A stretch of 62,287 nt of DNA, counting the filler, from Nemertoderma westbladi (Eukaryota; Animalia; Xenacoelomorpha), in NCBI GenBank assembly GCA_032718475.1. It is 3 parts of 3 records of this genome, joined end to end, with 100 filler letters (N's around TTAATTAATTAA, not from the genome) between each part and the next. Parts side by side here need not be neighbours in the genome. Positions count along the whole stretch, not along the records: positions 1 to 24,015 come from JAUCBJ010006082.1; 2 more parts are not named here. One strand, given 5' to 3'. Both the position numbers and the translations under genes were made by a program. Below, in pieces: positions 1-62,287 of the stretch (position 1 is its first letter; the number at the start of each line of letters is the position of its first letter). A model generated the notes under the pieces. It did not search any database. It saw only the letters and a list, made by a program, of their open reading frames with translations, and was not told the DNA's origin.

Positions 1-2338
1 TGTCAATACTGGATGCTCCTCTACCAGTGTTAGATAACCTAACCCAGGAGACACATTTGGTTCAGGGTGTAACAAATGGACCCCTACAGTCGGCAGCAGG
101 GCTGTAGGCCATGGATAGGCGGAAGGTAATCAACCAACGGCTAGACATGCTGACAAGGTCGACGGCGACCTACTGCGAAGACGCTTGTAGGAGTTGCGAC
201 CACAAGCGGTTTACCCTCGCAACTGAAAGATATGAGCAAGAGAACCCTCCAGGAGAAATACCGGCTCTGTCGTCGCCCGGGTCAACAAGGACCGCGTCCC
301 TCAGTGGTACACCAGGCTGGGGTCGATAAATCGGCTACTGGAACAGAAGACAGAGAAGAAAGAAGAACCAACCAGCTGAAATATAAAAAGACACTAAAGA
401 TTGCTACAATGAACGCACGCACGCTGAAAGCACATAACAAACAGGGTGACATGGTCGCTCTAGCAATGGAATATAACATCGATATCATCTGCATCCAAGA
501 ACATCGGATTTGTCATGAAGACACTGCCATGAAGTACAATGACATTGGAAATGAATGGACGTTAGTAACAAGCTCAGCGGTAAGAAACTCGGCCAATGCA
601 TCAATTGGAGGAGTAGGAATTCTGCTAAGTCCATTTACACTTAAGACCCTAAACAAAACAACATCGAATCTATAAATTCCAGGGTTATGATAGCAACATT
701 TGAAGGGAATCCCAAGACAACAGTAATATGTTGCTACAGTCCAAACAATGCCTCGGAGCCTTTATGAAGATCTGACTGGTGGACTTATAAAGGACAGCCC
801 GAAACACAATGTTAAAGTCATTGCTGGTGACCTTAATGCTCAAATTGGCCCAGAAGACATCAAGGGTTACACCTATAACACCAGTTCTAACAGAAATGGG
901 TACTTACTTTTAGACCCAATGGAAGAATGTGAATTGATACCAACAAACACCACATTCGAAAAGAGTAAGGGGAAGCTATGGACCTTTCAATACCCTAATG
1001 GAACCAAAGCACAACTGGATTACATCATTATAAACAAAAAGTGGAGAAACAGCGGGTTATCGTTCATATGCGTACCGGTGGTGTTACAGTGGTGGTGTTT
1101 TCTAACCAAAACAATAAACTAATCTCCATTACTTAATTAACGGAAAGGAGCATGTTACAGTGGTGGGCTTTTCTAACCATAACAATAAACAATATCTCAA
1201 TAACATAGGGTATTTCATACTTATAGTCTTATTTTTGCAATACAAAAATACCAACGGTACGGATATGAACTATAACTCAACTGCGAAGCATACAGCTCGT
1301 TCAACCTAATTTGTTCGGACCACAGAATTGTGACTGCAGAGATCAGACTCAGTTTGAGAGCCAGCAAATCTAGGACAAGCAAGAAAATCAACTTTGACTG
1401 GGAGAAACTCAGAACTGACAATGCAGTAAAGGATGCTTACACAGTAGAAGATCAAAACCGCTTTGAAACACTTCAGTCAATGGATGAAGACCAGTCCACC
1501 GATTCAATATACCAGAATATAATAAAAGCCCACAAGGAATCAGCTAAGAGGCATATCCCCCAGAAACCCAAACGAAAACAATGTGCCATGGCAAAACTCT
1601 GAGGTTACTTGTAAGAGAGAAGATCTTAAGATAGCCTACAAAGTAATAACTGAACAACCAACAACCGAAAACATTAACAAGGTTGATAATGCTAAGGATG
1701 ATCTTAAATTGGCCTACAACATCAGCCAGAAAAAGTACATACAGGATACAATTGAAGCAATTACAACTGCTCACATACAGAAACAATCAAGACTTACCTG
1801 GCAAACTGTGAATGAGGTATCTGGTCGGAAAAGTTGCGCAAAGGGGCGCCTCAAAGCCGATAGCCCCGAAGAACGTGTGGGGAAGTGGAAAAATCACTTC
1901 AGCAACTTGCTTGGGCAGCCACCAAACATCGAGGTCAGCCCTACAAGGAAAATATAAGACAAGACACTACCTATAGAAACAGGGGACTTCACACCTGCCG
2001 AACTCCAAAGAAGCATTAAAAGCATGTCCAATAATAAAGCGAGTGGATTAGATGAAATCTCCGCGGAGGTATGGAAAACAGGAGTGCTAAACAGACCATT
2101 ATTGAATGTTTGCAACCGGATGTTAAAAGGGGAAAAGCCACCACCAATTTGGACTAAAGATCAACTAAAGCTTCTCCCCAAGAAAGGAGACCTCGGTATA
2201 CTGGCCATAACACATATAGATCAACTTGAAAGGGATACTGAACTTGGGAGAAACGAAATTGCGACAACTATGGAGAATCAGGAAGCCTGGAAGGATCTCA
2301 TTCCCACTGTCCGAGTTCGCTCGACAGTAGTAGTAGTA
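1..2338 (+). mobile_element. Degenerate RTE/RTEX-group non-LTR retrotransposon (APE endonuclease plus linker; RT core internally deleted), lying in intron 1 of the ZRANB1-like gene
   Basis: APE motifs across frameshifted ORFs (IATMNARTL, ICIQEHR, GGVGILLS, IAGDLNA, QLDYII, SDHRIV). RT N-terminus GLDEI..PKKGDLG jumps at ~2200 straight to the C-terminal end. (AGT)n tail at ~2326-2338. Confidence 0.9.
1054..1278. mobile_element. MITE inserted in the LINE endonuclease
   Basis: 28-bp imperfect TIRs (gggttatcgttcatatgcgtaccggtgg / ccaacggtacggatatgaactataactc, 4 mismatches) interrupt the KWRNS..NCEAY motif. Internal ~38-bp duplication. No clear TSD. Confidence 0.75.
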
Positions 2339-3156
2339 CCCAAGCCTTTGCTTTCCTAACTTCTATGTCCTTTTTGCTACTCCCTATCCATGATCCAAGG
2401 TACTGGAAGTCGTCGACCGTACTTAGTTGATTATTATCCATGGTTGTCAAGTTTCCGGCAACATTAAAGGTCATGAATTCGGTCTTGGTAGCATTTAGAT
2501 GCAATCCAACCTCCTTAGCAGCCCTCTCCACTGCGGGGAGATTCTTTGACTTAATTCCTTCAATCAGTCTCCGTAGTGCAAGAATCTTTTTTTTGAGCTA
2601 TTGTTGATCTATTTGGTCGAAATCCGTTTTGGCTCTTACGCAGTAGTTTCTCTATGTGACTGTGTGAGGCCTAATCCTATATAGAATCATTTTATTGTAT
2701 ATATATTTGGGATTTCATCTAATCCACTCGCTTTATTATTGGACATGCTTTTAATGCTTCTTTGGAGTTCGGCAGGCAGCAGGTGTGAAGTCCCCTGTTT
2801 CTATAGGTAGTGTCTTGTCATATATTTTCCTTGTAGGGCTGACCTCGATGTTTGGTGGCTGCCCAAGCAAGTTGCTGAAGTGATTTTTCCACTTCCCAAC
2901 ACGTTCTTCAGGACTACAGACTCTCGGCTTTGAAGTGCCCCTTTGCACAACTTTTCCAACCAGATACCTCATTTACAGTTTGCCAGGTAAGTCTTGATTG
3001 TTGCTGTATGTAGTAAGCTGTTGTAATTGTTTCAATTTTATCCTGTATGTACTTTTCCTGGCTGATGTTGTAGGCCAATTTAAGATCGTCCTTAGCTCTC
3101 TCAGCCTTCAGACCTTGTTAATGTTTTCGGTTGTTGGTTGTTCGGTTTCAACTTTG
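2336..3156 (-). mobile_element. Inverted, internally deleted fragment of the same RTE-group LINE
   Basis: Reverse complement matches ~1640-2060 (SPEERVGKWKNHFSNLLGQPP). Also carries RT pieces (YNKMIL..RIR, QNGFRPNRST, VDDFQYLGSWI, KAKAW). Confidence 0.88.
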
Positions 3157-3278
3157 TATCTATCCACTCCGCAATGCGCTACCAATTATAATGCAGCACC
3201 AGCAATGGCAATACGGACTAGTCTGAACTGAATACAGACTGACAGACTAAACATGCCAGAGTGCTAGAGACAACTAAC

Positions 3279-3400
3279 CTGTTCTTCCTGCACATTGTAC
3301 AACGCGTAGCTGATGGCCAATTCTCGTACGTGCACTCCTGGCAAACCCATTTCTTAAACTTGACACTGGATGTGGCTTCGGAACAAGGCCACGATGTCAT
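3279..3400 (-). CDS. ZRANB1: First coding exon of ZRANB1/Trabid OTU deubiquitinase (NZF/RanBP2 zinc finger 1); the gene continues beyond the left window edge
   Basis: KWVCQECTYENWPSATRCTMCR closely resembles the TRABID N-terminal NZF (KWACEYCTYENWPSAIKCTMCR, recalled). Splice donor AG|GTTAGT on the minus strand at 3279/3278. Confidence 0.8.
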
Positions 3401-3635
3401 TATTATATTCGCAGATTTGAAGTTACCTCTTAGTCCTACTCTGCTACTGTCAGACTGTAGACTGTCCTACCCGACCCTTAACTCAGTAACTGTATTTTGT
3501 TTATTACAGTATTTATTATCTGACATACTGATTAGGGCCTACTGGCCAAGGCCTATCAGCTATTATTACTATTAGCTGATCAGACTATAAGCTGATAAAC
3601 CTACTGCCTACCCGCAGACCCGCCTACACCCTGAC

Positions 3636-5191
3636 TAGGGTTCAACAGAAGGCACTTTATGGGGCCGAACCGAACCAGGGCCAACTTCGGGCCGAATCGA
3701 ACCGAATCCGAACCGAAGTTCAGAAAGTTAGCAAGTTATGGTCATAAATTCGTATTTACGTCACTATCAGACTATACTGGCTGCCTGGCAGTGGCAGACT
3801 GGTACCTATATGGTCTGAGGACTTAGCGAGAAAGCTATGATTAATTAAAAAAATAAATACTACAAAATAAAATGGCAATATTTACATTACTGTACATTAC
3901 TAACCTAAACTACTGTATGCATGCACTTTACTGTATGCACCACATTTTCACCCGTAGTAATAGTAAGCCGTTCAGTAGTGACATCAAATTTAGAAAACCT
4001 CACTAAAAGTACAGGTAGTCTTTGTAATACTATTTATATGAGGTAGTTGGTATATTTGGTATTATGTATCAAAGTTATGATTAATTAAAAAATAGGGTAC
4101 TACAAAGTAAAATGGCAATATTTAGCCTAACCTAAACTAGTGTATAATTAAGCTAATTTTGAAACTACCCAAGTAACCTGGAAACAATTAAAAAAATAAT
4201 GCCATTTAAATGGAAGTTCAGTCCAAAATTAAGGGTGTAAACGTCAAGCAGACAGTGGTGCAGACACCTGGCAGCCTGGTGCGGTCAGTGGTGCAGACAC
4301 TGGTGCAGACAGTGGTGCAGCGTGCAGACAGTGGTGCAGACACTGGTGCAAACAGTGGTGCAGACAGTGGTGCAGACACCTGGTGCGGACAGTGGTGCAG
4401 ACACCTGGTGCGGACAGTGGTGCAGACAGTGGTGCAGACACTGGTGGAGACAGTGGTGCAGACATTGGTGCAGACAGTGGTGCAGACACTGGTGCAGACA
4501 GTCTTGCAGACACTGGTGCAGACAGTGGTGCAGACACTGGTCCAGACAGTGGTGCAGACACCTGGTGAAAATACTGAAATACCAGAGTACCACAAAACAC
4601 AATACCACCACGCACTATTATATTATATTTTATCATAGACTTCATTATCTACAAATATGCGAGTAATTACTGAAAGGTTCTACATGAAGTAGGGAGGACG
4701 TATGTAGTACAAGTCGAGGTGCGTGCGGGTGAATGTGCCCTGATTACAAATAATTAGGCCTATAAGAGGTGTGTACGAAAATAATTAAGTGCAGACTGCA
4801 CCAGTCTGCAAAAGGTGCCTGCACCACTGTCTGCTCCACTGCCTGCATCAGTGTCTGCACCACTGTCTGCACCAGTGTCTGCACCACTGTCTGCACCACT
4901 GTCTGCACCAGGTGTCTGCACCACTGTCTGCATCACTGTCTGCACCACTGTCTGCTCTGCACCAGTGTCTGCTTAACGTTTACACTCCAAAATTAATTAG
5001 TACAACGATGGACAGATTGATTAGTCTTACTGTCTTCTGGTCTTAGCTCAATCAGTCAATGTAATACTTGGAATATTTAGCAAAGTTTGCTCCGGGCTTC
5101 TGTCAGTCTGTAGTATCAATTGCAGAAGCCGAACCGAACCGAAATTGCCAAACTTCGGCCCGAACCGAACCGAAGCTTCTGTTGAGCCCTA
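3636..5191. mobile_element. Non-autonomous hAT element, copy 1
   Basis: TIRs tagggttcaacagaag / cttctgttgagcccta, subterminal ccgaa repeats, perfect 8-bp TSD accctgac (3628-3635, 5192-5199). Confidence 0.9.
4233..4987. mobile_element. MULE-like foldback element nested in hAT copy 1; arms made of a 12-bp minisatellite (gacagtggtgca)n
   Basis: Termini gggtgtaaacg / cgtttacactc; 9-bp TSD caaaattaa (4224-4232, 4988-4996); the repeat arms are in opposite orientation. Confidence 0.82.
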
Positions 5192-5438
5192 ACCCTGACA
5201 CCTACTCTACAGACCTCACGACCTAGTGCGTAGTGCAGTACACCCAGGCTGCCAGGTTGGAATTTATGTAGAGTTTGCTCAACATGCTGACATGAGTGAC
5301 ATGTGTGGCGCGCATTACGGATCCTGGCGCAGAGCAACAGGGTCGTGGATCCTGGTGCGCATATGGACATATGTATGTATGTCATTGTCATGTAACAGTA
5401 GCAGTGCGCTGGCAACATATCCACTCTACTTTAAGTTA

Positions 5439-6860
5439 TAATACAACAACCATTTTTAGGGGGTCGGAGCCCCCCCCCCCCCCCCCCCCCCCCCCTATTT
5501 TTTTTCAAATTTCAATAAAATGCTACGAAATTTGGTATGGCAGTATGGTGATAGATCGATACCTTTTCTTACTGGTGGCCTGGCCGGATTTTTTAATTTA
5601 TGAGCTATTTCGATACAACAAGCCGTTAAAAATCGTATATTTCGCAATATTTAGCCACCTCCGTCAGCTTTATTTTTCGTCTTTGGAATGAGATCTAGAT
5701 ATCATTAGAACCGTCTTCATCAAAAGATTCTGAATATGAAACCCGTTGTAAATTTCACCAAGAACTTCCGGACAGCCGGAGATATTATCAAAATACTAAG
5801 TTGTAAATTTTTGTAACGTAAATCGCTATACAGCTAGGGTCCTACGAATTACCCAAAAAAACACAATATTACCCAAAAAAACACAAAAAAATACAAAAAA
5901 TTACACAAAAAAACACAATTTTACCCAAAAAAAACTACCCCAAAAGACAAAAAAAAATGTTTTTCATAAACAATGTATCTACAATAAGATTTAGGTTAAT
6001 TGTAAGAAGAGTTTCACTTTTCAGTTTTAAATTTTCACTTTTTTCAAAATATTACATTTTGTTCATTTGAAGATTCCTTTAATGACCTACTGCCACCGGT
6101 TTACCGGTAAGCCTACCCAGTACACACCCATACTGCCATTTTGGGAAAGTTTTTTTTGGGTAATATTGTGTTTTTTTGTGTTTTATTGTGTTTTTTATGT
6201 TTTTTTTGGGTAAATTTTTGTGTTTTTTGTGTATTTTTGGGTAATTTTGTGTTTTTTTTGGGTAATTCGTAGGACCGATATAGCTATAATTCTAATGTTT
6301 TATATACTCAATTCTAGAATATTAATTATGGCAGTATGGATAATGAAAAAACAAGACAGCAAGATGGAGAGTTTTAAACGCTCAGCTAAATAATAATTAA
6401 TATTCTAGAATATAGAATTACCGGTATTAAAAAAAAAAATATTCTAGAATAAAGACAACAAAACATCAGAATTATAGCGATTTACGTCTCTAAATTTACA
6501 CATTAGTATTTTGATGTTTTGATAATATCTTTACCAATTATTGGTTAAATTTAAAACGGTTTTCAGATTCGGAATTTACAGACGAAGGCACTTCGAATTA
6601 TATCTAGATTACATCATACATTTCAAAGACGTAAAATAAAGTCTATGGAGGTGGTTAAACATTGCTAAATAGGCATTTTATAAGGGATTGCTGTATGGAA
6701 ATAACTGAGAAATTGAAAAATCCGGCCAGGCCACCAGTAAAAAAAGGTGTCAATCTATCATCATACCGAATTTCGTAGCATTTTACCGGTATTGAAATTT
6801 GAAAAAAATTAGGGGGGGGGGGGGGCTCCGACTGACCCCCTAAAAATGGTTGTTGTATTA
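5439..6860. mobile_element. Long-TIR foldback/MITE (TA-flanked)
   Basis: taatacaacaaccatttttagggggtc at the left end and its reverse complement ending at 6860; imperfect inverted arms several hundred bp long. Confidence 0.8.
5837..6277. mobile_element. MITE (ggtcctacgaattaccc termini) nested in the foldback element
   Basis: TIR gggtcctacgaattaccc / gggtaattcgtaggaccg; A-rich and T-rich arms; 9-bp near-TSD atacagcta/atatagcta. Confidence 0.8.
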
Positions 6861-7733
6861 CTTATTATTTATTAAACACGGTGAAATATTTATAAAAATG
6901 TTAACACCGGAGAAAAACAACAAGGTACACTTACTGCTTACGGTCAAACCAGGTATACTAATAGTCGAATTGAGATCAGAAAAACACGAATGAATAAAAT
7001 TAGTGACTAATGCATCTTATATCTTAAGAAAATAAAAACGGACAGTACATACTAAAGAGAGAAATCAAGCAGTCAGGGAGATCATCAAATTTGAGAATAC
7101 CTCAAATTTCAAATTATAGACCCAATTTTGGAATTACCTCAAATTTAATACAAGGTTAGGTTAATTCTCTAAATTGAGTTTTACCCCAAATTTGAATTTC
7201 ATAGCAGCATAGGCCTAGTCAGATACAGACAGAAGTCATAGTTGGCCTAGTTCAGTCTGTCAGTAGTTGTTAGCTTCAGCTTGTTACTGTATTGCAAAGG
7301 TAAAAAAATAAACTGATGTATGTAGGCCTAGTGCAGTAGTGTCTGAGTGTTGTGAAATATAATATTTAAAACATATTCAGTATTAAGTTTAAAAAGGCTT
7401 ATACTTAAAAAGGCTTCTGGTAGGGGTGCAGTGGGGTGGTATGATCAGATGGTAGACATATAAAACGAAGTACAGAGCAAATCAAAACTGCATCCCGCAT
7501 CAGTACATACATATCATGCATATTACATAATTAGGCCTACAATGCAACATTATTTTAATGATCAAATTAATTATTCTAAGTATTATAAGCAGGGATCGCA
7601 TACATACAGTCAGACATCAGTAGTTACTTTTTGCGGTAGTGGTATGACTTTGCGGTAGCCTTACTGCCTTAGCCAGTTAGAGGTGTATGTATACCATACC
7701 ACATACCGCGGTCAGGCGGTAGTTGAGTTATAT

Positions 7734-8107
7734 ACACATCTCCAACCAGACGCTATATAACATGAGTTGGAGTTGGAGGTGTCTCATTGGTTCCACAAAG
7801 CTTGACACTAGAACAAAGCCGTCTCCGCTTTGCAGGACATTGCTTTCGCCGTGAGGACCAGCCAGTGCACCTCATGGAGTGAATAAGCATGGTGGACAGC
7901 CCATGACTTTCCTGATACGCATCTTTCTTACTGTCTTAAAGGACACTGGCCTTGAAGATGCGGATGATCTAACAAATGTCATGGGTGATAAGGCTGTAAG
8001 TAAGGGAGTTGTGGAGGCGCAATTTTGTCAACAAGCCGGCACAGCATTCTTAATAGGACCTATATATATAATGCAGCTGCAATGCAGCATGCCGATTGTA
8101 GTATTAG
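7734..8107 (+). mobile_element. 3' fragment of the RTE-group LINE family seen at 25891-28290
   Basis: Matches ~27943-28285 (LRFAGHCFRREDQPVH, GVNKHGGQPMTFL, 3' UTR aatgcagctgcaatgcag, degenerate tag tail). Confidence 0.85.
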
Positions 8108-8860
8108 TTGGTTAGAAAAGCCTGCTTCTGTATGTATAAGCACATGCTGCATGCCCTATGCAGCTATGTCTGTATGTGGTGATAGGGCTCCTTCAATTGC
8201 TAAAGTCAATAGTGGCCGTTTATTGTTTTAGTTAGAAAAGCCTGCCTCTGTAACCTGTTCCTTTCCCCCAATTGGTTCATGTTTTATTATGTGAAGAGTG
8301 AAGACCCCAACACGTTAATCAGATAATCCCCTTTCATTATCCAGCCGTTTTAAAATACCCTTCCTGTTGTATGGAAAAATTAGAAGAGATGGTCAGATGG
8401 TGGTAGCCGTAGCATCAACTTGTAGTATTTCTTTCTGATAGGGCTCCCATAGGTGATAGGCTTAGACGAAATCGTAGCGTAGCTTGTACTGTAGTTAGCC
8501 TTAGCAGCAGCTGCAGTTGGCAAACCTGGCATTGCTACCAGTTTCCACCAAATATAATTTGGAATTAAATATTTGTTGGAGCATAATCCAATCTAGTCCT
8601 AAAGACTCTAAAGTCCTGGGTACATAAGGCTGTAAGGTTAGACATAACATGAATGTAAACTAAACAATATACTAAAAGTAAAGTACAAAGTACCTAGAAT
8701 GCTAGAATGTACCATTATATTCTAAGTACCGGTACAGTACGCCTGTACACTGAAGATACATACAGAGAGCTGCAAAGGTAACTTTCCATAACTTAATAGC
8801 TGTCTGGCTGTCTCTCATCTGTCATGCTTCATGTACCTTTAAGTTTGATTCTCAATGTCA

Positions 8861-9137
8861 CGTCCAAAATTGGACTTAAAGTCCAATATTGGACTTTTGT
8901 AATAATTCAAAGCCTTATAAAATAAGTTCCCCCTGGTGAATTTCAGGTCCCCCTGTTCAAAACTCTTACTTTTTGATATACTTTCGATTAAAAAAATAAA
9001 ATCCCGCCCGATCCAATTACCCAAGGCCCTGGAACAATTGGCTGATTTGAAGTCCAATATTGGACACACAGAAGTCCAAATTTGGACTTGAACTGGAGTC
9101 GAAGTCCAATTTTGGACTCAAGTCCAATTTTTGACTT
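8861..9137. repeat. Cluster of about six ~14-16-bp palindromes gtccaaWWttggac
   Basis: Copies near 8862, 8881, 9052, 9074, 9104 and 9122. Confidence 0.65.
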
Positions 9138-9357
9138 CTCACCGACTGGTAGTAGGCCTACTTTTTTTCCCTAATGGTAGGGAAAAAGTTGTCCCCATAA
9201 TATCTGAATATTGTAACTTTTTGTTGGGCACAGTTTTTGCAAAGTCGGCAACACAGCAATCTGCAATAATATTGCCACATAATAATGTACCATGTAGAGC
9301 CATAATTTTGCATTGATTTTACTTTTTCTCCCGGTAAAAAAAGTAAAATAAAACATT

Positions 9358-9638
9358 GGCACTTGTGTCAACAAGTGTCCTACTGTCCCAGCTCCTAAAT
9401 CTGCTAATCCTGAAATCACCTAAACTAAAGTCACTTTCACTAGCTGAGCTGATTAGTGCCCGGTTGCAGGGTTAGCAAAGAAGCAGGTTACAGAGGTGAG
9501 TTGAAAGTAACCAAAATCAATAAACAAGAGTTAGGAATGTTGATATCACCTGCACTAAAATTCAGGATTAGCTGGTGATTTCAGGATTAGCAGATTAGGA
9601 GGGCTGGAGGGTCACCTATTTGATTTGACACAAGTGCC
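9358..9638. mobile_element. MITE
   Basis: TIR ggcacttgtgtcaa / ttgacacaagtgcc; internal IR aatctgctaatcctgaaatcacc; 8-bp near-TSD aaaacatt/aaaatatt. Confidence 0.75.
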
Positions 9639-10374
9639 AAAATATTTTTGGTGGAATTTCTAAAATTCCATTGAATGTGTTGATCAAAATTTTTGATCGA
9701 AATTTGAGCAAAATCCATCCCTACACACTATTGCAATGCAACTTTAGTGCCTGCAAGGTGTACTCCAGAGATGAGATAAAGCCTCGAGAATAGGTTAGTG
9801 AAAAAGGTTATACTTTTTGCCCAAGTTATAAATGATTCTGGTTCCTCATAAGGTCAAATTAAAAGGATGTATGTATGTGTATAGTATAAACAAACAGTCA
9901 CTTAGATTTCTAAAACATTTCAGATGTCTTGATAAGAAAGAATAGGTGTTGTATGGAACATGCAGACATGGCAGCATGGGCACATGGGCGGGGCCGGGGC
10001 ATGGCCTTTGCTTCATAATTTTATATATATATGGCCAGGTCATGATTGCATTGGATGTCTGGCTGGGATATTAAAATAGTCTGCGAGGATGTTGCACATT
10101 GTTGTAATGGAGATCAGGTTTAGATCTTTACATATAAGTTTAAAGCACATTATCAAATTGAACTTTATAGGTCTGTAGGTAGTGGTTCCAACCTTCTCCA
10201 GTCGTATAGAATAAGCTAGGGTTCAACAGAAGGCACTTTATGGTGCCGAACCGAACCGAACCGAAGCAGGGCCAACTTCGGGCCGAACCGAACCGAATCC
10301 GAACCGAAGTTCAGAAAGTTAGCAAGTTATGGTCATAAATTCGTCTTTACATCACTATACTGGCTGACTGGCAG

Positions 10375-10844
10375 CGGTCCTACGAATTACCCCAAAATAC
10401 CCCAAAACACCCCAAAAGACCCCAAAATAGTATAAAACTACCCCAAAATACCCCAAAATAGTTTAGAATTACCCCAAAATACCCCAAAATAGTTTAGAAT
10501 TACCCCAAAATACTTTTTTTTCAGCCTTTGTTTTGGAAATTTAATTTACCCCAAAATATGGCAAAATGACGAATTACCCCAAAATAATGACGAATTACCC
10601 CAAAATAATTAAAAATTTTTTCTTCACTCTCGTTTATTGTTTTGGTTAAAAAAACTTGCCACTGTAACCTGCTCCTTTCCCTCGCTGTTAAAAAACATGG
10701 TTAGCTTATTTTGGGGTATTTTGGGGTAATTTTTTAGCCTTTTTGGGGTATTTTGGGGTAATATTTGACTATTTTGGGGTATTTTGGAGTATTTTGGGGT
10801 ATTTTGGGGTGTTTTGGGGTATTTTGGGGTAATTCGTAGGACCC
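10375..10844. mobile_element. MITE (ggtcctacgaattacccc termini) nested in hAT copy 2 only
   Basis: TIR with 10-bp accccaaaat repeat arms; TSD actggcag on both sides; hAT copy 1 shows the empty site at ~3785. Confidence 0.88.
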
Positions 10845-11297
10845 ACTGGCAGTGGCAGACTGGTACCTATTTGGTCTGCGGACTTAGCAAGAAAGCTATG
10901 ATTAATTAAAATAAGAAGTACTACAAAATAAAATGACAATATTTACATTACTGTACAGCATTACTAACCTAAACTGCTGTATACTTACTGCTACTGTACC
11001 ACATTTTCATCCGTAGTAAGCCGTACAGTAGTGACATCAAATTTAGAGAACCTCACTAAAAGTACAGGTAGTACTATTTATATGACAGTATGAGGTAGTA
11101 GGTATATTTCTGTATTTGGTATTATGTATCAAAGTTATGATTAATTAAAAAATAGGTACTACAAAGTAAAATGGCAATAGGCCTATTTAGCCTAACCTAA
11201 ACTACTGTATAATTAAGCTAATTTTGAAACTACCCAAGTAAACTGAAAACAATTAAAAAAATAATGCCATTTAAATGGAAGTTCAGTCCAAAATTAA

Positions 11298-12351
11298 GGG
11301 TGTAAACGTTAAGCAGACAGTGGTGCAGTGCAGGCAGTGGTGCAGACACCTGGTGCGGACAGTGGTGCAGACAGTGGTGCAGCGTGCAGACAGTGGTGCA
11401 GGCACTGGTGCAGACACTGGTGGAGACAGTGGTGGAGACAGTGGTGCAGACACAGGTGCAGACAGCAGACAGTGGTGCAGACAGTCAGACAGTGGTGCAG
11501 CGTGCAGACAGTGGTTCAGACACTGGTGCAGACACTGGTGCAGACAGTGGTGCAGACACTGGTGCAGACAGTGGTGCAGACACTGGTGCAGACAGTGGTG
11601 CAGACACTGGTGCAGACAGTGGTGCGGCAGACACTGGTGCAGACAGTGGTACAGACAGTGATGCAGACACTGGTGCAGACTGGTGCAGAAAGTGGTGCAG
11701 ACACTGGTGCAGACAGTGGTGCAGACACTGGTGCAGACAGTGATGCAGACAGTGGTGCAGACTGGTGCAGAAAGTGGTGCAGACACTGGTGCAGACAGTC
11801 AGACAGTGGTGCAGACAGTGCAGACTAACTACAGTAAGGTCTCAGGAATTGTTAGTCCGCGAGTATTCTTAGCCTGCGAGTATTCTTGGCCCTTGGGTAT
11901 TCTTAGCCTCCAAAACAATAACGTTTATTGTTTTGGTTCCCCCAATACTCCTCTGAAACCTGCCACCTGCTCCTTTACTAAACTGCTCCTTTACTAACCT
12001 GCTCGCCCCTTTCAGCCTTTACTGTCTGCACCAGTGTCTGCACCAGTATCTGCACCACTGTCTGCACCACTGGCTGCACCCTGCACCACTGTCTGCACCA
12101 CTGGCTGCACCACTGTCTACACCACCCAGCCACTGTCTGCACCACTGTCTGCACCAGGTGTCTGCACCACTGTCTGCAACACTGTCTGCACCACTGTCTG
12201 TATCAAAGCCTGCACAACTGTCTGCACCAGTGGCTGCACGACTGCACCACTGTCTGCACTAGGTGTCTGCACCACTGTCTGCATCACTGTCTGCACCACT
12301 GTCTGTACCTACTGTCTGCTCTGCACCAGTGTCTGCTTAACGTTTGCACCC
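11298..12351. mobile_element. MULE-like 12-bp-minisatellite foldback element nested in hAT copy 2
   Basis: Same termini and same TSD caaaattaa (11289-11297, 12352-12360) as 4233-4987. Confidence 0.82.
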
Positions 12352-12655
12352 CAAAATTAATTAGTACAACGATGGACAGATTGATTAGTCTTACTGTCTT
12401 CTGGTCTTAGCTCAATCAGTCAATGTAATACTTGGAATAATTAGCAAAGTTTGCTCCTGGCTTCTGCAGTATCAATTGCAGAAGCCGAACCGAACCGAAA
12501 TTGCCAAACTTCGGCCCGAACCGAACCGAAGCCGAAGCTTCTGTTGAGCCCTAAGAATAACTAACTAAAGAATCAAGTCCACTATTGTATAAACCATGTC
12601 AACCTTTGCGGCTTTAAGGTAAACACTAGAGACTTACAACCTTTAACTACAAAAA

Positions 12656-15600
12656 GTTTTTTGTTTGTTTTGTTTTGTGTTCCTTTATGGCCTTAGGGTC
12701 TGGAAGGTATTTTGGGCTTAATGTCCTGATTCTATATTTTTTTTTTGTAGTTAAAGGTTGTAAGTCTCTAGTGTTTACCTTAAAGTTGATATATACACCC
12801 AACCCCCTGTTAGTCAGTATGTCGGTACATTCAATTATCACATATGAATATAGAGCAGAACTCCGGCATCACTGCATGTTGTTAAATCTTATATAATTTT
12901 TGTACTGTGTGTTTGCTCTAGCAAACTACCAGTTTTCCATTGGTAACATGTTTACTTACCGTAGGCCTATAGGGTTCCAATGTTCTGAGGTCTGAAGTCT
13001 GTTTGGGCTAAGTGGTAACTGAGTTGATGGTGCGATTAATTTAGGTCAATGGTGCAATATAGTTAGGCTTGGCTAATTCCCTGTCCAGCTGACGAGGTGT
13101 CGAGGATTAGCGCGTACTGGTCCTAGACGCCGAAACGCAACCATATTTTTAACAAATTAATTATTTTTGTCTTAGTCCTAACTCTTTCACGGCGACAAAA
13201 ATGTCATATATTTTCTTATAGAATATAGGCTTAGCTTTTGTGCAGTTTAATACCGGTATCATTTAGTGTATGGCGGTTAGGTTTTAGGGTTAGGGTTGCG
13301 ATACATACTTGTATGTGGAGCATGTTATAATATATTTTGTTTGTGTTTTTTGTTTGTTTTGTTTTGTGTTCCTTGATGGCCTTAGGGTCTGGAGTTTTTT
13401 GTTTGTTTTGTTTTGTGTTCCTTTATGGCCTTAGGGTCTGGAAGGTATTTTGGGCTTAATGTCCTGATTCTATATTTTTTTTTTTTGTAGTTAAAGGTTG
13501 TAAGTCTCTAGTGTTTACCTTAAAGTTGATATATACACCCAACCCCCTGTTAGTCAGTATGTCGGTACATTCAATTATCACATATGAATATAGAGCAGAA
13601 CTCCGGCATCACTGCATGTTGTTAAATCTTATATAATTTTTGTACTGTGTGTTTGCTCTAGCAAACTACCAGTTTTCCATTGGTAACATGTTTACTTACC
13701 GTAGGCCTATAGGGTTCCAATGTTCTGAGGTCTGAAGTCTGTTTGGGCTAAGTGGTAACTGAGTTGATGGTGCGATTAATTTAGGTCAATGGTGCAATAT
13801 AGTTAGGCTTGGCTAATTCCCTGTCCAGCTGACGAGGTGTCGAGGATTAGCGCGTACTGGTCCTAGACGCCGAAACGCAACCATATTTTTAACAAATTAA
13901 TTATTTTTGTCTTAGTCCTAACTCTTTCACGGCGACAAAAATGTCATATATTTTCTTATAGAATATAGGCTTAGCTTTTGTGCAGTTTAATACCGGTATC
14001 ATTTAGTGTATGGCGGTTAGGTTTTAGGGTTAGGGTTGCGATACATACTTGTATGTGGAGCATGTTATAATATATTTTGTTTGTGTTTTTTGTTTGTTTT
14101 GTTTTGTGTTCCTTGATGGCCTTAGGGTCTGGAGTTTTTTGTTTGTTTTGTTTTGTGTTCCTTTATGGCCTTAGGGTCTGGAAGGTATTTTGGGCTTAAT
14201 GTCCTGATTCTATATTTTTTTTTTTGTAGTTAAAGGTTGTAAGTCTCTAGTGTTTACCTTAAAGTTGATATATACACCCAACCCCCTGTTAGTCAGTATG
14301 TCGGTACATTCAATTATCACATATGAATATAGAGCAGAACTCCGGCATCACTGCATGTTGTTAAATCTTATATAATTTTTGTACTGTGTGTTTGCTCTAG
14401 CAAACTACCAGTTTTCCATTGGTAACATGTTTACTTACCGTAGGCCTATAGGGTTCCAATGTTCTGAGGTCTGAAGTCTGTTTGGGCTAAGTGGTAACTG
14501 AGTTGATGGTGCGATTAATTTAGGTCAATGGTGCAATATAGTTAGGCTTGGCTAATTCCCTGTCCAGCTGACGAGGTGTCGAGGATTAGCGCGTACTGGT
14601 CCTAGACGCCGAAACGCAACCATATTTTTAACAAATTAATTATTTTTGTCTTAGTCCTAACTCTTTCACGGCGACAAAAATGTCATATATTTTCTTATAG
14701 AATATAGGCTTAGCTTTTGTGCAGTTTAATACCGGTATCATTTAGTGTATGGCGGTTAGGTTTTAGGGTTAGGGTTGCGATACATACTTGTATGTGGAGC
14801 ATGTTATAATATATTTTGTTTGTGTTTTTTGTTTGTTTTGTTTTGTGTTCCTTGATGGCCTTAGGGTCTGGAGTTTTTTGTTTGTTTTGTTTTGTGTTCC
14901 TTTATGGCCTTAGGGTCTGGAAGGTATTTTGGGCTTAATGTCCTGATTCTATATTTTTTTTTTTTGTAGTTAAAGGTTGTAAGTCTCTAGTGTTTACCTT
15001 AAAGTTGATATATACACCCAACCCCCTGTTAGTCAGTATGTCGGTACATTCAATTATCACATATGAATATAGAGCAGAACTCCGGCATCACTGCATGTTG
15101 TTAAATCTTATATAATTTTTGTACTGTGTGTTTGCTCTAGCAAGCTACCAGTTTTCCATTGGTAACATGTTTACTTACCGTAGGCCTATAGGGTTCCAAT
15201 GTTCTGAGGTCTGAAGTCTGTTTGGGCTAAGTGGTAACTGAGTTGATGGTGCGATTAATTTAGGTCAATGGTGCAATATAGTTAGGCTTGGCTAATTCCC
15301 TGTCCAGCTGACGAGGTGTCGAGGATTAGCGCGTACTGGTCCTAGACGCCGAAACGCAACCATATTTTTAACAAATTAATTATTTTTGTCTTAGTCCTAA
15401 CTCTTTCACGGCGACAAAAATGTCATATATTTTCTTATAGAATATAGGCTTAGCTTTTGTGCAGTTTAATACCGGTATCATTTAGTGTATGGCGGTTAGG
15501 TTTTAGGGTTAGGGTTGCGATACATACTTGTATGTGGAGCATGTTATAATATATTTTGTTTGTGTTTTTTGTTTGTTTTGTTTTGTGTTCCTTGATGGCC

Positions 15601-18600
15601 TTAGGGTCTGGAGTTTTTTGTTTGTTTTGTTTTGTGTTCCTTTATGGCCTTAGGGTCTGGAAGGTATTTTGGGCTTAATGTCCTGATTCTATATTTTTTT
15701 TTTTTGTAGTTAAAGGTTGTAAGTCTCTAGTGTTTACCTTAAAGTTGATATATACACCCAACCCCCTGTTAGTCAGTATGTCGGTACATTCAATTATCAC
15801 ATATGAATATAGAGCAGAACTCCGGCATCACTGCATGTTGTTAAATCTTATATAATTTTTGTACTGTGTGTTTGCTCTAGCAAACTACCAGTTTTCCATT
15901 GGTAACATGTTTACTTACCGTAGGCCTATAGGGTTCCAATGTTCTGAGGTCTGAAGTCTGTTTGGGCTAAGTGGTAACTGAGTTGATGGTGCGATTAATT
16001 TAGGTCAATGGTGCAATATAGTTAGGCTTGGCTAATTCCCTGTCCAGCTGACGAGGTGTCGAGGATTAGCGCGTACTGGTCCTAGACGCCGAAACGCAAC
16101 CATATTTTTAACAAATTAATTATTTTTGTCTTAGTCCTAACTCTTTCACGGCGACAAAAATGTCATATATTTTCTTATAGAATATAGGCTTAGCTTTTGT
16201 GCAGTTTAATACCGGTATCATTTAGTGTATGGCGGTTAGGTTTTAGGGTTAGGGTTGCGATACATACTTGTATGTGGAGCATGTTATAATATATTTTGTT
16301 TGTGTTTTTTGTTTGTTTTGTTTTGTGTTCCTTGATGGCCTTAGGGTCTGGAGTTTTTTGTTTGTTTTGTTTTGTGTTCCTTTATGGCCTTAGGGTCTGG
16401 AAGGTATTTTGGGCTTAATGTCCTGATTCTATATTTTTTTTTTGTAGTTAAAGGTTGTAAGTCTCTAGTGTTTACCTTAAAGTTGATATATACACCCAAC
16501 CCCCTGTTAGTCAGTATGTCGGTACATTCAATTATCACATATGAATATAGAGCAGAACTCCGGCATCACTGCATGTTGTTAAATCTTATATAATTTTTGT
16601 ACTGTGTGTTTGCTCTAGCAAACTACCAGTTTTCCATTGGTAACATGTTTACTTACCGTAGGCCTATAGGGTTCCAATGTTCTGAGGTCTGAAGTCTGTT
16701 TGGGCTAAGTGGTAACTGAGTTGATGGTGCGATTAATTTAGGTCAATGGTGCAATATAGTTAGGCTTGGCTAATTCCCTGTCCAGCTGACGAGGTGTCGA
16801 GGATTAGCGCGTACTGGTCCTAGACGCCGAAACGCAACCATATTTTTAACAAATTAATTATTTTTGTCTTAGTCCTAACTCTTTCACGGCGACAAAAATG
16901 TCATATATTTTCTTATAGAATATAGGCTTAGCTTTTGTGCAGTTTAATACCGGTATCATTTAGTGTATGGCGGTTAGGTTTTAGGGTTAGGGTTGCGATA
17001 CATACTTGTATGTGGAGCATGTTATAATATATTTTGTTTGTGTTTTTTGTTTGTTTTGTTTTGTGTTCCTTGATGGCCTTAGGGTCTGGAGTTTTTTGTT
17101 TGTTTTGTTTTGTGTTCCTTTATGGCCTTAGGGTCTGGAAGGTATTTTGGGCTTAATGTCCTGATTCTATATTTTTTTTTTTGTAGTTAAAGGTTGTAAG
17201 TCTCTAGTGTTTACCTTAAAGTTGATATATACACCCAACCCCCTGTTAGTCAGTATGTCGGTACATTCAATTATCACATATGAATATAGAGCAGAACTCC
17301 GGCATCACTGCATGTTGTTAAATCTTATATAATTTTTGTACTGTGTGTTTGCTCTAGCAAACTACCAGTTTTCCATTGGTAACATGTTTACTTACCGTAG
17401 GCCTATAGGGTTCCAATGTTCTGAGGTCTGAAGTCTGTTTGGGCTAAGTGGTAACTGAGTTGATGGTGCGATTAATTTAGGTCAATGGTGCAATATAGTT
17501 AGGCTTGGCTAATTCCCTGTCCAGCTGACGAGGTGTCGAGGATTAGCGCGTACTGGTCCTAGACGCCGAAACGCAACCATATTTTTAACAAATTAATTAT
17601 TTTTGTCTTAGTCCTAACTCTTTCACGGCGACAAAAATGTCATATATTTTCTTATAGAATATAGGCTTAGCTTTTGTGCAGTTTAATACCGGTATCATTT
17701 AGTGTATGGCGGTTAGGTTTTAGGGTTAGGGTTGCGATACATACTTGTATGTGGAGCATGTTATAATATATTTTGTTTGTGTTTTTTGTTTGTTTTGTTT
17801 TGTGTTCCTTGATGGCCTTAGGGTCTGGAGTTTTTTGTTTGTTTTGTTTTGTGTTCCTTTATGGCCTTAGGGTCTGGAAGGTATTTTGGGCTTAATGTCC
17901 TGATTCTATATTTTTTTTTTTGTAGTTAAAGGTTGTAAGTCTCTAGTGTTTACCTTAAAGTTGATATATACACCCAACCCCCTGTTAGTCAGTATGTCGG
18001 TACATTCAATTATCACATATGAATATAGAGCAGAACTCCGGCATCACTGCATGTTGTTAAATCTTATATAATTTTTGTACTGTGTGTTTGCTCTAGCAAA
18101 CTACCAGTTTTCCATTGGTAACATGTTTACTTACCGTAGGCCTATAGGGTTCCAATGTTCTGAGGTCTGAAGTCTGTTTGGGCTAAGTGGTAACTGAGTT
18201 GATGGTGCGATTAATTTAGGTCAATGGTGCAATATAGTTAGGCTTGGCTAATTCCCTGTCCAGCTGACGAGGTGTCGAGGATTAGCGCGTACTGGTCCTA
18301 GACGCCGAAACGCAACCATATTTTTAACAAATTAATTATTTTTGTCTTAGTCCTAACTCTTTCACGGCGACAAAAATGTCATATATTTTCTTATAGAATA
18401 TAGGCTTAGCTTTTGTGCAGTTTAATACCGGTATCATTTAGTGTATGGCGGTTAGGTTTTAGGGTTAGGGTTGCGATACATACTTGTATGTGGAGCATGT
18501 TATAATATATTTTGTTTGTGTTTTTTGTTTGTTTTGTTTTGTGTTCCTTGATGGCCTTAGGGTCTGGAGTTTTTTGTTTGTTTTGTTTTGTGTTCCTTTA

Positions 18601-21600
18601 TGGCCTTAGGGTCTGGAAGGTATTTTGGGCTTAATGTCCTGATTCTATATTTTTTTTTTTTTGTAGTTAAAGGTTGTAAGTCTCTAGTGTTTACCTTAAA
18701 GTTGATATATACACCCAACCCCCTGTTAGTCAGTATGTCGGTACATTCAATTATCACATATGAATATAGAGCAGAACTCCGGCATCACTGCATGTTGTTA
18801 AATCTTATATAATTTTTGTACTGTGTGTTTGCTCTAGCAAACTACCAGTTTTCCATTGGTAACATGTTTACTTACCGTAGGCCTATAGGGTTCCAATGTT
18901 CTGAGGTCTGAAGTCTGTTTGGGCTAAGTGGTAACTGAGTTGATGGTGCGATTAATTTAGGTCAATGGTGCAATATAGTTAGGCTTGGCTAATTCCCTGT
19001 CCAGCTGACGAGGTGTCGAGGATTAGCGCGTACTGGTCCTAGACGCCGAAACGCAACCATATTTTTAACAAATTAATTATTTTTGTCTTAGTCCTAACTC
19101 TTTCACGGCGACAAAAATGTCATATATTTTCTTATAGAATATAGGCTTAGCTTTTGTGCAGTTTAATACCGGTATCATTTAGTGTATGGCGGTTAGGTTT
19201 TAGGGTTAGGGTTGCGATACATACTTGTATGTGGAGCATGTTATAATATATTTTGTTTGTGTTTTTTGTTTGTTTTGTTTTGTGTTCCTTGATGGCCTTA
19301 GGGTCTGGAGTTTTTTGTTTGTTTTGTTTTGTGTTCCTTTATGGCCTTAGGGTCTGGAAGGTATTTTGGGCTTAATGTCCTGATTCTATATTTTTTTTTT
19401 TTTTGTAGTTAAAGGTTGTAAGTCTCTAGTGTTTACCTTAAAGTTGATATATACACCCAACCCCCTGTTAGTCAGTATGTCGGTACATTCAATTATCACA
19501 TATGAATATAGAGCAGAACTCCGGCATCACTGCATGTTGTTAAATCTTATATAATTTTTGTACTGTGTGTTTGCTCTAGCAAACTACCAGTTTTCCATTG
19601 GTAACATGTTTACTTACCGTAGGCCTATAGGGTTCCAATGTTCTGAGGTCTGAAGTCTGTTTGGGCTAAGTGGTAACTGAGTTGATGGTGCGATTAATTT
19701 AGGTCAATGGTGCAATATAGTTAGGCTTGGCTAATTCCCTGTCCAGCTGACGAGGTGTCGAGGATTAGCGCGTACTGGTCCTAGACGCCGAAACGCAACC
19801 ATATTTTTAACAAATTAATTATTTTTGTCTTAGTCCTAACTCTTTCACGGCGACAAAAATGTCATATATTTTCTTATAGAATATAGGCTTAGCTTTTGTG
19901 CAGTTTAATACCGGTATCATTTAGTGTATGGCGGTTAGGTTTTAGGGTTAGGGTTGCGATACATACTTGTATGTGGAGCATGTTATAATATATTTTGTTT
20001 GTGTTTTTTGTTTGTTTTGTTTTGTGTTCCTTGATGGCCTTAGGGTCTGGAGTTTTTTGTTTGTTTTGTTTTGTGTTCCTTTATGGCCTTAGGGTCTGGA
20101 AGGTATTTTGGGCTTAATGTCCTGATTCTATATTTTTTTTTTTGTAGTTAAAGGTTGTAAGTCTCTAGTGTTTACCTTAAAGTTGATATATACACCCAAC
20201 CCCCTGTTAGTCAGTATGTCGGTACATTCAATTATCACATATGAATATAGAGCAGAACTCCGGCATCACTGCATGTTGTTAAATCTTATATAATTTTTGT
20301 ACTGTGTGTTTGCTCTAGCAAACTACCAGTTTTCCATTGGTAACATGTTTACTTACCGTAGGCCTATAGGGTTCCAATGTTCTGAGGTCTGAAGTCTGTT
20401 TGGGCTAAGTGGTAACTGAGTTGATGGTGCGATTAATTTAGGTCAATGGTGCAATATAGTTAGGCTTGGCTAATTCCCTGTCCAGCTGACGAGGTGTCGA
20501 GGATTAGCGCGTACTGGTCCTAGACGCCGAAACGCAACCATATTTTTAACAAATTAATTATTTTTGTCTTAGTCCTAACTCTTTCACGGCGACAAAAATG
20601 TCATATATTTTCTTATAGAATATAGGCTTAGCTTTTGTGCAGTTTAATACCGGTATCATTTAGTGTATGGCGGTTAGGTTTTAGGGTTAGGGTTGCGATA
20701 CATACTTGTATGTGGAGCATGTTATAATATATTTTGTTTGTGTTTTTTGTTTGTTTTGTTTTGTGTTCCTTGATGGCCTTAGGGTCTGGAGTTTTTTGTT
20801 TGTTTTGTTTTGTGTTCCTTTATGGCCTTAGGGTCTGGAAGGTATTTTGGGCTTAATGTCCTGATTCTATATTTTTTTTTTTGTAGTTAAAGGTTGTAAG
20901 TCTCTAGTGTTTACCTTAAAGTTGATATATACACCCAACCCCCTGTTAGTCAGTATGTCGGTACATTCAATTATCACATATGAATATAGAGCAGAACTCC
21001 GGCATCACTGCATGTTGTTAAATCTTATATAATTTTTGTACTGTGTGTTTGCTCTAGCAAACTACCAGTTTTCCATTGGTAACATGTTTACTTACCGTAG
21101 GCCTATAGGGTTCCAATGTTCTGAGGTCTGAAGTCTGTTTGGGCTAAGTGGTAACTGAGTTGATGGTGCGATTAATTTAGGTCAATGGTGCAATATAGTT
21201 AGGCTTGGCTAATTCCCTGTCCAGCTGACGAGGTGTCGAGGATTAGCGCGTACTGGTCCTAGACGCCGAAACGCAACCATATTTTTAACAAATTAATTAT
21301 TTTTGTCTTAGTCCTAACTCTTTCACGGCGACAAAAATGTCATATATTTTCTTATAGAATATAGGCTTAGCTTTTGTGCAGTTTAATACCGGTATCATTT
21401 AGTGTATGGCGGTTAGGTTTTAGGGTTAGGGTTGCGATACATACTTGTATGTGGAGCATGTTATAATATATTTTGTTTGTGTTTTTTGTTTGTTTTGTTT
21501 TGTGTTCCTTGATGGCCTTAGGGTCTGGAGTTTTTTGTTTGTTTTGTTTTGTGTTCCTTTATGGCCTTAGGGTCTGGAAGGTATTTTGGGCTTAATGTCC

Positions 21601-24015
21601 TGATTCTATATTTTTTTTTTGTAGTTAAAGGTTGTAAGTCTCTAGTGTTTACCTTAAAGTTGATATATACACCCAACCCCCTGTTAGTCAGTATGTCGGT
21701 ACATTCAATTATCACATATGAATATAGAGCAGAACTCCGGCATCACTGCATGTTGTTAAATCTTATATAATTTTTGTACTGTGTGTTTGCTCTAGCAAAC
21801 TACCAGTTTTCCATTGGTAACATGTTTACTTACCGTAGGCCTATAGGGTTCCAATGTTCTGAGGTCTGAAGTCTGTTTGGGCTAAGTGGTAACTGAGTTG
21901 ATGGTGCGATTAATTTAGGTCAATGGTGCAATATAGTTAGGCTTGGCTAATTCCCTGTCCAGCTGACGAGGTGTCGAGGATTAGCGCGTACTGGTCCTAG
22001 ACGCCGAAACGCAACCATATTTTTAACAAATTAATTATTTTTGTCTTAGTCCTAACTCTTTCACGGCGACAAAAATGTCATATATTTTCTTATAGAATAT
22101 AGGCTTAGCTTTTGTGCAGTTTAATACCGGTATCATTTAGTGTATGGCGGTTAGGTTTTAGGGTTAGGGTTGCGATACATACTTGTATGTGGAGCATGTT
22201 ATAATATATTTTGTTTGTGTTTTTTGTTTGTTTTGTTTTGTGTTCCTTGATGGCCTTAGGGTCTGGAGTTTTTTGTTTGTTTTGTTTTGTGTTCCTTTAT
22301 GGCCTTAGGGTCTGGAAGGTATTTTGGGCTTAATGTCCTGATTCTATATTTTTTTTTTTGTAGTTAAAGGTTGTAAGTCTCTAGTGTTTACCTTAAAGTT
22401 GATATATACACCCAACCCCCTGTTAGTCAGTATGTCGGTACATTCAATTATCACATATGAATATAGAGCAGAACTCCGGCATCACTGCATGTTGTTAAAT
22501 CTTATATAATTTTTGTACTGTGTGTTTGCTCTAGCAAACTACCAGTTTTCCATTGGTAACATGTTTACTTACCGTAGGCCTATAGGGTTCCAATGTTCTG
22601 AGGTCTGAAGTCTGTTTGGGCTAAGTGGTAACTGAGTTGATGGTGCGATTAATTTAGGTCAATGGTGCAATATAGTTAGGCTTGGCTAATTCCCTGTCCA
22701 GCTGACGAGGTGTCGAGGATTAGCGCGTACTGGTCCTAGACGCCGAAACGCAACCATATTTTTAACAAATTAATTATTTTTGTCTTAGTCCTAACTCTTT
22801 CACGGCGACAAAAATGTCATATATTTTCTTATAGAATATAGGCTTAGCTTTTGTGCAGTTTAATACCGGTATCATTTAGTGTATGGCGGTTAGGTTTTAG
22901 GGTTAGGGTTGCGATACATACTTGTATGTGGAGCATGTTATAATATATTTTGTTTGTGTTTTTTGTTTGTTTTGTTTTGTGTTCCTTGATGGCCTTAGGG
23001 TCTGGAGTTTTTTGTTTGTTTTGTTTTGTGTTCCTTTATGGCCTTAGGGTCTGGAAGGTATTTTGGGCTTAATGTCCTGATTCTATATTTTTTTTTTTTT
23101 TGTAGTTAAAGGTTGTAAGTCTCTAGTGTTTACCTTAAAGTTGATATATACACCCAACCCCCTGTTAGTCAGTATGTCGGTACATTCAATTATCACATAT
23201 GAATATAGAGCAGAACTCCGGCATCACTGCATGTTGTTAAATCTTATATAATTTTTGTACTGTGTGTTTGCTCTAGCAAACTACCAGTTTTCCATTGGTA
23301 ACATGTTTACTTACCGTAGGCCTATAGGGTTCCAATGTTCTGAGGTCTGAAGTCTGTTTGGGCTAAGTGGTAACTGAGTTGATGGTGCGATTAATTTAGG
23401 TCAATGGTGCAATATAGTTAGGCTTGGCTAATTCCCTGTCCAGCTGACGAGGTGTCGAGGATTAGCGCGTACTGGTCCTAGACGCCGAAACGCAACCATA
23501 TTTTTAACAAATTAATTATTTTTGTCTTAGTCCTAACTCTTTCACGGCGACAAAAATGTCATATATTTTCTTATAGAATATAGGCTTAGCTTTTGTGCAG
23601 TTTAATACCGGTATCATTTAGTGTATGGCGGTTAGGTTTTAGGGTTAGGGTTGCGATACATACTTGTATGTGGAGCATGTTATAATATATTTTGTTTGTG
23701 TTTTTTGTTTGTTTTGTTTTGTGTTCCTTGATGGCCTTAGGGTCTGGAGTTTTTTGTTTGTTTTGTTTTGTGTTCCTTTATGGCCTTAGGGTCTGGAAGG
23801 TATTTTGGGCTTAATGTCCTGATTCTATATTTTTTTTTTGTAGTTAAAGGTTGTAAGTCTCTAGTGTTTACCTTAAAGTTGATATATACACCCAACCCCC
23901 TGTTAGTCAGTATGTCGGTACATTCAATTATCACATATGAATATAGAGCAGAACTCCGGCATCACTGCATGTTGTTAAATCTTATATAATTTTTGTACTG
24001 TGTGTTTGCTCTAGC
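12656..24015 (+). repeat. Tandem array of a ~740-bp unit (15 full units plus a partial one, truncated by the gap); hammerhead-containing satellite / retrozyme-like
   Basis: Unit starts at 12656, 13394, 14134, 14873, 15613, 16353, 17091, 17830, 18569, 19310, 20052, 20791, 21530, 22268, 23007, 23749. Lengths of 738-742 reflect one poly-T tract (10-14 T). One substitution noticed (15144). Confidence 0.97.
13085..13138 (+). ncRNA. Hammerhead ribozyme core (first of 15 copies, one per full repeat unit)
   Basis: CUGACGA (13089-95), stem II GGUGUC/GACGCC with canonical G10.1-C11.1, GAAA (13132-35). Arms CCAG and ACGC are complementary to GCGU-A-CUGG at 13112-13120. Confidence 0.7.
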
Positions 24016-24115
24016 NNNNNNNNNNNNNNNNNNNNNNNNNNNNNNNNNNNNNNNNNNNNTTAATTAATTAANNNNNNNNNNNNNNNNNNNNNNNNNNNNN
24101 NNNNNNNNNNNNNNN
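24016..24115. other. Artificial contig spacer (100 bp of N with central TTAATTAATTAA)
   Basis: N-run containing a stop-in-all-frames linker; an identical construct occurs at 52912-53011. Confidence 0.97.
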
Positions 24116-24510
24116 GGTAGTTTTATACATTTTCTCTGTATTACATCTCACTATCCCACCATACCGGATATTAATTAACCTTAATGTGTGCCTTCATACT
24201 AACAAGTCAAAAGATACAATTTATATCTAAATAATAGTAATACTTTCAGTAATCTAGAATATTTCATTAAATTAACTTTTCAAAGAAGAATCTCACAATG
24301 ATGTGCATGGTATCTAGGATCCGGAAGTTCCTCGATATTACAGTTGTTACCTTCTGTGAGCTTAAATATTACATGGAAAGATAGGCTTATTTTACATAAA
24401 TTATAATTATACACAAGTTACTACCTTGTCAGAAAATAGCCAACATCGGTTAATAGTTTCTGTAGTACATACAATATTTAGGTAAACAAACACTTACAAT
24501 TAAACAAATG

Positions 24511-24600
24511 TCAGGGTATCTCAGTTGATTGAGCGCCAAGCAGGATATGTATTGGTTGGAAGTTCGAGCCCTGCCAGGGTCCACTCAGCCTTTCATCCCA
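24511..24600 (+). mobile_element. tRNA-derived SINE 5' fragment
   Basis: A-box-like tatctcagttgattgagcgc and B-box-like gttcgagcc, followed by actcagcctttcatcc, which resembles the conserved central domain of Meta-type SINEs (recalled). Confidence 0.6.
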
Positions 24601-24760
24601 AAAGTATGATAATAATATGATAATATACTTATAGTATGTTATAGTATAATGTGGACAGATGATGAACCACAACACCAATAATTAAAATACTAGTATTAGT
24701 AGTAATATACAAAGCAAAGTTCAATAAAACAATCAGGGATCACGGTTTACATTTCACCAC

Positions 24761-27700
24761 CTAGCTAACAGGACATCTAAAAGATAATGCAGCCACCAAA
24801 GAGAATAAAAAAAGGCAACCCCAACAAACTGAGAAGCGAACAAGTTCTCTGCATTCCAAAATAATCATTGAGAAATCCACCAAAAACGGGACCTATAATG
24901 TTTCCAATAGACATTGATATACGAAACATTTGTTGCAGAAGAGATCTGGTGTCAACATTGTCTGGATAGCCACAAACCTTCACAGCCAGTTGCGTTTGTG
25001 TTTCCAATGCAGGGGTCATGTATAATACTGTACCAAATCCGAGGAGTGCAAATCCAGTAATAGAAATTGAGAAATCATGAGGTAAACCGAGAAGTTCTGT
25101 AGGACCTATTAGTTGCATTGCTAATGCTACTATCATTACTCCAAATACAATAGGAAAGATAGTTTTCAATTTCTTCATCATTAAACTCATTATTATACCT
25201 ATGGAGGCATTAATACTAGGAGATATCATATATATCCGACCAATATTGTATTGGTTCACATTGTAGGTGTGATGAATGTAGGCAGCATAGTTCGTAACTA
25301 TAAATTGTGAGAGCATAACCCAATATGTGTGCAAAATAAACATAAGAGTTATTGCTGGATTCTTCAGAACCCTAAGTAAGATAAGTTGGTCTGACCTCAC
25401 CTGTCTTGAATGTAAGCTGGTGACTCTTTCCAACAGTAAAAGAGTATAATGAGAAATATCAAACCCGATATTATAAATGGGAATTCAAAACCCAAAGCAG
25501 CAAAAACTGTAGAACCAAATACTGGTGCAACCATGAATCCTATATTGGTGCTAACAAGAGTTAGACTAGCTAATACTGTTCTTTGTGCTGGCCACAATTC
25601 CATCAAGAGACTGAATGAATACATAAAACTGATATTGAGTCCAAAAGCTTCGATTATACGCAGTGAAAAACGACAAATATATATAATCCACTGTTACTAT
25701 TAGGGATATATTCTACAAACCCAAATGCTAACTGGGAAACAGCTCCAATGATTCCAAATAGACCCAAAGAGATACGAGTTCCCCAATTGTTGATAGAATG
25801 AGGGAAAGTGATATATATTATAAGTCTCATCATTGAAAAAGTTGAAGGTAATGCACCAATCAGAGTGTTTGACCAACCTCGTTCTTCAACCCCAAGCACT
25901 GAACTGGAAAGCTATGGACTCATAGTGGACCCAGTGGTCACAAGTCCCAGATAGACCATATTCTGTTTCGTAGGAAATACAGGAGCTCTATACAAGACTG
26001 TAATGCATTTACACTTCGACCCTTCTCCAGTGATCACCGCCTTATTGTGGCCAAGGTAAGACTTAGTCTGCGTGATAGCAGAATAATGAAATCTGCCTTG
26101 CCCCGACATGACTGGTCCTCTCTGTTGCAACAGCCAAGTGTGAGATCCAGCTTCACACTACAGCTGAGCAACAGGTATGAGGCTCTTGCCTCTGAGGCGG
26201 CAGATCACTGTGAGGGCTATACTGCCTTTACAGAAGCAGTTAAGTTAGCAGCTGCAGAAACAGTTCCTGTGTACCCTCGAAACAGGAAAGGGGCCCCCTG
26301 GACTGACAACAAAATTCAGAAGTGCCGAAATGACCTTCATAAGGCGCAGAAAGAGTCCCGACTCAAACAGACTATAGCGGCCAAGAATGCAGTTAAGGCT
26401 GCATCTAGGTCCCTGAACAGGCAGTACTCTGTTAATCTACAGGAGCTAATAAACCAACAGGTTGATGCCATCAATGATGCTGACAACAGCAGGCAATCAT
26501 CCCAGGCATGGAAATCTATCAACTTGCTTACTGGGCGGAAAAGCCAACCAACCACCAAGGTTAAGGCTGAATCACCAGCAGATCGCCTCAATGGTTGGAA
26601 AGCCCACTTTGAAAAGCTCCTCAATAATGACAGGGTATTGCCTGATAACTTTATAGAAGTAAAAGTGTCTGAGTCTGTACTCCCAGATATTCCCATTGGC
26701 GATATCTCCTTTGCAGAAGTGAAGGCTGCTGCAAAGAGCATTAAGACCAATCGTGCCAGTGGAGTAGATGGTATTCCCCCTGAGGTCTTTAAAATACCTG
26801 AGTGTTTAAAGCTCATCTATCCCATCATAGTAGACATGTACCGAACAACAAGTCCCACAAGAAATGAAAACAAATAAGTTGGTGCCAGTTCCCAAGAAGG
26901 GCAACCTAACACTCTATGGTTCTTTTCGTGGAATCGCCTTGATCTCGATTGCTGCAAAGCTATACAATAGGATTCTATTAAATCGCATCAGGGATCCCAT
27001 TGAGAGACTGCTCCGTGGAAATCAGAATGGGTTCCGTAAAGGTTGTGGGACCATGGAGCCCATTTTGGCACTTAGAAGGATAATTCAAGAATTAACCAAA
27101 AAGAAAGACAGGCATCTGGCTGTTATCTTTGTTGACTTCTTCAAGGCCTTTGATTCAGTCTCTCGCTCACGTATGTTCAGCATACTTTCATTATATGGGA
27201 TTCCTGATGAAATCATTGCAGCAATAAGATCAGTATACGATGGTTCGACAACATTTGTGTCTACTGTTGATGGTGACACAGAACCATTTGAAGTGTTATG
27301 GGGCGTCCTCCAAGGAGACACACTTGCACCATTCTTGTTCATTATTGTGGTTGACTATGTTCTACGCATGTCCTTAGATCATCATAATGATGATAGGGTG
27401 ATGATAACTCCACCTACTGGCTCCAGAAGTCGAGGAAATCCTGCCAAGTACCTAACTGATCTAGACTTTGCTGATGACTTAGGAGTACTCTCAGAATCAC
27501 TAGAGGGAGCCCAACGGCTCCTCAGCTCATTAGAACATGCTGCTTCTAGTGTTGGTCTTTTTATTAACTCCAGAAAGACCAAAATTTTGACAGTTAACTT
27601 TGAAAGTCCTCAGCAAGTCTCTGATCGGTTGAGCATAAGCTCAAAGGATGGAATGCTTGAGCATGTGGACGACTTCTGTTACCTGGGATCATGGATCCGG

Positions 27701-28471
27701 AAGTCAGGTGAGGACCATCGAATACATAAGGGAAAGGCATGGGCAGCCTTGAATAGGCTTTCCAGGATTTGGAAGTCACCGAGAATTAATCGGAAACTTA
27801 AGGTCCGATTATTTAGAGCAACAGTAGTTCCAGTACTCCTCTACGGGAGTCCATGCTGGGCTCTAACTGCTGAGGACACCAAATCTCTGGATGGCACATT
27901 CACAAGAATGCTACGCCGGGTTCATTGTGTCAAGTACAATGCACACATCTCCAACCAGACACTATATAACATTGGAGGTGTCTCATTGGTTCCCCCAAGC
28001 TTAACACTAGAACGAAATCGCCTCCGCTTTGCAGGACATTGCTTTCGCCGTGAGGACCAGCCAGTGCATAATCTTCTACTTTGGCAGCCTCATGGAGTGA
28101 ATAAGCATGGTGGACAGCCCATGACTTTCTTGAGACGCATCTTAAAGGACACTGGCCTTGAAGATGCGGATGATCTAGCAAATGTCATGGGTGATAGGGA
28201 GTTGTGGCGGTGCAATTTTGTTGACAAGCCGGCACAGCATTCTTAAAAATGCAGCTGCAATGCAGAATGCCGATCCTAGTAGTAGTAGTAGTTCTTCAAC
28301 AACAATTGGGAAGAAAGTCTCTAATAGACTCTGACACCAACCTATTATCATTTGATATACAAGCAGCATGATCACTAACATATAAAGTCTCCCGACCTTT
28401 CGGAGTCCATTTTTACATGAACGCCTTATATTCATTGAACTTGACTTTATGGGGGCCTCTTCATCTGACAT
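24761..28471 (-). pseudogene. SLC18B1-like MFS transporter pseudogene (paralog of 32406-33713), disrupted by a LINE and frameshifts
   Basis: ORF pieces 28471-28291 and 25890-24761 align to the intact paralog; frameshifts near 25670 and 25380-25400; LINE inserted at FFPIVVE|ERGW. Confidence 0.9.
25891..28290 (+). mobile_element. 5'-truncated RTE/RTEX-group LINE with near-intact RT
   Basis: End of APE (SQIDHIL, SDHRLIV); RT motifs QNGFR, FVDFFKAFDSV, GVLQGDTLAPFLF, LDFADD, FCYLGS; frameshift at ~26865; (TAG)n tail; 10-bp TSD gttcttcaac (25881-90, 28291-300). Confidence 0.95.
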
Positions 28472-29285
28472 CTTCTATACTAGGTATATATATAACTAAG
28501 GTAAGTCTAAGGTAAATCACTTGTTATTTATTATACTTCCTACTGCAAATGTAGTCTCTATCAATATTTATTTATTTGTATATTTATTTATATGTATATA
28601 GGTGAACTCATCTGAAGCAATAGGTCGTCCATCAATGAAAGTTATATCAATCGACGCAGCTCAACAAAATTTTCGAAAAAATTGTTAAAGTGTCTTTTTA
28701 TAATTCGAAAAATAGGCTCATAACAAGAAAATAGCCATATAGACTCAATGATAGAAACACCAGCTGGTGCGGATACGCCCAAACTGCAGAGAAGTATATT
28801 ACTTGCCCAGTTTTAGTAAGGTTGTGTTTACTCACTCACACTATGACATACAGTAATCAAACATTAACTGTTAGTTTATAATGTAGTAGCCCGTCAGCTG
28901 AATAGCTCTTCCCAGTGAATCCTATGGGGATATCTATAAGGTTACTCACTGGTGTGTTAGGTGGTAGGCCAGCTGAATGAATTATAAGCACACGACCGTC
29001 ATCTAATGGGTCAGGCCCGCCTAATAATGCTCCTCTACAGCCAACTCTCTATGTATTCGTTTGCCACAGCTGTCAATTAATGTTTATATATATTTAATTT
29101 CGCGATAAAATAATGTCAAAAAACTAAATATATCGAATACTACACAGAATCGATCTGAAATTTTGTAACGCGATTATGATCACCAAAGCAATGTACTTGC
29201 AAAATTTAATCAAAAAAGCTAGGTGGGAAGTGTACGAAACTGCAATTCCGGTATGTGGATAGCTATATAGATAGCTGTTTGCTTT

Positions 29286-29548
29286 CATTGCTTTCGCCAT
29301 GGGGACCAGCCAGTGCATAATCTTGTGCATTGGCAGCCTCATGGAGAGAATAAGCATGGTGGACAGCCCATGACTTTCTTGAGACGCATCTCAAAGGACA
29401 CTGGCCTTGAAGATGCGGATGATCTAGCAAATGTCATGGGTGATAGTTAGTTGTGGTGATGCAATTTTGTCGAAAAGCCGGCACAGCATTCTTTAAAATG
29501 CAGCTGCAATGCAGCATGCCGATCCTAGTAGTAGTAGTAGTAGTAGTA
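29286..29548 (+). mobile_element. Short 3' fragment of the same RTE-group LINE
   Basis: Matches ~28037-28290, including the (TAG)n tail. Confidence 0.9.
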
Positions 29549-29811
29549 TATAGAAAGATATATATCCCTCATTGAAAATTTTTTCTGACAGTAACTATCC
29601 CTGCTCATTAAGCGGGCTCCTAATAATTATTGAGTCGCTTCAGTGTAGGGTGAATACAGTCCTACCAATAGGGTTGGTGTGCGAAAAAAATGTTGGGCTA
29701 GAAACAATCGGATAAGGGTTAAGAAGGTGTCCTGAATCGAGTGGTGGGGTTTTTTTTGTAAAAACATGTGGAAACGGTCGAGACAGCGGGTTTAATAAGC
29801 CCAGGAAGCTA

Positions 29812-31197
29812 ATTCTGAAAATCGGCTGTGATTGGCCTCTTAGTGCTCTGATAATTTCTTATATTAGTATCTATGGAGGGTGATTTTAGATCCATTCAAA
29901 TACACATTTAATCTGAATCATTTCACACGTGGCTTATAGCAATTAAAAGTGGAGAGTCTTACGCGTCTTTTAACACTCCAATTACATAAATTCATGATCA
30001 TGAACATTGATAAAATACTGTTTGCAATTTTGCAAACTTGGTAGATTGTCTGACCACATATGCAAGCACTCAACCACTCAGCCCTATCTACTTATTACAT
30101 TGCAGTATCGGAGTAGGCCTATTGCTGTATTGTTGCTTAAGTTCATTAAGTTGAGTAAACCTACCTACCGACAGAAAATGTTCATCACGTGTTGGTGTTC
30201 AACCCACTGGTGGACACCAATGTGGCGATGTTGATTGACGCCACTTATTTCCACCACGAGGCGAGGAAGTGCCGGAAATACGAGGAGAGATTATGCGAGG
30301 TGGAACACTCCACCTTCACTCCCTTAATCTTCTCTGCTTTCAGCGGAATGGCACCAGCTGCCCATCAGTTTGTCAAACGACTGGTGGTGAAGTTGTCCAA
30401 CAAACGGTAGGTTCCCTATCCTGAGTGCGTCTCATGGGTACGTCAGCGAATCAGTTTCTCCCTCAGGTCGTCCTTAATGTGTTTACGCGAGTACCATTCG
30501 GCTGCTAGGTGACCGGTGCAGGAGGCAGTCAGCGACTCATCGATCCAGTTGGCTAACGCGGACTCAGACCCTGGGGTGTTGGCGCAGTTCGGTAGGGTAG
30601 GGTAGTACAGTAGTATGCTCCATACACCATAGAGACAGTTTCTGTGTTGGGGGCATGCAAAGGATTTTATTTTAAATTTTTACAATAAAATACATTTGTT
30701 GCCTAGTAACGTCAGCTGGTGGTGGGTATTGTTTAACATTATCTGAATTTTATAAGGTTTTTATTATCTATGTAAATAAATGAGACTTATGAGGTTAAAA
30801 AAACCTACTGATGTACCACTCTTACACTACCACTGACTGGTACACATTTCAACTTAATGAACTTAAAGCTGCAATACAACAATACTCTGATACTGCAATG
30901 CAATAGGTGTATTGTATAGGGCTGATTGGTTGATTGGCTTACAAACTGGTCATGCAATCTGCGAGTTTATAATTGTGAATGGATTCATTTTATCAATGTT
31001 CATCACCATGAATTTAATTAATTGTAGTGTCAAAAGACGTGCAAGACTCTCCCCTTTCAATTGTAATAAGCCACGTGTGCTAATGTGTATTTGAATGGAT
31101 CTAAAATCACCCTCCATAGAAACCAATATAAGAAATTATCAGAGCACTTTGTAATGACATCAAATCTGTAGCAGCCAATCACAGCCGATTATCAAAA
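29812..31197. mobile_element. Foldback element with inverted arms of over 200 bp
   Basis: ~29815-30020 is the reverse complement of ~30985-31190 (e.g. ctatggagggtgattttagatccattcaaatacacatt). Exact termini not resolved. Confidence 0.75.
30185..30690 (+). mobile_element. 3' fragment of a CRE-clade (restriction-like endonuclease) non-LTR retrotransposon
   Basis: VFNP..HEARKCRKYEERLCEVEHSTFTPLIFS..GM..FVKRL..PY..SWVRQRISFSL resembles the C-terminal RLE domain of CRE elements (recalled). In-frame stop; AATAAA at 30684. Confidence 0.75.
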
Positions 31198-31902
31198 TAG
31201 ATAGACCTGAAAATACTACCTGATTCCTTGAATGTCCGCAATATACCTCCTCATGGCCTCCCATTTGTCAATACCATCATCTGCTGCCACTGGGCTCAAC
31301 CCTACTGTACTTGGCCGTCTTTAACAACTTCCAATCACAACCGCAAATGAAAGGGTTGTGTATTAACCATGAACCATCACGGCCACAATGATTAAGTATA
31401 AACTCTAACTACTAATTTAGTTTATGTATTATTATTATTTTTATATTTCTATAGCGCCAAATTTACATGAAAACACCCTGTGGTGCTGAAACTTCTTTTC
31501 AACTCTTAAAGTTTCGATTTAAAAAGATCCAAGCTGGCACCCTATTCTTTCCGGTAATTCGTGATGAAAACATCACAGATAGCAGGGCAGTGCAATTCAA
31601 ACCAAACCTAAGCAGTGAAACTAAATCAACTTTGTGGGGCGAGTCAAAACTTCGAGCCATCAGCGAAATGTTATAATTATACTATGGCCGTTTTCTAAAA
31701 GTGTGTGTGTCAGTCTGTGTGTTGGAAGCCATAATTGTCTTCACTCGTGTTATTATTATTTGCAATTAAGGTAATATATCAATACAAACTAAATTTCATG
31801 TTGACGTCATATCTATCTTTTAGCCTATCTTTTACTTTCCTGCAATGGGCACAGGCGCGGTACTCTACTCCACAGTGTATTCTCCTGCAATAAAGCAATA
31901 AT

Positions 31903-32030
31903 TTTGCCGAAACGCAACCTTTTGCCGAAACGCAACTTTTTTGCCGAAACGCGACTTTTTTTGTCGAAACCCATCTTTTTTGTCAAAACGCAACTTTTTT
32001 TGCCGAAACGCGACTGTTTCCGAAACGCGA
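31903..32030. repeat. Short ~19-23-bp tandem repeat (ttttgccgaaacgc core)
   Basis: About 7 degenerate copies followed by poly-C. Confidence 0.7.
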
Positions 32031-32405
32031 TGACACCAGTCCCCCCCCCCCCCCCCCCCCCCCCCAACCCTGCCAATAAAAATAAATCAAATACAAACAT
32101 GGACAATATTGAAATTATGATGATCTGTTATTTATTGTTTGTTAATTTTTATGATGATTCAATCGGTTTTCAAAGAAGATTCTCACAATGTTGTGCACAT
32201 TGATAATGGATAATACAGTTGTTTGTTACTTTCTGTAAGCTTAAACGAAAATGATTTTTACACAAATATGAATGCACAAATGACCACCGTTTCAGTATCC
32301 TGCCACCAGTTTAGTTTCAGTATTACATACAATATCAAGACAACCAAAATAGCAAGATAAACCATACACAATGAAATTAAATAATACTTTAAAAGAAAAA
32401 GCCAC

Positions 32406-33713
32406 CTAGCCAACACGAAATCTAAAAGCAAACACAGACACTAAAGAGATAAGAAATGGTAACCCCAACAGACTGAGAATCGAACAAGTTGTTTGCACCC
32501 CAAAATTATCATTGAGATATCCACCAAAAACGGGACCTATAATAACTCCAATAGACATTGATATACGAAACATTTGTTGCAGAAGAGATCTGGTGTCAAC
32601 ATTGTCTGGATAGCCACAAACCTTCACAGCCAGTTGCGTTTGCATTTCCAATGCAGGGGTTTGGTATAATGCTGAACCGCATCCAATGAATGCAAATCCA
32701 GTAATAGAAATTGAGAGATAATGAGGTAAACCGAGAAGTTCTGTAGGACCTATTAGTTGCATTGCTAATGCTACTATCATTACTCCAAATACAATAGGAA
32801 ATATAGTTTTCACTTTATTCATCATTAAACTCAAGATTATACCTATGGAGGCATTAATACTAGGAGATATCATATATATCCGACCAATATTGTACTGGTT
32901 CACATTATAAGTATGATGAATGTAGGCAGCAAAGTTCGTAACTATAAATGATGAGCTCATGACCCAATATGTGTGCAAAATAAACATAAGAGTTACTGCT
33001 GGATTTTTCAGAACACCAACATAAGTTGGTCTGCCTTCATTAGATTCACATCTATCTTTAATGTAAGCTGGTGACTCTTTCCAACAGTAAAAGAGTATAA
33101 TGAGAAATATAAAACCCGATATTATAAATGGGAATTCAAAACCCAAAGCAGCAAAAACTGTAGAACCAAATACTGGAGCAACCAAGAATCCTATATTGGT
33201 GCTAACAAGAGTTAGACTAGCTAATACTGTTCTTTGTGCTGGCCACACTTCCATCAATATACTGAATGAATACATAAAACTGATGTTGAGACCAACAGCT
33301 TCGATGATGCGAAGTGAAAAACAAACAAATATATATAATCCACTGTTACTATTAGGGATATATTCTACAAACCCAAATGCTAACTGGGAAACAGCTCCAA
33401 TGATTCCAAATAGACCCAACGAGATACGAGTTCCCCAATTGTTAATAGAATGAGTACAAGTAATGTATATTATAAGTCTTGACATTGAAAACGTTGAAAG
33501 TAATGCACCAATCAGAGTCTTTGACCAACCTCGTTCTTCAACAACAATTGGGAAGAAGGTCTCTAATAGACTCTGACACCACCCTGGTATAATTTGATAC
33601 AATAGCAACATGGCCACTAAAATATAAAGTCTCCCGCCATTTTGGAGACCATTTTTATATGAACGACTTATATTCATTGGACTTGACTTTATAGGAGCAT
33701 CTTCATCTGACAT
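32406..33713 (-). CDS. Intronless MFS transporter, SLC18B1-like (435 aa)
   Basis: Uninterrupted ORF with about 12 hydrophobic segments; MFS-like motifs (LRIIEAVG, IGFLVAPVFG, IGVIIGPVFGGYLNDNFG). The subfamily call is recalled, not searched. Confidence 0.85.
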   Translation of the reverse strand: MSDEDAPIKSSPMNISRSYKNGLQNGGRLYILVAMLLLYQIIPGWCQSLLETFFPIVVEERGWSKTLIGALLSTFSMSRLIIYITCTHSINNWGTRISLGLFGIIGAVSQLAFGFVEYIPNSNSGLYIFVCFSLRIIEAVGLNISFMYSFSILMEVWPAQRTVLASLTLVSTNIGFLVAPVFGSTVFAALGFEFPFIISGFIFLIILFYCWKESPAYIKDRCESNEGRPTYVGVLKNPAVTLMFILHTYWVMSSSFIVTNFAAYIHHTYNVNQYNIGRIYMISPSINASIGIILSLMMNKVKTIFPIVFGVMIVALAMQLIGPTELLGLPHYLSISITGFAFIGCGSALYQTPALEMQTQLAVKVCGYPDNVDTRSLLQQMFRISMSIGVIIGPVFGGYLNDNFGVQTTCSILSLLGLPFLISLVSVFAFRFRVG

Positions 33714-34849
33714 GTTATATATTATGTGTATAAACCACTACAGTAGATCACTTGATATTTATATGTATTTATATATGGTGAATTGAACCAAATATGTATG
33801 TGAAAATGATAAAAATTAATTTTTAAAAGTCACTTCTGGGGATTTGAGATCCAGTGCAAGAGACTGAACATTGACTTTACATCCTCTAATTTCCCCAATA
33901 AACACCAGATACGATCCATCCTGCTTGAAGAGGAGTACAGGATGGTCAGCCACTGCATGTGCCTTCAAGCAGAAAAAGAAGATCGACAAGACTTATATAT
34001 GAAATATTTGTTATGATGTAATATTTAAATTATTATCAATTATAATACTTTATTGTTTAATAAACAGGACAGCTTTCATCAGAACTTAGCAGAGAGAAGA
34101 AGGAATCCAGAGGACCAATCAGCTATTCTTAACTAACCTAACTATTATAAAATACATTCATATAAAATAAATTCCTCCCTTTACTACTGTATGATGTTTA
34201 CCTGGTGACCTGGGCGCGGCACTATCTTTCGAGTAAAATAAATTCCGATTCAGCAGTCAATTTTTCAAAACTATAATAATCTGTAACTTATATCATAAAT
34301 ATAAACTATAAAGTATTTTTAATGCAAAACATGAAACAGAAGGATGATGCAGCTGAAAGTCAACAGTTTCATTAGTCTTTATTGAAAAGGAAATCGTTGT
34401 TGGACAGGGAAATTCTACAATAACAACAAAAACTAAAAAAAAAACATTATCAGGAAGAAGCAAAACCAAAAATGCCCTTTAATACAAAGTGAGGAATCTG
34501 TAATCAATGTAAGGAATACATACATAAACATAGGCATATGGCATCTCATAAAACCTTTGTTTGATTATGGGGTGGACCTTACATAATTGAATAAGTAATA
34601 AGATCATAATCAAAGTGGTCAGTTACAATATAGGAAACGTTTGTTAGAACTAGAACAGGAACAACCATATACTGTGAATAATTTTGATTTGTTTTGATTG
34701 GATAATTAACTCGAACCATATTGGTTAAAACATCAAAGAGTCACTATGCCCTACCCAAGCACTTAGTCTTCTTGAAGGCAATGATACTGCAACCTGTATG
34801 TATAGATGACAAGAAGGGTGACTACAAACTACAAACATAAATATCAATT

Positions 34850-36943
34850 GATTGTGTCACCTTGTTTCTTGCGCTATACGGGTTTGTGAGGGTTCTGAAT
34901 TCAATGGAATCAGTAAAAATTTAATAAGAGTTTTCAAACTTGTATTTTTCGCCGGTGGGTGAAAATTGTTGTGCCAGCACCAAATTTTGGACAATAAGCA
35001 AATTGATCAGTAGATAGTATCATCTTGTTTCTTGCGTTATACGGGTTTATGAGGGTCCTGAATCCGATGGAATCAATAAAAACAGCACTGGACATCGCAA
35101 ACTTGTACTTTTAGGTGATGGGTACGAAATTTGGTGCTAGCACCAAAATTTGCCAAATTACACCGAAAAATACAAGTACCAATGATCTGGCATAATGTAT
35201 TCCATTAGAATCAGCGCCCTAGAAAACCTGAAAATGTGAATTTATAGCATCATATAAGTGAATTAAAAATTGTGTGTTCTAACTGAAAAGTGCTGGTTAC
35301 TTGTTTTTTTTCATTTTTTTCCTGCGCAGAGAGGACTAAACAGCCATTTATAGTAATCATATCAGTTTTAAAATATTTTCCAATGTATTTTGCGCCCCAG
35401 AAAACCTGTAATGAAAAACAATTAGCCGAAAAATGTAACTTTCAAATTTTGTGAAAATTGTGCACTACTTGTAATTTTGGTGCTGCAATATAACAAGTAC
35501 ATTTTTTCGAAAATTTTTTTCGGTCGCATCCAGACTAGTGATACCTACGTACAAACAAAAAATCATCAGACGTTTTCGTAAAAATTTGTAGATTTTAGAG
35601 GGGGGGGGGGGGGTCAATATGACCCTCCCCCCCCCCCCCCCCCCCCTGTGATTTGTCCACGAAGCTAAGGAAAATCAACTACTTTCGCTAAGAAAGATTT
35701 TCCTTAGCTGAGATGGTCTATTCATAGTGGGCTATTTTACTTGTGTGAGGCAGATTTGGTTTTTTTTGACCCCAGCCAAAACTAGCCTTTAAAAGTACCC
35801 TGAAATTTTGCATGTATATACTACTCGTCGAGGCGCATCGTTTGGGCTGCGTCTCATATCCAGGAAAAATCTGGTTTCCATGGCAACGGACTTAGAATAA
35901 AGTCTATGTATTTCAAGTCAATATTTATAACTCTATTTGTAGGAAAACTATAATACATATAAACTTGGGGTTTCTCAACCCAACTATAAGGTCCATAGCA
36001 GAGCCGATTGAGGTTCAATAGAAAATCCAGTTGCCTTGGCAACCAGGCTAGACAGATGTTAAAATTTACAAAATGTTAATTTGAAGCCTAAGGAGAAGGT
36101 GTTATGTCTTGGGACCAACCCCTACCCCCACTATATGACTTATTCTGCGTCCGAATTTCATTGTTTAATTTTGCAGTTACCATGACAACCGCTGAAAACA
36201 GATGTTTTTATACAAAAATAACTCATTTGGACATAGACTTCGCGATAAAATTTTACGAAACTGGATGTGTTATCTGGACCATTAGTTGGAACTTTTAGTA
36301 AAACTGAAAACATTCCAGAAATATCTTGTTACCATGGTAACTGGAGTTTATTAAAGTCTATATCATTCAAGTCTAAATTCAATACTCTATTTGTAGCAAA
36401 ATAATGTAATAAATATAAATTTGGGGTTTTGCAACTCATCTGTAAGGTCCATATACAATCCATTCGAGGTTAATTACACAATCCAATTACCATAGCAACA
36501 AGACTAAGCAGATGTTAAAATTTCTAAAATGATAATTTGAAACACAAGTTAATAGTATTATGACTTGGGACCAAGACCTACCCCAATTATATGACTTATT
36601 CTGCATCCGAATTACATTGTTCTATTTTTCAGTTTCCATGACAACCACTGCAAACAGATGCATTTTGATAGAAAATCGGTAATTTGGACATAAACTACAA
36701 TATTTTCTGAAACTTGGTATGTGTGTTATCTGAACCACAATCTGGACTGAATCTTTTTTCAAAGGTAAAACCAACAGTTCCAGAGAACTCTAGTTTCCAT
36801 GGGAATATAAGTTAATTATTGGCAAATGCTACTAAACTAGGCTAAGCAACGAAACAAATTGTGGCCGTTTGATTTTCCTTAGCTTCGTGGTTGCATTTCC
36901 TTTAGGAAATGCCTTTCTAGTACAATAATTGGTACTAATAGGG
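34850..36943. mobile_element. piggyBac-like non-autonomous element (left end unresolved), interrupted by a Helentron-like element
   Basis: Right end ggg..gtcaatatgaccc..taataggg|TTAA (36944-47) mirrors the TTAA|ccctatta end at 61510; internal ~180-bp duplication at ~34850-35150. Confidence 0.55.
35657..36920 (+). mobile_element. Helitron/Helentron (HINE/DINE-like) non-autonomous element
   Basis: Subterminal IR ccacgaagctaaggaaaatc / gattttccttagcttcgtgg, extra inverted copy at ~35697, 3' hairpin gcatttcct-tt-aggaaatgc then CTAG|T; internal ~460-bp duplication. Confidence 0.65.
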
Positions 36944-39900
36944 TTAAGTCCATCGAAAAAAGTTAATAACATTAAATTGAAATATGTAAGAATAAACAAA
37001 GAAAATATAATCGAAGAAATATAAATATTAATCAGACAGAAAAATTAAAATTTTATTATTTTTATTTAATATTCTTAATATATACATATATATTTTCTTT
37101 AAATATAAATGATTGGATACTAATCTAGAAACTATATGCAACCAATAATGGTAAAGGGAATGTATAGACACCAAGCAGAAGCAAGAAGCATATTTACATT
37201 ATATACATGAATATACTTGATGAATATATGAATATGGCTTGATTCTGTGGTAAACTGTCTTCCATATTAATATAAAAACTGCAAAATTCAACTAATAATT
37301 ATAATAATCAGTATGTACAGTGGTATGATGTATGTAGAACCACTCAACAATATAAGTGAATTTATTTACTCACTTAAATACTCATGATGCTCAGTGCGAA
37401 TTCATTGAATAAAAAATGGAAGGAATTACTTGCACAAAGAGTATATAAGACGTCAGTCAACTTTTGCGGAAAGGATGAAAACCAGAATCTACAGATGTCT
37501 TTGGCTCTCAAGTGCTACTACAGGCCTGAAATGGACTTGGAATATACCGGTTATAGAGGAGGAGGGTGATTTGTTTTGGAAAACCTTCAGACAATGTATC
37601 ATTCTGACTCATTGTATCATCTATGACAATGAGGGAAAATCAGTGCCAACCATGAGAGAAGTCAAAATAAAACACGGCCAAGATTTCATAGATCATTGAG
37701 CCTACTTAGCTGCTATGGTGATCTTCGTGTAACCAGCAGGAAACACTCCATCCAGTGGGTAGATCAGATCAAGGTGATGCAGCGATATCAAACTGAATAC
37801 CCTAAGCAAGAACCTAGGAGATCTTTTGTTATCATTCTCAGCAACTTGGATGGGTTGGTCTTCATCTGCCATATTTTGGTGGACCCAGCCAACAGGAGCA
37901 CTTTGGATGCTACTAGTGGAAATTTAAAATGAAATCATTAAGATTGGCTCTGATATCAAGGCATACCTTCTTCGAGGTGACCACATTCAAAATGGGCCAA
38001 TCAAAAGGGCCCCCTGGGCAATTTTCTTAACGTAGACTAGGTAAACCATCACCTTGTTATGTGGAGCCCTTCATCGTGATCAAAATGATACAACTTCGTA
38101 AATATTCATTCTAGAACATGAAAATAATTTAAAAATTTGTTCACCAGTTTGTTGCGAAGGCGAGTTGATTCTATCAGTCTATTGGTTATCTGGTTTCTGG
38201 CTTCCTGCATATCAAGCTGACAGCTGAGTCTGATAGCCTAGTTGGCAAAGCAGGGAAAGAGCTTCCCTTTCCCTCCATTGCTAATAAAACAGTTTATTTG
38301 TCAAATGGGGGAGGGGGGGGGGGTAAATTACACTTGTTTCACATCAAATATAAAGGGGCCCTGGATTTTCCACAAATATGTTACCCTGGGCCACTTCTTC
38401 CACTCGATGGGTCTGTCAAGAAGTATGACTGGCTTTTACGAGGTCAGGAGTATAAAGGATATCAGATATCTGGTAGTTTTAAATGGGGGACTGGACTTCA
38501 AGCCACAGAAGTTCAAGAACTTCATGAAGATGTACAACCTATATGAAAATATTGTGGTGGCAAATTAACTCCACAAGACACCCAATATGATGAGATGTTG
38601 ACTGTGACTGGAAGATCCACACCCACTGGGACAAGAGCAACCACCATAACTATATCTATATGCCATGGAGTCATAACTTCCTAGCAAACTAGGCAGTTTC
38701 GACTGGCTGCCTTCCATGAATACGAGTTGAATAATGTTCTTGATCATGCATTCCAAGCTGTCATTAATACCCTGCAGGAGGAATCATGTAATTAACTTTT
38801 GAAGTCTAAATGGACCTTCCAATATTACAACAATGGTGGAGACTCTTGTCTTCGATGGTCTGGAGATCTTATTACTCCTAGCAGTCTACTACTTATTCCT
38901 ACCTCAAAACATCAACTTGAACTTGAAGCATTAAAGAGGCAGTCAAAGTAAATGGTGATGACTGAACCTGAAAAGGACTCAGGACCTATGAATACATTGG
39001 TTCGTCTCAAGGTCGGATGATGCTGTAAGATCCGAAATTATTTATTTGAAGAATATATTCTTAGGAAAACAGATTGAGTTGGAAGCCCTGGGTGTCTGTT
39101 CTCAAAGACAAGTTAGCAATGGAACAGAGAAGTAAATGCTACCCTAAAATCCGAGATGGTAGACTGCAATTAAATGAAAGCACCCACCAACACCAATTGC
39201 TACAAGTAACAGGTATACCAAGTGAGGCTAAGTATTCCCTGAGGCATCTAGGAAAGTTAAACCCATTGTACAGTCAGGTAATAATAGAACACGGCCCCAA
39301 CAGACTTTGAATCACTTTCATTCTGAATATGAAAGGGATATTGCTATAACAGGTGCGAAGCTTCTCTCAAATAAAGGGTCACGAAGTTTAATAATTTAGT
39401 TAAGGAAATATAAATAGCTCAGAACAGATCACCATACTTGTCATAGGATACCTTAATATTGGGGTGACCTTCTTTGAATTCATTGTAAACTTTTATTATT
39501 GTGAACCAACTCAGCATATATCACTTATTTGGCATATGCTCGTACCTGTAATGAGAGATTTGAGGTTTGAATGACTCAATAATATGTTCTCGTATGGGGG
39601 TCTCATCTATCTTATTGCTAGGGTCATGATGACTTTGTGAGTCATGATATGGTTCAACAGATTCAATTAATCCACACATGTAATATAGTCTTCAATACTA
39701 TTATTCTTAAGCCCCGAAATCCGTATATTAGCAAAATAAAGTAGATATAAAACAACTTATAGCACAAAGTACAAATTGCACCACTCTAAAAGGCCCAACA
39801 CCAAGCGGGTGGGAGATCAATACCGATCCGGTAGGTCAGATCCCTGTAAACCTGCACCGTCCCCAAATCCAAGACCCTGCCACGGCCGACGACCACCACG

Positions 39901-41729
39901 CACACAGAGGGAGTTGGAACGGAGTAAGGAAAACTGGAGGCGCCTCCGAACTCCACCCAAGACACAGGCGAGGCGGCGTTCCCCCATACTTTGCCGTCGC
40001 GAGACTAAGGTCGACTAAGGTCTTCAATACTTGATTATTTGTTGACTTACGACAATGAGATGTTAGCAAATAGAGTCAAATTACAAGAGTTCTTGTACCT
40101 TTCCATTCTGTCCTGCCATGTGCGAGCTCTTTTCTTTTTCGCAGGTTTACTTCTCTTTTTGTTTTACCTTTCCACGAACATCATCAGCATCGATGGACGA
40201 TTCACTGGTATTTCCAGACGAGTCATCATTATTCATTGATGACTACTCTATAGGTTAATCCTAATCCAAATCAGCTGGGTCTCTATTCTAGATGGAGTAT
40301 AAATTACTTTACAATTTTCTTCAGTGGACAATGATATTCAATATGGAAACATTCTCCACCGGTTCCTCTATTTCGTCGGGTTCCTGCACCTCTGGGGAAC
40401 CAAAACTTTCCCAATGTCTATTGGTTCCCCTGGTGTGTCATTATCAGGATGAACGAACATGAATATCAAATCCATGAAACCTTCCAGTATCCAACATCAG
40501 TATAGTGCAAAATCACAAATTAGACAGTAAAATTTAAATTTTTACAAAAATCTGAGAATTAAAAACATAGGGTGTTCTGTTCAGCCACATGCTTCTGTAA
40601 TAAAATCTAAAGGATTTAAAATTACCACTACTTTCTGAAAGGATTACCTTACATTAAAACTAAGTCTAGCACGCTATTTCTTGATTGGTGCTAATTTTGT
40701 TGAATATAAGTATTGTGTGTTGACTTAAAATCTTTCATGGCAAAACACCTTATCCATAGGCACAATGTGTTCAAACCACCTCTGTTGCCTAAATATAAGA
40801 TAAGGTGATGTTCCATCCAGTGGTAGGCTTGAGGTTCCCCTATGGGGTGATACGAAATCGAAAATAGCCACTTTGTTTCAAAGAAGCTTCCAAATTATGT
40901 TTCAAAGTTACTTCCTTCCTATTTAATGTGAAAATAAGAGGTTATAAGAGAAGTGGATTAGTCTAATAAAAAAAATTTTAATTTTCGACAATGGGTGTTT
41001 TGCCTTAGGAAGGCAGAACAGTGATATGATGGGAACAACTAACACCTACCCCCACTATATTGAGTATCATCTATCAGATGGTTGGTGTTTTGAATTCCCG
41101 TTTTCATGGTAATGGGTTGCTATGGTTGTTACTGCAAGAACAAATGCACCTACAGTCATTGAAACACATAATAAAACATTTCCAAGGCCCATAGGCCTTG
41201 AACTTCCCCAGGAGCCCGTAGTAATAGCTCCTCAGTGTAGTTGTTTCTAACTTATCATAGTCCCATATCTCTGAATCCATTAAAATGGAATGATAGCAAT
41301 CTCATTAGCTGATCCTAAAGTGGTGTGGTACATCCCACAAGGATGCCACCTGGCAAGTGACTTGTATGGTATGTATATATAAATATATATATATATATCA
41401 TAGTGTGAATATAATTTTTGAACTTTGCTTCCAACCAATGGTGCACAACCTGGCTTTACAATATACTACTACTACTAGGTCGAGCGAAATCGGACAATGG
41501 AAATGAGACCCTTCCAGGCTTCCCGATTTTCCATAGTTGTTGCAATTTCGTTTCTCCCAAGTCCAGTATACCTTTAAAGTTGGTCTATATATGTCATAGC
41601 CAGTCATCCACAGCTGCCCTTTCCTTGTTTTGGTTACGAGAAAAGTAGATCTGGTATAACCTCATGTTTACTTATAAGGCAGTGCCCACTGAATCTTCCT
41701 ATGTGTTCATGGAGGGTGGTTGATACAGA

Positions 41730-42500
41730 TTGTATTGTACCATAAAGCTCGGGATTTGCCATATGTTGTCTCCAGCTGATGTTTAGGGCTGCCCTTAGTA
41801 GTCTTGTGTAGCAACCATAAATTCATTGTTCAAGTGACTACGTCAGTGTCCAGGCCTCACACTCGTATAAAAATACACTTTCCACTGTGGTTCGAAAGAA
41901 CTTAGACTTTAGGCACCTGGAGAGGTTTCATTTCCAGTTGGTATACATTTTTTATAGAGTTATCCATGCTTTTGCTTTCGTAATTTCTGTCTTCTATGCT
42001 GCTCTCTATCCATGACCCAAGGTATTGGAAGTCATCAATGCCTTTTAGTTGATTATTATCAATGGTGAGTGGTCAGTCTTCCATTAACATTAAGTCATGT
42101 TTTCGGTTTAAATGCAACCCTATCCCATTAGCACGTTTTACATTTGTCTAGTAGAATAATATTAGAAATCATGTCATTGGCAAAGTATAAGCATTGGCAA
42201 GGGTATCTGTGACCATGTGAAGGATATATACTGCTTCTACATTTCAATAGTGTGAACCAAATCTTCACCAGTTGTGGCTATCCTCATTCTATAATTGCAT
42301 CAAATACAATTATGAATAGTAATGCAACCAATAATGTATTATGCCCAATACAATAATATAATAAATGTATTGCCTTCACTACACCAACCACTTTCAAACT
42401 GAGGCAGCAGTACCAGAGCTTCTGTGTTATAATATAATAATCCAATGCCACCACCAATAATGATCTGTTATCCTATAAGCTCTTAGTATGAAAGTACACT
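41730..42500 (-). mobile_element. Old, highly degenerate RTE-group RT fragment
   Basis: Minus strand reads GIDDFQYLGS at ~42040-42013; similar to the fragment at 2380-2510. Confidence 0.65.
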
Positions 42501-42537
42501 TTCCAGGCTTTACAATAAATTATTAAAATTGTGTATG

Positions 42538-42628
42538 TGTGTGTGTTTTGCTGGTTTTAGGTGTAGTTTCTTAGTTTAACATCTGTCCTTAGGGTAGCTG
42601 ATGAGCCAATCCTGGCGAAACACATGCA
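42538..42628 (+). ncRNA. Degenerate type III-like hammerhead ribozyme
   Basis: CUGAUGA (42598-604), stem II GCCA-AUCC-UGGC, GAAA. Stem III ACACAUGCA can pair with upstream UGUGUGUGU; GUU site at 42545-47; weak stem I UUGCU/GGUAG. Confidence 0.5.
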
Positions 42629-42937
42629 AAAATGTAACTAATAAATATTTGGTCACACCATGGTATCTAATTTTACTTACAGTATTTAACAGGGTATACT
42701 TTGTGTCCCTGTTTAAATAAAATGATTACTACTTACGGTTGAGTTGAACAGATAGGAACATGTTTTTTCTTTGTTTCCAATTAAGGAAAAGTTTTTTAGC
42801 ACAATATTGGCTTGATTTAATTCATAACATACCTATTTTCAATAAATATATATATATATCATATACATAATATACAAAAATTTAGCATATTAAGTTTCCT
42901 ATTATAGAAAAGAGAAGATACTTGGATGCAAGGGATG

Positions 42938-43510
42938 TATTTCATTTCATTTCATTTGTTTAATTCGCATGTATTGACAAAATAATATACATTATATAAA
43001 TGTGTATGCATTACACATGGGTTCAATAATCTAGAAAATATTGCACAATTCTACATAGATATTACACTTTCTGTTTCATAAATTAAACATGATAGAGTGT
43101 TCAAAACAAATTCCGCCTAAAATGGCAATAAATAAAATCAATTAGATGAAAATGCAGAAAAAGACCTTATAGTACTTTTAAAATAAATACTTTTAAATAT
43201 AATTCATGTTTGAACATACTATATTAAAAAGAACCCAGTAAAGGATAAGGATATCTGGTCCCCGTTAAGAGCAATGTTTACTCTTGATTACAATATTGCA
43301 GTATTCTATTTCTCTTCGCAGTGTAGGGAATCTTACAATTAAAGCAGTTTCGGAGGAAGCTCTGACTAATTTGGACAGCAGTAGACCACTGGGCATAACG
43401 CGAGATTTCAAATTGTGCCGATGGTATTTGGAGAGAATGAGTGAGATCATGCTGGGGAGTGCATAGTTTTGTAAATCCACCCTATAAGTGCTGCACAGCG
43501 ACTGGCTCCT
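42938..43510 (-). mobile_element. Possible CR1/L2-type LINE 3' remnant
   Basis: (TGAAA)n tail on the minus strand at ~42939-42956; ORF remnant HNLKSR..IVRFPTL at 43480-43265. Confidence 0.4.
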
Positions 43511-43864
43511 GTGATATTTTCTATAATAATATATAATAATAATAATAATAGATTAAATGAAAAGCGATGTGGATAAAATATGAAATGAACTTGTTAGGAC
43601 ATGAGACTGCTCTCTGTAACAGTCCAAAACCGTCAGTGTAAATCACGGATGTAATCAGAGGAGTGTGGAGAAGACCATAGAGCGGTATAGAGAACGCTTT
43701 GCATATCGAAGTTTAAATTACGAAATGATGGATATACTGTTGTTCGTTTCTCACCAATTTCATTTTCTTCCATAATTGGTCCCCGGATAATTCATACCCA
43801 TAGAAAAAATATGAATTTTAAAAATGGGTCCAAATTGCCCGGGTCCGAATTGTCCTACATCCAG

Positions 43865-43965
43865 AATAAATGGAGCTGTTTGGAACACATACTCACACTA
43901 AGGATGATTATTGATTTTGCCAGGAGATTAAAGCTGAAACTTTTCATGGTGTTTATCGATTTTAA
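43865..43965 (+). mobile_element. LINE RT fragment
   Basis: SCLEHILTLRMIID..LFMVFIDF is the RT segment preceding the KAFD motif; truncated by the next element. Confidence 0.6.
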
Positions 43966-44845
43966 CACGTTCGTGGGGCCTTCGCGGAGCACGAGGCCAG
44001 TTATGAAATACAAATTAAAATTGAGCGACTGTATCACAAAATCAGTATTTGAGAAATTTAACCATACCGCCAATCAATGGACAGTATGTGTTCAGCCCTG
44101 TTCGCAGAAACTGTAAAGGAAGAAATTAATTTTCTTTCATTGCTGACAGGAGCGAGGAAATGCGGTAGTGCTGTCATAGTTCAGTACCGTACCTGTAGTT
44201 ATGTAGTTGGCAGTTGCTACTGGTCCGGTCAGCCGGTTGTACAGTCTGACAGTAGTAGGGTGGTACGGCGCCAACAAAACTAATTCAGGACCGCAGTCCG
44301 CACTGCAGTGCATGGCTAATTAGGGCCTACAGAATTAGGCCTGTCCTGTACCAGTATACGTGATCTATAATCACTGCACCAGTACCGCGGTACCAGTCAG
44401 CCAGTACCGTAAAACACCGAATACAGTATGATAGTATTGTCTGATTCCGATTCCTGGATTCAGGGATTGAGTATAGTACCAGTACAGTCAGAAAGGCCAC
44501 AATGGTATTACTGTAATTTCGTAATTTGCCAGAAACCCAGCTGATTTAGACTCCTAGCAACCAGCTGATGCCAAGCCTAATAATTTTTGGGTAAATGAAT
44601 TTATTATATCTGCAAGACAGTTACACAGATGCTGCACGAAGACCCCACGCAAATTCAACTTGGAAAATTTCTAAACTTTTGCCAGACTACATATGTACCA
44701 AGTTTGGATATATTTTATCGAGATTTGGCTGAGTTATTAACGTTGGACACAACAGATCAACAGAGCAACAGAACAACAGACACACCGATTGAGTTAGTGG
44801 TACCTGTATGCTAAGCTCGCTTACTTTCGTTGCTCGCCCCACAAA
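43963..44845. mobile_element. Non-autonomous DNA element (gtgggg / ccccac ends); a related inverted end occurs at ~52666-52740
   Basis: 44795-44843 (tatgctaagctcgc..gctcgccccacaa) is an approximate reverse complement of 52667-52715. Confidence 0.5.
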
Positions 44846-45636
44846 GAGCAGGGTAGATGTTAATTATAATTTGACTTCAACAAATACACAGTTAAATAAC
44901 TTTTTGCTTTGCTTTTACAAGTGGATAAAATTATAGACGTTTATTCAAAAACTTCAGAGAAAAATTATTAGATTTAGATTTGATTGATGTTTTTAATAAG
45001 ATGTAAATTTTAAACACATCGTCCTCATTTTCATCTTCATTTAATCTTAAAACGAAATCTGTAACAATTGACATATTACCGTCCGCTATATGAGTTACAA
45101 AATTGTAGGCAAATGTAATACTCCAACTTTTAGGTGTTTACAACGACACAAACTATGATTTGTTTGCTACATCATAAAAGTATCAACTATCCACGCACAT
45201 ACACCCCAGACAGATATCAGCCTGAGTTCAGAAATTCACATGTGCAGTAACTGCAGCTGCGTTTATAAAATTGATCAAACTGAATTCATCTGCATCTATA
45301 TACTATAGTCTAGCCCGTACTGTACTGTAAAAATATAATGAGATGTATTCAACAAAGCTGATATACCAAATCAACAGAAATATATAATTGCATGTATTAC
45401 TTTAACGAATATTATAATAAATAGCCCAATTATTTATTGCATCATGCCACATGCAAGAAAATAATGTAAATCAATAGGAAATACACATGTCTGTCACCCA
45501 CGCAAAATCATATATATATATATCTTCAAACAAAAAGTTACTTATCACAACTTAACGTTTTTAAAGTTAGAAGTTTTAAAACAAAACGTCCAAACGTTGT
45601 TTATTTGTTCAACAAACTCAATTCGAAATATCCACA

Positions 45637-48600
45637 ATGAAAATCCTCTTGTGTCTCACTGTCTTGGCGATGGTGCATGTTGTATCCGGTGGTGTTCAAA
45701 CTTTTGTTGCTCAAGGAGGAACTGAAGCTAGTCCACCTTCTTCAGGTATTATTATCTTCACGTTATTTTCGGAAAAATGTTAAAAAATCTATCATGTGGG
45801 GGGGGGGGGGGGGGTATGGTAGTCTTAAACACAATCCTCTCATATTCTCAATTCTTATGAATTTGTACAACATGTTTGATCATGGAAATTATGTTAAATA
45901 GTTTGACAACTTTTGTAGTACAAAAAGAGTGTGATTTTTGTAATACAAAAATGTTTATTAGGGAACGAAATAAAGTAAAGTAAATTGAATTCTCAGCAAT
46001 GATATGTACTGTATTTAACTGAAATATGGAAATATCTTTCAGTATTATTGTACCATATTATATTACTGATGGCCAACAATCCCGCCCCCCACATATGCTA
46101 CTGTATATCATTAGTCCATACGACCTTGGACAGAACTTTACATGCCGCTTTACATGTCATTTATCAGTTAGGAGAAGTCTGTGCAAACAAAATCAAATGC
46201 CAAGAGGCCGGCTTTCTGTAAAATACGCAACACAATGAAAATTGGCGCAACGCAATGACGCAACGAGAATTGCGCGTTGTTTAAAAACAGTTTGATACTG
46301 ACAGTTTGGCCCAGACTCACACAGTACATTAGTAGAAAGAGGCCTACTTGAAGCCAAACCGTACCGCCGATTGCAATAAGGCCCTACTAAAACTCATGGG
46401 GGGTGCTGCTCTTACAGTGTCTGTGTAATAGAATACAAATTCATAATTGAAACTGTAACCTAACCTCTAAATATATGTCCTATCTTTTATCATACCTTAT
46501 TAAAGGCAATAAGGCAAATGGAAATGTTTTATTAAGTTGATATAAGGGAAATGTTAATTCAACGTAATAGTTAGATTAATTAAATATGTTAACGTTTACA
46601 TGCTCACATGCATACAAGCTCTTTTTTAAATAATGTATCATCCATATTCACTTTTTAATTTTACACTCACTCAGTTTTTCCCGCAGGAAAAAATACAGAC
46701 CTATGTTACATATTAATTTGATATTTTATGAAGCTTGCTGTGAAAAACCTGATTACAACTTCAATTGCCCAGGCTGGGCGGCAGATGGCCAATGTGGAAC
46801 AAACCCGAGTTACATGTACGAAAATTGTGAAACTTCGTGTAACAAATGTGACGATGGGACAGGTATGTAAATTGAAAAGTATTAATATAAAGTATTAATG
46901 GCAGATCTTTGTACAGTCTGGTAACTTGTGAGACGTTGCTGATAAAGGTCAACCAGAAAGTATCAAAAAGCCGGCAAGTGTGGATTGCATAGTGATGGCA
47001 AAAATAGCAAGAATATATCTCAATGTGCAGCTTCAATGCAGCAGACCTATTAAGTAGTAGTAACAAAAGTCTCAGTTAGTTGTGACAGTTACATATAACT
47101 ACAATATCCATTATGATTTAGTTGTCACTGTAAGTCATAACATGATGTTCATTGTATTGTTTCAGTGTGTCATGAACGGCCCGATCTTGACGCGAACTGC
47201 CCAGGTTGGTCTGCTGATGACCAGTGCACAGAAAACCCAGCATTCATGTACAACTACTGTCAGACTTCCTGCAACTATTGCAATGATGGAGAAAGTTTGT
47301 AAACCTTATTTATTATCAATAATTGTTGTGATATGTAGAATTTCGGTTGATATTATTAAAAAATAATCAAAAAGTAAACCCAAAGAGCGGTTGTGCAGCA
47401 GATGTTTTTTTTTCAAGAAATACGTAATTTTATTCACCTAAATAATTTAATAAAAAATATTGCTCTTATGCTCCGCTTTTAAAGTGAAATGTCACGATTT
47501 TTAAGAGTGCGGGGAGGGGAGGGGGGGGGGGGGGGGATAACAACATACATATAAATAAATATAATTAACTTTATCTCTGACAAAGAACCGACTCACTGGT
47601 GAGCAGTAGCACATGCACATATTGTACGTATCTTATTGCAAAAGCACACTAAGTTTAATTGAAATTATAAAATAATTTATTGATTTAAATAATTAAAATG
47701 TTATAGTAATAAAATGACTTCCCTAAGATTGCGTTGAGAATAAGGATGACTATGAGAATTGCTCAGGGTTTGCTGCTAATGGCGACTGTGTAACCAACCC
47801 AGCCTGGATGTATGTCCACTGCCAAACTTCCTGCAACAAATGCGACGATGGAGAAGGTAAAAGAAATATTAAGGGCATTTTATATTATTATATTTCTTAT
47901 TTACACTTGCCGGTACCGGTAGCAGCCACTTAGTCAATAAAACAGGTCTTGCATTTCAAAACCCAGTATCTCTTTTTCGTATATCACTTGACTCAGGTTA
48001 CTATACTGTGTCTGTCTGTGAAGTTTTTGAAATTACAATATCAGTGAATTTTAAGCACATTCTTCCAACCAAAACACAGTACACGATCTATCGAATACAA
48101 AATACATATAAGAAATACTTGTAACAACCCAGAATCTCTAAAAAGTTACATGCCAAAACCCAGTATCACTGACTATGTCTTATTTCAGGAGTAATTATTA
48201 TATTATAGAAAACGAAATGTAGATCTTTAAATGGTCAGCTTAATTAACCAATGGCTTAACTTGCTGGAAGACCGGGGTGCGGGTGGAAACTTGAAGAAAA
48301 TCCCTTCTAAGCAATTTAATATCTCTCGCGAATTAACAATGTTAATTTTCCACGTTATTCTAACGAATATTATAATTAAACGAAATTCAATACCACAGGT
48401 TATAGATTCATTTTTGGTTGTAAGCAGATGTTATTTGTGTCGATTTTCCCATGAGAGGATTGAAAACGAAAGGGAAACACAATTTGAAAAATTAATTCAA
48501 GAATAATAATTATCAATTACCTTTTGTTACAGATTGCGTTGAAGCTGAAGATGATCACAATAACTGTGCTGACTGGGCTGCTGAAAGCCAATGCACAGAT

Positions 48601-48654
48601 AACCCAGCTTACATGTATGTTCACTGTCAGACCTCCTGTAACAAATGCGGATAG
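45637..48654 (+). CDS. Secreted protein with four ShKT (ShK toxin-like) domains, 205 aa; exons 45637-45745, 46734-46862, 47166-47294, 47728-47856, 48533-48654
   Basis: Signal peptide MKILLCLTVLAMVHVVSG. All introns are GT-AG and phase 1. Each later exon encodes C-x8/9-C-x2-W/F-A/S-x4-C-x2-NP-x-Y/F/W-M-x3-C-x2-SC-x2-C. Total 618 nt in frame to TAG. Confidence 0.92.
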
Positions 48655-50039
48655 ACGAATTGATGAAAATAACTCTACATACAAAACCATCTATAAGTAA
48701 ATATCACGTGGTGGTTTGGTTGCTCAATAACTGCAATTCAGTAGAATGGTGGTATATAGAATATTTATTTCTGGTGAAGGGTTCTGTTATTCAAGTATAT
48801 TAAAACACCCACAGACCAGATCGTTCATATTAAAACTCGAAACTTTAAATATATTTAGTTTGAAATTAATAACATTGTGGTAATCGAGCGAAGTGAGGGA
48901 AGTGCAGAAGGAAGTGTCTATTCTTACATTGAAGAGGTTAATGAAACAGAGTCCATCAATAACGCTGTTAATGAATCTAGTGGTGTAGAAATTCTTATTA
49001 AAACTGGAGAGAATAACTGTGGTTGAAAACTGCCATATTAATTAAATAATTTAGAGTTTTTATATATTTTCCGGAGGGTTATTATTTATCTCAACATAAA
49101 GTTCATCCGTTGCAAAATTGTTATTGATCAACACCACCAAAATACCTAAGTATTTATTGAGGGTAAATTATTGAGGAAAGGCACAAATAATGGCCAATCT
49201 CAGTTGTAAGGAATCTTCTTAACGTTTTTTCCCGCTATATATTGAGGAAAAAAGTTATTACAAAATAGTAGAAACAATTATCTATCTATTATTTTTCCAG
49301 TTTAATCTATAATTTTTTCTGTATTTTATATCAGGGAATTAATAATTAATTTGATATAATTAATAGGTAAACTACTATTAATAGGTAAAATTACACAATC
49401 TCGCTGCATCATTTGGTGCTATATTGTAGGTTATGTTTGATTAATGTTCTTAATATTTACACAACCACCCAATTTGCACCAACAATTTACATCTCCCTAT
49501 TTAAATATATTGCACCACAAAATAATCAAATAACTCAATGTAAAAATGTAAAACACATCACATGAAATTAAATTTTTCTAGAATCCCCTTATGTATTATA
49601 TTAGGCCTATATAATGTATTATTATTTATTATTGCTAGCTATCTATATTTATTTTCTTTTGACTTTGACCTTGACTTTGACTCGGTAGTGTAAGCGCGGT
49701 CTTAAAATTTTTGAAATTTTCCAATTAAATTATCATGATATCTAGTACAATTTATGGTAGCTAATAAATAATAAAAGCAATGATTAAAGTAATTTCAACA
49801 AGAAATTATTTTTAAAATTTTAAATTTTTATTGTTTCACTAGCTAATAAAAAGTACTAGCTAACACAAAATCAAAATTTCTAGCTACAATCTTACAGTCA
49901 AAATATCAAATGTTCTAGAATAAAAACCTCCTGATAAAAGCTATTTTTCAAAAGAAAAAATTTGACTTCTGGATTTCTCTCACAATAAAACCGCTTTATT
50001 GTTTAATTTAATTTGAATATATTTATAAAAACCTTTAAA

Positions 50040-50460
50040 AAGGATTGTCCCATGCAAGACAATATTCCATTGGAGCCACTAAAATTCAAAATGACCTCTA
50101 TTGGACAGTGTTCATAAAGGGCCACCAAAAAATGAAATGGCTCTTAAAAGACATTGTCCATTAGAGCCACTTAAATATGAAATATATTTCATATATATTA
50201 GGCAATGTTCCCTTAAAGCCATTCAAATATGAAATGGCCCATATTGGATAGTGTCGCCTTGGAGCCACTCAACTATAATGTGGCCCGATATTAGCCAACT
50301 TTTATCAAACGCCTTTGAAAAGGCAATGGCCCATGCAAGACCATGTTCCATTTGAGCCACTAAAGTTCGAAATGGCCTTAATTAGTCACTGTTCATAAAG
50401 GGCCACTAAAAAATATAATGGTTCTTACAAGACAATGTCCCCTTGGAGCCACCCAAATGA
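50040..50460. repeat. Degenerate ggccac/gagccact-rich repeat block
   Basis: Recurrent ttggagccact, aaatggcc and aagacaatgtcc motifs; an oppositely oriented ggcc-rich block occurs at ~51460-52250. Confidence 0.55.
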
Positions 50461-51555
50461 CAAATATTATTTAGATTATCTAAAAATAAAAAAAATAAAA
50501 TGTTTGTTAGAATATATTTTTTTACATTATGTCAACTTAACAGCGTTCTGGTGAATTACTCGTAACGCTGCAAAGTACTTTGCGGCGTTGCGGCCTATAG
50601 GACGGTACGCTGCAAAGTAATCAATGACATGGAAACAACTTCAATTACCGTATTCCAGAATGTATTATTTCCATTTATGTTAATGATTGCAGCTTTATTA
50701 TCCAATTTGCAGTGACGGGACTAGCTACTGGATGTAAATAATTGTTTAATATGTACTGTAATCCATTATGGCGAAACGTCCAATAGAAGACACTAAATTA
50801 ACTAACTTATTAATTAACTATTAATTAACTATTAATTAACTAACTTAACTAACTAAATTAGAGGTACCAATAACGGTCATACATTATTTCTTAAAAAAGC
50901 ACAAATTTTAATCGCTTGTCAGTGAGAATTTATTAAAACCTGTTGTTATTTACAGTATTGTTATTTACAATTTACCATATTTTGTTTGCACAAGTTTCGA
51001 TCTTCAAACGGCTGAGACATCCAAATAGTGGCGCAAATTGACCATAAGTGAAAAGGTATTGTTTATTGTTTTGGGTGGAAAACACCGCCACTAATGTTTG
51101 AAATTTAAATAAATTAATTTTTTAAATCATCTAAAAAACACATAGTTTGTGTTTCCGGTCACTTTGCGTCATTAACTCGAGAAATCACATCCGCGTTTTT
51201 GACTGTCGGTCGTAAGTGATAATAATTATCTATAACGAAAGACGTAAAATCGTCTAAAAACAACTTATTGTACAACTCATAATGAGAAATTACACAAAAA
51301 AGTGAATTGTATACGTTATTGTAGATATTTATATTTTTTAAAATATCTGCAAAGGCATTTTGGCTGTAGAAATAAATTGTTAATAAATAATATTGTTTAC
51401 CGCTAGGGGTGCAAGTTAAATTCATAAGAACTAAAGGCGATTTCCTTGTAATTGTTTATTTTGGGCCATTATGCCTAGATTGGGCCATTTTGTTCTAGGT
51501 GGGCCATATTTGCCCTAAGAGGACGTGTACCTTTTGGGCCATCGTAGTAGGATTA

Positions 51556-51822
51556 GGGCCATTGCTCCAAGCCCAAGGCCATTTAAGGGCCATTGGACCT
51601 TTAAAAGGTGGCCCTAATAGTGGGAAAGCTTATATATATATATGGGGCCATTGCTCCAACGCCAAGGCCATTTAAGGGCCATTGGACCTTTAAAAGGTGG
51701 CCCTAATAGTGGGAAAGCTTATATATATATATGGGGCCATTGCTCCAAGCCCAAGGCCATTTAAGGGCCATTGGACCTTTAAAAGGTGGCCCTAATAGTG
51801 GGAAAGCTTATATATATATATA
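51556..51822. repeat. 89-bp tandem repeat, three copies
   Basis: gggccattgctccaa...gggaaagcttatatat starts at 51556, 51645 and 51734. Confidence 0.9.
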
Positions 51823-52911
51823 GATATTCCTTGTATCATGCGGGCCATATGTGTATAACTCCAGTGGCCCATTCGCATTCAAGAAATATATTTTTCAGGC
51901 CTATTCGCTACCAAGTGGCCTATTTTATCAAAGGCCATTTTGAAATTTGGCGGCCCAATTGCTACAAATTGGCCCTGGGGCTACATAAATTATTTTACGT
52001 GGCCTTTATGCTACTAGAAGGCCTAAATGGGACTAAGAATATATTCACTATGGCCCAGAGGCTACAATGTGGCCCCTTTGCTACCACAATTTTATAGTTA
52101 TATAGTTATAGTTATGTATATAAATTAAATTATAATTTAAACGCCATCTGATGTATGACCATGGAATTTATTATTGGATAATTTAACCATGGCCCATATA
52201 CTACTAGCGAAATATAATAAAAAATATATATTTGGTAAGTTTTGGGCCATTGAGTTTTTCAAAACGTCAAAACGAGTAAAAGTTTTGTAGAATAGATTTA
52301 TTTATACAATATACAGTATAAAAACAATAACAAATACACCAAACATAATGGTATTTTTTCACCAACATACTGTAACATAATAGGATTACCCCTAAAGCTC
52401 TGCAGCATATTTCCAAGCATATTTCTAATTTATGTTACTTACAAATACCGTACAATATGAAAAATATGAAAATGGGTTATGGGGGATAACTTAAACTTTA
52501 ACTGTCTTTTTTTCATATCAATAACTCTATTAGTAATGGTGGGGTCTATAAAACATTAGTTCCCCTCAGGGAGGGGGGGGGGGGGGGGGGGGGCGCAATT
52601 CATCTTTCCAAATATATCATTACACTAGTATAAAAGGTCACGTTCTCACTCAATTGCAAATATATTATTGTGGGGCGAGCCGCGAAGTGAGCGAAGCCTT
52701 AGCATATGGGTGCCATTGGCGAGTTGTCTGTCGTCGTCGTCTTTGATCGTTAATAACCAAAGAAACTGGATATCGCATAACGATGATAAGTTGATAAAAT
52801 GTAAAAAAAACATACCACATAATTAACGAACAATACCAACAAGTAGTAATCACAATAATATCGCTCATAGGTAGGGACACAGTGAATCGATAATGAATTT
52901 GTTACACCCCA

Positions 52912-53011
52912 NNNNNNNNNNNNNNNNNNNNNNNNNNNNNNNNNNNNNNNNNNNNTTAATTAATTAANNNNNNNNNNNNNNNNNNNNNNNNNNNNNNNNN
53001 NNNNNNNNNNN
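52912..53011. other. Artificial contig spacer
   Basis: 100 bp of N with central TTAATTAATTAA. Confidence 0.97.
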
Positions 53012-53535
53012 CACTGGCAGACTACTATCAAGCATAAACAAACTACTGTATGTGCAGATTCTGAAACTGTTAGTTAGTATGCGTGCTAACACGGTAGTAC
53101 GACTTACTCTTTAAGAGGGGATTGACCTTACAGCTTATGGCTGCCCCAACTTACTAACGGCACTTTATCAGACCAACTCTACACACGCAGCAATCCCTTC
53201 AGACTTAAAAATAGCTAGACAACAATCCAGCCTACAAATATTTGAGTAATAACCATTACGGTACCCGAACAGACCACACAAACAAACACAGGCTAAAACA
53301 CTGGCAGACTACGATCAAGCCTAAATAAACTACAGTATATGCAGACTCTGAAACTGTTAGTTAGTATGCGTGCTAACACGGTAGTACGACTTATTCTTTA
53401 AGAGGGGATTGACCTTACCGCTTATGGCTGCCCCAACTTACTAACGGCACTTTATCAGACAAACTCTACACACGCCGCAATCTCTCCAAACCCAACCACA
53501 GTCAGACAGCAGCTCAGCCTACAATTATCTGAACA
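53012..53535. repeat. 287-bp direct repeat (about 2 copies) at the contig start
   Basis: cactggcagactac at 53012 and 53299; a ~130-nt core is nearly identical while the tails diverge. Confidence 0.85.
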
Positions 53536-55166
53536 ATCTGAGCAGGGTCACACGCCTTCTGCTCAATATTAGCCTACTAGTAAATAAAACTGGCAGAAAT
53601 AAGTAGAATCTCAAATAAAAAATCAGGGCGGCCGTTCCCTGATTAAGTACCAAGACCTACCGGTATACAACAATCAAAATCGAATAATACTAATGTACTT
53701 GTACAGCAGTACCGGTACCGGTGATGACAGTTAAGCCTACTGACCTACAAAGTACCGGTTCAGTTTTACCGGTCCCTACGGTATTTTGCAACCCTATTGC
53801 CTACTGCAATAAGATTGTAAACCGTTACTGTTCGCCAGAACAGTATTAAACTGTATTTAATGCCTACACTTGCAACCTTATTGCCTACTGCAATAAGATT
53901 ATAAACTGTTACTGTTCGCGCTTTTGAAGACCTTTAGCAGTTTAACCTGCCAAAATTTATATGTCTTCTAGTTAATTAAAACCACTTTAGCATACGACAA
54001 TATTTTATGCTAATACGCAAAACATTAACCGAAGTCAGCCCATGCGCGATCATTCACCCGATGGATCTACACCCGGGAGACTGAATTCGGATGCTTGAAT
54101 TGTATTATTACAGTGTAAGGTTGCAGTGTATACCTAATGTATTATTCGATAGATCGCTAATAATTAATCTCTGACAGATATTATTGGCTTTCGGGAAATA
54201 TTAACAGTTCCTTTAGGACGTGGCGCTTTATCTATTTAAACAGAACTAAGACTTATACTAAACGCAACGATACTGCTTATGATTGAAGTATAAAGCGTAT
54301 TCTTTAGGAAATACTTTGTTACCAATCACAATCATACACACTATTCTGCCGACAGTCAGTATATTTGATCACACATAAAGAGAGCAGTAATTGACTCACG
54401 TAGGGTCTGCTAAATAACATTGGATTCAATACACACCACATTAATATAAATCGCAATTGTTATGTATAGCCGGTCTCTCTAACCTGTAGTGTATCAAGAA
54501 AATTGGGAATTTGGGTGATTTATCCGTATTATCCAAAGAGCAATATTTCCATCAACAAATAGGTACAATTAATAACTGACGGTAAAATAACAGTACAAAC
54601 AATATGATTAATGCAGTTAAATTAAGTGAGTTAATGCTGTCTTTCGATTTGATTGATTAATTAATTAAGATTGGTTTCGGTAACAGTTTATACTTTCGAT
54701 AATTCAAGCAGTTTACTAGAGTTCTTCCCAAAAGGCCGGTGTTTCTGGCTTAGACAGCAATAACAACAAAGTAACAAGTAAAACAGTAAGACAGAACACT
54801 CTCCTTATGATCGGCAGAAAAGCTACACGTCGACAGGAAAAACCGCCCTGATTGGCTCAAGCCAAACAAAGAACCACGCGTCCAATGGCTGTTTCCATGT
54901 CAGCAACCAGCTGCTAGATGTCGTAATATGAATCATCACGGCTAAGCTGTGAAAGGTAGTTGGTGCATTACAAGTTTTTTGCCTTACCATGTCCGCCAAA
55001 ACACGTATATAGCAGAATGATTTTTATGTCCGTTAAAACACCTGTAAAGGTACCTTGCGGGCGAGGGGAATATATATACAGTTAGAAAACCTTTTTAGAG
55101 TATTCCAGCGCCTGGGGGAGAACTGGCCAGCAAAGGCAAACGTATCAGTTATCCCACAAAAGCTTT

Positions 55167-57797
55167 TACAAACCTTGCCTCCACCCTGCAGACACACCAA
55201 CCTTGCCTCCACCCTGCAGACACACCAACCTTGCCTCCACCCTGCAGACACACCAACCTTGCCTCCACCCTGCAGACACACCAACCTTGCCTCCACCCTG
55301 CAGACACACCAACCTTGCCTCCACCCTGCAGACACACCAACCTTGCCTCCACCCTGCAGACACACCAACCTTGCCTCCACCCTGCAGACACACCAACCCT
55401 GCCTCCACCCTGCAGACACACCAACCTTGCCTCCACCCTGCAGACACACCAACCTTGCCTCCACCCTGCAGACACACCAACCTTGCCTCCACCCTGCAGA
55501 CACACCAACCTTGCCTCCACCCTGCAGACACACCAACCTTGCCTCCACCCTGCAGACACACCAACCCTGCCTCCACCCTGCAGACACACCAACCTTGCCT
55601 CCACCCTGCAGACACACCAACCTTGCCTCCACCCTGCAGACACACCAACCTTGCCTCCACCCTGCAGACACACCAACCTTGCCTCCACCCTGCAGACACA
55701 CCAACCTTGCCTCCACCCTGCAGACACACCAACCCTGCCTCCACCCTGCAGACACACCAACCTTGCCTCCACCCTGCAGACACACCAACCTCGCCTCCAC
55801 CCTGCAGACACACCAACCTCGCCTCCACCCTGCAGACACACTAACCTTGCCTCCACCCATCACCGCCCTGCAGACACACCAACCTCGCCTCCACCCTGCA
55901 GACACACTAACCTTGCCTCCACCCATCACCGCCCTGCAGACACACCAACCTCGCCTCCACCCTGCAGACACACCAACCTCGCCTCCACCCTGCAGACACA
56001 CCAACCTCGCCCCCACCCAGCAGACACACCAACCTCGCCTCCACCCATCACCACCCTGCAGACACACCAACCTCGCCTCCACCCTGCAGACACACCAACC
56101 TTGCCTCCACCCATCACCACCCTGCAGACACACCAACCTCGCCTCCACCCTGCAGACACACAAACCTTGCCTCCACCCAGCACCACCCTGCAGACACACC
56201 AACCTCGCCTCCACCCTGCAGACACACCAACCTCGCCCCCACCCAGCAGACACACCAACCTCGCCTCCACCCATCACCACCCTGCAGACACACCAACCTC
56301 GCCTCCACCCTGCAGACACACCAACCTTGCCTCCACCCATCACCACCCTGCAGACACACCAACCTCGCCTCCACCCTGCAGACACACAAACCTTGCCTCC
56401 ACCCAGCACCACCCTGCAGACACACCAACCTCGCCTCCACCCTGCAGACACACAAACCTTGCCTCCACCCATCACCGCCCTGCAGACACACCAACCTCGC
56501 CTCCACCCTGCAGACACACCAACCTCGCCTCCACCCAGCACCACCCTGCAGACACACCAACCTCGCCTCTACCCTGCAGACACACCAACCTTGCCTCCAC
56601 CCTGCAGACACACCAACCTTGCCTCCACCCTGCAGACACACCAACCTTGCCTCCACCCTGCAGACACACCAACCTTGCCTCCACCCTGCAGACACACCAA
56701 CCTTGCCTCCACCCTGCAGACACACCAACCTTGCCTCCACCCTGCAGACACACCAACCTTGCCTCCACCCTGCAGACACACCAACCTTGCCTCCACCCTG
56801 CAGACACACCAACCTTGCCTCCACCCTGCAGACACACCAACCCTGCCTCCACCCTGCAGACACACCAACCTTGCCTCCACCCTGCAGACACACCAACCTT
56901 GCCTCCACCCTGCAGACACACCAACCTTGCCTCCACCCTGCAGACACACCAACCTTGCCTCCACCCTGCAGACACACCAACCTTGCCTCCACCCAGCACC
57001 ACCCTGCAGACACACCAACCTCGCCTCTACCCTGCAGACACACCAACCTTGCCTCCACCCTGCAGACACACCAACCCTGCCTCCACCCTGCAGACACACC
57101 AACCTTGCCTCCACCCAGCACCACCCTGCAGACACACCAACCTCGCCTCTACCCTGCAGACACACCAACCTTGCCTCCACCCAGCACCACCCTGCAGACA
57201 CACCAACCTTGCCTCCACCCTGCAGACACACCAACCTTGCCTCCACCCTGCAGACACACCAACCCTGCCTCCACCCTGCAGACACACCAACCTTGCCTCC
57301 ACCCTGCAGACACACCAACCTTGCCTCCACCCTGCAGACACACCAACCTTGCCTCCACCCTGCAGACACACCAACCTTGCCTCCACCCTGCAGACACACC
57401 AACCTTGCCTCCACCCAGCACCACCCTGCAGACACACCAACCTCGCCTCTACCCTGCAGACACACCAACCTTGCCTCCACCCTGCAGACACACCAACCCT
57501 GCCTCCACCCTGCAGACACACCAACCTTGCCTCCACCCAGCACCACCCTGCAGACACACCAACCTCGCCTCTACCCTGCAGACACACCAACCTCGCCTCC
57601 ACCCTGCAGACACACCAACCTTGCCTCCACCCATCACCACCCTGCAGACACACCAACCTTGCCTCCACCCAGCACCACCCTGCAGACACACCAACCTCGC
57701 CTCTACCCTGCAGACACACCAACCTCGCCTCCACCCTGCAGACACACCAACCTTGCCTCCACCCATCACCACCCTGCAGACACACCAACCTTGCCTC
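55167..57797. repeat. 28-bp minisatellite (ccttgcctccaccctgcagacacaccaa)n with 38-bp variants
   Basis: ~2.6-kb array; variant units ctcgcc, ccctgcc, and +catcaccacc/+cagcaccacc. Confidence 0.97.
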
Positions 57798-58322
57798 CTG
57801 TGTAATAATTGAGCAACTTTTGGGATATAGGTAAATAAGTTAACGCTGTTGATTTTTCACAAATATTGCAGAAAATTGCAGATGGGACACATTCTTATAT
57901 TATTCGACCCCAAAAGGTCATGTTGGACAGATTTTGGCAGAATAAATTATATGGTACTGAGACTGGAATACTATTGTCAAACAAAGTAGATCATTACTCT
58001 GGTATACAGTATGAGAGCGAGAAATATACGAACCGAAGGAAATTTGTAAATGTTCCCTCTGTACAAGTTTAATGAGAATCACCCATCACAGAGTTTTTAT
58101 TCCGAAAATATTCCAGTGCGAGGCGAATGAAAATGTTTACATTGGAAAAATGTTTTCCGAGATTTTCCGCCTGATGGTAATATAATTAAATAATATAATA
58201 CATGGAAAATACAAAAAATACTATTTATTAAAGATAAAAAGGAAAAATAAAGGAGATTAACAATTAACAATAAATTAGATAGTGACGCACCAATAGAAAA
58301 TAGCCAAAAATATAACTAATTT

Positions 58323-59465
58323 CTACGTAGGAATATTAGAAGGTCGAGTTAATTGTGATGATAAGGCGTCGAGTTCTGGGGAGACCCAGGTGTTGTTTTT
58401 ACTTAATGGCTGACCGTTTGGGTCAGGGACAGTGGCAGTGTTGGTGGCCACACTGGTGCTGGAGGGTGGCCACGCTGGTGGGATTGCGCAGATCGAGTCA
58501 GAGCGATCTGGTTTCTCCGCTATACCCCTCCGGTCTATCAGACTGGGGTAGAACGTTCCGCACAGTACGTTGCATAGATTAGATATAGGGTTGGAACGTG
58601 AAAATGGGTTGCGAGGAACCACATTGGGACTATCAGGCGACTTATATTTCCAGGATCCTTTTATGTCTTCGTTGGTTGTAACGTTGGTGCAGACGAGGAG
58701 GATGTGAAGACAGACCATCCCAACAGGGAAACAGAGGGAAGTGAAGCTGGTGAAGAGGACAATGACGCTAGTGGGACTGGCGGAAAGGAAAGAGGTGAAC
58801 CCGATTTCCTGAGAGCGGAGGGCAACGTGAGTTACTACTGAAGCGAAAACGGCGACGCATAGCGCCGAGACACTGAGTAGAAAGAGGACGAAGTAGCGGT
58901 AGTTCCGTTTACCAATGCAGTTACCCACCCACGGACAATGGTGATCGAAATTCTCGATACAGCAGTTGCATATGCTACAGTGTGAGGCTCGTGGTGGCCG
59001 GTAGATTTTACAGGTGAAGCAGTACTTGAGTTTTATGGTCTCTCCTCTTATAGTGATGACGCGTGCGAGCGTCGGCGGGGAGATGTACGGTCCCGGGGCC
59101 GTTTCGTCGAACAACTCGCTTCTCGCGAACCCACTGTCGTGAGCGATCTGACGTTCGCGTTTTATTTCTGCGGCCTTTCCGCGCGGTATGACCCCCGGGT
59201 CGGACCAGCCGCACCGCAGTAGGTTCGCGATGCTGTACAGCCACAGTAGAACGCTGACCGCCGGGATAGCGGGACTAACGTGCTTCGCGAGGTACGGACA
59301 ATCGAAAACGAAGAACAGCCCCCCAACAATCACAATAAGCGCAAGGTTACCGTAGACCATGACGTGGTCCTTAGCTGACATAGTCCGCCCATCGCAAAAG
59401 AATGTAGCGCGGCCGGGATGTATCTCCCAATTGCGAACTGGTTCCTCTTTCAGAGAAGACGCCAT
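58323..59465 (-). CDS. Intronless DHHC palmitoyltransferase, ZDHHC9/14/18 (Erf2/App) subfamily, 380 aa
   Basis: WEIHPGRATFFCDGR N-terminus, SDPGVIPR, LKYCFTCKIYRPPRASHCSICNCCIENFDHHCPWVGNCIGKRNYRYF, TTNEDIK, NPFS; four TM segments. Confidence 0.93.
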   Translation of the reverse strand: MASSLKEEPVRNWEIHPGRATFFCDGRTMSAKDHVMVYGNLALIVIVGGLFFVFDCPYLAKHVSPAIPAVSVLLWLYSIANLLRCGWSDPGVIPRGKAAEIKRERQIAHDSGFARSELFDETAPGPYISPPTLARVITIRGETIKLKYCFTCKIYRPPRASHCSICNCCIENFDHHCPWVGNCIGKRNYRYFVLFLLSVSALCVAVFASVVTHVALRSQEIGFTSFLSASPTSVIVLFTSFTSLCFPVGMVCLHILLVCTNVTTNEDIKGSWKYKSPDSPNVVPRNPFSRSNPISNLCNVLCGTFYPSLIDRRGIAEKPDRSDSICAIPPAWPPSSTSVATNTATVPDPNGQPLSKNNTWVSPELDALSSQLTRPSNIPT

Positions 59466-60002
59466 CGGTCAGTTGGTGATTTATCTGTTCATTGGTTCAT
59501 AGCTCTGTACATTACATAACATACGTCAGTACGTAACATATCGACATCCATTGAGTGGTCGTTCGTGTACAGACATGACTTCAGAGTTCAGGCAGTCAAA
59601 GTCAAACGTAGGTCTGGCTGGCGCAGGGCCGCAGCATGTCTGGAGGGGAGGTACCAGTTCAGCAGTTTATTGCAGTATTGTTTGCAATATGAAATGAAAC
59701 ACAAGATGGAACGCTTATTACAGTATTACAGCACAGCAGTATTACTACTGTACTGTACTACAGTTTATAACAATATTATCAGATTATACTGTACTGTCAC
59801 AGTGTCAGACTGTATGCAGGTACATGTCTGCATGTAGTACAGTACTGCAGCTGCAGTAGTGAGTAGTATCTATAAACACGAGGAGGCGTTGGAACATCTA
59901 ATTTCAAGCAGTCTCTGATTGGACTAAAATAGTTGAATTTAACCAATAAGAAGGCGAATGAAATACATAAGGTGGTTCTAATGACAATAATAAAAGCCAT
60001 TA

Positions 60003-60598
60003 GGCCCCCCTCACACGGAGCAACTTGTTTCTGCAACTTGTTTCTGAAACTTGTTGCTGGACCCCCTCACACACAGAAACTTGTTGCTGCAACTTCTTTC
60101 AGCAACTTGTTTCCGAAACTTGTTTCTGCAACTTGTTGCTGGACCCCCTCACACACAGAAACTTGTTGCTGCAACTTGTTTCAGCAACTTGTTTCCGAAA
60201 CTTGTTTCTGCAACTTGTTGCTGGACCCCCTCAAACACAGAAACTTGTTGCTGAAGAAAATAACAATTATTTGCAAATAAATAGCTAACATGTCCACTCA
60301 TTTATATATAATATCACATCACTCAAATTATCTAATATTAGCTAGTATCAAAATGGAATGTAATAAAAGTTTTTCAAAAAGTTGCTGGGAATATAACTTC
60401 CAGCAACTTGTTGCTGGACTCCCTCACACACAGAAACAAGTTGCGGAAACAAGTTGCAGAAACTTGTTGCTGGAGTCCTCACACACAGAAATAAGTTGCA
60501 GAAACAAGTTGCAGCAACAAGTTTCTGTGTGTGAGGGGGTCCAGCAACAAGTTTCAGAAAAAAGTTGCAGAAACAAGTTGCTCCGTGTGAGGGGGGCC
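60003..60598. mobile_element. PIF/Harbinger-type foldback MITE
   Basis: TIR ggcccccctcacacggagcaacttgtttctgcaac / reverse complement; TTA TSD (60000-02, 60599-601); arms of aacttgtt repeats. Confidence 0.88.
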
Positions 60599-60732
60599 TT
60601 AGTCTGATAATTTCAAGTCATCTATTTGATTAATATATTCAATATATTAGCCACAAATATATTAATTAAAATTATGATACATTATTTATTAAAGTTTATA
60701 AGATATAATATTATCATTATGGTACATTATTA

Positions 60733-61509
60733 CACAGGTTAACATCTAAAAATGTATAAGTTGTAGCAATAACAGAAATGTGTTGATCTAATTCAATTTT
60801 TTGCGCTGATTCCAAATCTGCCTTCGAAATCTTCATGCGACCTCTAGAAAAAAAGTTATTGCAAAATTTTATTTTGTAATTTTTTAACATAATATCATAT
60901 ACATTTTACGAAAATTATAATCAAACAAGGTAAGTAGGCCTATTAATAGCTTAGTTGGTTCATGGTTAGTATTTAGAAACTTACTTAGAAACGTTTTACA
61001 TAAGACTTTCGCTTATAGGACTTATCTGGGGCATCTCTCATTAGAGCCCAACAGTAGTCCCCCATCATACTAGCATTCCAAAAGCCCTGATAGCGCTCTT
61101 CCATAACTTTAATGTCCTGGTGAAATCGCTCACCATGTTCATCACTGACCTTGCCAAGATTTTCTGCAAAGAAATTGAGATGTGAATGAAGGAAATGTAT
61201 CTTCAGAGACATTTTCACCCCCATTGCTTGATACGAATTTAACATTTCATGAACTATCGAGATGTAATCTGATGAACGGGGATTTCCAAGAAAATTTTCA
61301 CAAACGCTTCGGAATGCTTGAAAGGCTCTCTTCTCAACTTCATTAAGTTTTCCTTCAAAAATCTCATCATAAAGCACCTTTTTTATCTCAGGAACTATAA
61401 ATACTCCTTCCTTGAACTTTGCTTGACTGAGGTAGGGAAACTTTTCACAAAGATAAGTGAAACCAGTGCTATTGTCCTTAGCTAGTTTCTTTACAAAGTT
61501 CTTCATTAA
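60733..61509 (-). mobile_element. Chapaev/Chapaev3-like (CMC) transposon 3' part with transposase C-terminus (60985-61509)
   Basis: LMKNFVK..KFP.LSQAK.KEGVF..FLGN..MSLKIHFLHSHL..LGKVSDEHGERFHQDI..MEERYQG.W..MMGDYCW (family recalled); probable terminus TTA|CAC at 60730-35. Confidence 0.7.
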
Positions 61510-62287
61510 CCCTATTACCACTGGGGTGTTTTGACCATTAGCACCACTGGGGGGGGATTCGGCCCACCCACTATATTTTTGTATTCGTCCATTGAAATCC
61601 TACAAAATTTGGGCTGTTGGTGAAACAACTATAGATGAACACTACCAAACCTTAAAAAGTTAAAATTTCATAAGCAGGGACTCATAATTTTGATGGTTAA
61701 TAAAAGTAGTCCCAGGACAAAATTACAAAATTTTTCGTTTTCTAAAAACTAATAGTGTGGCAGTGTTGGCTAGATTTAGTAGGTTTTTCAAGACGCTGAA
61801 TCGAATGTGATTATATTCCACTTCCAAAAATTGAAGTGGATGCTATTTTTCGTGCACCTAAAAAGTGGGCGTCGTACTTCAAATTTTGAAAAATTAGATA
61901 TTCAGAAAATACCCCTAATATTTTTTATTTCAACGCATCTTTATGGGTTTTCTGGGCCGCTGAATCGATTGAAAGTAATATAGAAGCCTGAAGACTGAGT
62001 GGTTCGCCATTTTTGGTGCACCAAAATTAGGGCGTGGCACTTCAAATTTTGAAAAATAATAATAATATTTTTGAAAAAAAAATAATTTTGAAAAATAAAC
62101 CAAAATTAAAATTTTAACGCATTTATATAGGTTTTCTAGACCGCTGAATCGATTGAAAGTAATATAGAAGCCTGAAGACTTAGAGGTTAGCCATTTTTTG
62201 AAATCAAAACTTTAGTGTTTTTTCCGATAAAGTAATTTTGAAAATTTGAAGTGCCACGCCCTAATTTTGGTGCACCGAAAATTACGT
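61510..62287. mobile_element. piggyBac-like non-autonomous element inserted at TTAA into the transposase; runs off the window
   Basis: TTAA (61506-09) followed by ccctattacc; transposase similarity stops here; internal ~190-bp repeats and an inverted repeat at ~62010-62055/62240-62275. Confidence 0.7.

Follow-up and report, generated by a model that had tools for sequence, protein, structure and literature searches.

Eckert et al. (2023; PMC10085705) divided the hammerhead ribozyme into three blocks, designated C, G and S, and named the six orders in which these can follow one another. Type CSG is known from five sequences (two of them unique) from soil metagenome DNA, and these authors found no CSG RNA in the genome of a known organism. 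When transcribed as RNAs of 77-78 nt with a single motif, CSG-1 and CSG-2 cut where predicted, with rates of 0.004 and 0.026 per min, and the CSG RNAs carry a fourth helix that links stem I to stem II through their free ends. Eckert et al. called CSG, which rests on two similar soil sequences, the weaker case. A 2026 paper (PMC13725137) still cites Eckert et al. for alternative permutations, a literature search on 'type-CSG' returned Eckert et al. only, and no published case of a CSG hammerhead in a eukaryote or in a retrozyme was found, most subscription journals lying outside the search.

The closest systems in terms of genomic setting are the animal non-LTR retrozymes and the Penelope-like elements (PLEs). 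Cervera and de la Pena (2020; PMC7229834) reported that retrozyme monomers are ligated by RtcB and that circles are formed, most of which are predicted to leave the ribozyme unblocked. A PLE origin has been argued for animal retrozymes by Li et al. (2026; bioRxiv 10.64898/2026.07.22.740005), who searched with type I descriptors only. PLE insertions often bear an inverted 5'-truncated copy (PMC8557442), dimeric hammerheads are frequently found in the repeats of animals (PMC4209133), and Craig et al. (PMC8557442) listed eight Naiads under 'HHR_half_core', with core halves 35-50 nt apart.

The window, a 62,287-nt stretch of DNA from Nemertoderma westbladi (GCA_032718475.1), contains a tandem array which carries one hammerhead motif in each unit. 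Judged from its sequence, the motif is a type-CSG non-circularly permuted, pseudoknotted hammerhead, and we favour, with a probability of about 0.62, the reading that each unit holds a CSG motif likely to fold and cut within that single unit, the array being likely a retrozyme-type non-autonomous retroelement. The features on which the following analysis relies are:

12612-12655, - strand: 44-bp inverted piece (equal to unit positions 398-441), abutting the truncated 5' end of the array
12655-24015, + strand: non-coding head-to-tail array with a GC content of about 37%, comprising some 15.4 units of 738-742 bp
13072-13079, + strand: 5' strand of the fourth helix, which joins stems I and II
13085-13101, + strand: block C, with the stem I 5' strand (13085-88), CUGACGA (13089-95) and the stem II 5' strand (13096-101)
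13089, + strand: start of the first CTGACGA core, from the sequence
13104-13111, + strand: 3' strand of the fourth helix, also in the 5' arm (13103-13110) of the rival hairpin
13112-13120, + strand: block S, with a stem III strand, GUA with the predicted cut after 13116, and the stem I 3' strand
13121-13125, + strand: S-to-G linker, forming with 13117-20 the 3' arm of the rival hairpin
13126-13138, + strand: block G, with the stem II 3' strand (13126-31), the GAA core and a stem III strand (13135-38)
13117-13856, + strand: predicted monomer RNA of 740 nt between successive cuts
13812-23493, + strand: 14 further identical ribozyme copies, by sequence match
13829, 14568, 15308, 16048, 16786, 17525 and 18264, + strand: further core starts, by sequence match
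19005, 19747, 20486, 21225, 21963, 22702 and 23444, + strand: further core starts, by sequence match

Core positions were assigned by established hammerhead numbering and all core letters are canonical, namely G2.1 (13088), C3-A9 (13089-95), G10.1 (13096), C11.1 (13131), G12-A14 (13132-34), A15.1 (13135), U16.1 (13115), A17 (13116) and C1.1 (13117); the invariant core nucleotides and an NUH triplet, GUA at 13114-16, are both present. Stems I and III comprise 4 bp each and stem II comprises 6 bp, one of them U.G, and no nucleotides are shared among them, while the S-to-G linker could lengthen stem I, U13121 contributing a U.U and C13122 a G-C pair. The core halves lie 36 nt apart in the repeat unit. 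A previous sequence-only reading of this DNA had described a perfect hammerhead core, present in 15 copies, with the cleavage strand placed inside stem II, and the sequence indeed reads in this way; its statement that the three helices all cross in a monomer is likewise borne out, the crossing stems having 4, 6 and 4 bp. What does not stand is the suggestion that the permutation is undescribed, as the block order from 5' to 3' is C, S, G, already known as type CSG (Eckert et al. 2023; PMC10085705).

Comparison with CSG-1 and CSG-2 shows that all four helices recur in an identical order, and that the fourth measures 8 bp in both cases. By eye, the distance from G10.1 to U16.1 is 20 nt in the published CSG and here, and that from C1.1 to C11.1 amounts to 15 versus 16 nt between the repeat motif and published CSG. 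The link between the fourth helix and stem III has zero length here, and the published report describes zero links in SGC and similarly short ones in CSG. Stems I and III are, in contrast, shorter here (4/4 bp versus 6/5 in CSG-1/2; PMC10085705), and the helix sequences appear by eye to be unrelated to those of CSG-1/2.

With respect to the cleavage site, GCGU-A-CUGG is the only 4+4-bp site when 370 nt on each side of the core, amounting to one whole unit, are considered, and the next-best sites in this range reach 3+3 bp. This agrees with the earlier assignment of the predicted cut to GUA, after 13116. Among 200,000 shuffles of the 24-nt loop, 307 yield a 4+4 site, and 11 yield such a site together with a fourth helix of at least 8 bp. 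Conventional cleavage sites within 150 nt either side of the core do not exceed 3+3 bp, type I sites in the 150 nt downstream do not exceed 3+2 bp, and no cleavage triplet with a stem I nearby follows GAAA. These figures bear on the explanation that the core boxes are those of an old type I or III hammerhead, now decayed, and that the loop match is accidental. This would suit a motif with short 4-bp stems in a single family in which no covariation was seen, but the rarity of such loops among the shuffles, the lack of any better conventional site within 150 nt and the fact that the S block is unchanged in a diverged subfamily (see below) all speak against it, and we regard it as very improbable. 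Rfam returned no match at gathering score in the whole window, nor at E<=10 in 12900-13900. Elsewhere in the window, a microsatellite of 19-bp units containing GCCGAAACGCAAC (31902-32028) matches 13-14 nt around the ribozyme G block; no CUGANGA box is found beside it, and we have treated it as unrelated, the likeness being probably a coincidence or a captured fragment.

The fourth helix pairs 13072-13079 with 13104-13111 (8 bp including one U.G) and had been missed in the sequence-only reading. It connects stems I and II at their free ends and is compatible with the other three helices, all 22 pairs being intact. When the upstream 25 nt are shuffled, its pairing energy is matched in 77 of 5,000 cases, and none of 640 other 25-nt windows of the unit matches it, whereas a length of 8 or more bp, G.U allowed, arises in 2,377 of 20,000 shuffles. 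The helix is modestly supported by its own statistics, its length alone being weak evidence.

The active fold is overlapped by a rival hairpin of 14 bp (6+8), corresponding to the masking hairpin which had been noticed before, and this hairpin is indeed part of the nested minimum free energy fold. Using nested folding, a model that does not score pseudoknots, we predict that the fourth helix dominates in transcripts ending at 13111-13120, before the 3' arm of the rival is complete (P 0.85-0.99), and that the rival hairpin takes over once 13124 has been made (P 0.82-0.93), reaching 1.0 by 13131. In terms of summed stacking, before loop costs, the four active helices amount to about -38 kcal/mol versus -24 kcal/mol for stem II plus the rival stem. 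For the 740-nt linear RNA released by cleavage, nested folding predicts that the two ends pair (P>=0.86) and that a 6-nt 3' tail is left next to the 5' end. Folded as a circle, the whole unit does not stand out in stability against 25 shuffles (z -1.5). We rejected a kink-turn in the rival hairpin after inspection by eye, since the pairing past the tandem G.A does not suit one.

The dominance of the rival hairpin in the nested monomer fold raises the possibility that cleavage takes place between units, the core of one acting on an S block that belongs to a neighbouring unit or to another molecule while the monomer is locked in the hairpin. Stems I and III are short, strand exchange is possible between identical units, and the hammerheads of newt, axolotl and PLEs work better as dimers (PMC4209133); furthermore, a keyword search of the main text of the CSG paper (PMC10085705) found no dimer or RNA-concentration test. 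However, the S block of a neighbour would be buried in the same hairpin, and the known dimer hammerheads of newt and PLE type have a stem III of 1-2 bp with a small palindromic loop directly after GAAA (PMC4209133), which is absent here. The multimer dependence proposed in the sequence-only reading is in fact not needed, since the fourth helix and the linker lengths match those of CSG RNAs that cleave as short single-motif transcripts (PMC10085705). We consider inter-unit cleavage unlikely, and prefer folding and cutting of the CSG motif within a single unit.

The 15 hammerhead motifs all lie on the + strand, one per unit of approximately 740 bp, at a spacing of 738-742 nt. The 15 copies do not differ from one another in the 100 nt made up of the 40 nt that precede each core start and the 60 nt counted from it, and the 14 full units vary solely at one SNP column and in how long a single poly-T run is. 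The unit has little coding potential, the longest ATG ORF being 27 aa on the + strand and 33 aa on the - strand. At its 5' end the array overlaps the inverted piece by 1 nt, and its 3' end is lost, as it runs into the N gap at 24016. The two gaps of the window (24016-24115 and 52912-53011) each consist of two 44-N runs flanking a 12-base spacer. Each unit also contains a TTAGGG doublet on the sense strand (about 13284-13296, in the region 13254-13299), adjoining the point at which family joints run back (13284 to 12708), and, 3' of it, a 49-bp T-rich duplication. A link to telomere-targeting PLEs was dropped, because TTAGGG occurs on the sense strand and not in the reverse-complement orientation described (PMC8557442).

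The family was further investigated in sequencing runs. Four DNA runs of one organism share 0.58-0.75 of the words of the stretch, and 459, 931 and 69 contigs from three DNA runs match the unit when aligned at 80%. The repeat is a large, diverged tandem family, as the contigs span identity bands from 99+ to under 90% and exhibit back-running joints of 577 and 610 nt plus several opposite-strand joints, contig depth giving no copy number. Many diverged copies and loose ends in the three DNA runs point to dispersed insertions. Runs X7 and X8 (organisms C and D) yielded no matching contigs, which does not prove absence, and among the contig ends listed there is no pile-up at the predicted cut, contigs being unable to show RNA ends.

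Among the 40 listed of 127 difference rows, one falls inside 13072-13138. A narrow alignment of 13045-13165, omitting differences near the ends of the stretch, evidences only T13124A and G13129A at 1% or above, these representing 79% and 86% of the X2 depth, respectively. The former lies in the unpaired linker and deletes the last pair of the rival hairpin, and the latter converts the stem II U.G wobble to U-A. In the two main X6 contigs compared with the window, 2 of 67 ribozyme positions differ versus 64 of 469 flanking ones (Fisher p=0.006, assuming that both contigs are one subfamily); p is 0.15 for the single X6 contig that covers the ribozyme and 0.045 for the X2 count. The ribozyme is conserved in X6 although it holds 7 CpGs, neither of the two changes in this diverged subfamily breaks an active pair, and the S block is unchanged. 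The listed family differences include no compensatory double change in any helix, no disrupted pair, and one one-sided change, from U.G to U-A. The conservation is consistent with the fold as drawn from sequence, and it does not amount to covariation, as no pair is changed on both sides. The use of X6 as expression evidence or as an independent species was dropped, its RNA nature being only guessed, its depth being 3-8 and its letters being the majority letters of organism A.

The window copy itself carries minority letters at 13063, 13124 and 13129, each of which slightly favours competing folds. It could then be that the motif is a CSG hammerhead by descent which is slow or silent in this subfamily, and that the array has grown by satellite amplification at the DNA level; unequal crossing-over would also give the near-identity of the 14 units, and Li et al. 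(bioRxiv 10.64898/2026.07.22.740005) discuss local satellite amplification and report most tested elements as inactive. The core letters and all 22 pairs are, however, intact, the three majority variants alter the nested-fold balance little, the window and majority letters differ little in energy (-19.1 versus -18.4 kcal/mol for stem II plus hairpin), and the inverted 5' junction points to reverse transcription. We hold a silent ribozyme amplified as satellite DNA to be rather improbable.

We have also scanned sequence collections for homologues. A family-specific pattern gave 0 matches in viral contigs, and general CSG-spacing patterns gave 64 and at least 120 viral, 114 metagenome and 31 GTDB matches. 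As a measure of the core-spacing background, 4 of the 329 listed matches passed a requirement for stems of 3 or more bp; none has a fourth helix over 6 bp, and none approaches the 4/6/4 plus 8 bp architecture. The four weak passes (L003, L134, L270 and L279) were rejected as chance. One of them, in a viral contig (L003:31-113), can be drawn as a CSG with stems of 6/4/4 bp and a 5-bp fourth helix, and is probably a chance match. The metagenome scan did not recover the CSG sequences of Eckert et al. and is hence without a positive control.

Several other features are found in the window. A repeat with internal 12-bp minisatellite arrays occurs in inverted arrangement at 3635-5192 and 10216-12554, and 57 nt separate the end of the latter copy from the inverted piece that adjoins the ribozyme array. 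LINE-like elements lie at 25903-28246 (+) and 154-2359 (+), one appearing as Pfam RVT_1 over two frames and the other in several pieces. Two apparently intronless copies of an MFS transporter are located at 32406-33737 (-) and 24777-25484 (-), with 24757-25890 being 91% like 32402-33542, and an intronless ORF for a DHHC palmitoyltransferase at 58323-59468 (-) has ZDHHC9 as its best solved relative (E 1e-90). Along with the MFS and reverse-transcriptase ORFs, it points to a eukaryotic host, likely an animal. A 204-aa ORF at 60985-61599 (-) has no Pfam match; it presumably resembles a fragment of an invertebrate DNA-transposon protein. None of the 8 window ORFs scanned against Pfam was recognised as Penelope-like.

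Taken together, the above suggests how such an element might operate. In the nascent RNA, according to the nested-fold model, the fourth helix would form first and hold 13104-13111; stems I, II and III would then close, and the RNA would be cut in cis after A13116 in every unit. After cutting, the ends of the 740-nt monomer are predicted to pair via the rival hairpin and stem II, which would bring the 3' cyclic-phosphate tail and the 5'-OH together for joining by a host ligase of RtcB type, and in the closed circle the rival hairpin would keep the core blocked. By analogy with known elements, a Penelope-like reverse transcriptase may copy the circle into tandem cDNA and insert it, a mode of mobilisation suggested by the tandem form together with the inverted piece of 44 bp that borders the 5' truncation. 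On the other hand, 8 of 9 predicted retrozyme dimers were inactive in vitro (Li et al. 2026; bioRxiv 10.64898/2026.07.22.740005), which counts against cleavage here. The more elaborate proposal of an abundant animal retrozyme family built on a CSG hammerhead with a kinetic switch, in which the fourth helix permits the cut and the hairpin then clamps the ends and locks the circle, is tentative, and we would place it slightly short of even odds. As to its origin, one may speculate that a tandem type I array, C-G-S-C-G-S, lost G1, C2 and S2 and so became CSG; C and S taken from one unit and G from the next would suffice, because the pairing is equally good between copies that are identical.

The recurrence of these four helices and of their spacing in an unrelated sequence, intact across a diverged family, represents independent support for the CSG fold, and the repeat setting supplies this fold with a plausible job. 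The rival hairpin suggests how a circle avoids being cut again, a question which is open for most animal retrozymes (PMC7229834). Animal retrozymes are possibly undercounted, since Rfam misses the motif and type I descriptors would miss it too. If true, the kinetic-switch retrozyme would give CSG ribozymes their first eukaryotic host and their first known biological setting; it would mean that type-I-only searches overlook one class of circular-RNA elements in animals, and would suggest how a non-circular permutation can arise.

Compared with CSG-1/2, which have no known host or setting, the motif described here has a 14-bp rival hairpin and resides in a many-copy eukaryotic tandem repeat. The topology is already known, and what appears to be new is the setting, namely an animal tandem repeat which is non-coding, present in many copies and bordered by an inverted 5' junction. 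The retrozyme-like setting proposed at the outset is upheld: animal non-LTR retrozymes are non-coding head-to-tail repeats with a GC content below 50% and a hammerhead per unit (PMC7229834; bioRxiv 10.64898/2026.07.22.740005), as is the case here, and the unit of about 740 bp falls inside the 51-972-bp range of Li et al. (bioRxiv 10.64898/2026.07.22.740005), although above the typical 150-450 bp. Nevertheless, the published animal retrozymes carry type I hammerheads and the present one is of type CSG, so that on its sequence features the element is likely retrozyme-like, yet outside the published definition, which specifies type I. A hairpin across the cut site would here block the ribozyme, as in plant LTR retrozymes and viroids, and whereas retrozyme circles are described as highly self-paired, the whole-unit circular fold is not unusually stable. 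In respect to PLEs, the hammerheads of their pLTRs (PMC4209133; PMC8557442) share with those of the array the tandem copies, the long stem II and the short stem I, and their insertions display a 5' truncation with an adjoining inverted piece, which 12612-12655 resembles (PMC8557442); unlike in PLEs, the unit has neither an RT/endonuclease ORF nor a palindromic mini stem III. Three short core motif strings, a weak test, found no matching hammerhead in the supplement of Craig et al. (PMC8557442). The 36-nt gap between the core halves falls in the 35-50-nt range of the HHR_half_core Naiads (PMC8557442), and these eight elements may hide related permuted motifs.
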